DNA of 64,000 nt from Gammaproteobacteria bacterium (GCA_016874135.1 VGVE01000006.1:1085-65084); one strand, 5' to 3'; positions 1 through 64,000 are shown, counted from the first letter of the stretch. Made by a program: numbers and translations. The notes: generated by a model not told the origin, from the sequence alone.

Positions 1-448
1 TGGCATCTTCAGTGAAGGACGCCGCCCAGTTGGAGAATGGTTCCGGGGACGTGTTGATCAGAGCTCGCGAACCCGCCTTGGTGGCGTGGGTAGCTACGGT
101 TATGGTGCCGCCGATGATGCCTGTGGCGACCATCAATGCAGGATCGACTTCACCCACTGCACTGGCGGCCAGTACAGCCCCGGCCGGAATGCGAATGAAG
201 GTATGCAGGGCGTCCCAGAAAATGTCCACGCTAGGAATCTTGTCCATGAAAAACTGGACAACAAACATCAGCAGCGAGGCGCCGATGAACACTGGACCCT
301 GGACGACTTCGAGTGTGGACGGCAGGTTGACGTAGCCAAAACTTCCGGCCAGCCCGAGTGTACCCAGTACCGCATAGACGTTGATTCCACTTGCCCAGGC
401 CACACCGGCCGAGAGGGCAAGCGTTTGCAGGAGATCCTGTACTCCCAC
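1..448 (-). CDS. DUF4126-like integral membrane protein; its C-terminus runs off the window
   Basis: I translated the minus strand from the GTG at 446-448, which follows an in-frame TGA. The product reads VGVQDLLQTLALSAGVAWASGINVYAVLGTLGLAG...FFMDKIPSVDIFWDALHTF...HATKAGSRALINTSPEPFSNW. It is hydrophobic and resembles DUF4126 proteins as I remember them. It is missing from the ORF track because it has no stop inside the window. Confidence 0.55.
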   Translation of the reverse strand, partial: MGVQDLLQTLALSAGVAWASGINVYAVLGTLGLAGSFGYVNLPSTLEVVQGPVFIGASLLMFVVQFFMDKIPSVDIFWDALHTFIRIPAGAVLAASAVGEVDPALMVATGIIGGTITVATHATKAGSRALINTSPEPFSNWAASFTEDA

Positions 449-630
449 TCAATGCTCCGTTTGTCGCGGCAATGCAGTCGTTTCTGTGGTTGCCCGAATC
501 CGTTCCCGCGCTGAAGGTCCTGCGGTCGCCATGAACATCGCCTGAAGGCTCTGTTGTAGCCAGATGTGTAGCCGGATGTGGTCGGCGAAAACCGGGAGAC
601 ATTGTAAGGGCCGCGCCGTACACTGCGCGC

Positions 631-715
631 TGCCTAAGGGGTGGCCTTCACGGCCTGAGACGCGCAAGCGGACTCTTTGAACCTGATCCGGATGATACCG
701 GCGTAGGGATAGGTG
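631..715 (+). promoter_or_regulatory. TPP (THI-box) riboswitch aptamer in the leader of the TonB-dependent receptor gene
   Basis: The sequence ctaaGGGGTGgccttcacggcCTGAGAcgcgcaagcggactctttGAACCTGATCCGGATGATACCGGCGTAGGGAtagg matches the conserved THI-box core (GGGGUG...CUGAGA...ACCUGAUCYGGAUAAURCCRGCGUAGGGA), as in E. coli thiM. Downstream, tcgactcc (723-730) is a perfect complement of ggagtcga (748-755). That second segment contains the GGAG Shine-Dalgarno, 7 nt before the ATG at 759. Confidence 0.85.
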
Positions 716-758
716 ACGAGAGTCGACTCCTTGGGCCCCACACCACCGGAGTCGATAC

Positions 759-2822
759 ATGAAGTTCGCCCGACCCATCGCAGCGCTCGCACTCGTTCAG
801 CTCACTTGGGCTGCATCAATATTCGCTTCCACATCTGCGGACACCGCCGCTCCTATTGAAGAAATCATCATCCGTGCCGAGCTGCGGGATACCGGGCTCA
901 TGGATCTTGGCGCCAGCGTGTCGGTGCAAAGGCCGGATGCTCGCCGGGATGTGGTCGATCACCTGGAAGAAATGCTCGGGCGCATTGCCAACGTCAACTA
1001 TGCCAGTGGCTCTTCCCGTGCCCGCTATCTGCAGATCCGTGGCATTGGCGACACCAGCCAGTTTGCCGAACCCCTCAACGCATCCGTCGGGGTCATCGTC
1101 GATGGTGCCGATCTCTCGGGCATAGGCAGTGCAGCCACCACGTTCGATATCGATCAGGTCGAAGTGTTGCGCGGGCCGCAGGGCACGTTGTACGGGGCGA
1201 ATGCGCTGGCCGGCCTAATCAACGTGGTCAGCGCAGCGCCAACCGCAGAATGGTACAGCCGGGTAAACCTCGATGTGGGAAATGAAGGCGCGTGGGGCGT
1301 CGGTGGGGTTCTGTCCGGGCCGCTCTCGGATGCCTCAGGTATTCGGCTCGCGGTGCATCGTCATGGTGATGACGGCTATATGCGCAATGATTTCCTTGGG
1401 CGCGACGACACCAATCGCCGCGAAGAAACCACGGCGCGCGGCCGGTTGCAGTGGGTCGGGGAAGAAACCACGCTCGATCTTATCGGCACCTTCGCCGACG
1501 TGGACAACCGCTACGATGCGTTTTCTCTCGACAATGACCGTCGCACGTTGTCGGACCAACCGGGCGAGGATACCCAGGAGTCGGTAGCGGGCAGTGCCCG
1601 CCTGCTGCACACCTTCGATGACGGGCTGGATGTTGAGGCAGTAATCGCCCATGTGTCGTCCCAGATCGACTATGGCTACGACGAAGACTGGACTTTCGTC
1701 GGCTTTCACCCCGACGGGTACTCATCAAGAGATCATTACGCCCGCGACTGGGAGACGACGAGTTTTGATTTGCGTTTTCTCTCCAGAGCAGCCGATGCCC
1801 GCGTCGACTGGGTCTTCGGGCTCTACGGTTTGTCGCAGGAAGTCGAACTGATCCGCACCTATACCTTCCTACCCGGTCCTTACATCAGCACCTATTCAGT
1901 CGATCGATATGCGGCTTATGGTGAGCTGGCTTTTGATCTGGGCGAGCGGTGGCGACTGGTCGCGGGACTGCGGGGTGAGAGCCACAACTCGGAGTTTGCG
2001 GATTCCGAAGATGTCGGCTTCTCGCCCGGCGATGTGATGCTGGGCGGTCGGATGGTGCTCGAATACCGGACAGAGAGTGCACTGATCTATGCGGGCATCA
2101 ACCGGGGTTACAAGGCCGGTGGATTCAACACTTCGGGTACGTTGGATGCAGACCTTCGGAGATTCCAGCCCGAGGTGTTGTGGAACTATGAGGCGGGCAT
2201 CAAGGGCGATCTCTTCGATAACCAATTGCGATTGCGGCTCGCGCTCTTTCGCATGGAACGCAAGGATGTTCAGGTCAACACCTCCATCGTGCGGGTTCGT
2301 GCCGACGGTAGTGCTGAGTTCATCGACTTCACCGGCAATGCAGCGGAAGGATTCAATCAGGGTGTGGAGGCTGAGTTCGAGTGGCACGTGCACCCGTTGA
2401 TCACACTAGAAGGATCGGTCGGGCTGCTCGATACGGAGTACGACGATTTTGTGAACGGTGAAGGAGAGGAACTCGATGGCCGTAAACAGTCCCATGCACC
2501 TGGCTGGCAGTTTCATACCGGTGTTGAGTTCCGTCCGATCGACGGCTGGTTCTTCCGGCTCGATGCAGAGGGCAAGGATGAGTTTTACTTCTCCGACAGC
2601 CACGACGTGCAGTCTGACGACTACGTTCTTCTGCATGCCTCAGCCGGATACGAGACGGAACGTTGGCGGCTATCCATCTGGTCACGCAACCTCACGGATG
2701 AAGATGTATTCACTCGCGGTTTCTTTTTCGGCAATGATCCGCGCGAAGGATATACGGCGAAGGGATACACCCAGCTCGGTGAGCCGCGGCGTTATGGTGT
2801 ATCCGCGTCGTTGAGTTTCTGA
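759..2822 (+). CDS. TonB-dependent outer-membrane receptor, probably for thiamine or a thiamine precursor given the riboswitch
   Basis: 687-aa ORF with a signal peptide (ALALVQLTWAAS). It has a plug region (IEEIIIRAE, DQVEVLRGPQGTLYGANALAGLINVVS) and a beta-barrel ending in the typical ...YGVSASLSF terminal Phe. Confidence 0.9.
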   Translation: MKFARPIAALALVQLTWAASIFASTSADTAAPIEEIIIRAELRDTGLMDLGASVSVQRPDARRDVVDHLEEMLGRIANVNYASGSSRARYLQIRGIGDTSQFAEPLNASVGVIVDGADLSGIGSAATTFDIDQVEVLRGPQGTLYGANALAGLINVVSAAPTAEWYSRVNLDVGNEGAWGVGGVLSGPLSDASGIRLAVHRHGDDGYMRNDFLGRDDTNRREETTARGRLQWVGEETTLDLIGTFADVDNRYDAFSLDNDRRTLSDQPGEDTQESVAGSARLLHTFDDGLDVEAVIAHVSSQIDYGYDEDWTFVGFHPDGYSSRDHYARDWETTSFDLRFLSRAADARVDWVFGLYGLSQEVELIRTYTFLPGPYISTYSVDRYAAYGELAFDLGERWRLVAGLRGESHNSEFADSEDVGFSPGDVMLGGRMVLEYRTESALIYAGINRGYKAGGFNTSGTLDADLRRFQPEVLWNYEAGIKGDLFDNQLRLRLALFRMERKDVQVNTSIVRVRADGSAEFIDFTGNAAEGFNQGVEAEFEWHVHPLITLEGSVGLLDTEYDDFVNGEGEELDGRKQSHAPGWQFHTGVEFRPIDGWFFRLDAEGKDEFYFSDSHDVQSDDYVLLHASAGYETERWRLSIWSRNLTDEDVFTRGFFFGNDPREGYTAKGYTQLGEPRRYGVSASLSF

Positions 2823-2830
2823 GTGTTTAT

Positions 2831-3577
2831 TCAGCCGGGGCCGGAGACGGGGAAGATTCCGGCGCCGCGGCGGGCACCTTTACCAGACTCTTTGGCGATC
2901 AGGTGATCGACCACATCCAGTGCAATCTTTCGCGGCACATCGGATTTGATTACGTATTTCCCGGCGACCACGATGGTGGGTACCGCCTGCACTTCGTGGC
3001 GCGACTGCATCCGCTCCATCTGGCCAGCGAACCTGCGCACCGTAGAGGAGTTGAACGCACGGGTGAAATCATCACGGGTGGTTCCCTTGCCGTCGACGAA
3101 GTCGGCAAGTTCTTCCACGGAGAGAAACTGTTTGCCCTGGTCGTGAATTGCCTTGAAGAGACGTGAGTGGTTCTCCTTGAGTGCACCAAGGTCTTCCAGC
3201 GTGAAGTAGGTTTGCCCGAGGAGTGCCCACTGCGGGCTGAAGGACACGGGCTGGCGACGAAAACTCACGTTTTCCGGGAGGTCCTCCTGCCAGTCCTCGA
3301 TCTGTGGGTCGAGGTTGTAACAGTGGACGCAGCCGTAGGAAAAAAACTCGACCACCTCGATGGTTTGTGAGGTTTCTCCAGCCACTGGATCCTTCAGCAG
3401 AACGTAATGTTCGCCCTCGCTGAATTCACCTTCGGTCAAACCGGTGGTGTAGAGAGTGGCATAGATCAAAAGGGCAACGCCGATCACAGCTAAAAAGGCG
3501 ATAACGCCGATCTGGATCTTGCGAATTCTTGGCGGCACGGTCTCGTTCTTTTGCGTGTTCTTCGTTTTATTGCTCAT
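2831..3577 (-). CDS. DsbA-family thiol:disulfide oxidoreductase with an N-terminal membrane anchor
   Basis: 248 aa. Hydrophobic anchor IGVIAFLAVIGVALLIYATLY, then thioredoxin-fold motif FFSYGCVHCYNLDP (CxxC) and VPTIVVAGKY (cis-Pro loop). Confidence 0.8.
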   Translation of the reverse strand: MSNKTKNTQKNETVPPRIRKIQIGVIAFLAVIGVALLIYATLYTTGLTEGEFSEGEHYVLLKDPVAGETSQTIEVVEFFSYGCVHCYNLDPQIEDWQEDLPENVSFRRQPVSFSPQWALLGQTYFTLEDLGALKENHSRLFKAIHDQGKQFLSVEELADFVDGKGTTRDDFTRAFNSSTVRRFAGQMERMQSRHEVQAVPTIVVAGKYVIKSDVPRKIALDVVDHLIAKESGKGARRGAGIFPVSGPG

Positions 3578-3664
3578 GGACAGCTCAGGTGGCGGATGCT
3601 GGTGTAGGCAGGTTCAGCGGAACTTTTTAGGCTGCAATTGGGATGTCGCCGGTATACTTCCCGC

Positions 3665-3916
3665 ATGAGCGAAACATATCAACTCTACAAATTCGACAGT
3701 TGCCCATTTTGCCGGCGGGTCATGGGGTTCCTCCAAGGTACGGATATCCCGGTGGTCATGCGCGATATCCACCGTGAGCCGGGCGCCATGCAGGAACTGC
3801 TGCGAGGCGGCGGGCGTACCATGGTGCCCTGCCTTCGCATCGACCGGGCAAGCGGGACCGAGTGGATGTATGAATCTCTCGATATCATCGCCTACCTGAA
3901 AGCCGCGCACGCATGA
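3665..3916 (+). CDS. Glutaredoxin-like small redox protein
   Basis: Reads MSETYQLYKFDSCPFCRRV (CPFC active site) ...TMVPCLRID. I chose the ATG at 3665 rather than the upstream start at 3638 in the ORF track. Confidence 0.7.
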   Translation: MSETYQLYKFDSCPFCRRVMGFLQGTDIPVVMRDIHREPGAMQELLRGGGRTMVPCLRIDRASGTEWMYESLDIIAYLKAAHA

Positions 3917-3944
3917 CGTTGCGGGCACTCGACACCCGGACAAC

Positions 3945-4358
3945 TCAACAGACGATGTCGGCACCGGAATTGAGCACGTAACCCGCGGGTGTTTTCGAGA
4001 CGTTGCCACGCAGCAACACTTCCTTACCGTGGCAGGCGGTAATTCGACTACGGTCCGCATCCACGGGAAACGCCACCGGCATCGCGAATCGCTCACCCCT
4101 GCGCGTGGCGTGATCAGCGTGGAAGTAGAGTGTTGCGCCCGCACCTGCGGGGTCCACTATCAGATGGCCGTAACTCGTCACTGACTTGTTCACATACAGG
4201 CTGCCGAACATCACCAGATCGATCACAGAAACCCGACCATCAGCTGGCGGGATGTAACCCACGGCGCAGGCGCCGAGTTGCACCATTACCGCAAGCAGCC
4301 CCAGGCGTTTCAGGATTGTTCTGTGCACTCGCAAATCCATGTTCTGTGCGCGTGTCAT
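3945..4358 (-). CDS. Hypothetical protein, probably a lipoprotein
   Basis: 137-aa ORF. N-terminus LKRLGLLAVMVQLGACAV resembles a lipobox signal peptide. I recognise no family. Confidence 0.45.
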   Translation of the reverse strand: MTRAQNMDLRVHRTILKRLGLLAVMVQLGACAVGYIPPADGRVSVIDLVMFGSLYVNKSVTSYGHLIVDPAGAGATLYFHADHATRRGERFAMPVAFPVDADRSRITACHGKEVLLRGNVSKTPAGYVLNSGADIVC

Positions 4359-4500
4359 GGGTATTCATATCCTCTGAGGGTTGGAAAAGTCGGGCACCGA
4401 TTGCACACCGCCGACTGATGAGGTGCAAGGCGATTCAACGCTTCAGTAGGAAACGGAGATCCTCTCCCGGCCAGACAGACATCCCGTCCGCCGCAAAAGT

Positions 4501-4992
4501 CTATGCGTCCGTAGCCTGGTCCGGCTGATAACGGAAACGTTCTGTCTCGATGAAGCCGAGGCGCTGCAACAGTGAACGTGAAGCCAGGGTCTCTTCATAT
4601 GTTGTGGCTTCGATGGCAGGAATGTCTGTAGTTGAAAAGGTGTGGTCGATGAGTGCACGGGCCCCTTCAAGACCAAGACCAATACCCCAGGCATGCGGGC
4701 TCAGCCGCGCACCGAATCTCGGCAGTTCCCGCGGAGGAACGGGGGGGAAGATGCCAAACCACCCAATGAACGCTGCTGTATCCCGAAGTTGCGCGATGTG
4801 AACGCCGATGCGGGGCGGACGCTCTGCGGCAACGAGCAGCCGCGGCAGGATCTGATCCTGCATCTCAATACGGCTGACTGGTGTACCGCCGTTGAGCCAG
4901 CGCATGACCTGGCGGTCATTGTCGAGCGCCAGAAGTTGCTCGATGTCCTCCGTCCGAAGCGGCCGCAGACACAGCCGCTGCGTGGTGATCAC
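4501..4992 (-). CDS. GNAT-family N-acetyltransferase (RimJ/RimL-like)
   Basis: 163 aa. MITTQRLCLRPLRTEDIEQLLALDND... is a typical RimL-type N-terminus. Has the GIGLGLEGARALIDH acetyl-CoA loop. Overlaps the upstream MFS gene by 4 nt. Confidence 0.75.
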   Translation of the reverse strand: MITTQRLCLRPLRTEDIEQLLALDNDRQVMRWLNGGTPVSRIEMQDQILPRLLVAAERPPRIGVHIAQLRDTAAFIGWFGIFPPVPPRELPRFGARLSPHAWGIGLGLEGARALIDHTFSTTDIPAIEATTYEETLASRSLLQRLGFIETERFRYQPDQATDA

Positions 4993-6398
4993 GCGGTATC
5001 CTCATGAGCGACGGCCTGCTCTTCCCGTACTGCAAAAAGCATCACGAACCCGATTGTGAGCAGGATGATGAGTGAGGAGTATCCCGCGCGCTGGCTGTCG
5101 AAGTAGCGTGTGAACGTGCCGACGAGAAACGGCGCGAGAAAGGCGGTCGCCGTGCCGGAGAGGGCATACAGACCAAAAAACTGCGTCATCATCGTCGGCG
5201 GCGCGATGCGGGCCATCATGGTGCGGGAAGCTGCAAATCCGACCGTAATGAACATGGCGAAGAACTGGTTGTTGATGAAGAACACCAGTTCAGGAAGGGT
5301 GGCGAAGTACGGTGAATTCCAGACTGGGCCGGTAGTTTCGAGTGGAATGAACAGAATGGAATCCGGCTGAATGGTGACGGCGAAAGCGAGCAGACCGGCT
5401 GTACCACCGATGGCGAGCAGCAGTGCCTTGCGAGACCCGAGTCGATCATCCACATAACCACCGAGCACGGCCCCGATGGCGGCAGAGAATGAAGAAATGA
5501 TGCAGAAGAGCAGCATCGTTGTAGTATCCCAGTCGAACGTGCCAGCCGCATAGACACCGCCGAAGATCAGTACGCCGACCATGCCATCGTTGAAGAGCAT
5601 GCGGGAAAGCAGGTACAGCGCGACGTTCCTGTAGTGGCTGAGTCGGCGCAGTGTTGCCACCCCCGCCGTCAGCCCTTCTCTCACCGCCTCGCGTACGGAG
5701 TTGCTCGAATCGCGGCCATCCGGCGTGAAGAGGAGGAGTGGCAAGGTGAAGAGCAACATCCACACTGCGGCCAGTGGTGCAACGATGCGGTCATCTTCCG
5801 ACGTGGACTGGTCGATGCCGAAGAGTGGCTGGTCAGGGATGAAGCTGAAGTCGGTGTGGCCCGGCCAGGCGAAGGCATAGAGGACAAACACCATCAGCAG
5901 AAGACCGGCGATGTTGCCGTAGGCGAGGGCATAACCGGAGATCGCACCGACCTTCGTCACCGGCGCCACGCTCGGCAACATGGCGTTGTGAAATACCGCG
6001 GAATATTCAAATGCGATGCTGACGATCACCATCAGTATCAACGTGGTGGTGACACCGATACCCGCACCACCCGGCAGTGACCAGCCGAGCAGGAATGCAC
6101 ACGGCACCATGATGCCGACGAAGGTTGCGATCCACGGTTTGCGCCGCCCTCGCCGATCGGCGATGGCCCCGAGGAACGGAGCCGTGATCGCGATGATGAA
6201 ACCCGACACCGTATTGGTGAAGCCGAGCATGCTCTGGCCTTCAACCGGATTCCCAGCGACCGTGGTGGTGAAGTAGGGCGCGAAAATATAGATCGTCACG
6301 AGAATGACGTAGGGGTTACGCGCCCATTCGAACAGGGCCCAGCTGTGATAGCCCAGTGGACCCGCAGCACGGGTGCCCGTCAGCGATACGGCATGCAT
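4989..6398 (-). CDS. MFS transporter, UMF1/Atg22-like family
   Basis: The ORF is polytopic and hydrophobic throughout. ...YHSWALFEWARNPYVILVTIYIFAPYF... is characteristic of UMF1-type MFS proteins. I moved the start to the ATG at 6396-6398 (MHAVSLTG) because the upstream 65 codons are Arg/Pro-rich and not protein-like. Confidence 0.7.
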   Translation of the reverse strand: MHAVSLTGTRAAGPLGYHSWALFEWARNPYVILVTIYIFAPYFTTTVAGNPVEGQSMLGFTNTVSGFIIAITAPFLGAIADRRGRRKPWIATFVGIMVPCAFLLGWSLPGGAGIGVTTTLILMVIVSIAFEYSAVFHNAMLPSVAPVTKVGAISGYALAYGNIAGLLLMVFVLYAFAWPGHTDFSFIPDQPLFGIDQSTSEDDRIVAPLAAVWMLLFTLPLLLFTPDGRDSSNSVREAVREGLTAGVATLRRLSHYRNVALYLLSRMLFNDGMVGVLIFGGVYAAGTFDWDTTTMLLFCIISSFSAAIGAVLGGYVDDRLGSRKALLLAIGGTAGLLAFAVTIQPDSILFIPLETTGPVWNSPYFATLPELVFFINNQFFAMFITVGFAASRTMMARIAPPTMMTQFFGLYALSGTATAFLAPFLVGTFTRYFDSQRAGYSSLIILLTIGFVMLFAVREEQAVAHEDTA

Positions 6399-7141
6399 GG
6401 TGTGAGCGGGCGTTCCTGAGGACCAGCGTGGGATTGTGCGGGCAATTGGCCTGAGGAGATAGGGGAGGTGCGGTACCACCGATTCGCGCAACGCAATTGG
6501 AGGCCCAAATAGAAAAAGTTGGCGATATGATTCGGGTCCGGCCTGCTTCTCTTGTCGTCGAGGGACGGTCGTGGAGGGATACACACCATGCAATCAACGG
6601 CGCGAGTGGTTTTTGGATTGGCTCTGCTTGTTTGCCGCTTTGCCGCGGGGGTGTTCTGGTCGAAGTCACGATCTGAAACAAACAACCACCCGGAAGATTA
6701 CCCGCGTGGTCTTGCCGACGATCTTGTCATCGAGGGAACACCAGAGATCCTCCCCGGTTCGGAAGAGGCTGTTGCTGCAACTGCTACCGGGGTCGCCTCC
6801 GTAAAGTCGTTGCTCAAACCGCGTCGATCCGAAGTGAGTTCGACCAATCCGCGGCGCTGTATGCGCCCGCTGCACCGATGGACGCGGAAGATATCCGCGA
6901 GTTGCTCGAGCGTGCGGATCAGATCTTGTCCGGTAATGACCTGGTCGGTGCCACCACGATCCTCATCGGTCGTTACGCAGAACTCGATTTCCCGGCCGCC
7001 CCGGCTCACGCGCGTACGCGAGGAGGGCTGACTCAGCCGCCTTGGATACAAGCAATTTACTAAGCACGTGCGCGTCTCGACGCGGAGGATGCTGTAGCAG
7101 AGGCAGTAGAGTTACCACAATCGCTGCGGTAGCTCGCCGGC

Positions 7142-8224
7142 GTGGCGATTCTTGGGGCGATCAACGACCTTTCGTCCGACAAGCGTCAGTCGATCGCGCA
7201 AGATCTCGGCCTGCCGGGTCAGTTCGTGGTGTCGTCTGCCGGACGTGATCCTGAAGGTGTCTGGCGCGAGGCAACTGCCATCAGCAATCCGAACCAGCGA
7301 GTGCAGACACAGATGGGTGTCGCCGTGAGTTGGGCGCAGAGTGACCCAATGGCTGCACTGTGGGCAGCGCAGGAAAGCAGAAACGAGCAGATGCGCCTGT
7401 TCGTGCAAATGCAGATCCTCCAGTCGATGCTAGCCGGGGATGGCATGGCTCAGCTCGTCTGGGTTGAATCACAACCCGAGGGCCAGTGTCGTGACCAGCT
7501 GATGTCGGCGTTGGTCCGGCGCCTGGCAGAGCAGGATCCGGAGCGCGCGCAGAGCCTGATTGCAAGACTGCCAGAGACACACCGGGATCAGGTTGAGCTG
7601 TCGCTGTGGAACCAGCGAGCCGCAGAAGATCCTGAAGGCGCCACCGCCTGGGTATCAGCCCGGAACGACGGCGGGATGCGGGAAGTGCATCAGATGATGG
7701 CCATGCTGAGCACGGCTCCTCCGGAGATTGCGGAACGATTGTTTCAGGCCCTGTTAACGACGGCGCGCGCGCAAGTTGAAACTACCTATGTGCAGCTGCT
7801 TGCACGAACCGACCCGGACCGTGCTGCCAAACGCGTAGACCAGATCACTGAACCTGATCGCCGTCTGGCTGCAGCCCAATCACTGGTTTCAGGCTGGTCT
7901 GAACAGGATCCACAGGCTGCTCGACGCTGGATAGAGCAACAACCCGGCGACTCCACTCCGATGCTCTGGCAGATACTGGCCATGTCCTGGGGAAGGACCG
8001 ATCCAGCAGCGACTCGCAACGTTGCCGATTCGATGGATGCTGGGTGCAACCGCGACCTGTTCGTCCTTGGCATGATCGCTTCGACTGCTTCCGATGCTGA
8101 AGAAGCCACCGCCTTGATTGATCGTATTGGCGACGCGAAGCTGCGCGAACAAGCACTCAAAACACAAGATCAACTGAAAACGGCAATGGAAGGGATGTAC
8201 GTGATCGATTCTGGTGTTCGTTGA
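7142..8224 (+). CDS. Alpha-helical repeat protein (about seven DPxxAxxW-type repeats), probably the 3' part of an interrupted longer gene
   Basis: 360-aa ORF with recurring SDPMAALWAAQ, QDPERAQSLIARLP, EDPEGATAWVSAR, TDPDRAAKRVDQI, QDPQAARRWIEQQP and TDPAATRNVADSM. The same frame stays protein-like upstream across a TAG (7130-7132) and a TAA (7061-7063). See findings. Confidence 0.6.
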   Translation: MAILGAINDLSSDKRQSIAQDLGLPGQFVVSSAGRDPEGVWREATAISNPNQRVQTQMGVAVSWAQSDPMAALWAAQESRNEQMRLFVQMQILQSMLAGDGMAQLVWVESQPEGQCRDQLMSALVRRLAEQDPERAQSLIARLPETHRDQVELSLWNQRAAEDPEGATAWVSARNDGGMREVHQMMAMLSTAPPEIAERLFQALLTTARAQVETTYVQLLARTDPDRAAKRVDQITEPDRRLAAAQSLVSGWSEQDPQAARRWIEQQPGDSTPMLWQILAMSWGRTDPAATRNVADSMDAGCNRDLFVLGMIASTASDAEEATALIDRIGDAKLREQALKTQDQLKTAMEGMYVIDSGVR

Positions 8225-8318
8225 TTGGGCACCCGCAGTCACCCTATGACGAAGAGCAGGTCGCTCCGCCAACGCTGGTGTTAAGCTGTGGACATTCGCT
8301 GGGGAAAACGAAAACTCC

Positions 8319-9767
8319 ATGTCAGAGCCACTCCAGCCGGGAAACGTCGGGCTTGTGAAAGACCGATCCGCGTCGGAAATCCTGCACACAGCGCTTCATG
8401 AAGGCGTTCGCGCAACGGGTCTCGCAGCCGCGGAACTCGGGCTGCCGGTAGAGCCAGCAGAATTCCGCAAGACCTATGCCGAGGTATTGCCGCACTTCGA
8501 AGCTGCACGCTTGTCGCATCACAACAGACACCTCATTGCCAACCACATCGTGGCGGCGCTGCAGAATCAGATTGTCTGGCAGGAGGCCGGTAGCAAAGTG
8601 CCGATCGCAGCAGCGCTTGAAGTGCAGGCAGAGCCTCTACCGGTAGAAATGCACTCAAGGGGGAAAGCCGGTGTGTGGCAGCCGCGGTTGCACTATGGCG
8701 GAAAAGAGTGGTCTGGAGCGACGCTGGATGTGCTCGGCAGGCTCCTCGTGGAGCGCGAGGTCATCAGCGCTGCTGCCGGTGAGGCCCTTGTATATGTGAA
8801 GAACCACATGCTCGATCGCGGCAGCCTCAGTCTGCGTGGTCGCCGCATTGCCATGCTGGGTGCCGGCGCCGAGATGGCACCGACACGCCACTGGCTCGAA
8901 GCCGGAGCCGATGTGCTGTGGTTGGATGCCGCAGAACCACCTGAGAGCCTGCGAACGGCAAGCGGAGTTTCCGGACGATTGTTCGTGCCTGAGAGGCCGG
9001 CGAATCTGCTCAGCCGACCTGCCGAAGTTCTTGCCACACTCAAAGCCTGGAGTAATGGGGAACCGCTGGATCTCGGGCTATACGCCTATGCACCCGGGCA
9101 AGCGCGCGAGATGCGCCTTACCGGAGTCATGAACGCGCTTGTGGATGTCATGCCGAGGGAACTCATCCGGACGGTGACACTGCTGGTATCACCGACGACG
9201 CCGACTGCACTCACCGCGGAGGAAGTTTCGGCGATGCAGATAAGGCTGCGCACCCGTCCGGTTTGGCAGAAGCTGCTTGCGTTCAGCGGTGTGTTATCGC
9301 GTGCGCAGGGATGTGCGCAGCGGGGTGATGTCGCGGTCAGTAGCACCGTTGTCGACATCCAGGGCGCGAGTTACCAGGCCGCCCAGTATGTCGGCAAGGT
9401 TCTTACGGCGGAATGCTGGTACCGCCGGTCCCTTGAAGCGAATCCTGCCCGGGAAGGATTCAGGGTGTCGGCGAATAGTGCAGCCGTGACGCGCACGCGT
9501 TCGCTTGAACACCCTGTTTTTGCAGCTGCCTTCATTGGCACTTCGGCGTTTGCTGTCGAAACCCTCGAGCCCGAACAGTCACGGGCGCTCAACGGCCTGC
9601 TCGCGGTACATGACTGGCTGCACCCCGATGTGCCGGTGCCAGGTAAAATTCGCGTACACGGTGGCGCACACGTATTGCCGTACCCGCTGAAGTCGGCGCT
9701 CATGGTTGCCGCAGCGATCGGATTTGCGCGATCACCCAGGCTCCTCGCAGGATTGTTGAAGGGTTAG
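8319..9767 (+). CDS. Hypothetical protein with a central Rossmann-like dinucleotide-binding motif
   Basis: 482 aa. RRIAMLGAGAEMAPTRHWLEAGADVLWLD fits GxGxxxA followed by an acidic residue at the end of beta2. I cannot name a family. It is the first gene of a co-directional run ending at 14154. Confidence 0.6.
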   Translation: MSEPLQPGNVGLVKDRSASEILHTALHEGVRATGLAAAELGLPVEPAEFRKTYAEVLPHFEAARLSHHNRHLIANHIVAALQNQIVWQEAGSKVPIAAALEVQAEPLPVEMHSRGKAGVWQPRLHYGGKEWSGATLDVLGRLLVEREVISAAAGEALVYVKNHMLDRGSLSLRGRRIAMLGAGAEMAPTRHWLEAGADVLWLDAAEPPESLRTASGVSGRLFVPERPANLLSRPAEVLATLKAWSNGEPLDLGLYAYAPGQAREMRLTGVMNALVDVMPRELIRTVTLLVSPTTPTALTAEEVSAMQIRLRTRPVWQKLLAFSGVLSRAQGCAQRGDVAVSSTVVDIQGASYQAAQYVGKVLTAECWYRRSLEANPAREGFRVSANSAAVTRTRSLEHPVFAAAFIGTSAFAVETLEPEQSRALNGLLAVHDWLHPDVPVPGKIRVHGGAHVLPYPLKSALMVAAAIGFARSPRLLAGLLKG

Positions 9768-9812
9768 CATCGATACCCACTGCAGGAATTCCAGAAACCA
9801 AACCGGAACAAG

Positions 9813-12146
9813 ATGGCTACCCAGGCGCTCGATGGCATTCGAATACTTGATCTGACCTTGGGTCCACTCGGCGGCATGGCGATGACGGTGTTTGCGGACT
9901 TCGGTGCGCAGGTGCTCAGCGTCAGGCGCTGCGATCGGTTCGCCTTTCTTCCTGCGGCGCCGATGTGGCGGCGGGGAACGGTAGCGATCGATCTGGACGT
10001 AAAGGCGGATCGGAAAAGGTTCGATGCACTCTGTGCCGGCGCTGACGTGCTGGTGATCAACTGGCGCCCACAAACCCGCATGAGCGCCGGCGTTGATGTA
10101 CGTGAGATGCGGCGATCCTTTCCGCACCTCGTGATCTGCTCGATCACCTCATTCGGTGCAGGTGATTCACGTTCCGAACTGCCTGGGTACGAACATGTGG
10201 TAGCGGCTGCCAGCGGCCGCATGTTGCACTTCACCGGTTGCCCTGACCGTGAAGGTCCAGCCTTCTCTGCCCTGCAGGTCGGGATCCATGCCTGCGTCCA
10301 GTCGGTGGTCAGCGGTGTGTTGGCCGCTTTGTTGGCGCGGGATCAACACGGCCAGGGATCACTGGTGGAAACCAGCCTGTTGCAATCACTTCTCGCCTAT
10401 GAGCAGGGCGCGCTGCTCGGCGAGCAGTTCCGTCACGTTCTGGGTGATGTGGTCGACGGAGTGGCAGGATCCGCAGATCAGGCGCCACTGCCTTCATTGC
10501 ATTACCTGCCAACACAAGCCGGTGATGGCCGCTGGGTGCAGCTGGGCAATCTGTTGCCACATCTCTTCGACAACTTCCTCGTGGCGACGGAACTGATCGA
10601 CATCCTCGCTGATCCGGATTACGACACTGCGCAGATGGTGCTGCCAGAAGCGAAGCGCGAACACTTTCGCGACCTGATGTTCCGACGCATGCAGGAGAAG
10701 ACAGCCGCGGAGTGGATGGAGGTGTTCATCGACAACGGCAGCGTCGTTGCGGGCCTCATCCAGTCCACACAGGATGCGATGAAAGATGCGGACATGGTTG
10801 CCAACGGGCATGTGATTCCGCTCGGCGGGAGGGTGCAACTCGGACCGTTGGCACGGCTTTCGGAAACCCCTGCACTCCCTCGTTTTGGTGTGGCTGACGG
10901 AGAGAGAGTCGCTCTGGCGTGGCAACAAACGCCACGGGCCTCTGTTTCCTTGCAGCCGAATACATCGTTACCGCTCCATGGTATTCGTGTGGTTGAAATC
11001 GCGACCATCATCGCTGCACCTTTTGGTGCATCTTTGCTCGCCGAGCTCGGAGCCGATGTGATCAAGGTTGAACCGATCGGCGGTGATCCCTATCGCGGCC
11101 TTGCCGGTGGCATTGGTGCATGCCGCGTCAATCTCGGCAAACGCAGCATCTGCGTCGATCTCAAACATCCTGATGGCCAGGCTGTGGTGCGCGAGCTGTT
11201 GCGCGACAGCGATGTGCTGATTCACAACTTCAGGCCTGGCGTGCCGGAGAAACTCGGCATCGACGCTGCGACCCTGCACGCCATTAATTCCCGCCTCGTG
11301 TATCTGCAGAGCAATGGCTATGGGCCGGAAGGTCCTGGCGCGCATCGACCGAGCACTCATCCGATCCCCGGTGCCGGCATGGGTGGTGTGCACCTGCAGA
11401 TGGGTGGGCAGTTACCTACGGAATTGCTTGATCTCGATCAGCTCAGAGCCTGGTCACGGCGCCTGATGCGCGCCAATGAAGTGAATCCGGATCCCAATAC
11501 CGCTCTAGTCGTCGCTTCCAGTGCGCTGCTCGGGCTCGCAGCCCGACAGCGCACCGGCCGCGGCCAGGTGGTGTTCGTTGATATGTTTGGCGCGAACGCC
11601 TGGGCGAATGCGGATGACTTTCTGGACTATCCCGGGAAACCCGCCAGACATTATCCCGATGTGAATCAATACGGTCTGTCGCCGCTGTATCGCCTCTACC
11701 GATGTGGCGATGGTACCTGGGTGTTTCTTGCGCTCGTGTCTGCCGAAGAGCGCGCTCGGGCCAAAGAGTTATTCGAAGGGGTAGGGCACGCTGCCGTGGA
11801 TCTTGAGAACCACTCAGCACTCGAAAGGGTGTTCGGATCCTCACCAGCGAGCGATTGGGTGAAGCGCTTTGTGTCTGGTGGTCTTGCCTGTGTGCCAGCA
11901 GATGGCGCCCTGCCGAAGTTCTTCTGGCAGCTACCGGAACAGACCGTATTTGTTGCACCCAGCCGTCATGCCATCTGGGGTGACTTCCAGCGGCCGGGGT
12001 CTCTGGTCCGGTTTGATGGTTTACCGCAGGCAAACCTCAACCCGCCCGTTGCCGGCGAACACACCCGGGAACTGCTGGCACTCGCCGGGCGAAAAGATGC
12101 GGCCATCGACAATCTGCTGGATTCAGGAGCGGTGGCAGGGGTATAG
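9813..12146 (+). CDS. Family III (CaiB/BaiF) CoA-transferase, tandem two-module fusion
   Basis: 777 aa, about twice the usual size. There are two N-terminal-type motifs: LDGIRILDLTLGPLGGMAMTVFADFGAQVLSV at residue ~6 and LHGIRVVEIATIIAAPFGASLLAELGADVIKVEPIGGDPYR at residue ~388. The second module keeps the NPDPNT...LLGLAARQRTGRGQ Asp motif. Confidence 0.85.
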   Translation: MATQALDGIRILDLTLGPLGGMAMTVFADFGAQVLSVRRCDRFAFLPAAPMWRRGTVAIDLDVKADRKRFDALCAGADVLVINWRPQTRMSAGVDVREMRRSFPHLVICSITSFGAGDSRSELPGYEHVVAAASGRMLHFTGCPDREGPAFSALQVGIHACVQSVVSGVLAALLARDQHGQGSLVETSLLQSLLAYEQGALLGEQFRHVLGDVVDGVAGSADQAPLPSLHYLPTQAGDGRWVQLGNLLPHLFDNFLVATELIDILADPDYDTAQMVLPEAKREHFRDLMFRRMQEKTAAEWMEVFIDNGSVVAGLIQSTQDAMKDADMVANGHVIPLGGRVQLGPLARLSETPALPRFGVADGERVALAWQQTPRASVSLQPNTSLPLHGIRVVEIATIIAAPFGASLLAELGADVIKVEPIGGDPYRGLAGGIGACRVNLGKRSICVDLKHPDGQAVVRELLRDSDVLIHNFRPGVPEKLGIDAATLHAINSRLVYLQSNGYGPEGPGAHRPSTHPIPGAGMGGVHLQMGGQLPTELLDLDQLRAWSRRLMRANEVNPDPNTALVVASSALLGLAARQRTGRGQVVFVDMFGANAWANADDFLDYPGKPARHYPDVNQYGLSPLYRLYRCGDGTWVFLALVSAEERARAKELFEGVGHAAVDLENHSALERVFGSSPASDWVKRFVSGGLACVPADGALPKFFWQLPEQTVFVAPSRHAIWGDFQRPGSLVRFDGLPQANLNPPVAGEHTRELLALAGRKDAAIDNLLDSGAVAGV

Positions 12147-12155
12147 AATCCGGCC

Positions 12156-13091
12156 ATGAACGCCACAGCATCCCCGCTGCAGAAGCCGCCGGATTTCCTC
12201 ACCCCGGAAGAGATCCGTGCTTTGCGTACGCTCAATCCTTATGCGGCGTGGTGGGGCACCCTGCATTGTTGGGGTGTGATTGTCGGCACTTGGGCGGTGG
12301 TGGTGATCTGGACCCACCCGCTCACGATTCTCCTCGGCATCATGATCATCGGTACCCGCCAGCTCGGCCTCGGTGTGCTGGGTCACGATGCTGCCCACTT
12401 CACGCTGTTCAACAACAAGGCGCTGAACGACTGGTGTGCCGAATGGTTGATGAACCGGCCTCTTGTTGGCACGACGGTGCTGGGGTATCGCAAGTACCAT
12501 CTCGGGCACCACAAGTTCACACAACAGGCGAATGACCCGGACCTTTTTCTCTCCAAGCCGTTCCCTACGGAGCGCACGAGCCTCAGGCGCAAGATCATTC
12601 GCGATCTCACCGGGCAAACAGGTTTCAAACAGTACGGATCGGTACTGCGCGAAGCGTTCAAAGGGAAATCACTGGCCGAATCGCTGCGGAACGGATTATG
12701 TCGCCTCGGGCCGAACATCGCCATCAACCTCGTCTTCCTCGGCGGGTTTGCGCTCACAGGTAAGTGGTATCTCTACTTCCTGCTCTGGTGGGTACCGGCG
12801 CTGACCTGGAACAGGTTGGTTACGCGGCTGCGCAACATTGCGGAACACGGCGCGGTTCCGGACAACGATGATCGATTGCGCAACACCCGGACCGTGATTG
12901 CGAGCTGGCTAGAACGGGCGTTCATCGCGCCGTATCGGGTGAACTATCACCTTGAACATCATTTGCTCGTCAGCTGCCCGTTCTATCGCCTGCCACGGAT
13001 GCACAGGCTGCTGATCGAACGTGGCTTCGGCCCGCGGATGGAAGTGCGTCATGGCTATCGGGAGATGCTCAAACAGGTCGTTCGCGCCTGA
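12156..13091 (+). CDS. Membrane fatty-acid desaturase family protein
   Basis: 311 aa with three histidine boxes: HDAAH, HLGHHKF and HLEHHL. Hydrophobic segments lie between the boxes. Confidence 0.8.
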   Translation: MNATASPLQKPPDFLTPEEIRALRTLNPYAAWWGTLHCWGVIVGTWAVVVIWTHPLTILLGIMIIGTRQLGLGVLGHDAAHFTLFNNKALNDWCAEWLMNRPLVGTTVLGYRKYHLGHHKFTQQANDPDLFLSKPFPTERTSLRRKIIRDLTGQTGFKQYGSVLREAFKGKSLAESLRNGLCRLGPNIAINLVFLGGFALTGKWYLYFLLWWVPALTWNRLVTRLRNIAEHGAVPDNDDRLRNTRTVIASWLERAFIAPYRVNYHLEHHLLVSCPFYRLPRMHRLLIERGFGPRMEVRHGYREMLKQVVRA

Positions 13092-13150
13092 GGTAGTCAG
13101 AAGCGAACACGAGAACCGAGGACAACAACCATTTTCTGTGGGGGGGGGTT

Positions 13151-13648
13151 ATGCCGCATCTGACCGACGCTGAACGGGATGAGTTCCTGAATGAGCGGGG
13201 TGTGCTCATGCGTATTGCCGTGGTGCGTGCTGACGGCAGTCCTCTGGTGACGCCGATCTGGTTTCTGTATGAAGAAGGTGCCATCTGGTTCACGCCCCGC
13301 GACAAGTCCGAGTGGTTCGCTTGTCTGAGAAGTGATCCGCGGGTGGCGCTCTGCATAGACGAACAGCCTCTGCCGTATCGAAAGGTACTGCTCGAAGGCA
13401 AAGCGCAGTTGATGTACGACACAGGTACGGATGATGTATGGCGGGAACGTTACCGCCGCATCGCACGACGTTATGTGGATGACGCGGGTGCTGACGGGTA
13501 CATTAGCAATACGATCGATCAACCCCGTGGACTTTTCCGCCTTAAGCTCGCCGACGCCGACGTGAAAACCTGGCGCATGCCATTGCCGGGAGAAGACGGC
13601 ATGGGCATCTGGCACAACCGCTACTACACACCAGGGACGAAATTCTGA
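13151..13648 (+). CDS. PPOX-class split-beta-barrel flavoprotein (pyridoxamine 5'-phosphate oxidase family, possibly F420-dependent)
   Basis: 165 aa. ...GVLMRIAVVRADGSPLVTPIWFLYEEGAIWFTPRDKSEWFACLRSDPRVALCID... is a typical PNPOx-like core. Confidence 0.7.
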   Translation: MPHLTDAERDEFLNERGVLMRIAVVRADGSPLVTPIWFLYEEGAIWFTPRDKSEWFACLRSDPRVALCIDEQPLPYRKVLLEGKAQLMYDTGTDDVWRERYRRIARRYVDDAGADGYISNTIDQPRGLFRLKLADADVKTWRMPLPGEDGMGIWHNRYYTPGTKF

Positions 13649-14154
13649 TGGGCGCGCTCCAACTGCTGCTGGTTGCGAACGTGCTGTCGTCGGGTCCCGA
13701 CGGGTTTGTCTCCGAACATGTGCTTGACATCAGGGCAACGCCGGCCGGAGTGTATGCGGCACTCACCGAAGATGTCGGGCGATGGTGGGATGCGGCCCAT
13801 TCCTATACCGGTGATGCCCACAACTTCTCCATCGATCCGCGTGCAGGCGGCTGTTTCTTTGAGCACTTCCCCAATTGCGGCAGTATCGAACACATGCGGG
13901 TGCTGTATGCCGATCCGGCCAAGTTCCTGCGTATGCAGGGTGGGCTCGGGCCGCTGCAGGCGATGCCCGTGAGTGGTGTCATGGACTTCGAGTTTGTGTC
14001 GACCGACAAAGACACCCGTCTTACGTATCGGTTTAGCGTGCATGGACCGGTCACAGCCGGCCTTGAAGGCATGGCTGCGCCGGTGGATGCCGTCCAGCTT
14101 GGGCAACTGAAGCGGTTACAGGCGTGGGTGGAGGGTGAAGCGGGAGAAGAGTGA
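13648..14154 (+). CDS. SRPBCC/Aha1-like ligand-binding domain protein
   Basis: 168 aa. ...IRATPAGVYAALTEDVGRWWD... is typical of Aha1/SRPBCC proteins. Its ATG overlaps the TGA of the preceding gene (ATGA-type coupling at 13645-13650). Confidence 0.65.
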   Translation: MGALQLLLVANVLSSGPDGFVSEHVLDIRATPAGVYAALTEDVGRWWDAAHSYTGDAHNFSIDPRAGGCFFEHFPNCGSIEHMRVLYADPAKFLRMQGGLGPLQAMPVSGVMDFEFVSTDKDTRLTYRFSVHGPVTAGLEGMAAPVDAVQLGQLKRLQAWVEGEAGEE

Positions 14155-14840
14155 ATGGAACCGGTCGTCACGCGACCAGGATGACTCAGTAACTTAAGTA
14201 GAAATAGTCGGTGTGTTGAAGACAGCAAGAACAGAGGCTGTTTTCTGATTGGTGTGAAGGTATCACCCGGTGTGATCCATAGTGGGTGATGCGAGCGAGG
14301 CGGAGGTAGTGGACCGAGCGCTGGTGAATAGCCGGCAGAGAAATGGTCGAAGACCTGCATCACCTACCCAGCACCACCTATTCACTCGCTCGCCCCGAGC
14401 TTCGGCTACCAGGGTGTTGAAGAACGGCCGCAGCAGAACGGCAGCAGCGCGGAGTGTAATGCCCTTGAGTGTGGACCGACGTCGCTCTTGCGTTGGTTAC
14501 ATTCCGCACTGGTTCGACCTTACTTGCATTCTTTTCGACTCTATGTTCTTTTGCCAGCAACCCGATGGTCCTTGGGAAGGGAAGATCGGCAGGAGCAGGG
14601 AGAACGTTGCTGTCCTCTGCATGCTTGGCACCGCATTGCGCCGGAACGCCATGGCTCTGTCGAATCGTTTGAGTTCCCGAATCAACGGGCGCCTGTCGGT
14701 AGCAGACGACCTGCGGGGTCACGCCGCTCCGGTAGGGGTACCGGGCGCTGCGATGCGTCTGGAACAGCTCGCCGTATCTAGGTGCGGTCTTCGACCGTAC
14801 CCGACAGCGGCAACAACGTGCCTAATTCGGAGAGATATCT

Positions 14841-17471
14841 ATGACTCGCAGATTCGTCGCGCGCACAGGCGCGCTGTTGATTTCCGCGACAGCGTCGTTG
14901 CCGACCGTCGCGGCGGACTCGTCCGCCGCGAGCAGCGGCATCGAGGAAATCGTCGTCACCGCGCAGAAGCGCGAGGAGAGCATCAACGACGTCGGCATGG
15001 CGATCGACGCCGCTTCCGGCGACCGGCTGAAGGATCTTGGCGTGCGCGATACCGCCGAACTGTACAAGGTGGTCGCCAGCTTCAACTCGAACGTTACCTA
15101 CTACGGCACAACGATATACACGATCCGTGGTGTGGGCTTCCAGGACACCGCGCTGGCGTCCCAGCCTACCGTGTCCGTGTACGTCGACGAAGCCCCGATC
15201 CAGTTCGGCGCGATGACGCCCGGCGTGAACCTGGACCTCGAGCGCGTGGAAGCGCTGAAGGGTCCGCAAGGCACACTGTTCGGCCAGAACTCCACCGGCG
15301 GCGCAGTCAACTACATCACCAACAAGCCGACCGATGAGTTCGACGCCGGCTTGGATGTCAGCTATGGCCGGTTCAATGAGATCGATGCCCAGGCTTTCGT
15401 CAGCGGTCCGATGTCTGACGAGTTGCTCTATCGAGTCGCGGTGCGGTCGCTGACCTCCAGCGGTTGGCAAAAGAGCTACACGCGCGACCTGAACCTTGCG
15501 CCCGATCCGTATTGGACCAAGGCCGGTGACGTCTACGAGTTCGACGACCATGCGGGCAACAAGAAACTGTTGAGCGGGCGTGCACAGCTGCAGTGGGAGC
15601 CGAACGATCAGCTGACGGCACTGCTGACCCTGAGCGGATTCATCGATGAGGGCGATTCCCAGCGACCACAGCTGGCCGGCATCGCGCCGCTTAACCCGGT
15701 GAGCGCGTTGAACCCGCTGATCGACAACTACCCGCTCGCGAGTAAGAACAACCGTTCGGCGGATTGGGGACCCTGCGTCAATGTCGTCGACGCCAACCCC
15801 GCACTGGTGACCGGCAGGTCGGCCGGCTTCGGCAGCGTCGTCATCGGCCAGCGTGACCCCGATGGCAACGCCGAGAACCTCAACAACCGGCTCTACCGAG
15901 GCTGCAAGGACGCCGCCAAGGATAACGACATGTGGTCAGGCACGCTGCGCCTGGACTACGCATTCGACAACGACATGCTGGTCACATCGCTGACCAGCTA
16001 CAACGACTTCAACCGCGACCAGCGCTTGGAGTCCGACGGCACGATCTACCAGGACTACGAGTCGTTCCAGCGCGGCAAGATCGAGACCTTCTCGCAGGAA
16101 TTGCGCCTGTCGGGTGGGTTCAATGGCGAAGGCAACTGGGTGGTCGGCGCCAATTACGAGAGCACCGAAACCGACGATCGCTTCCTGCAGACTTACGGCA
16201 TCTCGTCGGCGGTGCCGACGGTCGTGTTCAACCGCGTCCCGCTCGGGCCTACCCGTCCGAATAATGCGCAGGACACCGATACCTGGGCTGTGTTCGCCAA
16301 CGCAGCCTACCCACTCGGCTCAGAATTCACCGCGAATGCCGGTATCCGTTACACCAACCAGAAGCGTGACTATCGCGGTTGCGGTTCGGATGGTGGCGAC
16401 GGCACTTGGGCGGACATCTCGGCGGAAATCCAGCAGCTGCTGCAGCTGGTCAACCGCGGCAAGTTCCCGCCGGGCGCGAATTTCATCAATGATCTCGCGG
16501 CCACCACGCCACTGGATGCCGGCCCGGGCAACTGTGCCAGCACCGGCCCCGCGCCGCTGTTTCTTCCGGAGCCGGCTGGTTTCACCGACGAGCTGAACGA
16601 GGACAATGTGTCGTGGCGCGTCGGCCTCGACTGGGCCTACAGCGACGACGCGCTGGTCTACGCCTCAGTGAGCCAGGGCTTCAAGTCCGGCAGCTTCCCG
16701 ACCGTGGCATCGGCCGCCTTCACGCAGCTGTTCCCGGCCCGCCAGGAAGAACTGCTCGCTTACGAACTGGGTGCGAAGTTGCGCCTGTTCGACGGTACCA
16801 TGCAGGCCAACGTCGCTGGGTGGTATTACGACTACACCGACAAGCAGATCCTCGGTGCGGTTCCGGACCCGATCTTTGGCTCGCTACCGGCACTGGTAAA
16901 CGTGCCTGATTCGCACGTCTACGGCTTCGAAGCGAATATCGAGTGGTACCCGATCGAAGGTCTGCGGATCGCCCCGCAGGCGAGCTACACGTTCTCGCAG
17001 ATCGACGGCAAGTTCCGCAACTTCGACCCGTTCTTCTCCGGCACCCGCAACCCGAACACCAAGGATTTTTCGGGTGAGCCGTTCCCGAATGTGCCGAAGT
17101 GGACCGCAAACATCGATGTGCAATACGAGTGGGACATGGCCAACGGCTGGCTGGCGTTCGTCGGCGCGAACTGGAACTTCCAGTCCTCGACCCGGGGCTT
17201 CTTCTACGATCGTTGCCAGGAGCCGGGTATATCGTGCACCCGCACGGATGCCGGCGTCCGCGGTGATTCGGACCTCGCTATTAACACGCGTGCGTTGCTC
17301 GACCTGCGGGCCGGCATCGAGTTCGAATCGTGGAGGGTTTTCGCGTTCGGCCGCAACGTGACCAACAAGTACTACTGGGACACGATGTCACACGTCAACG
17401 ACGTGCTGCTGCGCTGGACTGGTGCACCGGCAACCTACGGTGTGTCGGTCTCGTACCGTCTGGCCGAATGA
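14841..17471 (+). CDS. TonB-dependent outer-membrane receptor
   Basis: 876 aa. Signal peptide ALLISATASLPTVAADS. Plug region IEEIVVTAQKREESINDVGMAI, ERVEALKGPQGTLFGQNSTGGAVNYITNKP. Long beta-barrel. Confidence 0.9.
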   Translation: MTRRFVARTGALLISATASLPTVAADSSAASSGIEEIVVTAQKREESINDVGMAIDAASGDRLKDLGVRDTAELYKVVASFNSNVTYYGTTIYTIRGVGFQDTALASQPTVSVYVDEAPIQFGAMTPGVNLDLERVEALKGPQGTLFGQNSTGGAVNYITNKPTDEFDAGLDVSYGRFNEIDAQAFVSGPMSDELLYRVAVRSLTSSGWQKSYTRDLNLAPDPYWTKAGDVYEFDDHAGNKKLLSGRAQLQWEPNDQLTALLTLSGFIDEGDSQRPQLAGIAPLNPVSALNPLIDNYPLASKNNRSADWGPCVNVVDANPALVTGRSAGFGSVVIGQRDPDGNAENLNNRLYRGCKDAAKDNDMWSGTLRLDYAFDNDMLVTSLTSYNDFNRDQRLESDGTIYQDYESFQRGKIETFSQELRLSGGFNGEGNWVVGANYESTETDDRFLQTYGISSAVPTVVFNRVPLGPTRPNNAQDTDTWAVFANAAYPLGSEFTANAGIRYTNQKRDYRGCGSDGGDGTWADISAEIQQLLQLVNRGKFPPGANFINDLAATTPLDAGPGNCASTGPAPLFLPEPAGFTDELNEDNVSWRVGLDWAYSDDALVYASVSQGFKSGSFPTVASAAFTQLFPARQEELLAYELGAKLRLFDGTMQANVAGWYYDYTDKQILGAVPDPIFGSLPALVNVPDSHVYGFEANIEWYPIEGLRIAPQASYTFSQIDGKFRNFDPFFSGTRNPNTKDFSGEPFPNVPKWTANIDVQYEWDMANGWLAFVGANWNFQSSTRGFFYDRCQEPGISCTRTDAGVRGDSDLAINTRALLDLRAGIEFESWRVFAFGRNVTNKYYWDTMSHVNDVLLRWTGAPATYGVSVSYRLAE

Positions 17472-17510
17472 CATTCACCCGGCCGCATACCGGCCAAATG
17501 GGATGACCAA

Positions 17511-17532
17511 GAGGGGCGCTCCGGCGCCCCTC
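17511..17532 (+). terminator. Hairpin downstream of the TonB-dependent receptor gene, a candidate intrinsic terminator
   Basis: gaggggcgc-tccg-gcgcccctc gives a perfect 9-bp GC-rich stem 40 nt after the stop. The following T-tract is weak (atgcatttcc). Confidence 0.5.
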
Positions 17533-17674
17533 ATGCATTTCCTCTCACCGTTGGCGCATCCTTCCTGCGTATGCTCCGCTGCGTCATTCACTCCCGCCGC
17601 TCAAACTCTTGCGCTGCAAGTCCGCGAATACGCTCAGCGTATTGAGCGCAGGAAAGCTAACGGGCACCCTCTGG

Positions 17675-18664
17675 TTAGTTTAAAAGTTCCACCTGTTTTG
17701 AGCGTTCGTGGCCGAAGCGGAGGTGATGGACCAATCGTTGCTGAATGACTGAGAGATGCTGCACTAACGATTCCAGCGCTGCCTTCACTGCGCAACCGGG
17801 TTCTGAGTGGTGCGCGCAATCTGAGAACCTGCAACGCAGCGTCAGCGATTCAATGTCGTTGAAAAGTTCCGAAACGCCGCGTTCCAGGCTAGCGAGACCC
17901 AATTCGCGCATACCCGGCACATCCAGCAGCAGTGCGCCGCCTTCAAGTCGGTGCAGCGAACGCGACGTGGTGGTGTGCCGTCCATGCGCATCGTCTTCCC
18001 GGATTCCGCCCATCAGCTGCAACACACGCCCGGCGAGCGTATTCACCAATGTTGATTTGCCGATGCCGGAAGAATCGATCAATGCCACTGTTTGCCCGGC
18101 TTCACATAAGGTGCGTGTCCCTTCGAGCGTCGATGCATCGAGCGCGTTGACCAACTCGACGGGCACACTTGCTGATATCGCGCGGATGCGATCCACGAAC
18201 GCATCCGCGTCAGCGACAAGATCCATCTTCGTCAACACCACAACCGCATGCGCCCCTGAATCCCCGGCAACGGCGAGATAGCGTTCAAGCCGGGAAGCGT
18301 TGAACTCCTCATTGCAGGAGGTGACGATGAATATCGTGTCGATGTTGGCGGCGATGAGCTGCACTTCTGCAACTACACCGGCAGAAAGCCGTTTCAGCAG
18401 GCTTTTGCGCTTAAGCAAGCGCGCAACCCTGTCTTTTGATGTGTTCAGCAGCAGCCAGTCACCTACTGTCGGGCGTGTCTCAGGCGCATCCGCATACCAG
18501 CTGCTGCCAAGAGCGACTCGGTACTCAGCGTCGGCGTCCGTTACGACGATGCCCGACCGATGTACGGCAATCACCCGGCAGGGAATGTGTGTTTCGAGCT
18601 CGTCGACGTTGAGCTGACTCGAAAAAAAGTGACTCCAGCCGTAGTCCTTCAATGTCATGTTCAT
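17675..18664 (-). CDS. rsgA: Ribosome small-subunit-dependent GTPase A
   Basis: 329 aa. Circularly permuted GTPase motifs VLTKMDL and LIDSSGIGKSTLVNTL, then HGRHTTT and the zinc knuckle CRFSDCAHHSEPGCAV. Confidence 0.9.
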   Translation of the reverse strand: MNMTLKDYGWSHFFSSQLNVDELETHIPCRVIAVHRSGIVVTDADAEYRVALGSSWYADAPETRPTVGDWLLLNTSKDRVARLLKRKSLLKRLSAGVVAEVQLIAANIDTIFIVTSCNEEFNASRLERYLAVAGDSGAHAVVVLTKMDLVADADAFVDRIRAISASVPVELVNALDASTLEGTRTLCEAGQTVALIDSSGIGKSTLVNTLAGRVLQLMGGIREDDAHGRHTTTSRSLHRLEGGALLLDVPGMRELGLASLERGVSELFNDIESLTLRCRFSDCAHHSEPGCAVKAALESLVQHLSVIQQRLVHHLRFGHERSKQVELLN

Positions 18665-18912
18665 TCCTCAAGCGAAAAACAAATGGCGCTGGCGCGCCTT
18701 CCGGATGAACCGGCTGCTTGAGCGGGAAGCGGGCGTGGTTTAGAGGTATCCGGTGGCGGGTACTAGGAAGCCGTTGTTCTACCCAGGCAGCGCGGGCGGT
18801 GTGCGGCGATGACAATCACAAAACATCGCCCGGGTGGGTTGAATGAAGGCGTTAGCATGCTTAACGAGCTCGACGATGGCAACCAGAGTCACGCTTGGCT
18901 TGTCATCGCGAG

Positions 18913-19567
18913 CTAACCCTTGGGTTGGATCGGGCGCGCCGGGCCGCCGGCGACCGTCACGCCATCCGGCACGTCCTTGGTGACCACGGAGCCCGCGCCA
19001 ACTACCGCACCAATGCCTATGTATTTTCCGGGCAGGGCTACTGCACCTGCGCCGATGAACGCGCGATCCCGCACACGCACGCCGCCGGGAAACGTCACAC
19101 CCGGGCTGATCTGCACCGCTACACCCAGCACACAGTCATGGTCGATTGCGCAGTTGGCGTTCAGGAATGTGAGGTCGCCAAGGACCTCTTCCGGTGCGAT
19201 CACGCAACCTGCGGCGATGAACACGCCCTTGCCGAGTGGTTCGCGGTGAAACCACCGCCCGCGGGTGGATCGCCGATGCGAGCCGACCGCCGAGCGCGGC
19301 GATGTCGGCGGCGATCCGGGAACGTTCCGCAGGATCGCCCATACCCGGCATCAGTTCCGTGCCTGGCTTCACCCAACGGGTCCAGTCTGCCAAGGCGCCA
19401 AGTATCGGCACATCGGACGGCAGAGGCGGTGTGTCGTCATCGAACACACCAGCGACCTTCCGTCCTGCTGCCAGCAGGGCGTCCAGTACATCGTGACCCT
19501 GGCCGCCGCGGCCGAGGATCAGATAGACCGGTCGGTTGTGGGGCGCCGAGTCGGGCTGTGGTGGCAT
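18913..19567 (-). pseudogene. NeuD/PglD-like hexapeptide-repeat sugar acetyltransferase, split by a 1-nt frameshift
   Basis: The N-terminal ORF (19136-19567) reads YLILGRGGQGHDVLDALLAAGRKVAGVFDDD...AIHPRAVVSP. The C-terminal left-handed beta-helix part, (REPLGKG)VFIAAGCVIAPEEVLGDLTFLNANCAIDHDCVLG...GAGSVVTKDVPDGVTVAGGPARPI, continues in another frame (18913-19224 and upstream). The junction is around 19241-19246. Confidence 0.75.
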
Positions 19568-19870
19568 GCAGATGCTCCATTGAATGACGAAGCATTGGCG
19601 CTACCTTCGCCGCCGACTTCGGGCGACCTGGAACAATCAGCGCAACCTGTCACTGGCGGAAGGGTAGCGTGAAGGTGCAGTTACGGTGTCGCAACGAGAT
19701 GCGACGAGACCTCCAGGAATTTTGCATCCGGGCCATGCGCTGGACAATCTAATCGCGTTTAGCGTCGACTCTTCTTTCAGCTTCTTCCGGTTTGGAGGGT
19801 GGGTGTTTCTCGCCACTCAGTAATCACGTTAGCTCGCTGCCTCTGTCGTGGGTTGAGCATGGCTGGTCGT

Positions 19871-20750
19871 CTATCCCGGAAGGCTTGACTCGCAGCGGCA
19901 GGCTTGCTTGCACACGAACACACCGGTCCGGGTTCGGATGTGAAGCTGGCCGTCGGCAAAGGCTTGATCGTATGGCGGCTTCAAAAGCGATACGTTGCTC
20001 AGCGGTGGCAAACTCGCCGGGCGGGAACGAGAGACCGTAGTCGATGACAGCCTGTGGTTCGTTGACGATGAGATCGTTGTCGAACGCGTGCCACACCACT
20101 GACGCGAACTACTCGCGGAGTCGTGCCTCGCCAGTGTCGATGCCGAACACTTCGTAGAGACCTTCGGCGTGCGAACCGAACACCTCCGCCAGCGCCTCGT
20201 TGATTTCCCGCATGTGGCCGTAGCCGTTGGTCGCCACGAGAGCGACGCCGTCTGTCCGCAGCACACGGGCGAGTTCTGTGACCCCACGGTCGGGATCGGG
20301 CACGTGGTAGAGCATGTGGTTTGCGATGACGACGAGGAAGGAGCCATCGGCGAAGGGCAGCGACTGCATGTCGACCGCCCGACCGGTAACGCGGTGGAAG
20401 CCGTTTACCTGCGCCCATGCCACGGCCTCGTCGACCATCCCGGGCGACAGATCAGTGAGCGTGACAGCGAGCGACCGGGGAAGTTCGGATGCCACCCAGA
20501 AGTAGCCGGTGCCACAGCCACACTCCAACACATCGGAACGGCCGTTCCAGTCGACGAGCCGGGCCTCGAACGTGGCCAGCGGAACAGGCGAGGTGGAATA
20601 TGCACGATGCAAGTGTGATCGGACATCGAGCTTGGCCCCTGTGCCGTACTGGACGTCGCGCAGGTACGCCTGATCGCCGCCGCTGAACGCAGGTCGTTCC
20701 GTCATCTCTCGCTCCCCGTTTTTTGCAGTCTCGCCCCTGGTCGGTCCCAA
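19871..20750 (-). pseudogene. Class I SAM-dependent methyltransferase, interrupted by an in-frame TAG and a frameshift
   Basis: The 213-aa ORF has the SAM motif VLECGCGTGYFW and ends at a TAG (20109-20111). The same frame then continues FASVVWHAFDNDLIVNEPQAVIDYGLSFPPGEFATAEQRIAFEAA. The expected C-terminus DQAFADGQLHIRTRTGVFVCKQA appears in the +1 frame from about 19970 to the stop at 19871. Confidence 0.7.
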
Positions 20751-20845
20751 GGTCGTCCCCGAATCCTCTCACTCGGCCAGGTCGACGGGCCTGACCGAGA
20801 TCCCAGTCGCAGCGACTCGCTGCTGCGCGCGGGGTCAAGAGTTCT

Positions 20846-21547
20846 TCAAGCGCCCCGCGGACTATGTATGGAAGGATCACCAACGTCCCGTACCTCTGGC
20901 CCCAGGACTTTGGCCCACACCGCATAAAGTGGGTCGCATCGCGCGCCTTCGGGCGTACACAAGCGCACCTCAGGCTCTGCATACGAACCCGCATAGCCAA
21001 AATATCGGCTGACCGCGATACAACGTTCCACCTCGCTCATCATGAGCCAGCCGCGGATCACCTTGATTGGGAAGCAGCGGTTCGAAAAGGTACACACCAC
21101 CACACCGCCCGGTTTCACGATGCGCGCTGCATCACGTAATACGTCGATGGGCCGATTGAGGTAGTCGATGGACACGCAGCAGGTGGCGGCATCGAAGCTT
21201 GCGTCTTCGAAAGGAAATATCGGGTTCACGTTGAGATCGTGCACCACATAACTGTCAGCCTGTGGATTAGCGGCGAGCTCCCGTTCATTCATCCCAAGCA
21301 CGATCAGGTTTCGTGGTGCTGTGCGGAAGTGCGAAATCCAGGACGACATGAAATCGAGAACGTTCTCTGCTTGACCTTCGCCGTCTATGCCAAGTTCCCT
21401 GTAGAGCGCACCCACCGCAGCGATAGCGCCGTCGTCGATGTGCGTAACGAAACGATCGTAGGCATAGAACCGTGCGTCCGTGGACTCATCTTCCCGGCTG
21501 AAAAAGCCGGGAGGGAAGTGGTCATGTGGATCAACGCTTGAGGTCAC
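20846..21547 (-). CDS. SAM-dependent methyltransferase (type 11-like)
   Basis: 233-aa intact ORF. ...VLDFMSSWISHF...FDAATCCVSIDYLNRPIDVLRDAARIVKPGGVVVCTFSNR... is typical of Methyltransf_11-like proteins. Confidence 0.7.
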   Translation of the reverse strand: MTSSVDPHDHFPPGFFSREDESTDARFYAYDRFVTHIDDGAIAAVGALYRELGIDGEGQAENVLDFMSSWISHFRTAPRNLIVLGMNERELAANPQADSYVVHDLNVNPIFPFEDASFDAATCCVSIDYLNRPIDVLRDAARIVKPGGVVVCTFSNRCFPIKVIRGWLMMSEVERCIAVSRYFGYAGSYAEPEVRLCTPEGARCDPLYAVWAKVLGPEVRDVGDPSIHSPRGA

Positions 21548-21568
21548 AAGAGAGGCTCGATCGCTGGT

Positions 21569-22726
21569 TCACAGGAACAGGTTGTCGAATATCCGTGGTT
21601 CATTGCTGACACGTGCTTCCTTGAGCAAGCGCGCCAGGATCGGCACGCCTGCGGCGATCTGTTCCCGGGTGAGGTGTCCGAAAGCAAGTCGCAGATAAGG
21701 CGCGTTCACGGCCTTGTAATGGAAAGACGTGCCGGGAATGTAGTTCACCCCCGCCTGCTGTGTGGTCTTCCACAGTTTCCCCCGATCCACGTCGTCAGGG
21801 AAGCGCACCCAGATGAAGAGCCCGCCGACGGGATTGGACCATACGCAGATATCGTCGAGATGTTCCTTCAGCATCGCCACGGTGAGATCGCGTTTGTCCT
21901 TGAGGACCGGATTGGCGACCGACGCGTGGCCGGCAATGCCGTCGCGGTAGAACTCCGCCACCACAGCGGCGGCGAAGGTATTGCTCCCCGCATCAAAGCG
22001 ACGCGCGAGGATCTTCTCGAGCATTGGCGGTTTGGCGAGGATGTAACCGAGGCGCATCCCCGGGGCGAGAATCTTCGATAGTGAACACATGTAGATATGG
22101 TTGGGGTCTCCGTCGAGAGCGTAGATGGCAGGCTCGATGAGACCGTCGTAGTGCACGTCTCCGTAACAGTTGTCTTCGACGATCGGAATGCCGAAGCGTC
22201 GCGCCAGCGCAATCATTTCCAGTCGGCGGGTTTTCGGCATCACGAAACCGGTCGGGTTCTGATACGTGCTGATGGCGTAGATGAAGCGCGGCAGGCGGTT
22301 TTCCCGCTGCAGGCGCAGGAGCTCATCTTCGAGGTGGTCGAGGCGCATGCCGCCTTCATCGAGTTTGATGCCGACCATCTCGTACTTGAGTCCCCGGTAG
22401 GCCGACAGCGTGCCGGGATAACAGAACTCTTCGACGATGACGGTGTCACCGTGATTGACCTGCAGCGCCTCGGCCGTGAGCGTCACCGCCTGCATCGAGC
22501 CGTTGCACAGGATGAGGTGGGCCGGATCCACCGGCACACCTTCCCGGTCACTCTCGCGTTTCGCCATGGCTTTGCGCAGTCCTTCATGGCCGAGATTGCC
22601 CGGGTATTTGGTGAGCTCGAGTCCTTCCCGGTCGAGTACGCGCGCTACTGCGGCCTTCAATGCTTCTTTGGGAAAGGTCTCGGGATCGGATCGGCCGGAG
22701 CCAAAGTCGTAGAGGATTTCAGGCAT
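21569..22726 (-). CDS. PLP-dependent aminotransferase, class I/II fold
   Basis: Start moved to the ATG at 22724-22726 (MPEILYDFGSGRSDPETFP). PLP-lysine motif SLSKILAPGMRLGY and YQNPTGFVM. The upstream 59 codons of the ORF-track entry overlap the next gene and look non-coding. Confidence 0.8.
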   Translation of the reverse strand: MPEILYDFGSGRSDPETFPKEALKAAVARVLDREGLELTKYPGNLGHEGLRKAMAKRESDREGVPVDPAHLILCNGSMQAVTLTAEALQVNHGDTVIVEEFCYPGTLSAYRGLKYEMVGIKLDEGGMRLDHLEDELLRLQRENRLPRFIYAISTYQNPTGFVMPKTRRLEMIALARRFGIPIVEDNCYGDVHYDGLIEPAIYALDGDPNHIYMCSLSKILAPGMRLGYILAKPPMLEKILARRFDAGSNTFAAAVVAEFYRDGIAGHASVANPVLKDKRDLTVAMLKEHLDDICVWSNPVGGLFIWVRFPDDVDRGKLWKTTQQAGVNYIPGTSFHYKAVNAPYLRLAFGHLTREQIAAGVPILARLLKEARVSNEPRIFDNLFL

Positions 22727-22727
22727 G

Positions 22728-23474
22728 TTATCCCGCCAGTTGGGTGGTAACGAGGAAGTTAAGGCTCTCGCGCACGGCGGTGAGCATGTCGGTTGCGCAC
22801 GCGTCGAGTTCGATGATGGCCCACTCGAGCACCGAAGGATCCGCCGCCCGCATGATGGCGGGTAGATCCTGTTTCCCCTGGCCGAGAGCGACCATGGGTT
22901 CACCGCGAATGAGTGGGCCGTCCTTCAGGTGCAGCAGTGGCGTGCGTGAGCGGATGCGACTGAGCTCCCTAGCAGGGTTGCACGCACCGAAGTTCGCGGC
23001 CCAGTAGGTATCGAGTTCGAACTGCACCTCACGCACGGCATCCTGGAAGGTGTGGTAGGCCAGGCGACCATCGATCTGCGCGTATTCCCACCAGTGGTTG
23101 TGGAGGGCCAGTGAAATACCCTGTGCTTTGAGGTCATCGAGCAGTCGCTGCGTCGCCTCTATGGTGCGCTGCAGTGCGTCCGCACTCTCAAAATCTGCGG
23201 GCGCATAACCGCCGATGGCTCTGTGCAGTCCGAGTGCACCGAGAATGTCCACGGTCTTGGCAACTGGCGACCGGTTCGCGAACGGGAAGTGACTCGAGGA
23301 CACCTTCATGCCAAGCGATTCCACCCGGCGGCGAAAGCCCGCGGGCGTAAATCCAAACAGGTTGTAGGGTTCAACGCCGTCGAATCCGGATTCGGCGAGC
23401 GCGCGCAATACGCCGCCAAAGTCTTTTTCGCTCTCGGCGCGCAGCGAATACAGCTGCACTGATATCGGTACCAT
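22728..23474 (-). CDS. Xylose-isomerase-like TIM-barrel protein (sugar phosphate isomerase/epimerase family)
   Basis: 248 aa. MVPISVQLYSLRAESEKDFGGVLRALAESGFDGVEPY is a typical AP_endonuc_2/TIM-barrel N-terminus, with LALHNHWWE further on. Confidence 0.75.
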   Translation of the reverse strand: MVPISVQLYSLRAESEKDFGGVLRALAESGFDGVEPYNLFGFTPAGFRRRVESLGMKVSSSHFPFANRSPVAKTVDILGALGLHRAIGGYAPADFESADALQRTIEATQRLLDDLKAQGISLALHNHWWEYAQIDGRLAYHTFQDAVREVQFELDTYWAANFGACNPARELSRIRSRTPLLHLKDGPLIRGEPMVALGQGKQDLPAIMRAADPSVLEWAIIELDACATDMLTAVRESLNFLVTTQLAG

Positions 23475-23510
23475 GGCCCGCCCCCCTTGCGTTGGTTTAT
23501 CTTAGCCTGC

Positions 23511-24668
23511 ATGGGAGAGTCACAGAAATTGAGATTCGGCCTGATCGGTGGCGGTGAGGGTGCGTTCATCGGCGCCGTGCATCGGATCGCGGCTGAACTC
23601 GACGGCGAAGCGGAACTGGTCGCGACCTGTGCGGGGTCCGATCCGGAACGCGCACGGGCTTTTGGCGTCAGTCGTTATGGCGTGGATCCGACCCGCTCCT
23701 ACGGTTCGACGGCAGAACTGTTCAAGCAGGAGGCCCAGCTGCCCGAATCGCAGCGGTTGCACTACGTCATCATCGCGACGCCCAACCATACCCATGTGGG
23801 GCTGGCAGCTGATGCGCTCGATGCCGGTTTCCATGTGGCGTGCGACAAACCTCTGGGCTCCGACCTGCGCAGTGCTGAAGCACTGTGGCGCTTGCATCGC
23901 TCGTTGGGAAAAAAATTTCTGGTGACCTACAACTACACCGGGTATCCCATGCTTCGAGAGGCGCGTGCACGCGTCGCGGCCGGCGAACTCGGTGCCTTGC
24001 GGCGAATCCAGTGTGAATATCTGCAGGGATGGCTTGCCGGCGCCATCGACGGTGATAATAAGCAGGCCAACTGGCGCACCGATCCCTCTCGTGCGGGCGC
24101 TGCAGGCTGTTTCGGCGATATCGGCAGCCACGCGGAGAACCTGGTGCGATTTGTTTCGGGACTCGCGATCGACCGCGTCTGTGCCGACCTCTCAACTTTC
24201 GTCCCGGGCCGCCGGCTCGATGACGACGGCAATGTGTTGCTGCGATTTTCAGGCGGCGCGAAAGGTGTGATCGGTGCGAGCCAGGTGGCGTTCGGTGAAG
24301 AGAATGCGCTCAGCCTGCGCATCTACGGTGAGCGCGGCAGTTTCACCTGGACGCAGCAGGAGCCGAATTCCCTGATCCTGCGGCTCGATGGCCAACCCAT
24401 GCAGACACTGCGTACAGGATCCAGTGGTCTGTCAGTCAGCACCCTTGCGGCAACCCGGTTGCCGCCCGGTCATCCGGAAGGTTTCCTCGAAGCCTTTGCC
24501 AATCTCTACCGGAATTTCCATGCGGATATCCGCGGTGAAAGTGGAGCGCTCTATCCGCAGCTCGAAGACGGCCTTCGTGGCATGCGGTTTCTCGACTGTG
24601 TGGTCAAGAGCAGCGCCAAGGGTGGTATCTGGACCACCTGTGATGATTCGCTGGATTCAGCTTTATGA
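23511..24668 (+). CDS. Gfo/Idh/MocA-family NAD(P)-dependent oxidoreductase
   Basis: LRFGLIGGGEGAFIGAVHR Rossmann motif at the N-terminus, with ...IIATPNHTHVGLAADALDAGFHVACDKPL. ATG at 23511 preferred over the TTG at 23487. Confidence 0.8.
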   Translation: MGESQKLRFGLIGGGEGAFIGAVHRIAAELDGEAELVATCAGSDPERARAFGVSRYGVDPTRSYGSTAELFKQEAQLPESQRLHYVIIATPNHTHVGLAADALDAGFHVACDKPLGSDLRSAEALWRLHRSLGKKFLVTYNYTGYPMLREARARVAAGELGALRRIQCEYLQGWLAGAIDGDNKQANWRTDPSRAGAAGCFGDIGSHAENLVRFVSGLAIDRVCADLSTFVPGRRLDDDGNVLLRFSGGAKGVIGASQVAFGEENALSLRIYGERGSFTWTQQEPNSLILRLDGQPMQTLRTGSSGLSVSTLAATRLPPGHPEGFLEAFANLYRNFHADIRGESGALYPQLEDGLRGMRFLDCVVKSSAKGGIWTTCDDSLDSAL

Positions 24669-24692
24669 AGACACTCGTATGAAGATTTCCAT

Positions 24693-25748
24693 ATGAAGAC
24701 GCTGAAGGGACCCGCCATCTTCCTCGCGCAGTTCATGGCGGACGACAAGCCGTTCAACGGCATCGAGTCCATGGCGCAATGGGCAGCGAATCTTGGGTTC
24801 ATCGGTGTCCAGGTGCCGATCGGTAATCCGGCGTTCATCGACGTTGCTCTTGCTGCACAAAGTCAAACCTACGCCGACGAGCTGAAGGGGCGTGTGGCGC
24901 AGGCGGGTGTGACGATCACTGAACTTTCAACGCATCTGGAAGGCCAGCTGGTTGCCGTGCATCCGGCCTACGATGAACTGTTTGATGCCTTCGCGGCGCC
25001 TGCGGTGCGAGGCAATCCCGGTGCCCGCACGGCGTGGGCAGTGGAGCAGGTCAAACTCGCGCTGAAGGCGAGCGCGCGCCTCGGTACTACGGAACAGGTT
25101 TGCTTTTCAGGTTCTCTGCTGTGGCCTTACTTCTACCCGTGGCCGCAGCGGCCGGCAGGGCTCATCGAGGAGGGATTCAAGGAACTCGCCAGACGCTGGC
25201 GACCGATCCTCGATGTGGCGGAAGACTGTGGGGTGAACATCTGTTTCGAGATTCATCCCGGCGAAGACCTGCACGACGGTGTGACTTTCGAACGCTTTCT
25301 TGACGCGGTGGGTGGCCACCGGCGCTGTCACATCCTCTACGATCCAAGCCACTTCGTATTGCAGCAGCTCGACTACCTCGGCTTCATCGATGCCTATCAC
25401 GAACGCATCCGCATGTTTCATGTGAAAGATGCGGAGTTCAATCCGGATGCGCGCAGCGGTGTTTATGGCGGTTATCAGGACTGGGTGGATCGTCCAGGCC
25501 GGTTCCGTTCACTTGACGACGGGGCGATTGATTTTGGTGCGGTGTTTTCGAAGTTTGCGCAATACGACTACGCGGGATGGGCGGTGCTCGAGTGGGAGTG
25601 TTGCCTCAAACATCAGGAGGATGGAGCGCGGGAAGGTGCAGCGTTCATCCGCGATCACATCATCCGCGTGACGGATCGGGCATTTGATGACTTTGCGTCC
25701 GCTGGCATTGATGCTGCACGCAATCGCCGGTTGTTGGGGCTGCAGTAG
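24693..25748 (+). CDS. Xylose-isomerase-like TIM-barrel protein
   Basis: 351 aa. ...GIESMAQWAANLGFIGVQVP..., ICFEIHPGEDL and FHVKDAEF are typical of this family. Confidence 0.75.
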   Translation: MKTLKGPAIFLAQFMADDKPFNGIESMAQWAANLGFIGVQVPIGNPAFIDVALAAQSQTYADELKGRVAQAGVTITELSTHLEGQLVAVHPAYDELFDAFAAPAVRGNPGARTAWAVEQVKLALKASARLGTTEQVCFSGSLLWPYFYPWPQRPAGLIEEGFKELARRWRPILDVAEDCGVNICFEIHPGEDLHDGVTFERFLDAVGGHRRCHILYDPSHFVLQQLDYLGFIDAYHERIRMFHVKDAEFNPDARSGVYGGYQDWVDRPGRFRSLDDGAIDFGAVFSKFAQYDYAGWAVLEWECCLKHQEDGAREGAAFIRDHIIRVTDRAFDDFASAGIDAARNRRLLGLQ

Positions 25749-25793
25749 CAGCGCCTGCAAAAACAAGTTCGAAGAGGGGTTGGAAAAGATCAG

Positions 25794-27395
25794 ATGAGCA
25801 ATACAAGACAGGTCGATGCAGTCGTGGTGGGCGCAGGTTTTGGTGGGCTCTACATGTTGCACCGAATGCGCAAACAGGGATTGACCGCGCGGGTCATTGA
25901 AGCAGGTGATGGTGTCGGTGGCACCTGGTACTGGAATCGTTATCCCGGCGCGCGCTGTGATATTCAAAGCCTCGAATATTCCTACCAGTTTTCGAACGAG
26001 CTGCAGCAGCAGTGGGAATGGTCGGAACGTTATGCAACTCAGCCGGAGATCCTGCGCTACATCAATCATGTGGCTGACCGGTTCGATCTGCGGCACGATA
26101 TCTCCTTTAACGCCCGGGTGACCTCAGCGGACTTTGATGAATCCCGAAACCGCTGGGTGGTCAACACGGATACCGGTGAGACCTTTGATTCGCGTTTCGT
26201 TGTGATGGCAACGGGATGCTTGTCCAGCGCCAACTTGCCGCCGATCCCGGGGCTCGCATTGTTCAGTGGCGACTGGTATCACACCGGGCGCTGGCCACAC
26301 GAACCAGTGAACTTTTCCGGCAAGCGTGTAGCGGTCATCGGCACCGGCTCATCGGCGATCCAGAGTATTCCGCTGATTGCCGAGCAGGCCAGTGAGCTCG
26401 TGGTGTTCCAGCGTACCGCCAACTACTCGGTTCCGGCGCACAACCAGACGCTAGATCCGAAGCGAGTAGCCGAAGTGAAGGCGCATTATCCACAGTATCG
26501 GGCCGCGAACCGGGAAACGGCGTTTCATGCGGACTTCGGTTATAGCGATCGAAATGCCCTGGATGTGAGTGCGGCAGAACGAGCCGCGGAGTTTGAGCGC
26601 CGCTGGGCACATGGCGGTCTCCCCTTCATGGCCTCGTTTGCAGACCTGATGTTCAACCCACAGGCCAACCAGACTGCAGCGGAATTCATCCGCGGCAAGA
26701 TCAGCAGTATCGTCAAGGATCCCGAAACCGCTCGCAAACTGACACCTTCAGGGCTGGTCGGCTGCAAGCGCCTGTGCGTCGATACCAACTACTACGCAAC
26801 GTACAACCAGCCACACGTGTCGCTGGTGGATATCAACGCCGAGCCCATCGAGACCGTTACGACTGACGGTATTCGCACGAGTGCTCGAGACTACGCCTTT
26901 GATGCAATCGTGTTTGCCACCGGATTTGATGCCATGACTGGCGCCATGACGCGTGTGGCGATCCGCGGTCGGGGTGGTCGATCCATCCAGGAGGCCTGGA
27001 AAGAAGGTCCGAAAACCTACCTCGGTCTTTCGGTCAACGGCTTTCCGAACCTGTTCATGATTACCGGTCCCGGCAGTCCGTCGGTTCTCACCAACATGTT
27101 GCCCTCCATCGAACACCACGTGGACTGGATCGCGGATTGCATCCAGTGGACGGATCAGAAGCAGGTGGCCGCGATCGAAGCCGCCGAGGATGCCCAGGAA
27201 AACTGGGTTGCCCACGTCAATGAAGTGGGTGAGACGAGCGTGTATCCACACTGCAATTCCTGGTACCTCGGTGCGAACGTGCCTGGCAAGCCGCGGGTGT
27301 TCATGCCTTACCTCGGGTTTCCTCCCTATGCCGAGAAGTGCCGACAGGTGGTGGCGGCGGACTATGAGGGTTTCATCAAACAACACGTCGCGTGA
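25794..27395 (+). CDS. Type I Baeyer-Villiger monooxygenase (FAD/NADPH, cyclohexanone monooxygenase-like)
   Basis: 533 aa. FAD motif VVVGAGFGGLY, GGTWYWNRYPGARCD, BVMO fingerprint FSGDWYHTGRWP (FxGxxxHxxxWP), NADP motif VAVIGTGSSAIQ. Confidence 0.9.
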   Translation: MSNTRQVDAVVVGAGFGGLYMLHRMRKQGLTARVIEAGDGVGGTWYWNRYPGARCDIQSLEYSYQFSNELQQQWEWSERYATQPEILRYINHVADRFDLRHDISFNARVTSADFDESRNRWVVNTDTGETFDSRFVVMATGCLSSANLPPIPGLALFSGDWYHTGRWPHEPVNFSGKRVAVIGTGSSAIQSIPLIAEQASELVVFQRTANYSVPAHNQTLDPKRVAEVKAHYPQYRAANRETAFHADFGYSDRNALDVSAAERAAEFERRWAHGGLPFMASFADLMFNPQANQTAAEFIRGKISSIVKDPETARKLTPSGLVGCKRLCVDTNYYATYNQPHVSLVDINAEPIETVTTDGIRTSARDYAFDAIVFATGFDAMTGAMTRVAIRGRGGRSIQEAWKEGPKTYLGLSVNGFPNLFMITGPGSPSVLTNMLPSIEHHVDWIADCIQWTDQKQVAAIEAAEDAQENWVAHVNEVGETSVYPHCNSWYLGANVPGKPRVFMPYLGFPPYAEKCRQVVAADYEGFIKQHVA

Positions 27396-27403
27396 GGTCA
27401 GTC

Positions 27404-28177
27404 ATGAGTCGCCCCATACAGGAACTGTTTGACCTTGCCGGCCATGTCGCTGTGGTGACCGGTGGCGGCCGTGGCATCGGTGAAGGTATCGCCCGGGGAT
27501 TTTTCCAGGCAGGCGCGGCGGTGGTGCTTGCGGCGAGAAGAACCCACGAGATCGAGGCGGTGGCAAAATCCATCCGTGCTTCTGGTGGCCGCGCAGTGGC
27601 GGTCACGACGGATGTGACCCGGGATGCCGAACTCGAAGCCCTCGCCAAAGCAGCCATCAAGGCGTTCGGTAAGATCACCATCTGGGTGAACAACGCCGGT
27701 GGTTCTCCCATGCGAATGCCGCTGAAGGACCTGCCGCGCGAGGAGTGGGATCGCACCATTGCCCTTAATCTCACGTCCATCTACACCGGTTGCATCACTG
27801 CCGCGCGGCATATGGAAACTGGCAGCATCATCAACATCACCTCTGGCGCCGGAACGGGACCGGTTCCCGGCAGTGCGCACTATGGGGCCGCCAAAGCAGG
27901 CACGAATTCACTCACCTGGACACTGGCGGCGGAGTTTGCCCCGAAGATCCGGGTAAACGCGGTGGCGCCTGGTGCCATCCCTACCGAAGTGATGCTCAAG
28001 GCAATTGGCAAAACCGAACGGCAGCTGGATGAGGTGCTTGCGGAGTGGAAGATTCCACTCGGCCGCCTCGGCAAACCCGAGGACATCGCCGCAGCGTGTG
28101 TGTACCTCGCATCTGACGCAGCCAGCTGGGTGAGTGGCGAGATCATCCGCGTAGGTGGCGGCGCAAGGCCACGTTGA
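27404..28177 (+). CDS. Short-chain dehydrogenase/reductase (SDR)
   Basis: VAVVTGGGRGIGEG cofactor motif, NNAG, and the catalytic YGAAK (YxxxK). ATG at 27404 preferred over the GTG at 27392. Confidence 0.85.
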   Translation: MSRPIQELFDLAGHVAVVTGGGRGIGEGIARGFFQAGAAVVLAARRTHEIEAVAKSIRASGGRAVAVTTDVTRDAELEALAKAAIKAFGKITIWVNNAGGSPMRMPLKDLPREEWDRTIALNLTSIYTGCITAARHMETGSIINITSGAGTGPVPGSAHYGAAKAGTNSLTWTLAAEFAPKIRVNAVAPGAIPTEVMLKAIGKTERQLDEVLAEWKIPLGRLGKPEDIAAACVYLASDAASWVSGEIIRVGGGARPR

Positions 28178-29457
28178 TGACCCGCTCCATCGATGAACTG
28201 CTGGCGCGTCGCAACAGGTTTCTCGGCAGAGGAGCGCCGCTCTTCTATGCAGAACCCGTGCACCTCGTCCGTGGCGAAGGCGTGTGGTTATACGGCGCAG
28301 ATGGCCGGCGGTACATGGACCTGTACAACAATGTTCCCTGTGTTGGTCATGCCCATCCACGGGTGGTGGAAGCGCTGTCCCGGCAGGCAGCCACGCACAA
28401 CGTCCACAGCCGCTACCTCGACGAAAAGATCATCGACTATGCGGAACGCCTTGCGGGTTTGCATGCGCAGGAGATGAGTGTCGTGTTTGCCTGCTCCGGC
28501 ACCGAGGCGAATGAAATTGCCATGCGCATGGCACGCATCGGATCGGGCGGGCAAGGTTTCATCTGCACCAACGCCGCCTATCATGGCAACAGCGCTGAAG
28601 TCGGCAAACTGACCCATGCCCCTTTGCGTGGTCGTCGGGATGTGCACGCCATTCCGTTTCCGGAGAGATTCCGTGGCCCGGCGAAGGATCTGCCCGAGTC
28701 CGAACAGTGTGCCTTCTTTCTCGCCGAGGTAGACAAGGCCATCGCTGACTTTGCGCAACAGGGCATTCCGCTCGCTGGTATGCTGGTATGTCCGATTCTG
28801 GCGAATGAAGGGTTGCCGCGAATCCCGAAGGGGTTCATGGCGGGCGCCGCGGAGCGGGTGCGCGCGGCGGGCGGGTTGTTCATATGTGATGAGGTGCAGG
28901 CCGGCTTCTGCCGCACCGGGCACTGGTGGGGATATCAGGTCGCTGAGGTGGTTCCGGACATCGTGACGTCTGGCAAACCCATGGGAAACGGCCTGCCGCT
29001 TGCGGCGTGTACCGCGCGGCGCGCCCTCGTCGACAGGTTTCGTGAGCAGACGCGCTATTTCAATACGTTCGCTGCGAGTCCCCTTCAGGCTGCTGCCGGC
29101 ATGGCAGTGCTGGACGTCATCGAAGCGGAAGATGTGCGGGGCAACGTCAATCGGACCGGGGCGTTGCTTCGATCAGGCTGTGAAGCCCTTGCCAATGGTC
29201 ATGCCTGTATCGGTGACGTGCGTGGGGAGGGGCTCTTTGTCGGTCTTGAATGGGTAAAGGACCGTTCGTCGCGGGAAGCGGATCGTGAAGGCGCGGTGCG
29301 TGCAGCCAATCTCCTCAAGTCGCGGGGATTTCTCGTCAGCAACGCGGGTGCGTTAGGCAACGTGCTCAAGATCAGGCCACCACTCGTGTTCAACAGCGAA
29401 CATGCCGGTCTCTTTCTCGAGGCTCTGGATTCCGTTCTTGAGGAGATGGGCCGCTGA
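28177..29457 (+). CDS. Class III aminotransferase-fold enzyme of the AGXT2L-like (O-phospho-amino-alcohol phospho-lyase) subfamily
   Basis: Matches the human ETNPPL/PHYKPL sequences as I recall them. Shared blocks: YMDLYNNVPCVGHAHPRVVEAL, NVHSRYLDEKIIDYAERL, DEVQAGFCRTGHWWGYQ, VPDIVTSGKPMGNGLPLA, YFNTFA, NVLKIRPPL. Its ATG overlaps the TGA of the SDR gene by 1 nt. Confidence 0.75.
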   Translation: MTRSIDELLARRNRFLGRGAPLFYAEPVHLVRGEGVWLYGADGRRYMDLYNNVPCVGHAHPRVVEALSRQAATHNVHSRYLDEKIIDYAERLAGLHAQEMSVVFACSGTEANEIAMRMARIGSGGQGFICTNAAYHGNSAEVGKLTHAPLRGRRDVHAIPFPERFRGPAKDLPESEQCAFFLAEVDKAIADFAQQGIPLAGMLVCPILANEGLPRIPKGFMAGAAERVRAAGGLFICDEVQAGFCRTGHWWGYQVAEVVPDIVTSGKPMGNGLPLAACTARRALVDRFREQTRYFNTFAASPLQAAAGMAVLDVIEAEDVRGNVNRTGALLRSGCEALANGHACIGDVRGEGLFVGLEWVKDRSSREADREGAVRAANLLKSRGFLVSNAGALGNVLKIRPPLVFNSEHAGLFLEALDSVLEEMGR

Positions 29458-29489
29458 GCATCGACCCGCGAGAGGCGCACATCAAACGA

Positions 29490-30485
29490 ATGGAAGGATT
29501 GGCGTGGCGGGCGCTCGAACAGTGGAACCTCACGGTGGACCACATGAGCCCCGCGGGTTCCGGCGAAAACACTGTGTTTCTGCTGCATGGGTCCACCGGA
29601 CCTGCCCACGTTCTGCGCATCCATCGTCCTGGTTACCACACACCGGCGGAGCTGCGCAGTGAAGTGGAGTGGATGACTGCACTCCATGACGCCGGTATCT
29701 CCGTTCCGAGGCCCGTTCGCACATTGCACGGTGCAACGCATGCGGAGGTACTTCTGCCGGGTGCAGACCTGGACGCGCCTGCGACGACGATCCGTTCCCG
29801 CCAGGTCGGCATCATCGAATGGCTGCCGGGAAAGATGCTGGGTGAGGTGATCGAAGACGCTGCCGCGCCGGCCGACATCCTCAATGGCTTCCGCTCGCTC
29901 GGCCAGCTCATCGCCCGGATGCACACCCAGGCAGAAAACTGGCAGCAGCCGGAGACATTCACGCGTCCGGTGCTCGATGCCGAAGCGCTCATGGGCGACT
30001 CGCCTCACTGGGGCTCGTTCTGGACCATGCCCCTGCTCGATCCTGACGAGAAGGCTCTGTTTCTCCGGGCCAAAGCCCGTTTGCGGGAAGAACTGCGTGT
30101 GCTTGATCGTTCGCAGGGCTTCAGCCTGATCCATGCCGATCTGCACGCCTGGAATGTACTCATGGAAGGAGACAGGATCAGTGTCATCGATTTTGACGAT
30201 GCGGCCTTCGGGTGGCATGCCTTCGATCTTGCGGTCGCCCTGTATCCGTTCATCGAGGATCCCAGGCTGACGGATTTCAGAACGGCGATTACAGAGGGTT
30301 ATCGCCTGAGCCACGACTTGCCACCGGAAAGGGAAAAGCAGATCGATCTGTTCCTTGTGGTCCGTTCGCTGATGGTGCTCGGCTGGATGTGGGCGCGGCC
30401 GGATATCCAGCCCGAACAGCGGTTGCCGGCCCGTATCCGGATTGCCGTCAGATGTGTGAATGCATGGCTCAGTGAGACTCGCTGA
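29490..30485 (+). CDS. APH-family phosphotransferase (aminoglycoside / amino-alcohol / hydroxylysine kinase-like)
   Basis: 331 aa. Catalytic loop LIHADLHAWNVL and VIDFDDAAFG (HxDxxxxN ... D), N-terminal VLRIHRPGYH. Confidence 0.8.
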   Translation: MEGLAWRALEQWNLTVDHMSPAGSGENTVFLLHGSTGPAHVLRIHRPGYHTPAELRSEVEWMTALHDAGISVPRPVRTLHGATHAEVLLPGADLDAPATTIRSRQVGIIEWLPGKMLGEVIEDAAAPADILNGFRSLGQLIARMHTQAENWQQPETFTRPVLDAEALMGDSPHWGSFWTMPLLDPDEKALFLRAKARLREELRVLDRSQGFSLIHADLHAWNVLMEGDRISVIDFDDAAFGWHAFDLAVALYPFIEDPRLTDFRTAITEGYRLSHDLPPEREKQIDLFLVVRSLMVLGWMWARPDIQPEQRLPARIRIAVRCVNAWLSETR

Positions 30486-30616
30486 ACCGGCGCTGATCCG
30501 GCGGATGCGCCGGGAGTTCAGCCAAACACGGCCGCTCGATCCCATCGGACAGTGGAGTGCTTCGGCAAAGGCTTGTGAGCCACCCGGCAACCGCCTAAAT
30601 TCACGGCATCGGAGGG

Positions 30617-33055
30617 GTGAGCGTCATCATCATGGCCGGCATGCTGGCACCGTATACAGTTCTGGATTTCACCGATGAGCGTGGCGAGATCGGCCCGATG
30701 CTACTCGGTGATCTCGGCGCTGATGTCATCCGCGTGGAACCGCCGGGTGGCGTGAGCGCCCGACGGGCGCCACCGTTCGCTCCTGGCGGGGGTGCTGATT
30801 CGAATCGCAGCCTTCAGTTTCTGGCGTTCAATCGCAACAAGCGGTCCATCGTGCTCGATCCGTCGAGTGCAACGGATCAGGAAGAGCTGCACCGGCTGAT
30901 CCGCAATGCGGATTTCATTTTCGAATCCGCACGACCGAGTTTTCTTGTGGACTACGGCATCACCTTTGAGGTTGCTCGTTCACTCAACTCTGACATCGTA
31001 TTCACTCGGCTGACGCCCTTTGGTGACACCGGTCCGTGGGCAGGGCTTGTGGCGTCAGATCTGGTGATTGCAGCACTCGGCGGACCGGTTGCCTTGCAGG
31101 GGCAACCGGATCGTGCGCCCGTTCGATTGAGTGTGCCGCAGGTGTGGCGCCACGCGGGTGTTGAAGCGGCGGCAGGCGCGATGGCTGCGCATCGACGGGT
31201 ATTGGCGGGAAATGGCGCGCAGTTTGTCGATCTTTCCGCCCAGGCCGCGATGACCTGGACAATGCTCAATGCGATGGATGCCCACGCCATCCAGGGATTT
31301 GATTTTGAACGGGGCTCGGATATTGCGCGCCACGACCTCCTGCATCCCGTGCAGGACGGCTGGATTGTCGCTCTGCCGCACAGCAAGGTGATGCGGCCGA
31401 TGACGGAGCGGCTCATCGAAGAGGGTGTCGCCGAACCGTGGCTGCGGGAGGTTGACTGGTTGCACTACGACCAGAACCTCGCCGACCCGGAGCAGAAGCC
31501 TCTCAACATGGCTGCCAGCGTGCAGATGCTGCGCACGCTGTTCATGCGTTATCCGCGCAAGCACTGGTTTGAATATGGCCTAAAGCACCGCATCACGTTT
31601 GCGCCAGTCAATTCCCTACAGGAACTGCTGGCCTTTGATCATCTGCAGTTCCGTGAGTACTGGCGGCGACAGCCGGTCGGCAACAAGGCTTCGGTGCGGT
31701 TCCCGGGGCTTTGGCTGAAAACACCCCAGACGCCGCTTGTTGTAAATCGTGAAGCGCCCGTTCTCGATCAGGATGGCGAGCAGATTCGTACGCAGGCCGC
31801 AAAAACCCGGGCACGCGAATCGAAACCGTCAGGTGGTGACACCGTGCCTCTGCCATTCGAAGGTATTCGGGTTGCTGACTTTGCCTGGGTGGGTGTGGGG
31901 CCGATCTCGTCGAAATACCTCGCGGACCATGGTGCAACGGTGGTGCGGGTGGAGTCGGAGAACCGTCCTGATGTGCTGCGAGCCAACGGTCCGTTCAAGG
32001 ATGCACAGCCGGGCTGGAATCGTTCGCAGTTCTTCGGTGACTTCAACACGTCGAAACTGAGTCTCGCCCTCGATCTCAAGTCAGAACGGGCGATCAACAT
32101 CGCGAAACGGCTCATCGCCGGCTCCGATGTGTTCATCGAGAGTTTTGCGCCCGGTGCGATTGCCCGTATGGGGCTGGGTTATGACGAAGTCTCGAGGCTC
32201 AATCCCGGCATCATCATGGTGAGCACCTGCCTCATGGGGCAGACAGGTCCTGCCGCACCGATGGCGGGTTATGGTTATCACGCCGCGGCAATTGCGGGAT
32301 TCTATGAGGTCACCGGCTGGCCGGACCGGCACCCAACCGGCCCATGGGTCGCTTATACCGATGTGATTGCGCCACGTTTCGTTTCGATTCTCCTCGCCGC
32401 GGCGCTCGACCATCGTCGTCGTACCGGCAAGGGTTGTTATCTCGATGTGGCGCAGATCGAGACGGCGCTGCATTTTCTCGGGCCGGAATTGCTCGACTTT
32501 GAAGTGAATGGATTTGCTGCACGGCGTAATGGCAACCGTGCGCGATTCACCGCGCCGGAAGGGGTGTATCCCTGCGTAGTCAAAGACACGTGGTGTGCGA
32601 TTGCGGTACAGGATGAAACGCAGTGGCAGAACCTCTGCCGCACCATCGAGCGTGAAGACTGGTTGGACGACACCTCGCTCGCGAACGTCAGTGGTCGACA
32701 TGCGGCGCATGACCGGATCGATGCCGGTATCGCAGAGTGGACGAAACAGCGCACGTCGCGCGAAGTGATGGATGTACTCCAGGCTGCTGGTGTTTCCGCC
32801 GGTGTGGTACAGCGCAGCAGCGAGCTGCTTCAGGATCCACAACATGCCCACCGCGGTTTCTATCGCTGGTTCGATCATCCGGAGATGGGGCACATTCCTT
32901 ATGCCGGACACCAGTATCGGATAGCCGGTTATGACAACGGTCCACGGGCGCCGGCGCCATGTCTCGGGGAACACAGTTATGAAGTGCTGACGGAGATCAT
33001 CGGGCTCGACGGTGATGAAGTGAGTGCAGCCTACGAAGAAGGGCTGATCGTCTGA
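30617..33055 (+). CDS. Family III (CaiB/BaiF) CoA-transferase, tandem two-module fusion (second copy in the window)
   Basis: 812 aa. Module 1: YTVLDFTDERGEIGPMLLGDLGADVIRVEPPGG. Module 2 from residue ~415: FEGIRVADFAWVGVGPISSKYLADHGATVVRVE, with AYTDVIAPRFVSILLAAALDHRRRTGKG. Confidence 0.85.
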   Translation: MSVIIMAGMLAPYTVLDFTDERGEIGPMLLGDLGADVIRVEPPGGVSARRAPPFAPGGGADSNRSLQFLAFNRNKRSIVLDPSSATDQEELHRLIRNADFIFESARPSFLVDYGITFEVARSLNSDIVFTRLTPFGDTGPWAGLVASDLVIAALGGPVALQGQPDRAPVRLSVPQVWRHAGVEAAAGAMAAHRRVLAGNGAQFVDLSAQAAMTWTMLNAMDAHAIQGFDFERGSDIARHDLLHPVQDGWIVALPHSKVMRPMTERLIEEGVAEPWLREVDWLHYDQNLADPEQKPLNMAASVQMLRTLFMRYPRKHWFEYGLKHRITFAPVNSLQELLAFDHLQFREYWRRQPVGNKASVRFPGLWLKTPQTPLVVNREAPVLDQDGEQIRTQAAKTRARESKPSGGDTVPLPFEGIRVADFAWVGVGPISSKYLADHGATVVRVESENRPDVLRANGPFKDAQPGWNRSQFFGDFNTSKLSLALDLKSERAINIAKRLIAGSDVFIESFAPGAIARMGLGYDEVSRLNPGIIMVSTCLMGQTGPAAPMAGYGYHAAAIAGFYEVTGWPDRHPTGPWVAYTDVIAPRFVSILLAAALDHRRRTGKGCYLDVAQIETALHFLGPELLDFEVNGFAARRNGNRARFTAPEGVYPCVVKDTWCAIAVQDETQWQNLCRTIEREDWLDDTSLANVSGRHAAHDRIDAGIAEWTKQRTSREVMDVLQAAGVSAGVVQRSSELLQDPQHAHRGFYRWFDHPEMGHIPYAGHQYRIAGYDNGPRAPAPCLGEHSYEVLTEIIGLDGDEVSAAYEEGLIV

Positions 33056-33124
33056 TGCGGTTCGTACCACCAGGCAGCCGGTTCCCGAGATTCCGATGAA
33101 TGCAAGAAACGTGGGAGCGAACAA

Positions 33125-33589
33125 TTGAAAAAACCAATCCGCAATCGTGTGCTGATTCTGGTGGCGGTTATCCTGGCGGCTGCCGGTGTCTACTACGCCA
33201 GCATGATGATGCCCGGAGGCGCACTCGCTGGAACTGTCACTCCCGTACCAGACGATTGGTCTCGGGTGACGGTGCCCGATATCGTTCAGCTGGAAACCAA
33301 TCCCGCCGAGCCCTATTCCGTGAAGATCTGGAGTATCCCCGTTGGCGACCGCGTCTACATCCATGCGGGGGCCAACTACGCCCGCTGGGTCCAGCACATC
33401 GAAACGGACCCGTCCGTGCGGCTGCTGGTTGAGGATCGCCTGTATGAACTGCAAGCGGAGCGCGTGACTTCGGCAGATGAGTTTGCGGCTTTCATGGTGG
33501 CGTACAAGGAACGTTATGACACTGAGCCGAGGAACAAGAACATCAGTGAGGCGTATCTCTTTCGTCTGTCCGCGAGGCCGGCTTCATAG
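33125..33589 (+). CDS. Membrane-anchored split-beta-barrel protein, Ddn/DUF385-like (candidate deazaflavin-dependent oxidoreductase)
   Basis: TTG start 7 nt after GGGAG. TM anchor VLILVAVILAAAGVYYA. The core SVKIWSIPVGDRVYIHAGANYARWVQHIETDPSVRLLVEDRLYELQAERVTSADEFAAFMVAYKERY aligns by eye with M. tuberculosis Ddn (...[62 protein letters not shown]). Confidence 0.4.
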   Translation: MKKPIRNRVLILVAVILAAAGVYYASMMMPGGALAGTVTPVPDDWSRVTVPDIVQLETNPAEPYSVKIWSIPVGDRVYIHAGANYARWVQHIETDPSVRLLVEDRLYELQAERVTSADEFAAFMVAYKERYDTEPRNKNISEAYLFRLSARPAS

Positions 33590-33640
33590 TCTTGCCACGA
33601 ACAGTTTTCAGCGCGACGCGCTCCCAACGTGTGGCTTCAT

Positions 33641-35623
33641 TCAATTCGACCCCTTCAGATATTCGCGAACGGCATCCGCAACCCGTGATGCCAGCGCCAT
33701 CACGGTGAGCGCGGGATTCAGCCCGCCATTGGTCACGTGAAGTGACGCATCGGCAACAAAGAGATTGTTGAGTTCGTGCACGCGACCAGACGGATCCGTC
33801 ACGCCATCCGCAACATCGGCTGCCATCCTGCAGGTACCGGCTTGGTGTTGCCCTGCGGAAACATACCCTGTGGTTTCCGCGCCGAAGGTCTCGATGTCCT
33901 CTGCCCCGGCTGCTGCGAGCCACTCTTTCGCCCGCTCTCGCAGAAATCTGCCGGTGCGGATGGTTTCCGGATGTACGCTGCCTGAAAGACGAACAACCGG
34001 TATGCCGAGCGAATCGGTGACCGCCGGATCAAGTGTCACACGTGCCTCGGGATTGGGGATCTCCTGCACCGGTCCCATCACAGTGATGGTACGGCGATAG
34101 GCCTTGGCCATCCATTCCTTGTGCGCAGGACCCCAGGGGGCGGGCGCACGATGACGATGGCTGTACCAGAACTGGATCGGCAGCATAGGGTAGTCGTTGG
34201 CAAGCATGCCACCGCCTATGATGCCGGGATTGCCGTGGTTGAACTCACAGGTTGCGGTATTCGGCCCCGGCCCCGGTCCATTCGCGATGGGTTCTACGAA
34301 CACGCCCCGAGCGCCGACATAGGCGTGTGACTGCAGGTGCCTGCCGAGATGGTCGCTGTGATTCCCATAGCCGCTCAGCCAGAGCAGACGGGCGGATTCG
34401 ATCGCACCTGCAGACACGATCACTGCGTCGGCGCCGATGTCCCGCGTGCGACCGTCGTTGGCGATCACACGAACACCGCGCACCTGCGATGCCTGACCAG
34501 AAAGCACCTGGATGACACGAAGCCCTGTCGCCAGCGTGAACCTTCCCGTCGCCATGGCCTTGGGCAACATCGTGTTCTGGCTGCCGGCGCGTGCGTTCGC
34601 CGGACAGGCGAAACCCACACAGAGGTTGTTGTTGGAGCAAGGACCACGCCCGTCGTAATCGCGGGAATTGATGGCGAGAAGAACGGCCCGTGCGGTCCAA
34701 CCCAGCTGATTGGCAGCGGCAAACAGTACTTTGCCCTGTGCATCCCGTTCGTGCGGCGGCATCGGATAGCCGCGTGTCCGCACGCCTGCATGACGATGAC
34801 CCGGTTCGCCGGCGACGCCCAATGCGTACTCCGCCCAATCATAATGTGGCGCGAGATCGTTATAGGTCAGCGGCCAGTCAGCCAGGCTCGAACCGTGCGG
34901 GCGACCGTACCGGCTCGCCATAATGAAGTCGTTGGGCTTGAATCGCCATGCTTGTGCACCCCAGATACGGGTGCCGCCACCGACGCCCATCGCGTTGTTA
35001 CCCCAGGCGGGATGGTGTGGTTGCAGGGTTCGAGGTTGGTGGTTATCGACGGCGATGACCCGCGGGTTACCGTGCAAGTTCGGCCCCACGTTGTGACCGT
35101 AGCGTGGAAAGCGGTGATTGCGCAGGTGATCCATCGGTACGTCCGCACGTTGCAGGTATTCACCACGTTCGATGCAGAGCACATCGATGCCCGCTTCGGT
35201 GAGCTTGCGCGCGACTACACCACCGCCAGCGCCCGAACCGATCACGATGGCACGGTAGTGAGGCGCGAGAGCCTGAATTTCAGGCCTTTGGTAGTGGGGT
35301 AACTCGTGGGGAATCTCTATCCTGGACCGGTAATTGAAGTCGATCATGCGAAAACCCGCTTCCGCGTAGTTGCCGCCGTTTTCCGGATTGCTGAAGTAAC
35401 TCTCGGCAACTGCGCGGACGAACCAGTCGTGCTGGATGAGTGGTGCGCCGGCAAGCAATTCTGACAAATCGGATTCGTGATTGCCGACGACGTCTGCCCA
35501 GTTGCGGCTCAGGAAATCGCGAAAGCCCGTCTCACTTGCGGAGTAGAACCTGTCGGTCGGAATGACTTCGTCAGCACGAGCCTCCAGCAGTTGCCACTGG
35601 CGTTCATCGAGTTCGATAGCCAA
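33641..35623 (-). CDS. GMC-family FAD oxidoreductase fused to an N-terminal gluconate-2-dehydrogenase-subunit-3-like domain
   Basis: 660 aa. The first ~115 residues (LDERQWQLLEARADEVIPTD...YFSNPENGGNYAEAGFRMIDF) resemble the small subunit-3 family protein. Then YRAIVIGSGAGGGVVARKLTEAGIDVLCIERG (FAD) and the C-terminal GTCRMA...NLFVADAS. Confidence 0.75.
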   Translation of the reverse strand: MAIELDERQWQLLEARADEVIPTDRFYSASETGFRDFLSRNWADVVGNHESDLSELLAGAPLIQHDWFVRAVAESYFSNPENGGNYAEAGFRMIDFNYRSRIEIPHELPHYQRPEIQALAPHYRAIVIGSGAGGGVVARKLTEAGIDVLCIERGEYLQRADVPMDHLRNHRFPRYGHNVGPNLHGNPRVIAVDNHQPRTLQPHHPAWGNNAMGVGGGTRIWGAQAWRFKPNDFIMASRYGRPHGSSLADWPLTYNDLAPHYDWAEYALGVAGEPGHRHAGVRTRGYPMPPHERDAQGKVLFAAANQLGWTARAVLLAINSRDYDGRGPCSNNNLCVGFACPANARAGSQNTMLPKAMATGRFTLATGLRVIQVLSGQASQVRGVRVIANDGRTRDIGADAVIVSAGAIESARLLWLSGYGNHSDHLGRHLQSHAYVGARGVFVEPIANGPGPGPNTATCEFNHGNPGIIGGGMLANDYPMLPIQFWYSHRHRAPAPWGPAHKEWMAKAYRRTITVMGPVQEIPNPEARVTLDPAVTDSLGIPVVRLSGSVHPETIRTGRFLRERAKEWLAAAGAEDIETFGAETTGYVSAGQHQAGTCRMAADVADGVTDPSGRVHELNNLFVADASLHVTNGGLNPALTVMALASRVADAVREYLKGSN

Positions 35624-35632
35624 AAGTGCGTC

Positions 35633-36085
35633 TCACGCCCAGCCCGTTTTGTAGTCAGCACTGAAACCAGGGCCGCGCACACGCAGGTGCTGGATTTTCC
35701 AGACGCCCGCTTCCTTGCGGTATTCCTCCTGGTAGCGCGCCGCCTGCCACTTGGCCTGGTTGCCTTCGCGGAACGTGAAGGGCCCGAGGAAGTACCAGGT
35801 GCCTTTGGCAGTATCGCCGTTGACCTCGATGCGTGGATTCATGGTCATGTGCTGCGAAAACGACATCATCTTCTGGAAGGAAGAAAACAGCGCGTGCAGC
35901 TGCTGGTGTCCTTCCGCGCGGCCGATGCCGCGACCTTCCCAGATGCAATCCCTGGTGAAGATCGTCACGATCCGGTCCGGATTATGGTCGTCATCGCAGA
36001 TCTCGCAGTACATTGCCTTCAGCTGCTTGATCGCTTCGATGTCTTCCATTCGCGTCAGGCGGGCGAGGATATCGGCATCAGGCAT
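35633..36085 (-). CDS. SnoaL/NTF2-like fold protein
   Basis: Start set at the ATG at 36083-36085 (MPDADILARLTRMEDIEAIKQLKAMYCEICDD...). This is a typical SnoaL_4/NTF2-like opening, ending WKIQHLRV. Confidence 0.65.
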   Translation of the reverse strand: MPDADILARLTRMEDIEAIKQLKAMYCEICDDDHNPDRIVTIFTRDCIWEGRGIGRAEGHQQLHALFSSFQKMMSFSQHMTMNPRIEVNGDTAKGTWYFLGPFTFREGNQAKWQAARYQEEYRKEAGVWKIQHLRVRGPGFSADYKTGWA

Positions 36086-36144
36086 GGAGGCGGTTCCTGG
36101 CGTGGTGTGGCCCCGATCATCCGTCGGCACCAGCTGTCGCGCAA

Positions 36145-36172
36145 CCGTAGTCACGCGACCGTAGTCACGCGA
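36145..36172. repeat. Perfect tandem duplication of a 14-bp unit in a promoter-proximal spacer
   Basis: ccgtagtcacgcga occurs twice (36145-36158 and 36159-36172). It is bracketed by the 8-bp inverted repeat ctgtcgcg / cgcgacag and lies about 60-90 nt upstream of the SnoaL-GMC gene pair. Confidence 0.8.
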
Positions 36173-36202
36173 CAGCAGACCCACCCGAAAGTCACTGCTT
36201 CT

Positions 36203-36616
36203 TCAAGAAAGCGGTTTCAGGAGTATGTGTCGTGTGAAAGGACCGATAGCGCGGTCGATCACCGCCAATGGCTGGTAGCCTAGCGATCGATAGAGTTTTG
36301 CATTGCGGTCATTCAGGGTTTCGATCTGGGCGTCGACGGCGCCGCGTTGCAGTGCGGCGGCTTCGATGCGTGTGAGGGCTTCAGTCCCCAGACCCTGGCC
36401 GCGCAGATCGTCCCGCACCCAGAGATAGTTGATGAAGAGGCGCCGGAACTCGGTGCGTCCGATTGCGCCGGCAATCACTTCACTGCCATCGCGCAGAAAG
36501 GAGGCGATGGGGCGGGCTTCGCTACCGACTGCTTCCGCCCGTCCAAAGCGGAATACGCCCTCGCTGATGACGCGGGCGTCGTCGTCGGCGAAATCCTCTT
36601 CGACAGACCAGTTCAC
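36203..36616 (-). CDS. GNAT-family N-acetyltransferase
   Basis: 137 aa. ...LWVRDDLRGQGLGTEALTRIEAAALQRG... is the acetyl-CoA binding motif (R/Q-x-x-G-x-G/A). Confidence 0.7.
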   Translation of the reverse strand: MNWSVEEDFADDDARVISEGVFRFGRAEAVGSEARPIASFLRDGSEVIAGAIGRTEFRRLFINYLWVRDDLRGQGLGTEALTRIEAAALQRGAVDAQIETLNDRNAKLYRSLGYQPLAVIDRAIGPFTRHILLKPLS

Positions 36617-36620
36617 GCGA

Positions 36621-37481
36621 TCAGCCGATTACGGTCGCGGCACTTTCCGGTGCAACCCGGTTCTCGATGAATCCCAGACGATCGATCTCGATCTTCACCA
36701 CATCACCAGCCTTCAGGAACTTCGGCGGCTTCATGGCCGCGCCCACGCCGGAAGGCGTACCCATGAAAAGCACATCCCCCGCATCGAGCGTAAACGCCTG
36801 CGACAGGTGGGCGACGGCGTCGAAGCAGTTGAAGATCAGGTGTTTCGTATTCGAGTTCTGCCGCAATTCCCCATTGACCCAGCTGCGGATGTCGAGCGTG
36901 TGCGGATCACCCACTTCATCGGATGTCACCATCCAGGGGCCGATCGGGCCATGGGTATCGAATGACTTGCCGATCTGCATCGTTTGTGCCCGCATCTGCC
37001 AGTCACGCACGCTGACATCGTTGCCCACGCAATAGCCGGCAATCACTTCCTGTGCTCGCTCTCTCGGGACGTGTTTGCAACGGTTGCCGATGATCACCAC
37101 CAGTTCCGCCTCGTAGTCGAGCGCTGACGATACAGAAGGCAGGTTGATGGTGTTGTATGGCCCGTTGATGCAGTTGTGCTGTTTGTTGAACCACATCTGG
37201 TGTTTGGGTGTGGCCATGCCGCTCTCCGCCACATGGTCGGCGTAGTTGAGGCCGATCGCCAGGATCTTGCCGGGATTGGTCACAGGGGCGTGCAGCTTGA
37301 CCTTGGCAAGTTCGAGAGTTGGCGCCGTCCGCGCCACGGTGTCACGTACGCGCAGCATTGCGGCGTCACCGCCGCGAAGCAGATCCAGCATGGTTCCCGG
37401 AAGTTCGATGACCTGCTGGCCACGAACCGCACCAAGGCGCGGGAAGGGTGTATCTGCAGTTGAGAAGGAGATGAGTTTCAT
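36621..37481 (-). CDS. Fumarylacetoacetate hydrolase (FAH) family protein
   Basis: 286 aa. ...KILAIGLNYADHVAE..., YEAELVVIIG and LFMGTPSGVG are typical FAH-family blocks. Confidence 0.8.
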   Translation of the reverse strand: MKLISFSTADTPFPRLGAVRGQQVIELPGTMLDLLRGGDAAMLRVRDTVARTAPTLELAKVKLHAPVTNPGKILAIGLNYADHVAESGMATPKHQMWFNKQHNCINGPYNTINLPSVSSALDYEAELVVIIGNRCKHVPRERAQEVIAGYCVGNDVSVRDWQMRAQTMQIGKSFDTHGPIGPWMVTSDEVGDPHTLDIRSWVNGELRQNSNTKHLIFNCFDAVAHLSQAFTLDAGDVLFMGTPSGVGAAMKPPKFLKAGDVVKIEIDRLGFIENRVAPESAATVIG

Positions 37482-39198
37482 CGTGGCTCCTGTAGCGTGA
37501 GTTGATGTGTGAGCGCTGCCACCAGACCGTTGGCATCGTGGTTCTGATCACTGTGGCCGAAGATGTAACGGTCGGGTCGGACCAGAACGACATCCGCATC
37601 GTTGAAGATGCGATCGAAGCGACCACGAACCACGCTCAATCCGTCGATTTGGATTATGCGCCCACCAATGGACTGGAATAGCGACCGATTGGCGGGTGTG
37701 AGCTGAACTGAAGCCGCGGTTCTTCCCACCAGCGCGAAATCCTCACCGAGAAGATCATCCAGACGGCATTCACGGCCCGCAGCATCGCGCACCACCGGTT
37801 GTGCGAACAGATGTCCGGTGGCGCCCTGTTCACTCACCTGTTCGGCAATGATAACGCCTGATTTAAGGGGTGGTTGCCCGCGACCCTGGCCGTAGCCCGC
37901 AGCCTTGAGTCCGCCTGGCGTCTGCGGTGGCGTTCGTCCTTCACGCTGCGCGAGTTCGACATCGGCCATGTGTTCCATGAGGCGACCAATGGATACCGCC
38001 CACTCGATCAGATCCTCCGCATGTGCCTGTCTTTCCGCCTGATAGGAATCGAGCAGCTTCTCTGAACACACACCGTTGATGACCAGTGGCAGTTTCCACG
38101 CAAGATTCACGGCATCCCGCATCACGGTGTTCATGCCCTGGCCAAGAAAAGGGGGTGTCTGATGCGCTGCATCACCTGCGATGAGGATGCGTCCTTCGCG
38201 CCAGCTCTGCGCCGTGGCGGCATGAAACTGGTACACCGCTGCGCGAACGATTTCGCAGGTTCCGCGTGGCGTCCACGGATCGATGAGCGACAGGATGCGC
38301 TCCGGGTCGAGCATCATTTCCCGGGTTTCGCCTGGCAGCAGACGAAATTCCCAGCGACGTCCGGGATCCTTCGTAGCCACATAAGTCGTCAGCCGGTCCG
38401 GATCACAGACCTGCAGCGTTGCATTGCCGAGGGTGTGACCGGGCCGGGTACGGACGTCCACGACCAGCCAGTCGTGGTCATAACCAAGGCTTTTCCATTC
38501 GATGCCAAGGCTGCGCCGCGTAAAACTCGACGCGCCATCGCAGGCGATGAGCCATGGGGCGCTGATGTGTTTCAGTGAGTTTTCAGACGTGGTGACAGCC
38601 AGTGTTATCTGCGCGGCGTCCTGGGTCATCCCGCTGACCGTTGCCGGCACAAAACTGGTGATGTTCGGGTGTCGCAGCACCTGTTCACGCAGATAACTTT
38701 CAAGTTCGGGCTGGGAAAAAAAATTGGCGGGTTGCCAGCCATTCAGACCGAAATCCACACTGTCGCCACCAAAAACCCCTCGCGGCGTGAGTTCGCAAAT
38801 CCGGCGCGGTCACCGGGACGGATCTTCTGCAGCATTGCGTCCACCGCTGCCGCATGTCCTGACGGCTGTAGCGCGCGGACGATCTCGCCATCGAGCATCA
38901 CGGCTCTCGGTAAGGCGTACACCTCTGCATCCCGTTCAATGGCGGCAACGCGCAGTCCACGCGAGGCCAGCAAGAGGCTCATGAGTGCGCCTACCGGTCC
39001 GAGTCCGAGTACAGCGACGTCGAATTGGTGTGTTGTCAGTTCGAGAATCCTGCTTGTAGAACGACCTTTGGCGCTCGGGCTGCGGCCTTCGCGACGCCCT
39101 CGATGATCGCCGGCATAGGGGCAGGCTTGAACAACATCGCCCTGAGTTGAAAGGACTTGCCAAGAATGAGAGTCAATACAGTATGGAATTGGTGTCAA
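37478..39198 (-). pseudogene. MhpA-like FAD-dependent aromatic-ring hydroxylase, split by a frameshift in a homopolymer run
   Basis: The upstream ORF (38743-39198) carries FDVAVLGLGPVGALMSLLLASRGLRVAAIERD (GxGxxG) and ends ...FANSRREGFLVATVWISV*. The downstream ORF (37478-38758) continues in the -1 frame as (GVFGGDS)VDFGLNGWQPANFFSQPELE...ACDGASSF...LIAGDAAHQTPPFLGQGMNTVMRDAVNLAWKL. The junction is at the GGGGTTTTT run (C4A5 on the plus strand, 38771-38779). The true start codon is unclear. Confidence 0.75.
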
Positions 39199-39364
39199 AC
39201 AAGGCAGTCGCGGAACATCAGCTCGTGCCTGGGACTACACAACACCGGCTGAACCAGCTGGGGTTCTCGCCGGTAAAAACGGCGCGTACAGTGGAGCGAA
39301 GGTTTCGCCGTCTCGGCGAGAACCAGTGGGTGGGTGCGCAGTCAGAATTCAAGAGGGAAGAACT

Positions 39365-40423
39365 GTGAAGAAGTGGTTGCTGATTGCAGGAGTCGTGCTG
39401 GTGCTTTTGCTCGTGGTGAGCAGTTTCGTGCTGACCCGACCAGCCTTTGATGCACGGCTCGAAGGTGATCCGCTCCAGGGGCTCAAGATCCTGCCTTTGG
39501 AGCAGGGGTTGACTCTTGCGAGGTCATCAAGTGAAGAAACAACGCGCCTCCTGCTCGTGAGGGAAGCAACCTCTGAAGGGCTCAAGGTGGTTGATGTGGG
39601 CCGGGCTACAGGTCGCCCTCTCGATGATCCGATGGTCGCCCTGACGCTCTTTGGATACGACGAACTCGACTACATCGCCCGCAAAGGTGTTGAAGAGCTT
39701 GTCAGCATCGACACGCTGACCGTCCCCCTGGTCGCCGGTGAGTCGCACATCGCTGCCGGTACGAACTACAAGGCGCATGCCGAAGAGACCGGAATTGAAG
39801 GGGGCCCCTTCCTGTTTCCAAAGTTGACAACGGCTACCGGCTGGAATGCTGCAGTTCCCATGCGGACCCGGCTCGACTACGAAGCGGAACTCTGCGCTGT
39901 TCCCCTGAGTCGTGTCATATCAGGTGGCGAGGTCCAGTTCGGTTACGTGCTCTGCAACGACTTTACTGACCGTTGGCCTCTGGCGCGCGATGTCGACTTT
40001 GATCAGCCGATGGGTACCACCGGCTTTCCAGAGGGAAAGGGAGGCCCGGGCATGATGCCGCTCGGTCCTTTTTTGCTGGTCCCTCGTGATCACAAGGGTT
40101 TCTATCCGGAGGTTGAGCTCGAACTCTACTTGAATGGAGATCTTCGTCAGAAGTCGATGGCTGGCCTCATGATCTGGTCGCCGCAGGAGATCGCAGAGCA
40201 AGCCCTTGCAGCCTGTGAGCAGGACTACATCAAGGGAGAAGAGAAACTTCGATTGGTGGACTGTGAAGGCATCAGCGGCGGATCGATCCTGTTAACCGGC
40301 ACGCCGGAAGGCGTATTGATGCATCAAGCGACGATCTGGAATCCGCTGGCTTACCTGCGGACGGGTGATGAGGTGATCCTTAGGGCCCGTTACTGCGGGG
40401 TGCTCAGGAACGTGGTCGAGTAG
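39365..40423 (+). CDS. FAH-family protein with an N-terminal signal or anchor
   Basis: GTG at 39365 follows GAGGGAAG. VKKWLLIAGVVLVLLLVVSSF is followed by ...AAGTNYKAHAEE..., YEAELCAV and LLTGTPEGV. Confidence 0.7.
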   Translation: MKKWLLIAGVVLVLLLVVSSFVLTRPAFDARLEGDPLQGLKILPLEQGLTLARSSSEETTRLLLVREATSEGLKVVDVGRATGRPLDDPMVALTLFGYDELDYIARKGVEELVSIDTLTVPLVAGESHIAAGTNYKAHAEETGIEGGPFLFPKLTTATGWNAAVPMRTRLDYEAELCAVPLSRVISGGEVQFGYVLCNDFTDRWPLARDVDFDQPMGTTGFPEGKGGPGMMPLGPFLLVPRDHKGFYPEVELELYLNGDLRQKSMAGLMIWSPQEIAEQALAACEQDYIKGEEKLRLVDCEGISGGSILLTGTPEGVLMHQATIWNPLAYLRTGDEVILRARYCGVLRNVVE

Positions 40424-40561
40424 CCAAGTCTCTTTCACCGGTGACCTGACGAAGTCCTCGGCCTCAGCCGTGGATTGGACTGCGGCATCGACAATTCTGG
40501 CAGGTTCACGAAAAGAGGTATTCAATCTCCGGGTTTTCCCCAAGGCTTCCAGAGGGATATC

Positions 40562-40945
40562 GTGACCATTCGTAGCATCACACCGCAGCTGCGTACTACG
40601 GATCTTGCCAAGACCTTGCATTTCTACACCCAGGTGCTCGGTTTGATCGAAACCTTCCGGTTTCAGGATTTTTATGCCGGGGTAGCGACGGGCACCGGGA
40701 CTGGAAGACAGGAGATCCACCTTAAGCAGGTCGACGAACGGGATGTTTCCATCGATGCGGTGCGGCGGGATGGTCATCTGCACCTGTACTTCGACGTGGC
40801 TGATGTTGATGCCTTTGCTTCACGGCTGGTAGCAGCGGGGGTGGTGCTGGTACAGCCGCCCCACGAGACGGCGTGGGGTATACGCGAGATAACCTTCGAA
40901 GATGACCAGGGCCATACGCTCTACGCCGGTGAGCCGCGCAGCTGA
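40562..40945 (+). CDS. VOC-family (glyoxalase/bleomycin-resistance fold) protein
   Basis: GTG at 40562 follows GAGGGA. VTIRSITPQLRTTDLAKTLHFYTQVLGL...HLYFDVADVDAF...WGIREITFEDDQGHTLY. Confidence 0.65.
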   Translation: MTIRSITPQLRTTDLAKTLHFYTQVLGLIETFRFQDFYAGVATGTGTGRQEIHLKQVDERDVSIDAVRRDGHLHLYFDVADVDAFASRLVAAGVVLVQPPHETAWGIREITFEDDQGHTLYAGEPRS

Positions 40946-40963
40946 GGCGCGCTCTGCAGAGGA

Positions 40964-41632
40964 TTACTGGATACCCTGATTGCGCTTTTCGTGTTCCGCC
41001 CATTCCTGCACGTTGCTGCCGTATTCGATCATCACATGTTTGCGATAGGCCGGCCGGGTGGTCAGTCGCTGATACCACGCCTCCATGGCCGGCAATGCCG
41101 GGCGTTCGATGGGCAACGTCATATAGCGGTACATCATCGCGCCAATGGCGATATCGGCAGTGCCGAGCTTCGGACCGCTGATGAAGTCTCGCCCCTCAAG
41201 CTGCCTGTTTAGCTGGGAGAAGATCCGGGCGCACTCCTGCACACAACGTTCGATTTTTTCCGGCGTGGAAGGGAGCCCGCGAATCAGCATCTGGAAAAGC
41301 GGAAAGAAACCGTTGGAAATGTCACTTCGTTGCCACTCCATCCACATGTCGGAGGTGGCAAGCTGTGCTGCGTCATCGGGCCAGAGTGTGCCCTTGCCGT
41401 AGGTCCGGGCGAGATAACGCACGCAGGCATTCGACTCCCACACCACCAGCTCGCCGTCCCGGATCGTCGGCACCACCTTGACCGGATTCGGGTAGTCCGA
41501 CGGATACCCGAAAGAAGCGCCCACATCGATGCGCTGGTAGGCTAGATCAAGCTCACCGAGTGTCCACATGACTTTTTGCACGTTGGCGGAATTGCGCCGG
41601 CCGAGAACCGTAATCACAGGCAGTCTCCACAA
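40964..41632 (-). CDS. Glutathione S-transferase family protein
   Basis: 222 aa. ...NVQKVMWTLGELDLAYQRIDVG...VPTIRDGELVVWESNACVRYLA... is a thioredoxin-like N-domain, followed by a helical C-domain. Confidence 0.75.
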   Translation of the reverse strand: MWRLPVITVLGRRNSANVQKVMWTLGELDLAYQRIDVGASFGYPSDYPNPVKVVPTIRDGELVVWESNACVRYLARTYGKGTLWPDDAAQLATSDMWMEWQRSDISNGFFPLFQMLIRGLPSTPEKIERCVQECARIFSQLNRQLEGRDFISGPKLGTADIAIGAMMYRYMTLPIERPALPAMEAWYQRLTTRPAYRKHVMIEYGSNVQEWAEHEKRNQGIQ

Positions 41633-41746
41633 AGTTCGACTGGATTATGCGTTGACGCGCCTCACGCTGTCTCGCCGCTGATTCGGCTTCGAGGCCGCCC
41701 TATACTGCTGGCTAAATGTGAATGGTCTCTGCGTGGAATTCTGCTT

Positions 41747-42352
41747 ATGGAACTTTTGCTCATCCGGCATGGCCTGCCGCTGCATGTCGAAACACAGGAT
41801 GGCTCGCCGGCTGATCCTCCACTCTCCGATATCGGCCGCGTACAGGCGAAACGGGTTGCCGATTGGCTGGCCCGGGAGAAGATCGACCGCCTGTACACAA
41901 GCCCGATGGCACGTGCCGCCCAGACCGCGGAACCCCTCGCGGAAAAGCTTGGCCTGCAGGCTGAGCCTCGCGAAGGTGTTGCTGAGTACGATCGCAACGC
42001 CACTGCGTACATCCCGACGGAAAAGCTCAAGGAAATCGACTACGACCGCTGGAAGAGGTTGATGTATGGAGACATCGATGCCGACTTTCATCACTTTGCG
42101 CACACCGCCATCGACAGCATCGAAGGCATCGTGCGCGACAACTCAGGCAAACGGGTGGCGGTGACCTGCCACGGCGGCGTAATCAACGTCTGGACTTCGC
42201 ACGTGCTTGGCATGGCGCCGCGCATGTTCTTCAACCCCGACTACACCAGCATCCACCGCTACATGTGTGCCGGTACCGGCGAGCGGACGATCCGGGTGCT
42301 CAATGAAGCGGTCCACCTGCGGACGACATTGCCCGCTCTCGGGAGAAGTTGA
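41747..42352 (+). CDS. Histidine phosphatase (phosphoglycerate mutase-like) family protein
   Basis: MELLLIRHGLP (RHG motif) ...LSDIGRVQA...TCHGGVINV. Start set at the ATG at 41747. Confidence 0.75.
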   Translation: MELLLIRHGLPLHVETQDGSPADPPLSDIGRVQAKRVADWLAREKIDRLYTSPMARAAQTAEPLAEKLGLQAEPREGVAEYDRNATAYIPTEKLKEIDYDRWKRLMYGDIDADFHHFAHTAIDSIEGIVRDNSGKRVAVTCHGGVINVWTSHVLGMAPRMFFNPDYTSIHRYMCAGTGERTIRVLNEAVHLRTTLPALGRS

Positions 42353-42364
42353 AGAAGCAGTCGC

Positions 42365-42832
42365 TCATTCGCGGTCCGGATTCCGCCAGATCGGTCCGCG
42401 TGCCTTCACCGGGTCGAGCAAAGCCCAGTCGCCTTCATGGACTTCAAAACCCTTCGGAAAAGGTGGTCGAGCTTCCATGCCGAGGCTGTGCATGACCCGG
42501 TCGTCGCGGTAGTAACAGCGTGCCGTTGCAGTGATCAGCGCTGCAATAAGGAGCGGGTGCTCCTGTCTGACTGGTTCGAGCACGGCCTGATGTTGTTCGA
42601 TAGGAAGACCCACGAATGAACCCCCGGACCTTTCATCGAGTATCCCGATCAGCTGTTGGATGGCGACGGTTTCCCGTCCGAGCGACTTCAGGATGTCCGC
42701 GAAGATAAGTGGATCATCCGCTCCGGGTACGCCGTGTTCATCACTTGCCGGAATCATGCTGCCGACGAGCACGGCAAGTGTCCGGCTTTGGGCCGAGGTT
42801 AGCTTCGCCTGAAAATGAATCTCGGTTTTCAT
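42365..42832 (-). CDS. Gluconate 2-dehydrogenase subunit 3-like small protein
   Basis: 155 aa. LTSAQSRTLAVLVGSMIPASDEHGVPGADD...CYYRDDRVMHSLG. It overlaps the upstream GMC gene by 4 nt. I see no twin-arginine signal. Confidence 0.6.
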   Translation of the reverse strand: MKTEIHFQAKLTSAQSRTLAVLVGSMIPASDEHGVPGADDPLIFADILKSLGRETVAIQQLIGILDERSGGSFVGLPIEQHQAVLEPVRQEHPLLIAALITATARCYYRDDRVMHSLGMEARPPFPKGFEVHEGDWALLDPVKARGPIWRNPDRE

Positions 42833-44505
42833 GCGTCGGCGTCGAACAGATTGGCGAGACGTTTTTTGATGTTATCCGCCACATGCAAGGCGATCGCCTG
42901 AATCGTTGCGGTCGGATTCACACCACCCGACGTGACGAATACGCTGCCGTCGACGATGAAAAGGTTTTTTACGTCGTGGGCACGTCCCCAGGAGTTAACT
43001 ACAGAGTTCTCCGGGTCATCGCCCATGCGTGCTGTACCCAACAGATGCCAGCCGCCGTTGAGGATGGGCGCCTCACTCTGTATTTCCCTCGCGCCCGCAG
43101 TTTCGAGGATTTCCCTGCCTCGTTCGATTGCGAAGGCCAGCATGGCGCGGCTGTTGGCACTCAGTTGGTATTCGATGCGCGGCGCAGGGATGCCGTTGGC
43201 ATCCTTGAGTACCGGATCGAGGGTCACGCGGTTGTGAGCTTCCGGCAGATCCTCGCAGATGGCTGCCATGGAAATGCTGCGATCAAACAGCATTCGATAA
43301 GCCTCGTGATGGCCGCTTCCCCAGGGAATCAGCCCGGTCATCATGCCGACCATGGCAGTCAATGCCGGTCCCATGCCGCGGTTGAACTGAAACGTAAATC
43401 CGCGCACGAATCCCCGCGTTCGATCCGTTTCGTAGAACTGTTGGCTCCAGGTGCCGACGTGCGGACCGCGATGGCCATCGAGCGGTCGATCAAAGAATCC
43501 CCTGATTGAGGCATAGGGGTGAAACATCAGGTTGCGCCCCACAAGGCCAGTCGAATTCGCGAGGCCGTTCGGGAAGCGGTTGCTGGTGGAATTCAGCAAC
43601 AGTCGTGGTGTGCCGACGCCGTTGCAGGCCACAACGACCACGTCAGCAGGCTGGAACTGCTCGACACCTGAAACATCGAAGTACACCGCTCCATTCGCCA
43701 TGCCGGATGCATCCACGGTGATCTCGCGAACACGGGCACGCGTACGCAGTTCCACGCGCTGACGAATGGCATGCGGCCAGTAGGTGATATCGGTGCTGGC
43801 TTTTGCACCTTGTGCGCATCCCGCCATGCAGTTGCCAAGATTGATGCAACGCCCGCGCCCGTCGTAGTCCTTCGTTGCCATGGCGGTGTCCGCAGGCCAC
43901 CAGTGCCAGCCGAGGGTGTTGAGGGCGCGGCCATACGTCGTACCGGTGTGGCCAAGGGGTAGCGGCGGCAGTACCGCCTCCTTGGGTGGATAGGCCGGAT
44001 CGCCGGCGAGGCCAGAGATCCCCATCATGCGATCGTTCAAAGCAAACCAGGGTTCAAGCGTCGGATAGTCGATGGGCCAGTCGTCCGCAACACCGTCCAG
44101 GGAGCGCACCCGGAAATCTGACGGATGTAATCTGGGGAAGTGACCCGCATAGAGAATCGTGCCACCACCCACACCATTGAAGTTCACCACCTTGATGGGC
44201 GAACCACTGTCATTGATCGGATAGTCTGCGGGACTGCGGCGCACGTTCGGATTGATGTTGAAGTCGGTGAATTGCCGCTCTTCCCAGTCGCGGCCATTGC
44301 TCGGGTAGTCAGTGGGTTTTACCCAGTCTCCCTGTTCGAGACAGACGATGCGCATGCGCGTTTCGGCAAGACTCCAGGCAACCGCGGCGCCTGAGGCGCC
44401 AGCGCCGATGATGAGGACGTCCGCCCGTTCCAGCTGGCTCAATGGTCTCTCGATACGAGGCTTGATGATTGTGAGGAGCATGCCTCCTCGATTTCGAAGG
44501 CTCAA
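42829..44505 (-). CDS. GMC-family FAD oxidoreductase
   Basis: 558 aa. ADVLIIGAGASGAAVAWSLAE (FAD), ...GRGRCINLGNCMAGCAQGAK..., and HLLGTARMG...NLFIVDGSVF at the C-terminus. Confidence 0.85.
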   Translation of the reverse strand: MSLRNRGGMLLTIIKPRIERPLSQLERADVLIIGAGASGAAVAWSLAETRMRIVCLEQGDWVKPTDYPSNGRDWEERQFTDFNINPNVRRSPADYPINDSGSPIKVVNFNGVGGGTILYAGHFPRLHPSDFRVRSLDGVADDWPIDYPTLEPWFALNDRMMGISGLAGDPAYPPKEAVLPPLPLGHTGTTYGRALNTLGWHWWPADTAMATKDYDGRGRCINLGNCMAGCAQGAKASTDITYWPHAIRQRVELRTRARVREITVDASGMANGAVYFDVSGVEQFQPADVVVVACNGVGTPRLLLNSTSNRFPNGLANSTGLVGRNLMFHPYASIRGFFDRPLDGHRGPHVGTWSQQFYETDRTRGFVRGFTFQFNRGMGPALTAMVGMMTGLIPWGSGHHEAYRMLFDRSISMAAICEDLPEAHNRVTLDPVLKDANGIPAPRIEYQLSANSRAMLAFAIERGREILETAGAREIQSEAPILNGGWHLLGTARMGDDPENSVVNSWGRAHDVKNLFIVDGSVFVTSGGVNPTATIQAIALHVADNIKKRLANLFDADA

Positions 44506-44593
44506 GTTGGCGATCTATTCAGGGTTGGCAAATCGCCTGCAGCCGTCCTTCAGGTGCTGGTATCCTCTATCCAGCCTCTGGCCGGAGACACCC

Positions 44594-45121
44594 ATGAGCG
44601 AAGAATCCGGATTCCGTTTCCGCGGCATCAACCACCTTGCGCTGACTTCTTCTGACATGGATCGAACCATCCGGTTCTATCGTGATGTCCTTGGCATGCC
44701 GCTGACCAAAACCATCGATTTCCCGGGCGGGCGCGGGAAGCACTATTTCTTCGATATTGGCGGCGGTGACAGCATCGCCTTTTTTGAGTTTCCAAAGGGG
44801 CCGAAGCCGGTTGACCGAAAGACTCTGGGTCAGATGGCTGCGACGCCCGGGATGATGCATCACGTCGCTTTCGACGTGGCGCCTGAAGACATCGAGAGAT
44901 ACCGCGACAGGCTTATCGCAAAGGGCATTGAGGTCACCGAGGTGGTGAACCACGACGATACCGAGAAAGGTGCCAGCCCTGAGATCAATGAGAGCACTTT
45001 CGTGCGCTCAATCTACTTCCGCGATCCAGACGGTTTTCAGCTCGAGTTTGCTGCGTGGGCCCGACCGCTGGTGGTGCAGGATGTGAAGCCAGAGTATCGG
45101 GACAACCAAGGCCGGGCGTAG
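44594..45121 (+). CDS. VOC-family (glyoxalase-fold) protein
   Basis: Start at the ATG at 44594. FRFRGINHLALTSSDMDRTIRFYRDVLGMPL...MHHVAFDV...IYFRDPDGFQLEF. Confidence 0.75.
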   Translation: MSEESGFRFRGINHLALTSSDMDRTIRFYRDVLGMPLTKTIDFPGGRGKHYFFDIGGGDSIAFFEFPKGPKPVDRKTLGQMAATPGMMHHVAFDVAPEDIERYRDRLIAKGIEVTEVVNHDDTEKGASPEINESTFVRSIYFRDPDGFQLEFAAWARPLVVQDVKPEYRDNQGRA

Positions 45122-45133
45122 TCCGAAGCGCGA

Positions 45134-45625
45134 TCAGCTTTTCTTCAATGCTGCGAGTTTGAAGTTGTCCCAGGTGACGATCGAATCCGGGATCATCACG
45201 ATCCATCGGCCGTGATCACCGCGAGCGGTCGCATTGTTCGGTGGCGGATTGGCGACAGCGGGTGAGCCGTGACCGCCGTTGTACTTGCGGCCCATCTGGA
45301 TTCGCGCCTCCTGCAGATGCGGGTCAGCCGCCTCAGCTGCTGCATCTTCCAGCACGTAGGCATTGCCCTGCAGCGTCACCGCCTGCAATTCAGGGAATCG
45401 TTCATTGCGATCGACAACGATCGAACATGACGGCGCTCGACGCAGGTTCACTACCTTCTGTCCACGACCATGGATATACACCCGCCCGCCCGCCCAACCG
45501 AACCACATCGGTGTGAGGTTGATCTTTGTGCCGGGGCCGATCGTCGCGATGCGGCAGTTCCAGCTGCTGGTCATGATTTCGGTGATCTGGGATTCGTCGA
45601 GGGCAAGTTTTTTTGATATGGGCAT
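45134..45625 (-). CDS. PPOX-class split-beta-barrel flavoprotein, last gene of the F420 gene string
   Basis: 163 aa. ...ITEIMTSSWNCRIATIGPGTKINLTPMWFGWAGGRVYIHGRGQKVVNLRRAPSCSIVVD... is a PNPOx-like core. Confidence 0.7.
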   Translation of the reverse strand: MPISKKLALDESQITEIMTSSWNCRIATIGPGTKINLTPMWFGWAGGRVYIHGRGQKVVNLRRAPSCSIVVDRNERFPELQAVTLQGNAYVLEDAAAEAADPHLQEARIQMGRKYNGGHGSPAVANPPPNNATARGDHGRWIVMIPDSIVTWDNFKLAALKKS

Positions 45626-45685
45626 GCGTTCTATCCAGGTGGTTGAGCGTGGCGTTAATGGAACTGGATCATACCCTTTGGCGCT

Positions 45686-46144
45686 TCAATCCAGCCGCAC
45701 CGGATCAAGAACGGTACCCGGCGGATAGTTGTCCGCAATCTGGAACATGCCATCAAGGGTAATCACCGCACTCATGGTGACTGTGCCATCGGCGCCGATT
45801 TCGGCTGGACCGAGGTTAGCGATGACACACCGGCCTTTGTTCATGGGTGCTTCGTTTGCGGTGAGGACAAGCCCCTTCTCTCCGACCTCGATACCGAGAT
45901 CCGAGAGCGTTGAATGGAGCATACCGCCATGCGCATCGAATGCGACTGAACCCTGAAAGCGCATCGCCCCGGTGGCTGAGCCGTCCGGCGCGATGCTGAG
46001 ATCGCCGCCCGGAAGCGCGTTGAACGCAAAAGTTCCATCGTCGGCCTGAGTGGCGCCGTCAGTCAGCGTCACGGTTCCTTCGACCGCTTGGACATAGCCG
46101 CGAAAGCTGACCTTTACGCCCCAGGTGAGCCGGTTGAATCCCAT
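45686..46144 (-). CDS. Stand-alone HtaA-domain protein with no signal peptide
   Basis: Start set at the ATG at 46142-46144. MGFNRLTWGVKVSFRGYVQAVEGTVTLTDGA...FAFN...MRFQGSVAFDAHGGMLHSTLSDLGIEV...ADNYPPGTVLDPVRLD follows the HtaA-domain pattern (W-G-x-K-x-SF-x-x-Y ... F-x-G ... H-x-G-x-L). Confidence 0.6.
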   Translation of the reverse strand: MGFNRLTWGVKVSFRGYVQAVEGTVTLTDGATQADDGTFAFNALPGGDLSIAPDGSATGAMRFQGSVAFDAHGGMLHSTLSDLGIEVGEKGLVLTANEAPMNKGRCVIANLGPAEIGADGTVTMSAVITLDGMFQIADNYPPGTVLDPVRLD

Positions 46145-46235
46145 GGTTTTTCCGAAAGTCTCGAGAAGCCAAGAATGGTGCAGACGGCCGGGAATTGCAC
46201 CTCGTCGGATTTGATCGCGGAGCTGGATGCGGTCG

Positions 46236-48707
46236 CTACCCCGCACTCACATCCAGCGTCTGAATCAGGTTGTTCTTGACCAGGCCCTTCTCCCGCTTGC
46301 GCTCGTACTTCTTCGCCGGCGTATTGATGATCGGTGAGAGCTCTGCGGCGTTGAAACTGCGCCGATGCACATCACGGCTGACATCTCCGTAGGTGGTGCT
46401 GCGCTGGCGTGGCACACGGTTGGCACTCTTGATGATGCGGGTCATCTCCTCGGGAGATGTTTCCTGACCATGTAGCGTTCCTGCTGCACGGGAGATGCTC
46501 TCGTTCATCAGCGTACCGCCGAGATCGTTGCAACCTGCGTTGAGACACGCGAGCACACCCGCATGACCCATCTTCACCCAGCTCGCTTGGATATTGTGGA
46601 TATGCCCGTGCAGGACGATGCGCGCCACGCTGTGCATGAGCAGCGCTTCGCGGAAGGTGGGCCCGCGACGGGCCTTGCCCTTGAGGTACATGGGCGCTTC
46701 CATGTGGACGAAGGGCAGCGGAACGAATTCGGTGAAGCCGCCGGTGCGGGCCTGGAGGTCGCGAACACGAATCAGATGCCTCGCCCAGTGCACGGGTTTT
46801 TCCACATGGCCGTACATGATGGTGGCTGTGGTCTTGAAGCCGACCTGGTGGGCGGTCTCCATGACTTCGAGCCACTGCGCCGTATTGATCTTGTCCGCAC
46901 AGATGATGGCGCGCACTTCATCGTCGAGGATTTCCGCTGCTGTGCCCGGCAGCGTTCCAAGACCGGCTGCTTTCAAACGTTCGAGATAAGGGGCGAGTGG
47001 CATGCCGAGGGTCGCTGCGCCCTGCCAGACTTCGAGTGGCGAAAACGCATGGATGTGCATTGCCGGCACGGCCTGTTTCACGGTGTGCAGGATTTCCACA
47101 TAGGTGTCGCCGGTATATTCGGGATGGATCCCGCCCTGCATGCACACTTCCGTTGCGCCCCGATCCCAGGCTTCGGCGACACGGCGCGCAATTTCGTCCG
47201 GTGCCAGGTCATAGGGACGCCCGCGCAGATTTTCCGAGAGTTTGCCTTTGGAAAACGCGCAGAACTGACATTTGAAATAACAGATGTTGGTGTAGTTGAT
47301 GTTGCGATTAACCGCGTAGCTCACGGTCTCACCGTTCACCTTCGAACGAAGCGCATCCGCCGCGCGCACGACCGCAGAGAAGTCATCACCGCGCGCCGCA
47401 AAGAGTCGCACCACTTCTTTTTCGTTCAGTACCTCGCCCGTTGCGGCGCGATCCAGGGTCGACTGCAGGTCCGCAGAAACATGGCGTGGCTCGTGAATAA
47501 CGAGATCGAGCACATCCTTCGGCGGCTCGACCGGATCACCCGGGCTCCAGTTGTCGATTCGCGGAAAGCCTTCTGCGTCGATCCGGTTGAGAATCGACTC
47601 GTGCAGATCCGGATGCACCCAACGATCAAGATCACTCGCATATGCCGGATAGATCGTCAGTCTTTCCGTGAGGAATTTGCCCGCCGTCGCCGTTTCCCGG
47701 GCGAGTTCATCGAGGTGTGGCCAAGGCGCTTCCGGGTTCACGAAGTCCGGCGTCAGTGGAGATACGCCACCCCAGTCGTTGATGCCGGCGTGCACGATTT
47801 GCGGCAGTACGCCCGGGCTCAGGTTGGGCGGCGCCTGGATGCTCATCGATTCGCCGAAGATGATTCGGGCGACGGCGATCGTCCAGAGCAGCTCGTTCAG
47901 ATCTGGCTCCGGCGCGTTCACCATCTTGGTATCGGGCTTGGCGCGGAAGTTCTGGACGATGATTTCCTGGATATGTCCGAACTCCTGGTGGATCGCGCGG
48001 ATCTGCAGAAGAGAGTCGATCCGCTCCAGTCGCGTTTCGCCGATGCCGATGAGAATTCCGGTGGTGAACGGCACGCGTGCGATGCCGGCCTGACGCAGTG
48101 TTTCGAGGCGAACGGCCGGCACCTTGTCTGGTGAGCCGTAGTGCGGCATGCCTTTCTGCGTCAGCCGGTCGGAAGCGGACTCGAGCATGATGCCCATGGA
48201 GGGGGACACGCTCTTGAGCTTGGCCAGTTCGTCGGCGGTCAGATTGCCTGGGTTGAGATGGGGCAGCAGCCCGGTCTCTTCATAGACAGCCTTCGCTGCA
48301 GCGAAGAGGTAGTCGACTGTGGAGGCGTAACCCATCTGTGCAAGCGCTTCACGGGCCGCCTTGTAGCGCAGCTCCGGCTTTTCGCCGAGGGTGAACAGCG
48401 CTTCTTTGCAGCCGAGCTTTGCCCCTTCGGAAGCGACCTTCAGCACTTCCTCAATGGACATGTAGGGCGCCTGCACCTTGCGTGGCACCTGGGCAAAGGT
48501 GCAGTAGTGGCAGACGTCCCTGCAAAGGTGGGTGAGAGGCAGAAAGACCTTGCGCGAATAGGTGACCACGTTGTGAAATCCGCGGTCGCGAAGGGTTGCA
48601 GCCACATCGGCCAGCGCGCGGGTGTCTTCAAACCCGGCGAGCAGCCGGGCCTCGTCATCCGACGGAAGATAGCCTGCAAGCGCCTGCTCGAGCAGGTGAT
48701 CGACCAT
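46236..48707 (-). CDS. fbiC: Bifunctional FO synthase (fused CofG/CofH), 7,8-didemethyl-8-hydroxy-5-deazariboflavin synthase
   Basis: 823 aa with two radical-SAM cysteine boxes, CRDVCHYCTF (CofG half) and CYFKCQFCAF (CofH half). It sits with cofC, cofD and cofE. Confidence 0.9.
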   Translation of the reverse strand: MVDHLLEQALAGYLPSDDEARLLAGFEDTRALADVAATLRDRGFHNVVTYSRKVFLPLTHLCRDVCHYCTFAQVPRKVQAPYMSIEEVLKVASEGAKLGCKEALFTLGEKPELRYKAAREALAQMGYASTVDYLFAAAKAVYEETGLLPHLNPGNLTADELAKLKSVSPSMGIMLESASDRLTQKGMPHYGSPDKVPAVRLETLRQAGIARVPFTTGILIGIGETRLERIDSLLQIRAIHQEFGHIQEIIVQNFRAKPDTKMVNAPEPDLNELLWTIAVARIIFGESMSIQAPPNLSPGVLPQIVHAGINDWGGVSPLTPDFVNPEAPWPHLDELARETATAGKFLTERLTIYPAYASDLDRWVHPDLHESILNRIDAEGFPRIDNWSPGDPVEPPKDVLDLVIHEPRHVSADLQSTLDRAATGEVLNEKEVVRLFAARGDDFSAVVRAADALRSKVNGETVSYAVNRNINYTNICYFKCQFCAFSKGKLSENLRGRPYDLAPDEIARRVAEAWDRGATEVCMQGGIHPEYTGDTYVEILHTVKQAVPAMHIHAFSPLEVWQGAATLGMPLAPYLERLKAAGLGTLPGTAAEILDDEVRAIICADKINTAQWLEVMETAHQVGFKTTATIMYGHVEKPVHWARHLIRVRDLQARTGGFTEFVPLPFVHMEAPMYLKGKARRGPTFREALLMHSVARIVLHGHIHNIQASWVKMGHAGVLACLNAGCNDLGGTLMNESISRAAGTLHGQETSPEEMTRIIKSANRVPRQRSTTYGDVSRDVHRRSFNAAELSPIINTPAKKYERKREKGLVKNNLIQTLDVSAG

Positions 48708-48755
48708 GTGCTGTTCCCTCTTTACTGCTGCCGGACTGTTCCGGGTTGCGCCAGT

Positions 48756-49490
48756 TTATGGGCCGGGATGGCCACCGTTGGGAGGGCCATTATGGTGGTC
48801 GGCCAACCGGGCGGCTATACCCGATTTGTCCAAGTAAATACTGGTCTGGGTTTGCCGGTTGCTGCGGAGCAAGGTGACCAGATCGGCAGGTGTATCGATA
48901 TCCAGCTCGAATCCGGGCAGTGGGCAGATATCCGGATCGAGCCCGCGATCCCGCGCGGATTGCAGATGCGGCCTGAAACTTTTGCCGTCAAAGAGCAGAG
49001 GAATGGCGTCGCCCGGGGTCAGGATGAGCCCGTTGGTCCCAAGTTTTTCGTCGTCCGGCATGATCGTCACGCGCCGGTGGCTGCTGAGCGCGGCATCGAC
49101 TTCATCGGCCTTGAGCAGCGGAATGTCCGCAGGAACGATGAACACACCCTCCGCATCGAGATAGTCCCGCAGGTAGTCGGCACCCTGTTTGAGGGCGTCG
49201 GCGAGGTCTGCGTCCGGCTTTTCGGCAAAACGTTCGGTGCCAAACGCCTGGGCGAGGACATCGGCTTCCGGAGTGCGCGAGACAATCAGCGTGCCGCTCA
49301 GGTGGCTCGAGCGCGCAAGGGCGGTCAGGACATCCCGTGCCATAGCGAGCATCAGCAGACGCCGTTCTTCCGCCGACAGCACGTTGGCCAGGCGTTGTTT
49401 GGCGCTCTCGAGCGCCTTAAGGGGCACGATGGCCCAAATAGCTGGTTGAGAGATCGCGGGTTGAGAGATGGCCGGTTGACGGGTTTCCAC
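48756..49490 (-). CDS. cofC: Phospho-precursor guanylyltransferase of F420 biosynthesis (CofC/FbiD)
   Basis: 244 aa. WAIVPLKALESAKQRLANVLSAEERRLLMLAMARDVLTAL and ...GTNGLIL are typical CofC blocks. Located between fbiC and cofD. Confidence 0.8.
   Translation of the reverse strand: METRQPAISQPAISQPAIWAIVPLKALESAKQRLANVLSAEERRLLMLAMARDVLTALARSSHLSGTLIVSRTPEADVLAQAFGTERFAEKPDADLADALKQGADYLRDYLDAEGVFIVPADIPLLKADEVDAALSSHRRVTIMPDDEKLGTNGLILTPGDAIPLLFDGKSFRPHLQSARDRGLDPDICPLPGFELDIDTPADLVTLLRSNRQTQTSIYLDKSGIAARLADHHNGPPNGGHPGP
49439..49480. repeat. Short 15-bp tandem repeat encoding PAISQ-PAISQ-PAI at the 5' end of cofC
   Basis: The plus strand reads ...ctggttgagagat cgcgggttgagagat ggccggttgac.... 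The translation is METRQPAISQPAISQPAIWAIVPLK. Confidence 0.7.
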
Positions 49491-49550
49491 GTCGGACCTC
49501 GGTGACGATAGGCAGTGTGTTGGCTGGTTTGTCAGTGATACCAGAAACGA

Positions 49551-50480
49551 TCAGCGGCGCGGCAACCCTTCGAAAAAGTCCAGGCAGCTCTGCGCGAGTC
49601 CGATCCTATCTTTCAACGTTACCATGATGGTGCGGGTCACCACAGTCGCAGGACGGAGCTGCCCGTGCAACGCGGCATCCTGCTCATCAAGCACGAAGCC
49701 GTCGAGCAGATCTCCGTAGTGCGCGGCCACCTGGGCTGCAGTCGCGGGTACCTTCAGCTCCTGCATCATCTTCGCGGTGGGGCCTTTTATGGCTTTGCCA
49801 CCGACGATCGGCGAAACCGCAATCACGGGCAGGCGGGACAACGCAGCGCGCATACCCGGTACGGCGAGGACGGCATCCACAGACACAAAAGGATTCGAAG
49901 GACAAATCACGACGCCAGTGCACTCGGCGAGAAAGGCGCTGAGCACCGGCGAAAGCTTGGCGGCATCGATGCCTTCGAAGTGGAAGCCGGTGACCGCTGG
50001 CGCACAGCGGTCGCGAACAAAGTAATGCTGAAAGGCCATAGGCCCCTGCTCGGCATGCACGATGGTCCGTACCGGTTGATCACACATCGGCACCATCGTG
50101 TGTGTTATGCCGAGTTTTGTGGTGATCTCGCGGGTGACTTCGGTCAGCGTTGCGCCTGCACGTAACCGTGCAGTCCGATGCAGGTGCAGCGCGAGATCAT
50201 GATCACCGAGGCGGAACCAGCTTTCGCCACCCAGCGCCTCGAGGGAGTCGAGGCAGTTCCAGGTTTCACCCCGGCGGCCCCAACCGAGTTCGGTGTTGTT
50301 CAAGTCCGCTAGGGTGTAGGTGAGGGTATCGATGTCCGGGCAGATGTTGAGGCCCATGTGTTCGAAATCATCGCCAGTGTTGACGACGAAGAGTACTTCA
50401 TCAGGCGGCAGGATCTTCGCGAGGCCCAGGGCAAGTTTGGCTCCGCCCACCCCACCTGTGATCGCGAGGATCTTTCTCAA
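49551..50480 (-). CDS. cofD: FO 2-phospho-L-lactate (or analogue) transferase
   Basis: 309 aa. MRKILAITGGVGGAKLALGL, VVNTGDDFEHMGLNICPDIDT and ICPSNPFVSV are canonical CofD/FbiA blocks. Confidence 0.9.
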   Translation of the reverse strand: MRKILAITGGVGGAKLALGLAKILPPDEVLFVVNTGDDFEHMGLNICPDIDTLTYTLADLNNTELGWGRRGETWNCLDSLEALGGESWFRLGDHDLALHLHRTARLRAGATLTEVTREITTKLGITHTMVPMCDQPVRTIVHAEQGPMAFQHYFVRDRCAPAVTGFHFEGIDAAKLSPVLSAFLAECTGVVICPSNPFVSVDAVLAVPGMRAALSRLPVIAVSPIVGGKAIKGPTAKMMQELKVPATAAQVAAHYGDLLDGFVLDEQDAALHGQLRPATVVTRTIMVTLKDRIGLAQSCLDFFEGLPRR

Positions 50481-50510
50481 GTTGAAGTGCTCAGTCGACC
50501 ACGGGTGCGG

Positions 50511-51269
50511 TCACTTGAAGAGATCCTCTTCGAGCGGCCGGTTGATGAGTTGTGCCGTATCGGCGGTGTCGTCGGGCGGCAGGCCGCGCACCACTGCAGC
50601 TGGAATGCGTTCCGTGGTTTCACCCATCAGCAACGTGGCTGCAGTGGCAATCGCATCGGCACGGTTGATGAGCGTGACTTTGAGTTCGCGCCCGAAGATG
50701 TCATGACCGCCTCGGTGATCCTGCAAGACACGTACGCCTGCGGAACCGATCGCCGCTCCAATCGTGCCGAGTCGCCAGGGGCGATTGTGTGAATCCGTGA
50801 TGATCACGCCGCAGTGTTTGCCGGTGGCACCGTAGACCGCGGCGCGGATACGCGCTGCGGAGGCATCCGGATCCACGGGCAACAACAGCGCCGACTCACC
50901 ACCTCTGTGATCGACGTTCGACTGGTCAATGCCCGCGTTGGCCCCCACGAAACCGAGCCGGTGGCGAACGATGAGCGCACCCGGCCGAGTGCGCAGGATA
51001 TTGGTGCTTTCATCCAGCACCAGCTGGACCATACGCGGGTCCTTGTCCGTAAGCGTGCCGAGTTCGACGGCCTTGCTGCTGGCCGTTATCGAATCGAGCT
51101 TGATCTGTCGCCCTTCCGCCTTGGAAACGATCTTCTGTGCAAGGCAGAGGATGTCGCCGTCGATCAAGTCGATCCCGGCTTGTCGCAGACTCTGCAGCAG
51201 CAGGGTGGCGAGATCGTCACCGGGCTGCACCATCGGCAGCCCTTCGAGCGGAATGACGTGCATCGGCAT
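50511..51269 (-). CDS. cofE: Coenzyme F420-0:L-glutamate ligase, single-domain
   Basis: 252 aa. ...GDILCLAQKIVSKAEGR..., GFVGANAGIDQSN and GVIITDSHNRPWRLG. There is no C-terminal nitroreductase-like extension. Confidence 0.85.
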   Translation of the reverse strand: MPMHVIPLEGLPMVQPGDDLATLLLQSLRQAGIDLIDGDILCLAQKIVSKAEGRQIKLDSITASSKAVELGTLTDKDPRMVQLVLDESTNILRTRPGALIVRHRLGFVGANAGIDQSNVDHRGGESALLLPVDPDASAARIRAAVYGATGKHCGVIITDSHNRPWRLGTIGAAIGSAGVRVLQDHRGGHDIFGRELKVTLINRADAIATAATLLMGETTERIPAAVVRGLPPDDTADTAQLINRPLEEDLFK

Positions 51270-51270
51270 G

Positions 51271-51933
51271 TCAGTGATCGGGTTGACCGATGATCTTGAT
51301 GCCGGCGTGGGAGATTTCCCCGCCCCGGTTAATCTGGATGAGAATCGAGGTCAGTGCTTCCGCGGCAGCGGAGTTTTCAATCGGACCTGCGTGCCAGCCT
51401 TTCATGCCCGCTTCGCCGACCAGTTGCACCACGCGTTCGCGCGCGTCCTTCTTGTTACCGGCAACCAGCACATCACACTCGATCTGCACGTCATGCTGCA
51501 GCAGATGGGCGGCAATGTTCTGGAAGGCGGTCACGACGGAAACATCGTCACCCAGGAAGAGTTGGGCGCGTTTGCCTGCACTGCCTTCCGGTGGCATTTG
51601 CACCGTGCCGACCTTCGGAGGAACGAGTGGGACAGTCACGTCGATGAGGATCTTGCCCTTGAGATGCTGCTTCACCGCATCGAGTGTCGAGATCTGGTGC
51701 GCTGCCGGAACTGTGAGGACGACGATGTCGCCCGCGGCTGCGGCAGCTACGTTTTCCATGGCATCGGCGTTGGTGGAGGGGCTGATCTTTTTCAGTTCAG
51801 CAACCGCGGCCTGCGCTTTGTCGAGGGTGCGTGAGCCGATGACGATGCGGTACCCCGCTTTGGCCCAGCGGATGGCGAGGCCAGTGCCGAGATCACCGGT
51901 ACCGCCGAGAATGGCGATGGTCTCTTTGGACAT
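51271..51933 (-). CDS. npdG: NADPH-dependent F420 reductase
   Basis: 220 aa. IAILGGTGDLGTGLAIRWAKAGYRIVIGSR is the typical NpdG/Fno N-terminus. Its stop is 1 nt from the cofE start. Confidence 0.8.
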   Translation of the reverse strand: MSKETIAILGGTGDLGTGLAIRWAKAGYRIVIGSRTLDKAQAAVAELKKISPSTNADAMENVAAAAAGDIVVLTVPAAHQISTLDAVKQHLKGKILIDVTVPLVPPKVGTVQMPPEGSAGKRAQLFLGDDVSVVTAFQNIAAHLLQHDVQIECDVLVAGNKKDARERVVQLVGEAGMKGWHAGPIENSAAAEALTSILIQINRGGEISHAGIKIIGQPDH

Positions 51934-52043
51934 GAAGTTTCCCCGTGTTCGAAAAGATGTGCCTTGAAGTGCCCTCTCCGGAGGGCGTTCGCGAAAAGGC
52001 CGGGATTATGCCCGAAAGCCCGGAGAACTGGAGATTGCCCTGC

Positions 52044-52505
52044 TCAGGGCTTCCACACCTGCGGCGGTTTGCCTTGGGCCATAGCGGCGAGTGACCAGAC
52101 TTCAAGTCGCCAGGGTGTCAGGCGCAGAGCGCCAAAACTCTCGTCGGCATGCGACTTCCAGAACGCGGATGGGTCATAACCCACGGGCTCTGGCGTTGTT
52201 TTCAGGAGATTCCACAACCATGCGCGGGCATCCAGATCATCCTGTCACTCGGTCTTGCAGTCGATGATGGTCTGTTCGTGTTTCGGGTCCCGGTAGGTCA
52301 GTGAAACATGAGGATTGCCGGCGATGTGTTTGGCCTTGTGACTGTGTCGTCCGGTGGCGATCCAACCCGTTGAGCCATTCCAGACCGGATGCAGGATGCG
52401 TGATCGTGGTCGTCGGCGGGTATCGACGGTGGCGACGGTACACCACACGATCCGGGTGGTGATCTCTTTGAATTTGGCTCCGATATCGGCGGACTGGGTG
52501 GTCAT
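52044..52505 (-). pseudogene. PPOX-class split-barrel flavoprotein gene with a single in-frame TGA (nonsense mutation or read-through)
   Basis: The 86-aa ORF (...RPRSRILHPVWNGSTGWIATGRHSHKAKHIAGNPHVSLTYRDPKHEQTIIDCKTE) ends at the TGA at 52245-52247. The same frame continues for 66 more codons: QDDLDARAWLWNLLKTTPEPVGYDPSAFWKSHADESFGALRLTPWRLEVWSLAAMAQGKPPQVWKP, then a stop at 52044-52046. Joined, the product is a normal ~153-aa PPOX protein. Confidence 0.75.
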
Positions 52506-52626
52506 TGATTTCGGACAGTCATGGTATTGCGAGGAATTGTGCAGGGTTGATTGGCTGTGGTCGAGTTCGGGATGACCGTGGTCAATCTCCTTATACTGCC
52601 GACCAGATCATGGCCGGAGGGGGCTG

Positions 52627-53403
52627 ATGGAATCGAAACCAACCGTGATTGTGACGGGTGCCGGGTCCGGCATCGGTCGCGCTACGTCGTTGCGGTTTGC
52701 GCGTGAAGGATTCAGCGTGATTGCCAACGGCCGCAGGCATGAGGCGCTGGAGGAAACCACAGCTGCTGCCCGCGGGCTTTCCGGTCGGATCATTCCTGTT
52801 GCCGGAGATGTGGCCGTGGATGCGACTGCACAAAAACTCGTGACCGAAGCGCTGAACGCAGGTGATTTCGGCTGGCTGGTCAATAACGCAGGCATTGGCT
52901 GGAACTATGGCATAACCCATCCCGGTTCGATGGCCGCCACCCGTGATACGACACCCGATCAGTGGCGTGAGGTGATGCGGATCAATCTCGACTCGGTCTT
53001 CCTGCTTTGTCATGCGGCCTTGCCGCATCTGTGTGAGCGTGGTGGTGGTGGCATCGTTAATGTGTCGAGTGGTGGTGGCCTCAAAGGCATGGACGATGCG
53101 CATGCCTACGCAACCGCCAAGGCGGGCATCATTAACCTCACCCGCTCCATGGCGAAAACCTATGGACGCTTCAATGTCCGCTCGAATGTCATCGCGCCGG
53201 GATTCGTCGACACCGAGATGGTGGCGTCGGTGCTGGACTCCGGGATGAACCCGTTTGCAAATGAAGCGACCCGTTATCTCGTTTCCCCGCTGGGTAGACC
53301 AGGAACACCCGAAGAAGTGGCGGATGCGATTTTCTTCCTCACCGTGCAGGCGACATACTGCAATGGCGCGGTCTTGTCCATTGACGGAGGTTCGGTTGCA
53401 TGA
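52627..53403 (+). CDS. Short-chain dehydrogenase/reductase (SDR)
   Basis: 258 aa. VIVTGAGSGIGRA, NNAG and YATAK (YxxxK). Confidence 0.85.
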   Translation: MESKPTVIVTGAGSGIGRATSLRFAREGFSVIANGRRHEALEETTAAARGLSGRIIPVAGDVAVDATAQKLVTEALNAGDFGWLVNNAGIGWNYGITHPGSMAATRDTTPDQWREVMRINLDSVFLLCHAALPHLCERGGGGIVNVSSGGGLKGMDDAHAYATAKAGIINLTRSMAKTYGRFNVRSNVIAPGFVDTEMVASVLDSGMNPFANEATRYLVSPLGRPGTPEEVADAIFFLTVQATYCNGAVLSIDGGSVA

Positions 53404-54077
53404 GCTGGCAACACATCAGACCCGCAGATCTGGCCTGGCGCACAGTATCGCCAGGGTTCTCATCACGAGTGCTCACGCAGGACCCGTTTCCCGTGTACCA
53501 GTACCGGGTCGAGGCGCGAACGGAGGCGCCCCTCAAAGGGCTCGTGCTGGTGCAGGAAGGCAGTGGCGAACTCGTCGGTGGCGTGCGCGTTGCTGCTGGC
53601 GATCTCTTGTGGAGACGGGCAGCGGAACAGGTGAGAGCGGCCGGTGCAGGTCTCATCTGGTCGCAACTTGAACTGCCTGTGTCAATGCAACCCGGTGTCG
53701 GGTCCTTCAAGGTGGGGGTGGATGAAAAACCCTGGCAGGCGTTTGAAGATCCCGCCGGGCGACCCACACAACCGGTTCAGGTTCTCCTCGATAGTACACT
53801 CTCGGCGCTGCGCACACGGTTCGTTCCAACCTACGAAGCCGGCGAGCATTGGCATGACTTCGATACGCTGTATTTCATCACGGCAGGCGATATGCAGTTC
53901 GGATTTGAGGGGCAGTACTACACCGGAGATGTCCGGCAGGTGCGTGGCGGATTCAGTTACGGGCCGGAGAAGCCGGGGCCTTCCGGAGTTGAGTTCGTGC
54001 TCTTCAGCTGTGGTGGCTCTGTCAATCTTCATTGGAGCGATCTGGAACGATCACCCCATGGTGCACTCAGCCGCTGA
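53400..54077 (+). CDS. Hypothetical cupin-like protein
   Basis: 225-aa ORF overlapping the SDR stop by 4 nt (ATGA). ...GEHWHDFDTLYFITAGDMQF... looks cupin-like. The family is uncertain. Confidence 0.45.
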   Translation: MSWQHIRPADLAWRTVSPGFSSRVLTQDPFPVYQYRVEARTEAPLKGLVLVQEGSGELVGGVRVAAGDLLWRRAAEQVRAAGAGLIWSQLELPVSMQPGVGSFKVGVDEKPWQAFEDPAGRPTQPVQVLLDSTLSALRTRFVPTYEAGEHWHDFDTLYFITAGDMQFGFEGQYYTGDVRQVRGGFSYGPEKPGPSGVEFVLFSCGGSVNLHWSDLERSPHGALSR

Positions 54078-54086
54078 TTCTGGTTG

Positions 54087-54365
54087 TTAGTTGCCGACCC
54101 GCGAAGCGGCGATATAAACGCGCGCGCGTTTGGCCTTGTTGATGCAGCTCGGGAAACGGTCTATGACCTGCTGACCCTTGGCAGCGGCGAGAAGGCTTGT
54201 GGCCTTGGCATAACTGACCGTGCCGGAAAAACCCTCAGCCTTGGCGATATCGAGTTCCTTCCACCCTTGATCGACGAGGTTATCGCACGTAGCCCGCCCT
54301 TCCATGCGGCCAGCACAGCCTGCGGCCACCAGGATGAGCAGAAAAATTGAAACACGAATTGCCAT
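54087..54365 (-). CDS. Small lipoprotein of unknown function
   Basis: 92 aa. MAIRVSIFLLILVAAGCAG is a lipobox signal peptide. Confidence 0.5.
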   Translation of the reverse strand: MAIRVSIFLLILVAAGCAGRMEGRATCDNLVDQGWKELDIAKAEGFSGTVSYAKATSLLAAAKGQQVIDRFPSCINKAKRARVYIAASRVGN

Positions 54366-54524
54366 GCGGAACCCTCAGTCGGAAGTTTGCTTGGGGAGTA
54401 TGCCGTCCGAATCCCGGCCGAACAGCCAGCCGCCGGGATAGGCATCACGCTTCTGACCTGTACAATCGTCGCCCGCGAACGATTCGCAAACAGCACCAGC
54501 AAACAAGAAGAGACGGGAGTTTCC

Positions 54525-55601
54525 GTGAGTACGCTTTTTTCGCCACTTGCCTTTCCGCGTGGCCCGGCCATGAAAAACCGGTTCATGCTGGCACCACTGA
54601 CCAACCTCCAGAGCCATGCGGACGGTCGATTGTCCGATGCAGAGCATCATTGGCTCGCGATGCGGGCGAAGGGCGGTTTCGGTTCCACCATGACCTGTGC
54701 GGCCCACGTGCAGGCTGTCGGGCAGGGATTCCCCGGGCAATTGGGTGTGTTTGGTGAACAGCACCTTGCTCCGCTCAAACCACTGGCGCACACGATAAAC
54801 AGCGCCAACAGCGTTTCGATCGTGCAGCTACACCATGCGGGTAACCGGTCACCCAAGGACTTGATCGGCACTGACCCGGTATGTCCGTCGGATGATCCGG
54901 CAACGGGCGCACGCGCTCTGACTGAAACCGAAGTGCATGCACTCATCGCCGACTTCATCGCCGCAGCGAAGCGGGTTGAAGAAGCTGGCTTCCATGGTAT
55001 CGAGCTGCACGGTGCGCACGGTTACATCCTTTGCCAGTTCCTCAGCAGCGAAATCAACCAGCGCACCGATGACTTCGGCGGATCATGGGGAAATCGCAGC
55101 CGCATCCTGTTCGACATCATCCGCGGCATACGGAAAGTCTGCCGTCCTGATTTCATCGTTGGCGTGCGTTTGTCGCCGGAGCGGTTTGGCATGCGGCTCG
55201 CGGAGATCCGCGAGCTTTCCCAGCAGCTCATCGACACCGGTGCGGTGGATTTTCTCGACCTGTCCCTGTGGGATACGTTCAAACTTCCGGAAGAGCCGGA
55301 CTTCAAGTCCAAACCGCTCATCAGCTGGTTTGCTGACCTGGATCGCAAAGGGGTACCAGTGGGCGTAGCCGGCAAAATTCATGACCCTGCGGATGCGGAG
55401 CGTGCGCTCGACATGGGCGCAGACTTTGTATTACTCGGTCGTGTGGCCATTCTGCATCACGACTATCCGGTAAAGTTCGTTGCGGATCGGCAATTCAAAC
55501 CCGTGCGCCCGCCTGTTACCCGCGCCTGGCTTGCAACCGAAGGACTGAGCCCGCCCTTCATCAGCTATATGGCCAGCTGGAAAGGATTTGTCGCGGACTG
55601 A
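54525..55601 (+). CDS. Old Yellow Enzyme-family NADH:flavin oxidoreductase
   Basis: GTG at 54525 follows GGGAG. LFSPLAFPRGPAMKNRFMLAPLTN..., GFHGIELHGAHGYILCQFLS and DFVLLGR. Confidence 0.8.
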   Translation: MSTLFSPLAFPRGPAMKNRFMLAPLTNLQSHADGRLSDAEHHWLAMRAKGGFGSTMTCAAHVQAVGQGFPGQLGVFGEQHLAPLKPLAHTINSANSVSIVQLHHAGNRSPKDLIGTDPVCPSDDPATGARALTETEVHALIADFIAAAKRVEEAGFHGIELHGAHGYILCQFLSSEINQRTDDFGGSWGNRSRILFDIIRGIRKVCRPDFIVGVRLSPERFGMRLAEIRELSQQLIDTGAVDFLDLSLWDTFKLPEEPDFKSKPLISWFADLDRKGVPVGVAGKIHDPADAERALDMGADFVLLGRVAILHHDYPVKFVADRQFKPVRPPVTRAWLATEGLSPPFISYMASWKGFVAD

Positions 55602-55635
55602 CAGAAGGCGCTGCGAAGGACAGGTTTGCGTTTGA

Positions 55636-56412
55636 TTACAGGGCGTCCAGCGCCACGAGCATGCTTTTCAATGCGAAGTGTCGATGACTGTCGAGGGTGA
55701 GTTGTCCCACTTCCTCGGCATTAAAACCTTCCTCGGCGTTCAAGCCGATCCAGCCGTTGTGGCCCATGTAGGCCGGAATCGAGGAGCGCTTGTCCATGAT
55801 CAGCACGTCCTGGCGATCTACGCCAACCCAGAACCCGAGGGTCAGTGTGCCGTCGTAACGCCAGGCTTGCGCGAAGGTCTTTTTGCCGGCTCGCCAGACC
55901 GGATTACCGAAGGCTGTGGATTCTTCGGTTTCCGGCAGCGCCAGACAGAAGCGCCGCAGGTGAGCGATGACCTTTTTGACGTGGGGAAGGCCGAAGGAAT
56001 CAGCTCGTTCCGAAGCAACCCGTTTGGAAACGCCGGTGATATTTGGAACCGGTGGCGGGCGATCTCCTTTCAAGCGCGGTGGTGCACACCAGACCCAGGC
56101 TTCCTGGATGCGTTCGCCGATGGTTCGCCAGCGCATGCCTTTGTTCAGATGAATGCCCACCCAGCCGCAGCTGCCGACGTAAGGCGGCACAAAGTAGAAC
56201 TCGGGTTCCATATCCACGTGATACGCCTGTGCACCTGGGCCCATCGCGAGCCAGAGGGCGATGTTGCCGTCGCCATGGTGGTTGACTGAAAACGTCGCAA
56301 ACGTCTTGCCGGCCACCTTGAAGTTTTGCGAGCCATGCGCGACCACCTCCGTAGTTTCCGGCAGGTAGAGGGTGAGTTCGCGTACTGCATCATCAATGGT
56401 GCGGGTCGTCAT
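55636..56412 (-). CDS. Tandem double MmcQ/YjbR-domain protein
   Basis: 258 aa with two copies of the YjbR pattern. Copy 1: LPETTEVVAHGSQNFKVAGKTFATF...PPYVGSCGWVGIHL. Copy 2: LPETEESTAFGNPVWRAGKKTFAQA...PAYMGHNGWIGLNA. Confidence 0.65.
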   Translation of the reverse strand: MTTRTIDDAVRELTLYLPETTEVVAHGSQNFKVAGKTFATFSVNHHGDGNIALWLAMGPGAQAYHVDMEPEFYFVPPYVGSCGWVGIHLNKGMRWRTIGERIQEAWVWCAPPRLKGDRPPPVPNITGVSKRVASERADSFGLPHVKKVIAHLRRFCLALPETEESTAFGNPVWRAGKKTFAQAWRYDGTLTLGFWVGVDRQDVLIMDKRSSIPAYMGHNGWIGLNAEEGFNAEEVGQLTLDSHRHFALKSMLVALDAL

Positions 56413-56560
56413 TCTGCTCTACGCTGATTTCCCGATAGCGGTAGTGCAAGACTACCTCGCCCATGGTGGCGCGGGCCACTTGCCGAAACACAGCTGCCAC
56501 GTGCGAAATCGCGTAGTCTTCGTGACAACAAATCACCTCAGTACTCCGGAGACATTGACC

Positions 56561-57466
56561 ATGCGAATTGGCCTGATGATTGGCGCAGATGGTACCCGCG
56601 CCACCCTCGATGACACCGTTGCTCGCGCGAAGGCGGCGGAGGCTGCCGGCTTCGATAACGTCTGGCTTGCCAATATCTTCTCGTTTGATGCGATCTCGAC
56701 GCTTGCCATCATCGGCCGCGAGACTTCGCGCATCGGTCTTGGCACCGCCGTAACACCCACGTATCCACGCCATCCCACGGCCATCGCCCAACAGGCCATG
56801 ACCACGCAAGCAGCCAGTCGTGGTCGCTTCACCTTGGGCGTTGGCCTTTCCCACAAGGTCGTGATTGAAGACATGCTGGGTCTTTCTTATGCACAACCGG
56901 CGAAGCACATGCGCGAGTACCTCAAGGTACTGATGCCGCTGGTATGTGGGGAGACCTGTCACTTCGATGGTGAACAGTACCGGGTACATGGCGTAACCCT
57001 AGATATCCAGGGCGGCAACAATCTACCCGTGGTGATTGCAGCGCTTGGACCCACGATGCTGAAACTCGCTGCGGAACTCTGTGATGGCACGAATACCTGG
57101 ATGGTGGGGCCGCGGACCATGGAGAAGCACATCATCAAGTCGTTGCGCGACGGCGGTCTCTCGTCACCACGCGTGGTGGGTGGCTATCCGGTGTTGCTGA
57201 CCCACAAGCCTGATGAAGCCCGCAAGGAGCTCGGCAAAATGCTGACGATCTACGGCCAGCTGCCGAGCTATCGCGGCATGCTCGACCGTGAAGGTCTGCG
57301 CAATCCCGAGGATGTCGCCATTCTCGGCGACGAAAATCTCCTGCGTGGTGAGATCCGGCGGTTGGCCGACATGGGTGTGACTGACTTTAACGCGGCCGTA
57401 ATGTCGAGCGACCCGGCGGCGTATACACGAACGGTCGAGTTCCTCGCCGGCATCGCCAGCCGTTGA
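56561..57466 (+). CDS. LLM-class (luciferase-like) oxidoreductase, probably F420-dependent
   Basis: Start at the ATG at 56561. MRIGLMIGADG...AAGFDNVWLANIFSFDA...GTAVTPTYPRHP...GVGLSHK resembles the F420-dependent LLM subfamily as I remember it. Confidence 0.65.
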   Translation: MRIGLMIGADGTRATLDDTVARAKAAEAAGFDNVWLANIFSFDAISTLAIIGRETSRIGLGTAVTPTYPRHPTAIAQQAMTTQAASRGRFTLGVGLSHKVVIEDMLGLSYAQPAKHMREYLKVLMPLVCGETCHFDGEQYRVHGVTLDIQGGNNLPVVIAALGPTMLKLAAELCDGTNTWMVGPRTMEKHIIKSLRDGGLSSPRVVGGYPVLLTHKPDEARKELGKMLTIYGQLPSYRGMLDREGLRNPEDVAILGDENLLRGEIRRLADMGVTDFNAAVMSSDPAAYTRTVEFLAGIASR

Positions 57467-57481
57467 TCTGCAGGGAGCGAT

Positions 57482-58240
57482 ATGAGCCAACAGATGCGCA
57501 ATCTCGAAGGAAAAGTCGCCTGGATCACAGGTGCGGGTGCAGGTATCGGAGAAGCCGCAGCCAAGAGTCTCGCGGCGGCCGGCATGAAGGTGATTTTGTC
57601 CGGGCGTACTGCGGACAAACTCGCCGGTGTGGCGCGGGCCACCGGTGGCGACGTGTTGCCGCTCGATGTTGCTGACAAAGCTGCGGTTGTGGCCACCGTA
57701 GACAGCATCATTGCCCGTCATGGTCGCATCGATGTACTCGTCTCCAGTGCGGGCATGAACGTCAAGAACCGTAATTGGAAGTACTTGACCATGGAAGACT
57801 GGGACAAGGTCATCCGCATCGATCTCGATGGTGCGTTCTACTGCGCGAAGGCGGTTTTGCCACACATGATCCGGCAGGAAGATGGTCTGATCATCAACAT
57901 CTCGTCGTGGGCTGGAAAATACGTGGGTGCCGTTACCGGGCCAGCTTATTCGGCGGCCAAGTTTGCAATGAATGCAATGAACGAGAGTCTCAATCTCGAG
58001 GCCGGTCAGTATGGCGTGCGCGCCTGTGCAATGTGCCCAGGTGAAGTGGCCACATCCATTCTCGACAGTCGACCGAATCCGCCGAGTGCGGAAGAGCGCA
58101 AACGTATGGTTCAGCCTGAGGACTGCGGTGAGACGATCCGCTTCCTCGCTGCACTGCCGAAACACGTCTGCATCAACGAGCTGACCATTTCACCCACATG
58201 GAACCGGGATTATGTGGCACAGGCGAGAGCCATCCCCTGA
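57482..58240 (+). CDS. Short-chain dehydrogenase/reductase (SDR)
   Basis: 252 aa. VAWITGAGAGIGEA and YSAAK (YxxxK). Confidence 0.85.
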   Translation: MSQQMRNLEGKVAWITGAGAGIGEAAAKSLAAAGMKVILSGRTADKLAGVARATGGDVLPLDVADKAAVVATVDSIIARHGRIDVLVSSAGMNVKNRNWKYLTMEDWDKVIRIDLDGAFYCAKAVLPHMIRQEDGLIINISSWAGKYVGAVTGPAYSAAKFAMNAMNESLNLEAGQYGVRACAMCPGEVATSILDSRPNPPSAEERKRMVQPEDCGETIRFLAALPKHVCINELTISPTWNRDYVAQARAIP

Positions 58241-58276
58241 TGCATCTCCCGCAGACGGTCAGTTTCCGCGGCGGGG

Positions 58277-58729
58277 CTACTTGCCGCGGATCTCATTCTT
58301 GAGGAATTCCGCCTGTTCCTTCGGAATCGCCACGAACGCGTTGAGGCTGCAGGTTGCACTGATGCGATCGACGTAGAAACGACGCGTTTCAATTGCCGTC
58401 ACGGTGTCGAGATTGCAGACCCGGTTGGTGGTGAGGTCGAGTTGCAGTACTGCACGTTTACGAAGTCCGGGGCACTCGTTACGCAGGGTGTTGAGCCAGT
58501 ACTTGCCGCCGCGACCTTCAAACAGGAGGTGTTTTTTGTCGAGCACCTCGATACGGGTGTACTCGGACGTTTGCAGACAACGTTCGGGTTTGCCGTAGTC
58601 CGTTGCGCTGAGCGATGAGGCCAGCACTTCTTCCACCGTGGGTGGTGGGGTTTTGGCGGTTTCGCCCTTGATGCCACAGGCTGCAAGCAGCAGCGTTGTG
58701 ACCAACAAACCCGGTCGCAGAATTTTCAT
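58277..58729 (-). CDS. Lipoprotein of unknown function (DUF6491-like)
   Basis: 150 aa. Lipobox LLVTTLLLAACG, with conserved-looking Cys residues (ERC..., NEC..., RVC..., ATC). Confidence 0.5.
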   Translation of the reverse strand: MKILRPGLLVTTLLLAACGIKGETAKTPPPTVEEVLASSLSATDYGKPERCLQTSEYTRIEVLDKKHLLFEGRGGKYWLNTLRNECPGLRKRAVLQLDLTTNRVCNLDTVTAIETRRFYVDRISATCSLNAFVAIPKEQAEFLKNEIRGK

Positions 58730-58797
58730 ACAGCCTCCTGTTGCAGGTGGTGTGACCGATTCTGAACCTACACATGAACGCAGACTAAACCGCAGGG

Positions 58798-59331
58798 TTA
58801 ATTCGAGTTGCGGTAGCGTTCAATGCCTTCAACGATCTTCTGTTTGGCGATGTCGGCACCGACCCACCGCTCCACCTTCACCCATTTGTTGGGTTCGAGG
58901 TCTTTGTAGTGGGCGAAAAAATACTCCACCTGCTGCAGGCTGATGTCCGGCAGATCGCTGAAGTTCTCGATCTTCTCATAGCGCCGGGTGAGTCGTGAGG
59001 AAGGCATCGCGATGATCTTCTCGTCACCACCCGCCTCGTCTTTCATCATGAGCACACCGATGGGTCGGCAGGACATGAAGGCACCCGGCGTGATGGCGCG
59101 TGTATTTACGACAAGTACATCCACCGGATCGCCGTCGTCAGAGAGAGAGTGTGGGATGAAACCATAATTACCGGGATAACGCATCGAGGTGTACAGACTC
59201 CGGTCCACGAACAGGGCGCCGGACTCTTTGTGCATTTCGTATTTTATGGGTTCTCCACCCACCGGGACTTCGATGATGACGTTGATGTCTTCTGGCGGGT
59301 TCTTGCCGGTCGGTATGGCGTCGATGTTCAT
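58798..59331 (-). CDS. ppa: Inorganic pyrophosphatase (family I)
   Basis: 177 aa. [40 protein letters not shown] and DEKIIAMP. Confidence 0.95.
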
Positions 59332-59336
59332 GGGCT

Positions 59337-60284
59337 TCAGTTCTTCTTGCGTCGCGGTGTGGGATTGAGTGCATCGATTTCCGGTACCAGGTGTTCGATC
59401 ATCAGTCGGGTCTGGTTCAGCATGTCCGCTGTTCCGGAAGCGATAGGACGGAGGATGAACTTGCGTACTCCCGCATCCAGGAATTCGCGGGCCAGTCGCA
59501 TCATCTCGGCGGTATCGCCTACTGCGGTAAAGCCGGTTGCCGCTTTGCCGAGGCGTGCAGTCAGCAGCTGGTTGTAACGGGTCACGATGGGTTCATCGGC
59601 GGATCCGAAGCGGAAGCCAAAGCCTGCTCCGAAGTGATCCGGGTCCATCGGTCGGCCCAGTTCTTCTGCACGTGTCTTGATGGCTGCGATGACCGGGCGC
59701 ACGTCATCCGCATTTTCAATGCCAGCCTGCCAGCCTGTACCCCAGCGTACGGTCCGTTCGATGGCTTGCTCTGCGCTACCACCCACCCAGAGGGGCATGG
59801 GCTTCTGTGCGGGTTTGGGAGCGATGGTGGCATCGGTCAGCTGGTAGTGTTTGCCAGCATAGGTGACCTTGTCTTCGGTCCAGAGGCGAGTGAGGATTTC
59901 GAGGCCTTCCGCAGCCCGTTCACCTCGCCCCCGGGTGGGTGTGCCGGTGGCCACATAGTCTTTTGATACGGCGCTGCCGACACCGAACGCTGGCAACAAT
60001 CGCCCCTCGGAAAGTACGTCGATGGTGGCGCAGGCTTTGGCCATGATCACAGGATCACGCAGCCCAAGGCTTGCCACATTCATGCCGAACTTCACTTTCT
60101 TGGTACGTCCGGCGAGAGCGGCCATGACGCTCATGCACTCGAGATTGTCATCGGCGCCAATGATCCGATCACTTTGCCAGATCGAATCCACACCGCCGCT
60201 GTCGCACAGATCCACCCATTGCCAGAAGCCGCGCGCGTCATCAAACGTGAAGTTGGCTATGCCGATGCCGGCACCGATGCTCAT
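59337..60284 (-). CDS. LLM-class flavin/deazaflavin-dependent oxidoreductase
   Basis: 315 aa. ...[11 protein letters not shown]..., [23 protein letters not shown] and PLWVGG are luciferase-like monooxygenase family blocks. The cofactor (FMN or F420) cannot be decided by eye. Confidence 0.65.
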
Positions 60285-60392
60285 GGTGTTCGAGTACTCC
60301 GCAGGTCAAGAGATCAACGGCGAATGCTCGCGTGATCGCCACCGGGATACAAGGACGCAGTTCGCCTCTTGCAGTTAAGCGCCTGGGCCGAT

Positions 60393-61229
60393 TTACGCAC
60401 GCACTCGTGCCGGGTCGTACGCATCACGCAAGCGGTCGCCGAGCAGATTCAGACTCCACACCGTGATTGCCAGGAACGTTGCGGGAAAGAGCAGGGTCCA
60501 GGGAGCGGACTCCATGGTTGTCGTGCCGTCGGCGATCAATACACCCCAGCTGGCATCCGGTTCCTGCACGCCGAGACCGAGAAAGCTGAGAAAACTCTCG
60601 GCGAGGATGATTCCCGGCACGGTCAGCGTCGCATACACCAGCGCAGGACCCGCAACGTTCGGAAGGATGTGGCGAAACACGATCCAGGGCGTGGTTGCAC
60701 CGAGAGCGCGAGCCGCGAGGATGAAGTTGGCGTTGCGTATCCGAAGCGTCTGACCGCGAACGATGCGGGCAATGTCCAGCCAATACACAGCGCCGAGGCC
60801 CGCGAAGAGCGCCCACGTGTTACGCCCCACAACGACCACGATAAGGATCACGACGAGCACGAAGGGCAGGGCATAGAGCGTATCCACGAGACGCATCATC
60901 AGTTGATCGGTGCGACCCCCGATGTAACCGGCGATGGCACCATACGGTACACCAATCAGCACGCTGATCCCGGTTGCGAGCAAGGCGATGGACAAGGATA
61001 ACCGACCGCCTTCAGCGATTCGGGTGAAGAGGTCGCGACCAACTAGGTCTGTGCCGAACCAGTGTCGATCATCGGGCGGCGTTTCAAGCGATTCCCAGTC
61101 CACGTCTTCTGCATTGAAGCCGGAAACCGACGTACTGGTCAGCGTCAACAGAACGATGCAAAGCAGCAGCACGGAAGCCGCCATCGCCACTGCGGAACCA
61201 CAACAAATCTGTTTGAGACGGCGGCTCAC
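60393..61229 (-). CDS. ABC transporter permease (OppC/DppC type)
   Basis: 278 aa. ...WFGTDLVGRDLFTRI... with the typical permease core. Confidence 0.85.
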   Translation of the reverse strand: MSRRLKQICCGSAVAMAASVLLLCIVLLTLTSTSVSGFNAEDVDWESLETPPDDRHWFGTDLVGRDLFTRIAEGGRLSLSIALLATGISVLIGVPYGAIAGYIGGRTDQLMMRLVDTLYALPFVLVVILIVVVVGRNTWALFAGLGAVYWLDIARIVRGQTLRIRNANFILAARALGATTPWIVFRHILPNVAGPALVYATLTVPGIILAESFLSFLGLGVQEPDASWGVLIADGTTTMESAPWTLLFPATFLAITVWSLNLLGDRLRDAYDPARVRA

Positions 61230-62137
61230 GCCAATGCCCTGATGCGTGGATCGAGCACGCGGTAGGTGAGGTCAGCGAGAAAGTTGAAGATCAGGATCAT
61301 GCCGGCGTAAACCACCGCAACCCCCATCACCAGCGTGTAGTCGCGGTTGAGTGCCGCCTGAACGAAATAGCGGCCAATACCAGGCAGATCAAAAACCGTT
61401 TCCACCACCACGGTTCCGGTCAATAGACCCGCGGCGAGTGGACCGAGATAGGAAACCACCGGCAGTGCCGCTAATGGCATGACGTGCCGCCAGAGGATCC
61501 TGAGCTCCGGTAGACCTTTGCTGCGCGCGGTGAGCACGTGAGGTTCTAGCAGACTCTCCGCGACAGCACCACGGACCAGCCGTGCAATCGCTGCAGCGTA
61601 AGGCAGTGCTGCAGTCACGCAGGGCATGATGTAGTGCGCGGGGCTGCCGATTCCGGAAGCGGGCAACCATTGCAGCAGGATCGCAAACACCAGCACCGCC
61701 ACAGGCGCGGCGATGATGCCGGGAATCGCCAGACCGAGGCTCACCACACTCATGATGAGGCCGTCGATCATGCCACCTGGATGGCGTGCCGCTGTGGTCC
61801 CGGCGATGACGCCGATGAAGAGTGCGATGATGAGCGCGAGCACACCAATCGTAAGGCTGACGGGTAGCCCTTCGGCGATGAGGTCGTTCACTGAAAAGTC
61901 TTTCTGGCTGAACGACGGCCCGAGATCTCCCTCCAGGAGATTGCCGAGCCAACGCAAATACTGCCGTGGTACGGGTTCATCGAGGTGATAAGCCGCCCGC
62001 AGGTTGGCTTCGATTTCTGGTGGCAGCGCGCGTTCACCATCAAATGGACCACCGGGTGCCAGACGCAACAGGCCGAAGATCAATGTAACGATGGCGAGAA
62101 AGGTGACGGCGAGAACACTCAGGCGCCGCAGAATCAT
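61226..62137 (-). CDS. ABC transporter permease (OppB/DppB type)
   Basis: 303 aa. MILRRLSVLAVTFLAIVTLIFGLLRLAPGGPF and ARSKGLPE. Confidence 0.85.
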   Translation of the reverse strand: MILRRLSVLAVTFLAIVTLIFGLLRLAPGGPFDGERALPPEIEANLRAAYHLDEPVPRQYLRWLGNLLEGDLGPSFSQKDFSVNDLIAEGLPVSLTIGVLALIIALFIGVIAGTTAARHPGGMIDGLIMSVVSLGLAIPGIIAAPVAVLVFAILLQWLPASGIGSPAHYIMPCVTAALPYAAAIARLVRGAVAESLLEPHVLTARSKGLPELRILWRHVMPLAALPVVSYLGPLAAGLLTGTVVVETVFDLPGIGRYFVQAALNRDYTLVMGVAVVYAGMILIFNFLADLTYRVLDPRIRALA

Positions 62138-62146
62138 CGTGTCAGA

Positions 62147-63715
62147 TCAGCGAACCAGGAAGCGCGCTGGATGAGCATCGCGCGGGTTGTCGTGCCAGCC
62201 ACGCAGCTCGGCGCGTACAAGCCGCCTTGATGTCAACGCGAAGAGCGGCATCACGGGATAGTGTTTCATCGCCGCAGTTTCTGCTTCAGCGAGCAGGCGG
62301 TGGCGCGCCGCGATGTCCTTCTGGCGGCGTGCGTCGTCGATCAGGGCATCCACAGCTTGATCAGCAAAGGCCCCATAGTTGGTATCTCCAGCGCGGCTAT
62401 GCAGCAGGCCAAGGTAGTGCTCCGGATTGCTTTCTCCCAGCCATCCGGCCTGGGCCACATCAAAGTTGCCTTGGCGCAGGTCGGCGTAATGTACCTTCAG
62501 TTCGGACTGGTGAAGTTCCACCCGTACCCCGATCTGTTGCCAGAATGCGGCGGTTGCAAGATTGGCGCGTTTGGCGTCGGTACCTGTGGCATAACGCAGA
62601 GTCAGCTCGAGGGGATTCGCAGGACCAAAACCTGCGCTTGTGAGCAGCGCTCGGGCGCGGCGCTGGCGATCACCAAGCGGTTGTCCCGCATGTGACAAAG
62701 CCGGGTGCGTGTAATCCGCAACCATGGGTGGAACGAATGAACCCACCGGGATGTCTCCCGACTTCATGACCTTGTCAGTGAGTGTCGCCGGCTCGACCAC
62801 GATGGCAAGCGCTTCTCGCACTCTGGGGTCGCTGAATGGCGCTTTTCGGGTATTGAATACGAGGTAGATCATCGAGAGCTGCGGGGCGAGGTGCAGTTCG
62901 GCGGCGCGCTCCGTTCGGATCGTTGCCAGTTCGTTGGCGGGAAATGCCGCGATGGCATCGAGGGTGCCGGCGCGGAAGCGATTCCAGGCGTTCTGCGTAT
63001 TGGCGGCTGGATAGTGAAACACCTGGAGGGCAGCAGGTTTCGGCTCAAAGTGGGGATTGCGCGCGAGCTCCAGGTGCTGCTGGGGTTTCCAGTCACGCAG
63101 CAGATAGGCGCCGTTGGACACCCAGTTCTGCGGCTTCACCCAGGCATCGCCAACCTTGTCGATGACATGTGCAGGAACCGGATAGGCGGTGGGGTAGAGA
63201 AGCCGCTCTGGCAGATGGGGATAGGGCAAAGCGAGGGTGAGCTCCAGAGCCAGATCATCTACGGCACGAACGCCGAGCTCATCCACCTTGAGTTGGCCGT
63301 TGGCGATCGCTTCAGCGTTACGCAGCGGATACATGAAGTAGGCAAGGCTCGCCGCAGTTTCCGGATTGATCAGGCGCCGAAATGAATAGACGAAGTCCTT
63401 GGCGGTCACGGCCTTGCCGTCGGACCAGCGGCCTTTGGGGTCCAGATAGAACGTCCAGGTCAGACCGTCTTCGCTGACGTCCCATTTCAGTGCCGCACCG
63501 GGCATCAGCTTGCCGTCTGCACTGAAGGTTGTCAGGCCAAGAAACAGATCACCGAGGACTGCTTCTTCGATGCGCAGGTTGTAGCGGTGTGGATCAAGCG
63601 TGGCAGGCTCACCGGCCAAACCGAGGTGCAGTACCTTACCGTCCGCAGCTTTGACCAGCGGTGTCATGATGGCGTTACAGAGGAGCAGCGAGAGACAAAG
63701 AAGGCGTGATGACAT
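62147..63715 (-). CDS. ABC transporter substrate-binding protein, family 5 (peptide/opine/nickel type)
   Basis: Start set at the ATG at 63713-63715 (MSSRLLCLSLLLCNAIMTPLVKA signal peptide). ...LTWTFYLDPKGRWSDGKAVTAKDFVYSF... is typical of SBP_bac_5. Confidence 0.8.
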   Translation of the reverse strand: MSSRLLCLSLLLCNAIMTPLVKAADGKVLHLGLAGEPATLDPHRYNLRIEEAVLGDLFLGLTTFSADGKLMPGAALKWDVSEDGLTWTFYLDPKGRWSDGKAVTAKDFVYSFRRLINPETAASLAYFMYPLRNAEAIANGQLKVDELGVRAVDDLALELTLALPYPHLPERLLYPTAYPVPAHVIDKVGDAWVKPQNWVSNGAYLLRDWKPQQHLELARNPHFEPKPAALQVFHYPAANTQNAWNRFRAGTLDAIAAFPANELATIRTERAAELHLAPQLSMIYLVFNTRKAPFSDPRVREALAIVVEPATLTDKVMKSGDIPVGSFVPPMVADYTHPALSHAGQPLGDRQRRARALLTSAGFGPANPLELTLRYATGTDAKRANLATAAFWQQIGVRVELHQSELKVHYADLRQGNFDVAQAGWLGESNPEHYLGLLHSRAGDTNYGAFADQAVDALIDDARRQKDIAARHRLLAEAETAAMKHYPVMPLFALTSRRLVRAELRGWHDNPRDAHPARFLVR

Positions 63716-63848
63716 GGAAGCAGCAGGTCCAATCGATGACGGAACGCACGATAACGGAACGAAGGCGCAAAGCCAGCGCTTTGACGGCGCATCGATCAAC
63801 CCCACAATGCAGGTGGAGTTTTTTCTGGCAGTTCAGAGGTTGTGAGCG

Positions 63849-64000
63849 ATGACGTCGATGGTTGCGGATATCGGTGGTACCCATGCCCGGTTCGCTCTGG
63901 CCGATGCAGCGGGGGTACTGCAGGCTCCGGTGATTCTCCCAACCCGGGACATGACCACTGCATTGGATCTGGTACAGGCGGCCATCGAGCAGCTGGGTGT
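63849..64000 (+). CDS. glk: Glucokinase, N-terminal fragment (runs off the window)
   Basis: Own translation: MTSMVADIGGTHARFALADAAGVLQAPVIL.... Compare E. coli Glk, LVGDVGGTNARLALCD. Confidence 0.7.
   Translation, partial: MTSMVADIGGTHARFALADAAGVLQAPVILPTRDMTTALDLVQAAIEQLG

Follow-up and report, generated by a model that had tools for sequence, protein, structure and literature searches.

Two options exist for the source of the lactyl linker of F420 in Gram-negative bacteria with a single-domain CofE: direct use of 2-phospholactate (2-PL), or use of phosphoenolpyruvate (PEP) combined with a further reductase. 2-Phospholactate has no known source in bacteria (PMC6450877, 10.1101/670455), and the reductase serving bacteria with a single-domain CofE is an already recognized problem, the 'CofX' question (PMC6450877). 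Thermomicrobium roseum uses a stand-alone nitroreductase (PMC8498797). As to the Proteobacteria, F420 has been found both in Oligotropha carboxidovorans and in Paracoccus denitrificans, as cited in PMC8498797. A Ser or Thr at the position of S162 in Mycetohabitans CofC is the published diagnostic for acceptance of 3-phosphoglycerate (3-PG) (PMC8764529), a rule that rests on few enzymes and on a set of variants without Asp. The S162E, S162Y, S162G and S162A mutants of this enzyme lose the preference for 3-PG, with S162E preferring 2-PL and PEP, and use of 3-PG is lowered by M91L and C95L (PMC8764529).

Here, we analyze a gammaproteobacterial F420 locus contained in a 64-kb stretch of DNA, henceforth referred to as the window. 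Its core is probably a standard, intact operon of the proteobacterial type, predicted from its sequence to be functional, to which an accessory downstream pair of genes, probable users of F420, would have been added recently. The locus sharpens the linker question, as it offers no conserved accessory gene and its CofC, like that of the other members of its clade, carries an Asp at the residue that sets substrate choice.

The five-gene core and its surroundings

In line with the original prediction of a complete F420 biosynthesis and recharge operon, five contiguous minus-strand open reading frames are present, all of them scoring above the curated (equivalog) NCBIfam cut-offs in a profile search (Table 1). 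They are arranged head to tail in the order npdG-cofE-cofD-cofC-fbiC (46236-51933), with spacers, from npdG to fbiC, of 1, 30, 60 and 48 nt, within the predicted range of 1-60 nt. All six families named with the prediction (TIGR01915, TIGR01916, TIGR01819, TIGR03552, TIGR03550 and TIGR03551) match, the four single-gene families above their cut-offs and the last two both on fbiC. The translation of fbiC contains the two radical-SAM CxxxCxxC boxes expected of the fused enzyme, CRDVCHYC and CYFKCQFC. Likewise, the proposed single-domain nature of CofE is borne out by Pfam, in which PF01996 (residues 11-229) is the sole match and a second domain is absent; the best 120 CofE homologues each measure 240-271 aa and carry PF01996 alone. 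The catalytic residues of CofC are conserved, and K20, K26, R28, D116, T147, N148, S165, D191 and D193 (MycB3 numbering) are retained. A scan of positions 44900-52800 returned no promoter-like sites, and fewer terminator-like sites than expected from shuffled sequence, and thus does not bear on where the operon ends.

Table 1. Coordinates of the F420 core genes and of neighbouring features in the window.
Feature	Predicted product	Length	Coordinates	Strand	Profile or structure match (bits vs cut-off where given)
npdG/fno	NADPH-dependent F420 reductase	220 aa	51271-51933	-	TIGR01915, 189.7 vs 149.8; PF03807
cofE	Single-domain F420-0:gamma-glutamyl ligase	252 aa	50511-51269	-	TIGR01916, 260.5 vs 180.65; PF01996
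cofD	Phospho-acid transferase onto FO	309 aa	49551-50480	-	TIGR01819, 281.5 vs 257.45; PF01933
cofC	Guanylyltransferase	244 aa as called	48756-49490	-	TIGR03552, 158.9 vs 105
fbiC	Fused CofG/CofH FO synthase	823 aa	46236-48707	-	NF006687 CofGH, 1160 vs 1018
HtaA-like gene	HtaA-like single CR-domain protein	152 aa	45686-46144	-	PF04213, 90.3 bits; PDB 6JSA, E=4.5e-11
PPOX-down	Rv2991-like split-barrel (FDOR-B-like) protein	163 aa	45134-45625	-	PDB 1RFE, E=1.2e-11
PPOX-up	Pseudogene, Gsp26/PNPOx-like split-barrel		52044-52505	-	Premature TGA at 52245-52247
OYE gene	OYE ene-reductase		54387-55601
LLM gene	F420-dependent LLM-class oxidoreductase, likely F420 consumer		56372-57466	+	TIGR03564, 301.8 vs 234.25; PF00296
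Second LLM gene	LLM-class oxidoreductase, possible F420 consumer		59337-60284	-	TIGR03619, 156.5, just below 166.9

The gene npdG is the first intact gene of the operon, and all related clusters have it at this position. Placing the upstream end of the operon at 51933 holds for the five-gene core, but overlooks a split-barrel gene, PPOX-up, which heads the operon in relatives and is a pseudogene here.

The window encodes TonB-dependent receptors, in agreement with the assumed Gram-negative genome, and its closest relatives are MAGs labelled Pseudomonadales, OM182 or Azotimanducaceae. The TIGR03564-type LLM gene lies 4.4 kb from the operon; its true start is probably near 56561, as its counterpart in locus L016 has a gene call of 301 aa. 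The second LLM gene adjoins an Opp-like ABC transporter, a pairing that recurs beside the F420 operons of L015 and L104.

Genes flanking the core

Downstream of fbiC, an HtaA-like gene follows after 91 nt and PPOX-down after a further 60 nt. Both had been predicted to extend the operon. They are indeed co-oriented and contiguous with it, and spacers of only 60 to 91 nt make co-transcription of PPOX-down with fbiC plausible. On the other hand, they fall outside the conserved unit: outside the window population (L011-L013), L010 is the only locus where the pair follows fbiC, and it is missing from at least eight related clusters (L014, L015, L024, L026, L027 and L102-L104). The two genes are recent, lineage-specific additions.

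The HtaA-like homologues measure 152 aa, which supports the predicted start of this reading frame at 46144. Its four haem-contact residues, S13, Y17, H72 and Y140, do not vary among 16 relatives; the roles of the CR residues (axial Tyr, Ser, helper His and propionate Tyr) are taken from PMC12494546. As judged by inspection only, the domain begins at residue 5 and a hydrophobic leader or signal peptide is absent. No haem-uptake genes are found in the neighbourhood. Elsewhere, HtaA-like genes are unlinked to F420 genes (L001-L009), and at eight genomic loci no F420 gene lies within 10 kb of the HtaA-like gene.

PPOX-down is a genuine reading frame, but scores below every curated F420-PPOX cut-off (47.1 vs 79.05 for TIGR03618, 25.7 vs 125.3 for TIGR03667 and 17.9 vs 85.6 for TIGR04023) and matches PF12900 weakly (27.6 bits). 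Its AlphaFold model (pLDDT 92.9) is a split beta-barrel, for which Foldseek returns 1RFE (Rv2991) as top match (E=2e-12, TM 0.74, 23% identity). The F420-binding FDOR-B structures 4ZKY, 5JV4, 3F7E and 1W9A are also among the matches, and the fold neighbours comprise FAD-, F420- and haem-binding proteins. The family is rare: out of 1.84 billion, a threshold of E<=1e-3 leaves 375 representatives and one of E<=1e-30 leaves 20. The closest relative of PPOX-down, P0361, lies on a contig of 1.4 kb, too short to be informative, where its neighbours are an MDR dehydrogenase and a fragment resembling a P450. On L011, a contig of the window population, PPOX-down is split into two reading frames.

Upstream of the core, PPOX-up carries a stop in place of an invariant Trp, as well as the substitution W86R; W86 and W101 are both invariant in 24 sequences. 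The same stop is present in the independent assemblies L016 and L017, and the gene is intact in the relatives L010, L014, L015, L022 and L024. An in-frame TGA has taken the place of an invariant Trp codon in two separate lineages. Recoding of this TGA as Sec or Trp was considered and rejected, given that relatives have TGG (Trp) at this codon, that the gene's own stop is TGA, and that non-synonymous changes are elevated ahead of the premature stop. In one gammaproteobacterial subclade, 12 loci have PPOX-up immediately upstream of npdG, and the relatives of PPOX-up are unlinked to F420 biosynthesis in about 65 of 80 metagenome loci.

Reductase, side-chain precursor and competing readings

The absence of a nitroreductase-fold reading frame from the window was confirmed in two ways: PF00881 is absent from the 58 called open reading frames of the window, and a tblastn search of the window with the C-terminal nitroreductase domain of FbiB from Rhodococcus sp. 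ZPP gave no match at E<=10. As a positive control, the same probe matched L075 with E=3e-32, adjoining cofC/cofD. FbiB is absent from pRHL3 of Rhodococcus RHA1. The absence is not special to this locus. The same core, with single-domain CofE and without a nitroreductase in its flanks, is found in the gammaproteobacterial loci L010, L014, L015, L024, L026, L027 and L102-L104, and likewise in all five alpha- and betaproteobacterial clusters examined, which lie on plasmids, annotated by PGAP, from Aromatoleum, Sinorhizobium, Agrobacterium, Paraburkholderia and Croceicoccus. Clusters with single-domain cofE are widespread, and a five-gene core without reductase is the rule across the alpha-, beta- and gammaproteobacteria examined, mobile plasmids included. 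As the reductase is lacking from every proteobacterial cluster examined, the gap is that of the 'CofX' question rather than a peculiarity of this operon. The clusters share no conserved accessory gene. Among neighbours considered as reductase or 2-PL-forming enzyme, the OYE ene-reductase and a glyoxalase recur only in L010, and His_Phos_1 and GST genes only in L010 and L014, among the annotated related clusters, and were rejected; all four are absent from L015 and L102-L104.

PPOX-down had been put forward either as the missing reductase or as a first consumer of F420H2. The former role cannot be general, since the PPOX-down family is tiny while single-domain cofE clusters are widespread; the latter is plausible. 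A biosynthetic role is chemically conceivable, as FDOR enzymes reduce activated C=C bonds. Nevertheless, PPOX-down is more likely a consumer of F420H2, given the rarity of its family, its Rv2991-like fold and the non-orthologous PPOX genes that also adjoin F420 genes in organisms with a known reductase: one lies 4 nt upstream of cofE in T. roseum and others are near a fused FbiB in Rhodococcus.

As for the precursor, 3-PG had been named as a possible CofC substrate, and it is highly improbable that the operon follows the Mycetohabitans pattern and yields 3PG-F420, or some other non-lactyl form, with no need for a reduction step. The best solved relative of the window CofC is indeed the 3-PG enzyme 7P97 (107 bits, 38% identity), with Mycobacterium tuberculosis FbiD at 52.6 bits, and the ubiquity of 3-PG would explain the self-sufficiency of mobile five-gene clusters. 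However, alpha- and betaproteobacterial CofCs with Gly at the S162 position resemble 7P97 at least as closely, and 3-PG was not a substrate for the CofCs of Paracoccus and Oligotropha (PMC8764529). In the window CofC and in 12 other aligned CofCs of the gamma clade, the S162 equivalent is invariably Asp, rather than Ser or Thr, and the supporting 3-PG residues at the M91, C95 and H145 positions are replaced by Leu in each case in the window. Given the published effects of the S162, M91 and C95 substitutions, these residues disfavour 3-PG. In a neighbour-joining tree, the gamma clade groups loosely with Mycetohabitans and A. rubi, a placement too crude for claims on 3-PG ancestry. A clade-invariant Asp, outside the tested variants, at a specificity-determining position leaves some room for 3-PG, and could possibly mark an undescribed side-chain precursor.

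The standard-operon reading, which we favour, would proceed as follows, judging from family membership. FbiC would form the deazaflavin FO, CofC would activate a phosphorylated C3 acid with GTP, CofD would move the activated acid onto FO, the single-domain CofE would append gamma-glutamates, and NpdG/Fno would recharge F420 from NADPH. The side-chain precursor would be 2-phospholactate or PEP, not 3-PG, and in the case of PEP the reduction would be carried out by something encoded outside the operon. That bacteria have no known source of 2-phospholactate and that a PEP route needs a reductase both count against this reading. Of the flanking genes, the downstream pair appears to have been gained recently by one sublineage and PPOX-up, heading the operon in relatives, to have decayed in the window lineage. 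PPOX-down would most likely be an F420H2-dependent FDOR-B-type reductase, that is, a consumer like the LLM oxidoreductases lying some kb upstream, and may, in partnership with the haem-type CR-domain protein, act on a planar compound, whether derived from haem or not.

It seems unlikely, by contrast, that an operon-linked split-barrel flavoprotein is itself a non-orthologous dehydro-F420-0 reductase, with CofC and CofD taking PEP and the enolpyruvyl group being reduced with Fno-supplied F420H2 or FOH2 by PPOX-down here and by PPOX-up in relatives. FDORs are ene-reductases (PMC8498797), none of the proteobacterial clusters examined has a nitroreductase nearby, PPOX-up adjoins npdG in its subclade, and the Aromatoleum EbN1 cluster is headed by a further, third gene of the PNPOx family; a broken PPOX-up next to an intact PPOX-down would also fit replacement. 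Yet the three split-barrel proteins are non-orthologous, with at most 25% identity between them, and no split-barrel gene occurs in L102-L104 or in four of the five plasmid clusters. PPOX-up acquired a TGA in two lineages while the five biosynthetic genes of the window pass their cut-offs, and the frequent unlinked occurrence of PPOX-up, the small PPOX-down family and the PPOX genes flanking cofE where nitroreductase-type reductases are known argue in the same direction. It is quite improbable that the gamma clade as a whole builds F420 from PEP with a split-barrel 'CofX' driven by Fno-made F420H2 or FOH2, the newly acquired PPOX-down succeeding the decayed PPOX-up. Equally unlikely, in our view, is a horizontally acquired island that is decaying or silent and makes little or no F420. 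Such a view could invoke the pseudogenization of the lead gene, the split PPOX-down of L011 and the mere trace amounts of F420 in the two alphaproteobacteria tested (PMC8498797). Against it, the five biosynthetic genes are full length and above equivalog cut-offs, and their products are 88-97% identical to their counterparts in intact relatives; moreover, the region has an even GC content (about 0.58-0.62), and F420-dependent LLM genes are kept nearby. The standard operon, with or without its split-barrel neighbours, is compact enough to be a convenient E. coli construct, and may serve as a source of parts for heterologous F420 production.

Comparison with described F420 systems

The locus shares homologous FbiC, CofC/FbiD, CofD/FbiA and CofE domains with the actinobacterial FbiABCD system, which has a two-domain FbiB, and with Thermomicrobium, which has a stand-alone FbiE; in contrast to both, a nitroreductase domain is neither fused to CofE nor encoded in the window. 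With the 3PG-F420 route known from Mycetohabitans (Paraburkholderia) rhizoxinica and from Mycetohabitans sp. B3 (CofC structure 7P97) it has in common a single-domain CofE, a fused FbiC and the lack of a reductase, but S162, M91, C95 and H145 of CofC are replaced by Asp, Leu, Leu and Leu. Furthermore, Fno and F420-type LLM enzymes are present here, both of which were reported missing from M. rhizoxinica (10.1101/670455).

PPOX-down has the same fold as the mycobacterial FDOR-B proteins (Rv2991, 1RFE; the F420-binding MSMEG_6526 and Rv1155) but remains below the F420-PPOX cut-offs, and its host is proteobacterial, whereas FDORs are listed for Actinobacteria and Chloroflexi (PMC8498797). Similarly, the HtaA-like protein shares PF04213 and all four of the CR residues named above with the CR domains of Corynebacterium HtaA/ChtA, but is a single 152-aa domain without leader or anchor, in a Gram-negative organism and outside a haem-uptake locus.

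The locus is of a kind with proteobacterial clusters such as those of Oligotropha carboxidovorans and of Paracoccus denitrificans and those on plasmid 2 of Aromatoleum aromaticum EbN1, Sinorhizobium pSymA and Croceicoccus pCME4A9I. They contain the same five-gene set, the single-domain cofE measuring about 250-260 aa; a nitroreductase is likewise absent, and F420 oxidoreductases of the LLM class are encoded close by. The present locus differs from the alpha- and betaproteobacterial clusters in its gammaproteobacterial host, a class unmentioned in a 2021 review, and in carrying Asp instead of Gly in CofC. It is further set apart from these clusters by the additional HtaA-like and Rv2991-like pair downstream and the decayed PNPOx-like gene upstream.

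The F420 gene core and its genomic setting

Between 45134 and 51933, seven ORFs lie in one orientation on the minus strand. Judged against the curated equivalog cut-offs of NCBIfam, all five contiguous core genes (npdG, cofE, cofD, cofC and fbiC, the last encoding a fused CofGH FO synthase) score above threshold, bearing out the families named in the original prediction. The spacers inside this core measure 1, 30, 60 and 48 nt, within the predicted 1-60 nt; PF01996 is the sole Pfam match of the 252-aa CofE, as expected of a single-domain protein, and the two proposed radical-SAM boxes are visible in the FbiC translation as two CxxxCxxC motifs. The operon is predicted to make F420, and the locus is a sound annotation of a known operon kind in a little-studied host group.

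Identical FbiC and CofE proteins are found on contigs of several JGI and Logan metagenome assemblies, and the closest relatives with a name are MAGs of Pseudomonadales, OM182 and Candidatus Azotimanducaceae (Gammaproteobacteria). TonB-dependent receptors encoded in the window agree with a Gram-negative host, and the region is uniform in GC content.

Features of the window, with family scores and curated cut-offs in bits
Feature	Position	Strand	Score	Cut-off
CoA-transferase family III protein, 777 aa	9813-12146	+
CoA-transferase family III protein, 812 aa	30617-33055	+
GMC-family oxidoreductase (558 aa) and overlapping 155-aa ORF without family match	42365-44505	-
PPOX-down, split-barrel ORF (TIGR03618)	45134-45625	-	47.1	79.05
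HtaA-like ORF (PF04213)	45686-46144	-	90.3
fbiC	46236-48707	-	1160	1018
cofC	48756-49490	-	158.9	105
cofD	49551-50480	-	281.5	257.45
cofE	50511-51269	-	260.5	180.65
npdG	51271-51933	-	189.7	149.8
PPOX-up, split-barrel gene	52044-52505	-
Old Yellow Enzyme-family FMN ene-reductase	54387-55601	+
LLM enzyme (TIGR03564)	56372-57466		301.8	234.25
Opp/Dpp-like ABC transporter (binding protein, two permeases) and adjacent LLM-class oxidoreductase	59337-63805

The same transporter and LLM set lies beside the F420 operon in two related genomes (L015, 605-4878; L104, 297-4647), often accompanied by PhyH-family dioxygenases, and may form a module for the F420-dependent catabolism of an imported substrate. 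The GMC oxidoreductase and its overlapping ORF sit between the glyoxalase and His_Phos_1 genes; the relative L010 lacks them at this position, pointing to a second recent insertion next to the F420 island. The two CoA-transferase proteins, each with two family III stretches, look like duplicated or fused domains and are unrelated to the F420 finding.

CofC and the side-chain precursor

The best solved relative of the window CofC is the 3-PG enzyme of Mycetohabitans sp. B3 (7P97; 107 bits, against 52.6 bits for Mtb FbiD), a likeness that, at 38% identity, is not clade-specific. Catalytic residues are all conserved, and the published specificity determinants are replaced (S162 by Asp; M91, C95 and H145 by Leu; Mycetohabitans numbering). 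A Ser or Thr at the S162 position is diagnostic of 3-PG acceptance, the S162E, S162Y, S162G and S162A mutants favour 2-PL and PEP, and M91L and C95L reduce 3-PG use (PMC8764529). Asp occupies this position in 13/13 gamma-clade CofCs examined, Gly in alpha- and beta-proteobacterial CofCs and actinobacterial FbiD, Tyr in M. mazei and Ser in Mycetohabitans. The Asp is a clade-specific variant of a position with an established role in specificity. Of the two substrates originally proposed, 2-phospholactate and 3-phosphoglycerate, the latter is disfavoured by these residues, and the precursor would be 2-PL or PEP.

The called CofC N-terminus (approximately 49434-49478, minus strand), METRQPAISQPAISQPAIW, is a triple PAISQ repeat (a 15-nt tandem repeat in the DNA) directly preceding the conserved core. 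Relatives are called at 221-250 aa, and either the true start codon or the PAISQ copy number may be variable.

HtaA-like and split-barrel genes flanking the core

Only in the window population (L011-L013) and L010 is fbiC followed by the HtaA-like gene and PPOX-down; the pair is absent there from the related genomes L014, L015 and L102-L104 and the metagenome loci L024, L026 and L027. A His_Phos_1 gene stands directly after fbiC in L014, and beyond the HtaA-like, PPOX-down and glyoxalase genes in the window and L010, which indicates that the downstream genes are an insertion.

The predicted HtaA-domain ORF was recovered by PF04213, and its start at 46144 is supported by its relatives, a tight 152-aa family. 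No F420 genes occur within 10 kb of HtaA-like genes at nine looked-up places, representing eight distinct genomic loci. The haem residues of CR domains are retained: Ser13, Tyr17 (axial), His72 (helper) and Tyr140 (propionate) are invariant in 16 relatives (residue roles: PMC12494546). The protein has no leader peptide. Leaderless single-CR-domain proteins of this family occur widely among OM182, Azotimanducaceae and Pseudomonadales MAGs, where their gene neighbourhoods vary and are not those of haem uptake; there seems to be no earlier description of a cytoplasmic CR domain from a Gram-negative bacterium.

PPOX-down is present as predicted and matches F420-PPOX models weakly, its TIGR03618 score falling below the cut-off. 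Its family is rare (375 cluster representatives at E<=1e-3 and 20 at E<=1e-30, of 1.84 billion). Rv2991 of M. tuberculosis is the nearest structure to its AlphaFold model (pLDDT 92.9; TM 0.74), and split-barrel proteins that bind F420, FAD or haem come next. Its most plausible role is that of an F420 consumer, in common with the TIGR03564 LLM enzyme, here as an F420H2-dependent FDOR-B-like reductase. Since its partner is a haem-type CR domain, the substrate may be a tetrapyrrole; enzymes of the FDOR-B3/B4 groups act as biliverdin reductases (PMC8498797). The PPOX-down call in L011 (5540-6024), a contig whose FbiC is identical, is split in two (80 and 81 aa in place of 163 aa), owing perhaps to a frameshift or to misassembly; were the split genuine, part of the population could also dispense with PPOX-down.

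In relatives, the gene immediately upstream of npdG is PPOX-up, a PNPOx_N gene of 153-167 aa present in L010, L014, L015 and nine metagenome loci (at least ~63% identical to the L010 copy). In the window it is a pseudogene: an invariant Trp codon is changed from TGG to TGA (52245-52247), a stop recurring in two independent assemblies (SRR7990526 and SRR7053051), and a second invariant Trp is Arg (W86R). Its closest relative, in metagenome locus L022, is intact (87% DNA identity), and differs from the window copy before the stop by 12 non-synonymous and 8 synonymous codons, numbers that are small yet fit relaxed constraint; between L023 and L022, the counts are 14 and 65. In the L023 copy (10001-10462), a TGA of separate origin replaces the other invariant Trp codon. 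That Trp became TGA twice, independently, in an ORF well conserved elsewhere has no account beyond a dispensable gene. The family is large (5917 hits, Chloroflexota included), of Gsp26/COG3871-type fold (pLDDT 90.8), and mostly unlinked to F420 biosynthesis; since L102-L104 also lack it, PPOX-up is a subclade-specific accessory gene.

The reductase gap and comparable clusters

That a split-barrel protein supplies the missing dehydro-F420-0 reductase, as originally suggested for PPOX-down, is very improbable, PPOX-up included. Such genes do adjoin F420 genes elsewhere: a third PNPOx-family gene heads the Aromatoleum EbN1 cluster, a PPOX-class gene lies 4 nt upstream of single-domain cofE in T. 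roseum, and a PNPOx gene is near the Rhodococcus fused FbiB. None of these proteins is orthologous to another (identity <=34%, over partial lengths), and nitroreductase-type reductases are known in T. roseum and Rhodococcus (PMC8498797). Adjacency therefore reflects cofactor users clustering with synthesis and is no evidence for a reductase role. Being rare and patchily linked, PPOX-down cannot generally solve the gap of a widespread pathway, which leaves the consumer half of the suggestion; stops in two PPOX-up lineages, with the window core genes intact, argue against an essential biosynthetic role. The Old Yellow Enzyme-family gene, which lies 2.5 kb upstream of npdG and is shared with L010, is chemically conceivable as a C=C reductase; it is absent from L014, L015 and L102-L104 and was rejected.

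Consistent with the prediction, PF00881 matched 0/58 called ORFs of the window, and tblastn with the Rhodococcus FbiB C-terminal nitroreductase domain returned nothing at E<=10, while this query found its positive control beside cofC/cofD in metagenome locus L075 (E=3e-32). This layout is not unusual. The npdG-cofE-cofD-cofC-fbiC order with a CofE of ~250 aa recurs in L010, L014 (GCA_024234695.1), L015 (a 4.36 Mb genome), L102-L104 and metagenome loci L022-L024 and L026-L028. Plasmids of Aromatoleum aromaticum EbN1, Sinorhizobium meliloti, Agrobacterium rubi, Paraburkholderia sp. PGU19 and Croceicoccus marinus carry the same five genes in varying order (PGAP). No nitroreductase was found in the retrieved flanks of these gamma loci and five plasmid clusters (Pfam lists, PGAP annotation, FbiB-C tblastn); LLM-class F420-type oxidoreductases are frequent neighbours. 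In vitro, Paracoccus and Oligotropha CofCs favoured 2-PL in the work of Hasan et al., who cautioned that informative assays need cognate CofC/CofD pairs (PMC8764529). For single-domain-CofE organisms, Bashiri et al. proposed a reductase yet to be identified, 'CofX' (PMC6450877). Given this published gap and the recurrence of the layout, the missing reductase is a class-wide question rather than one specific to the window locus.
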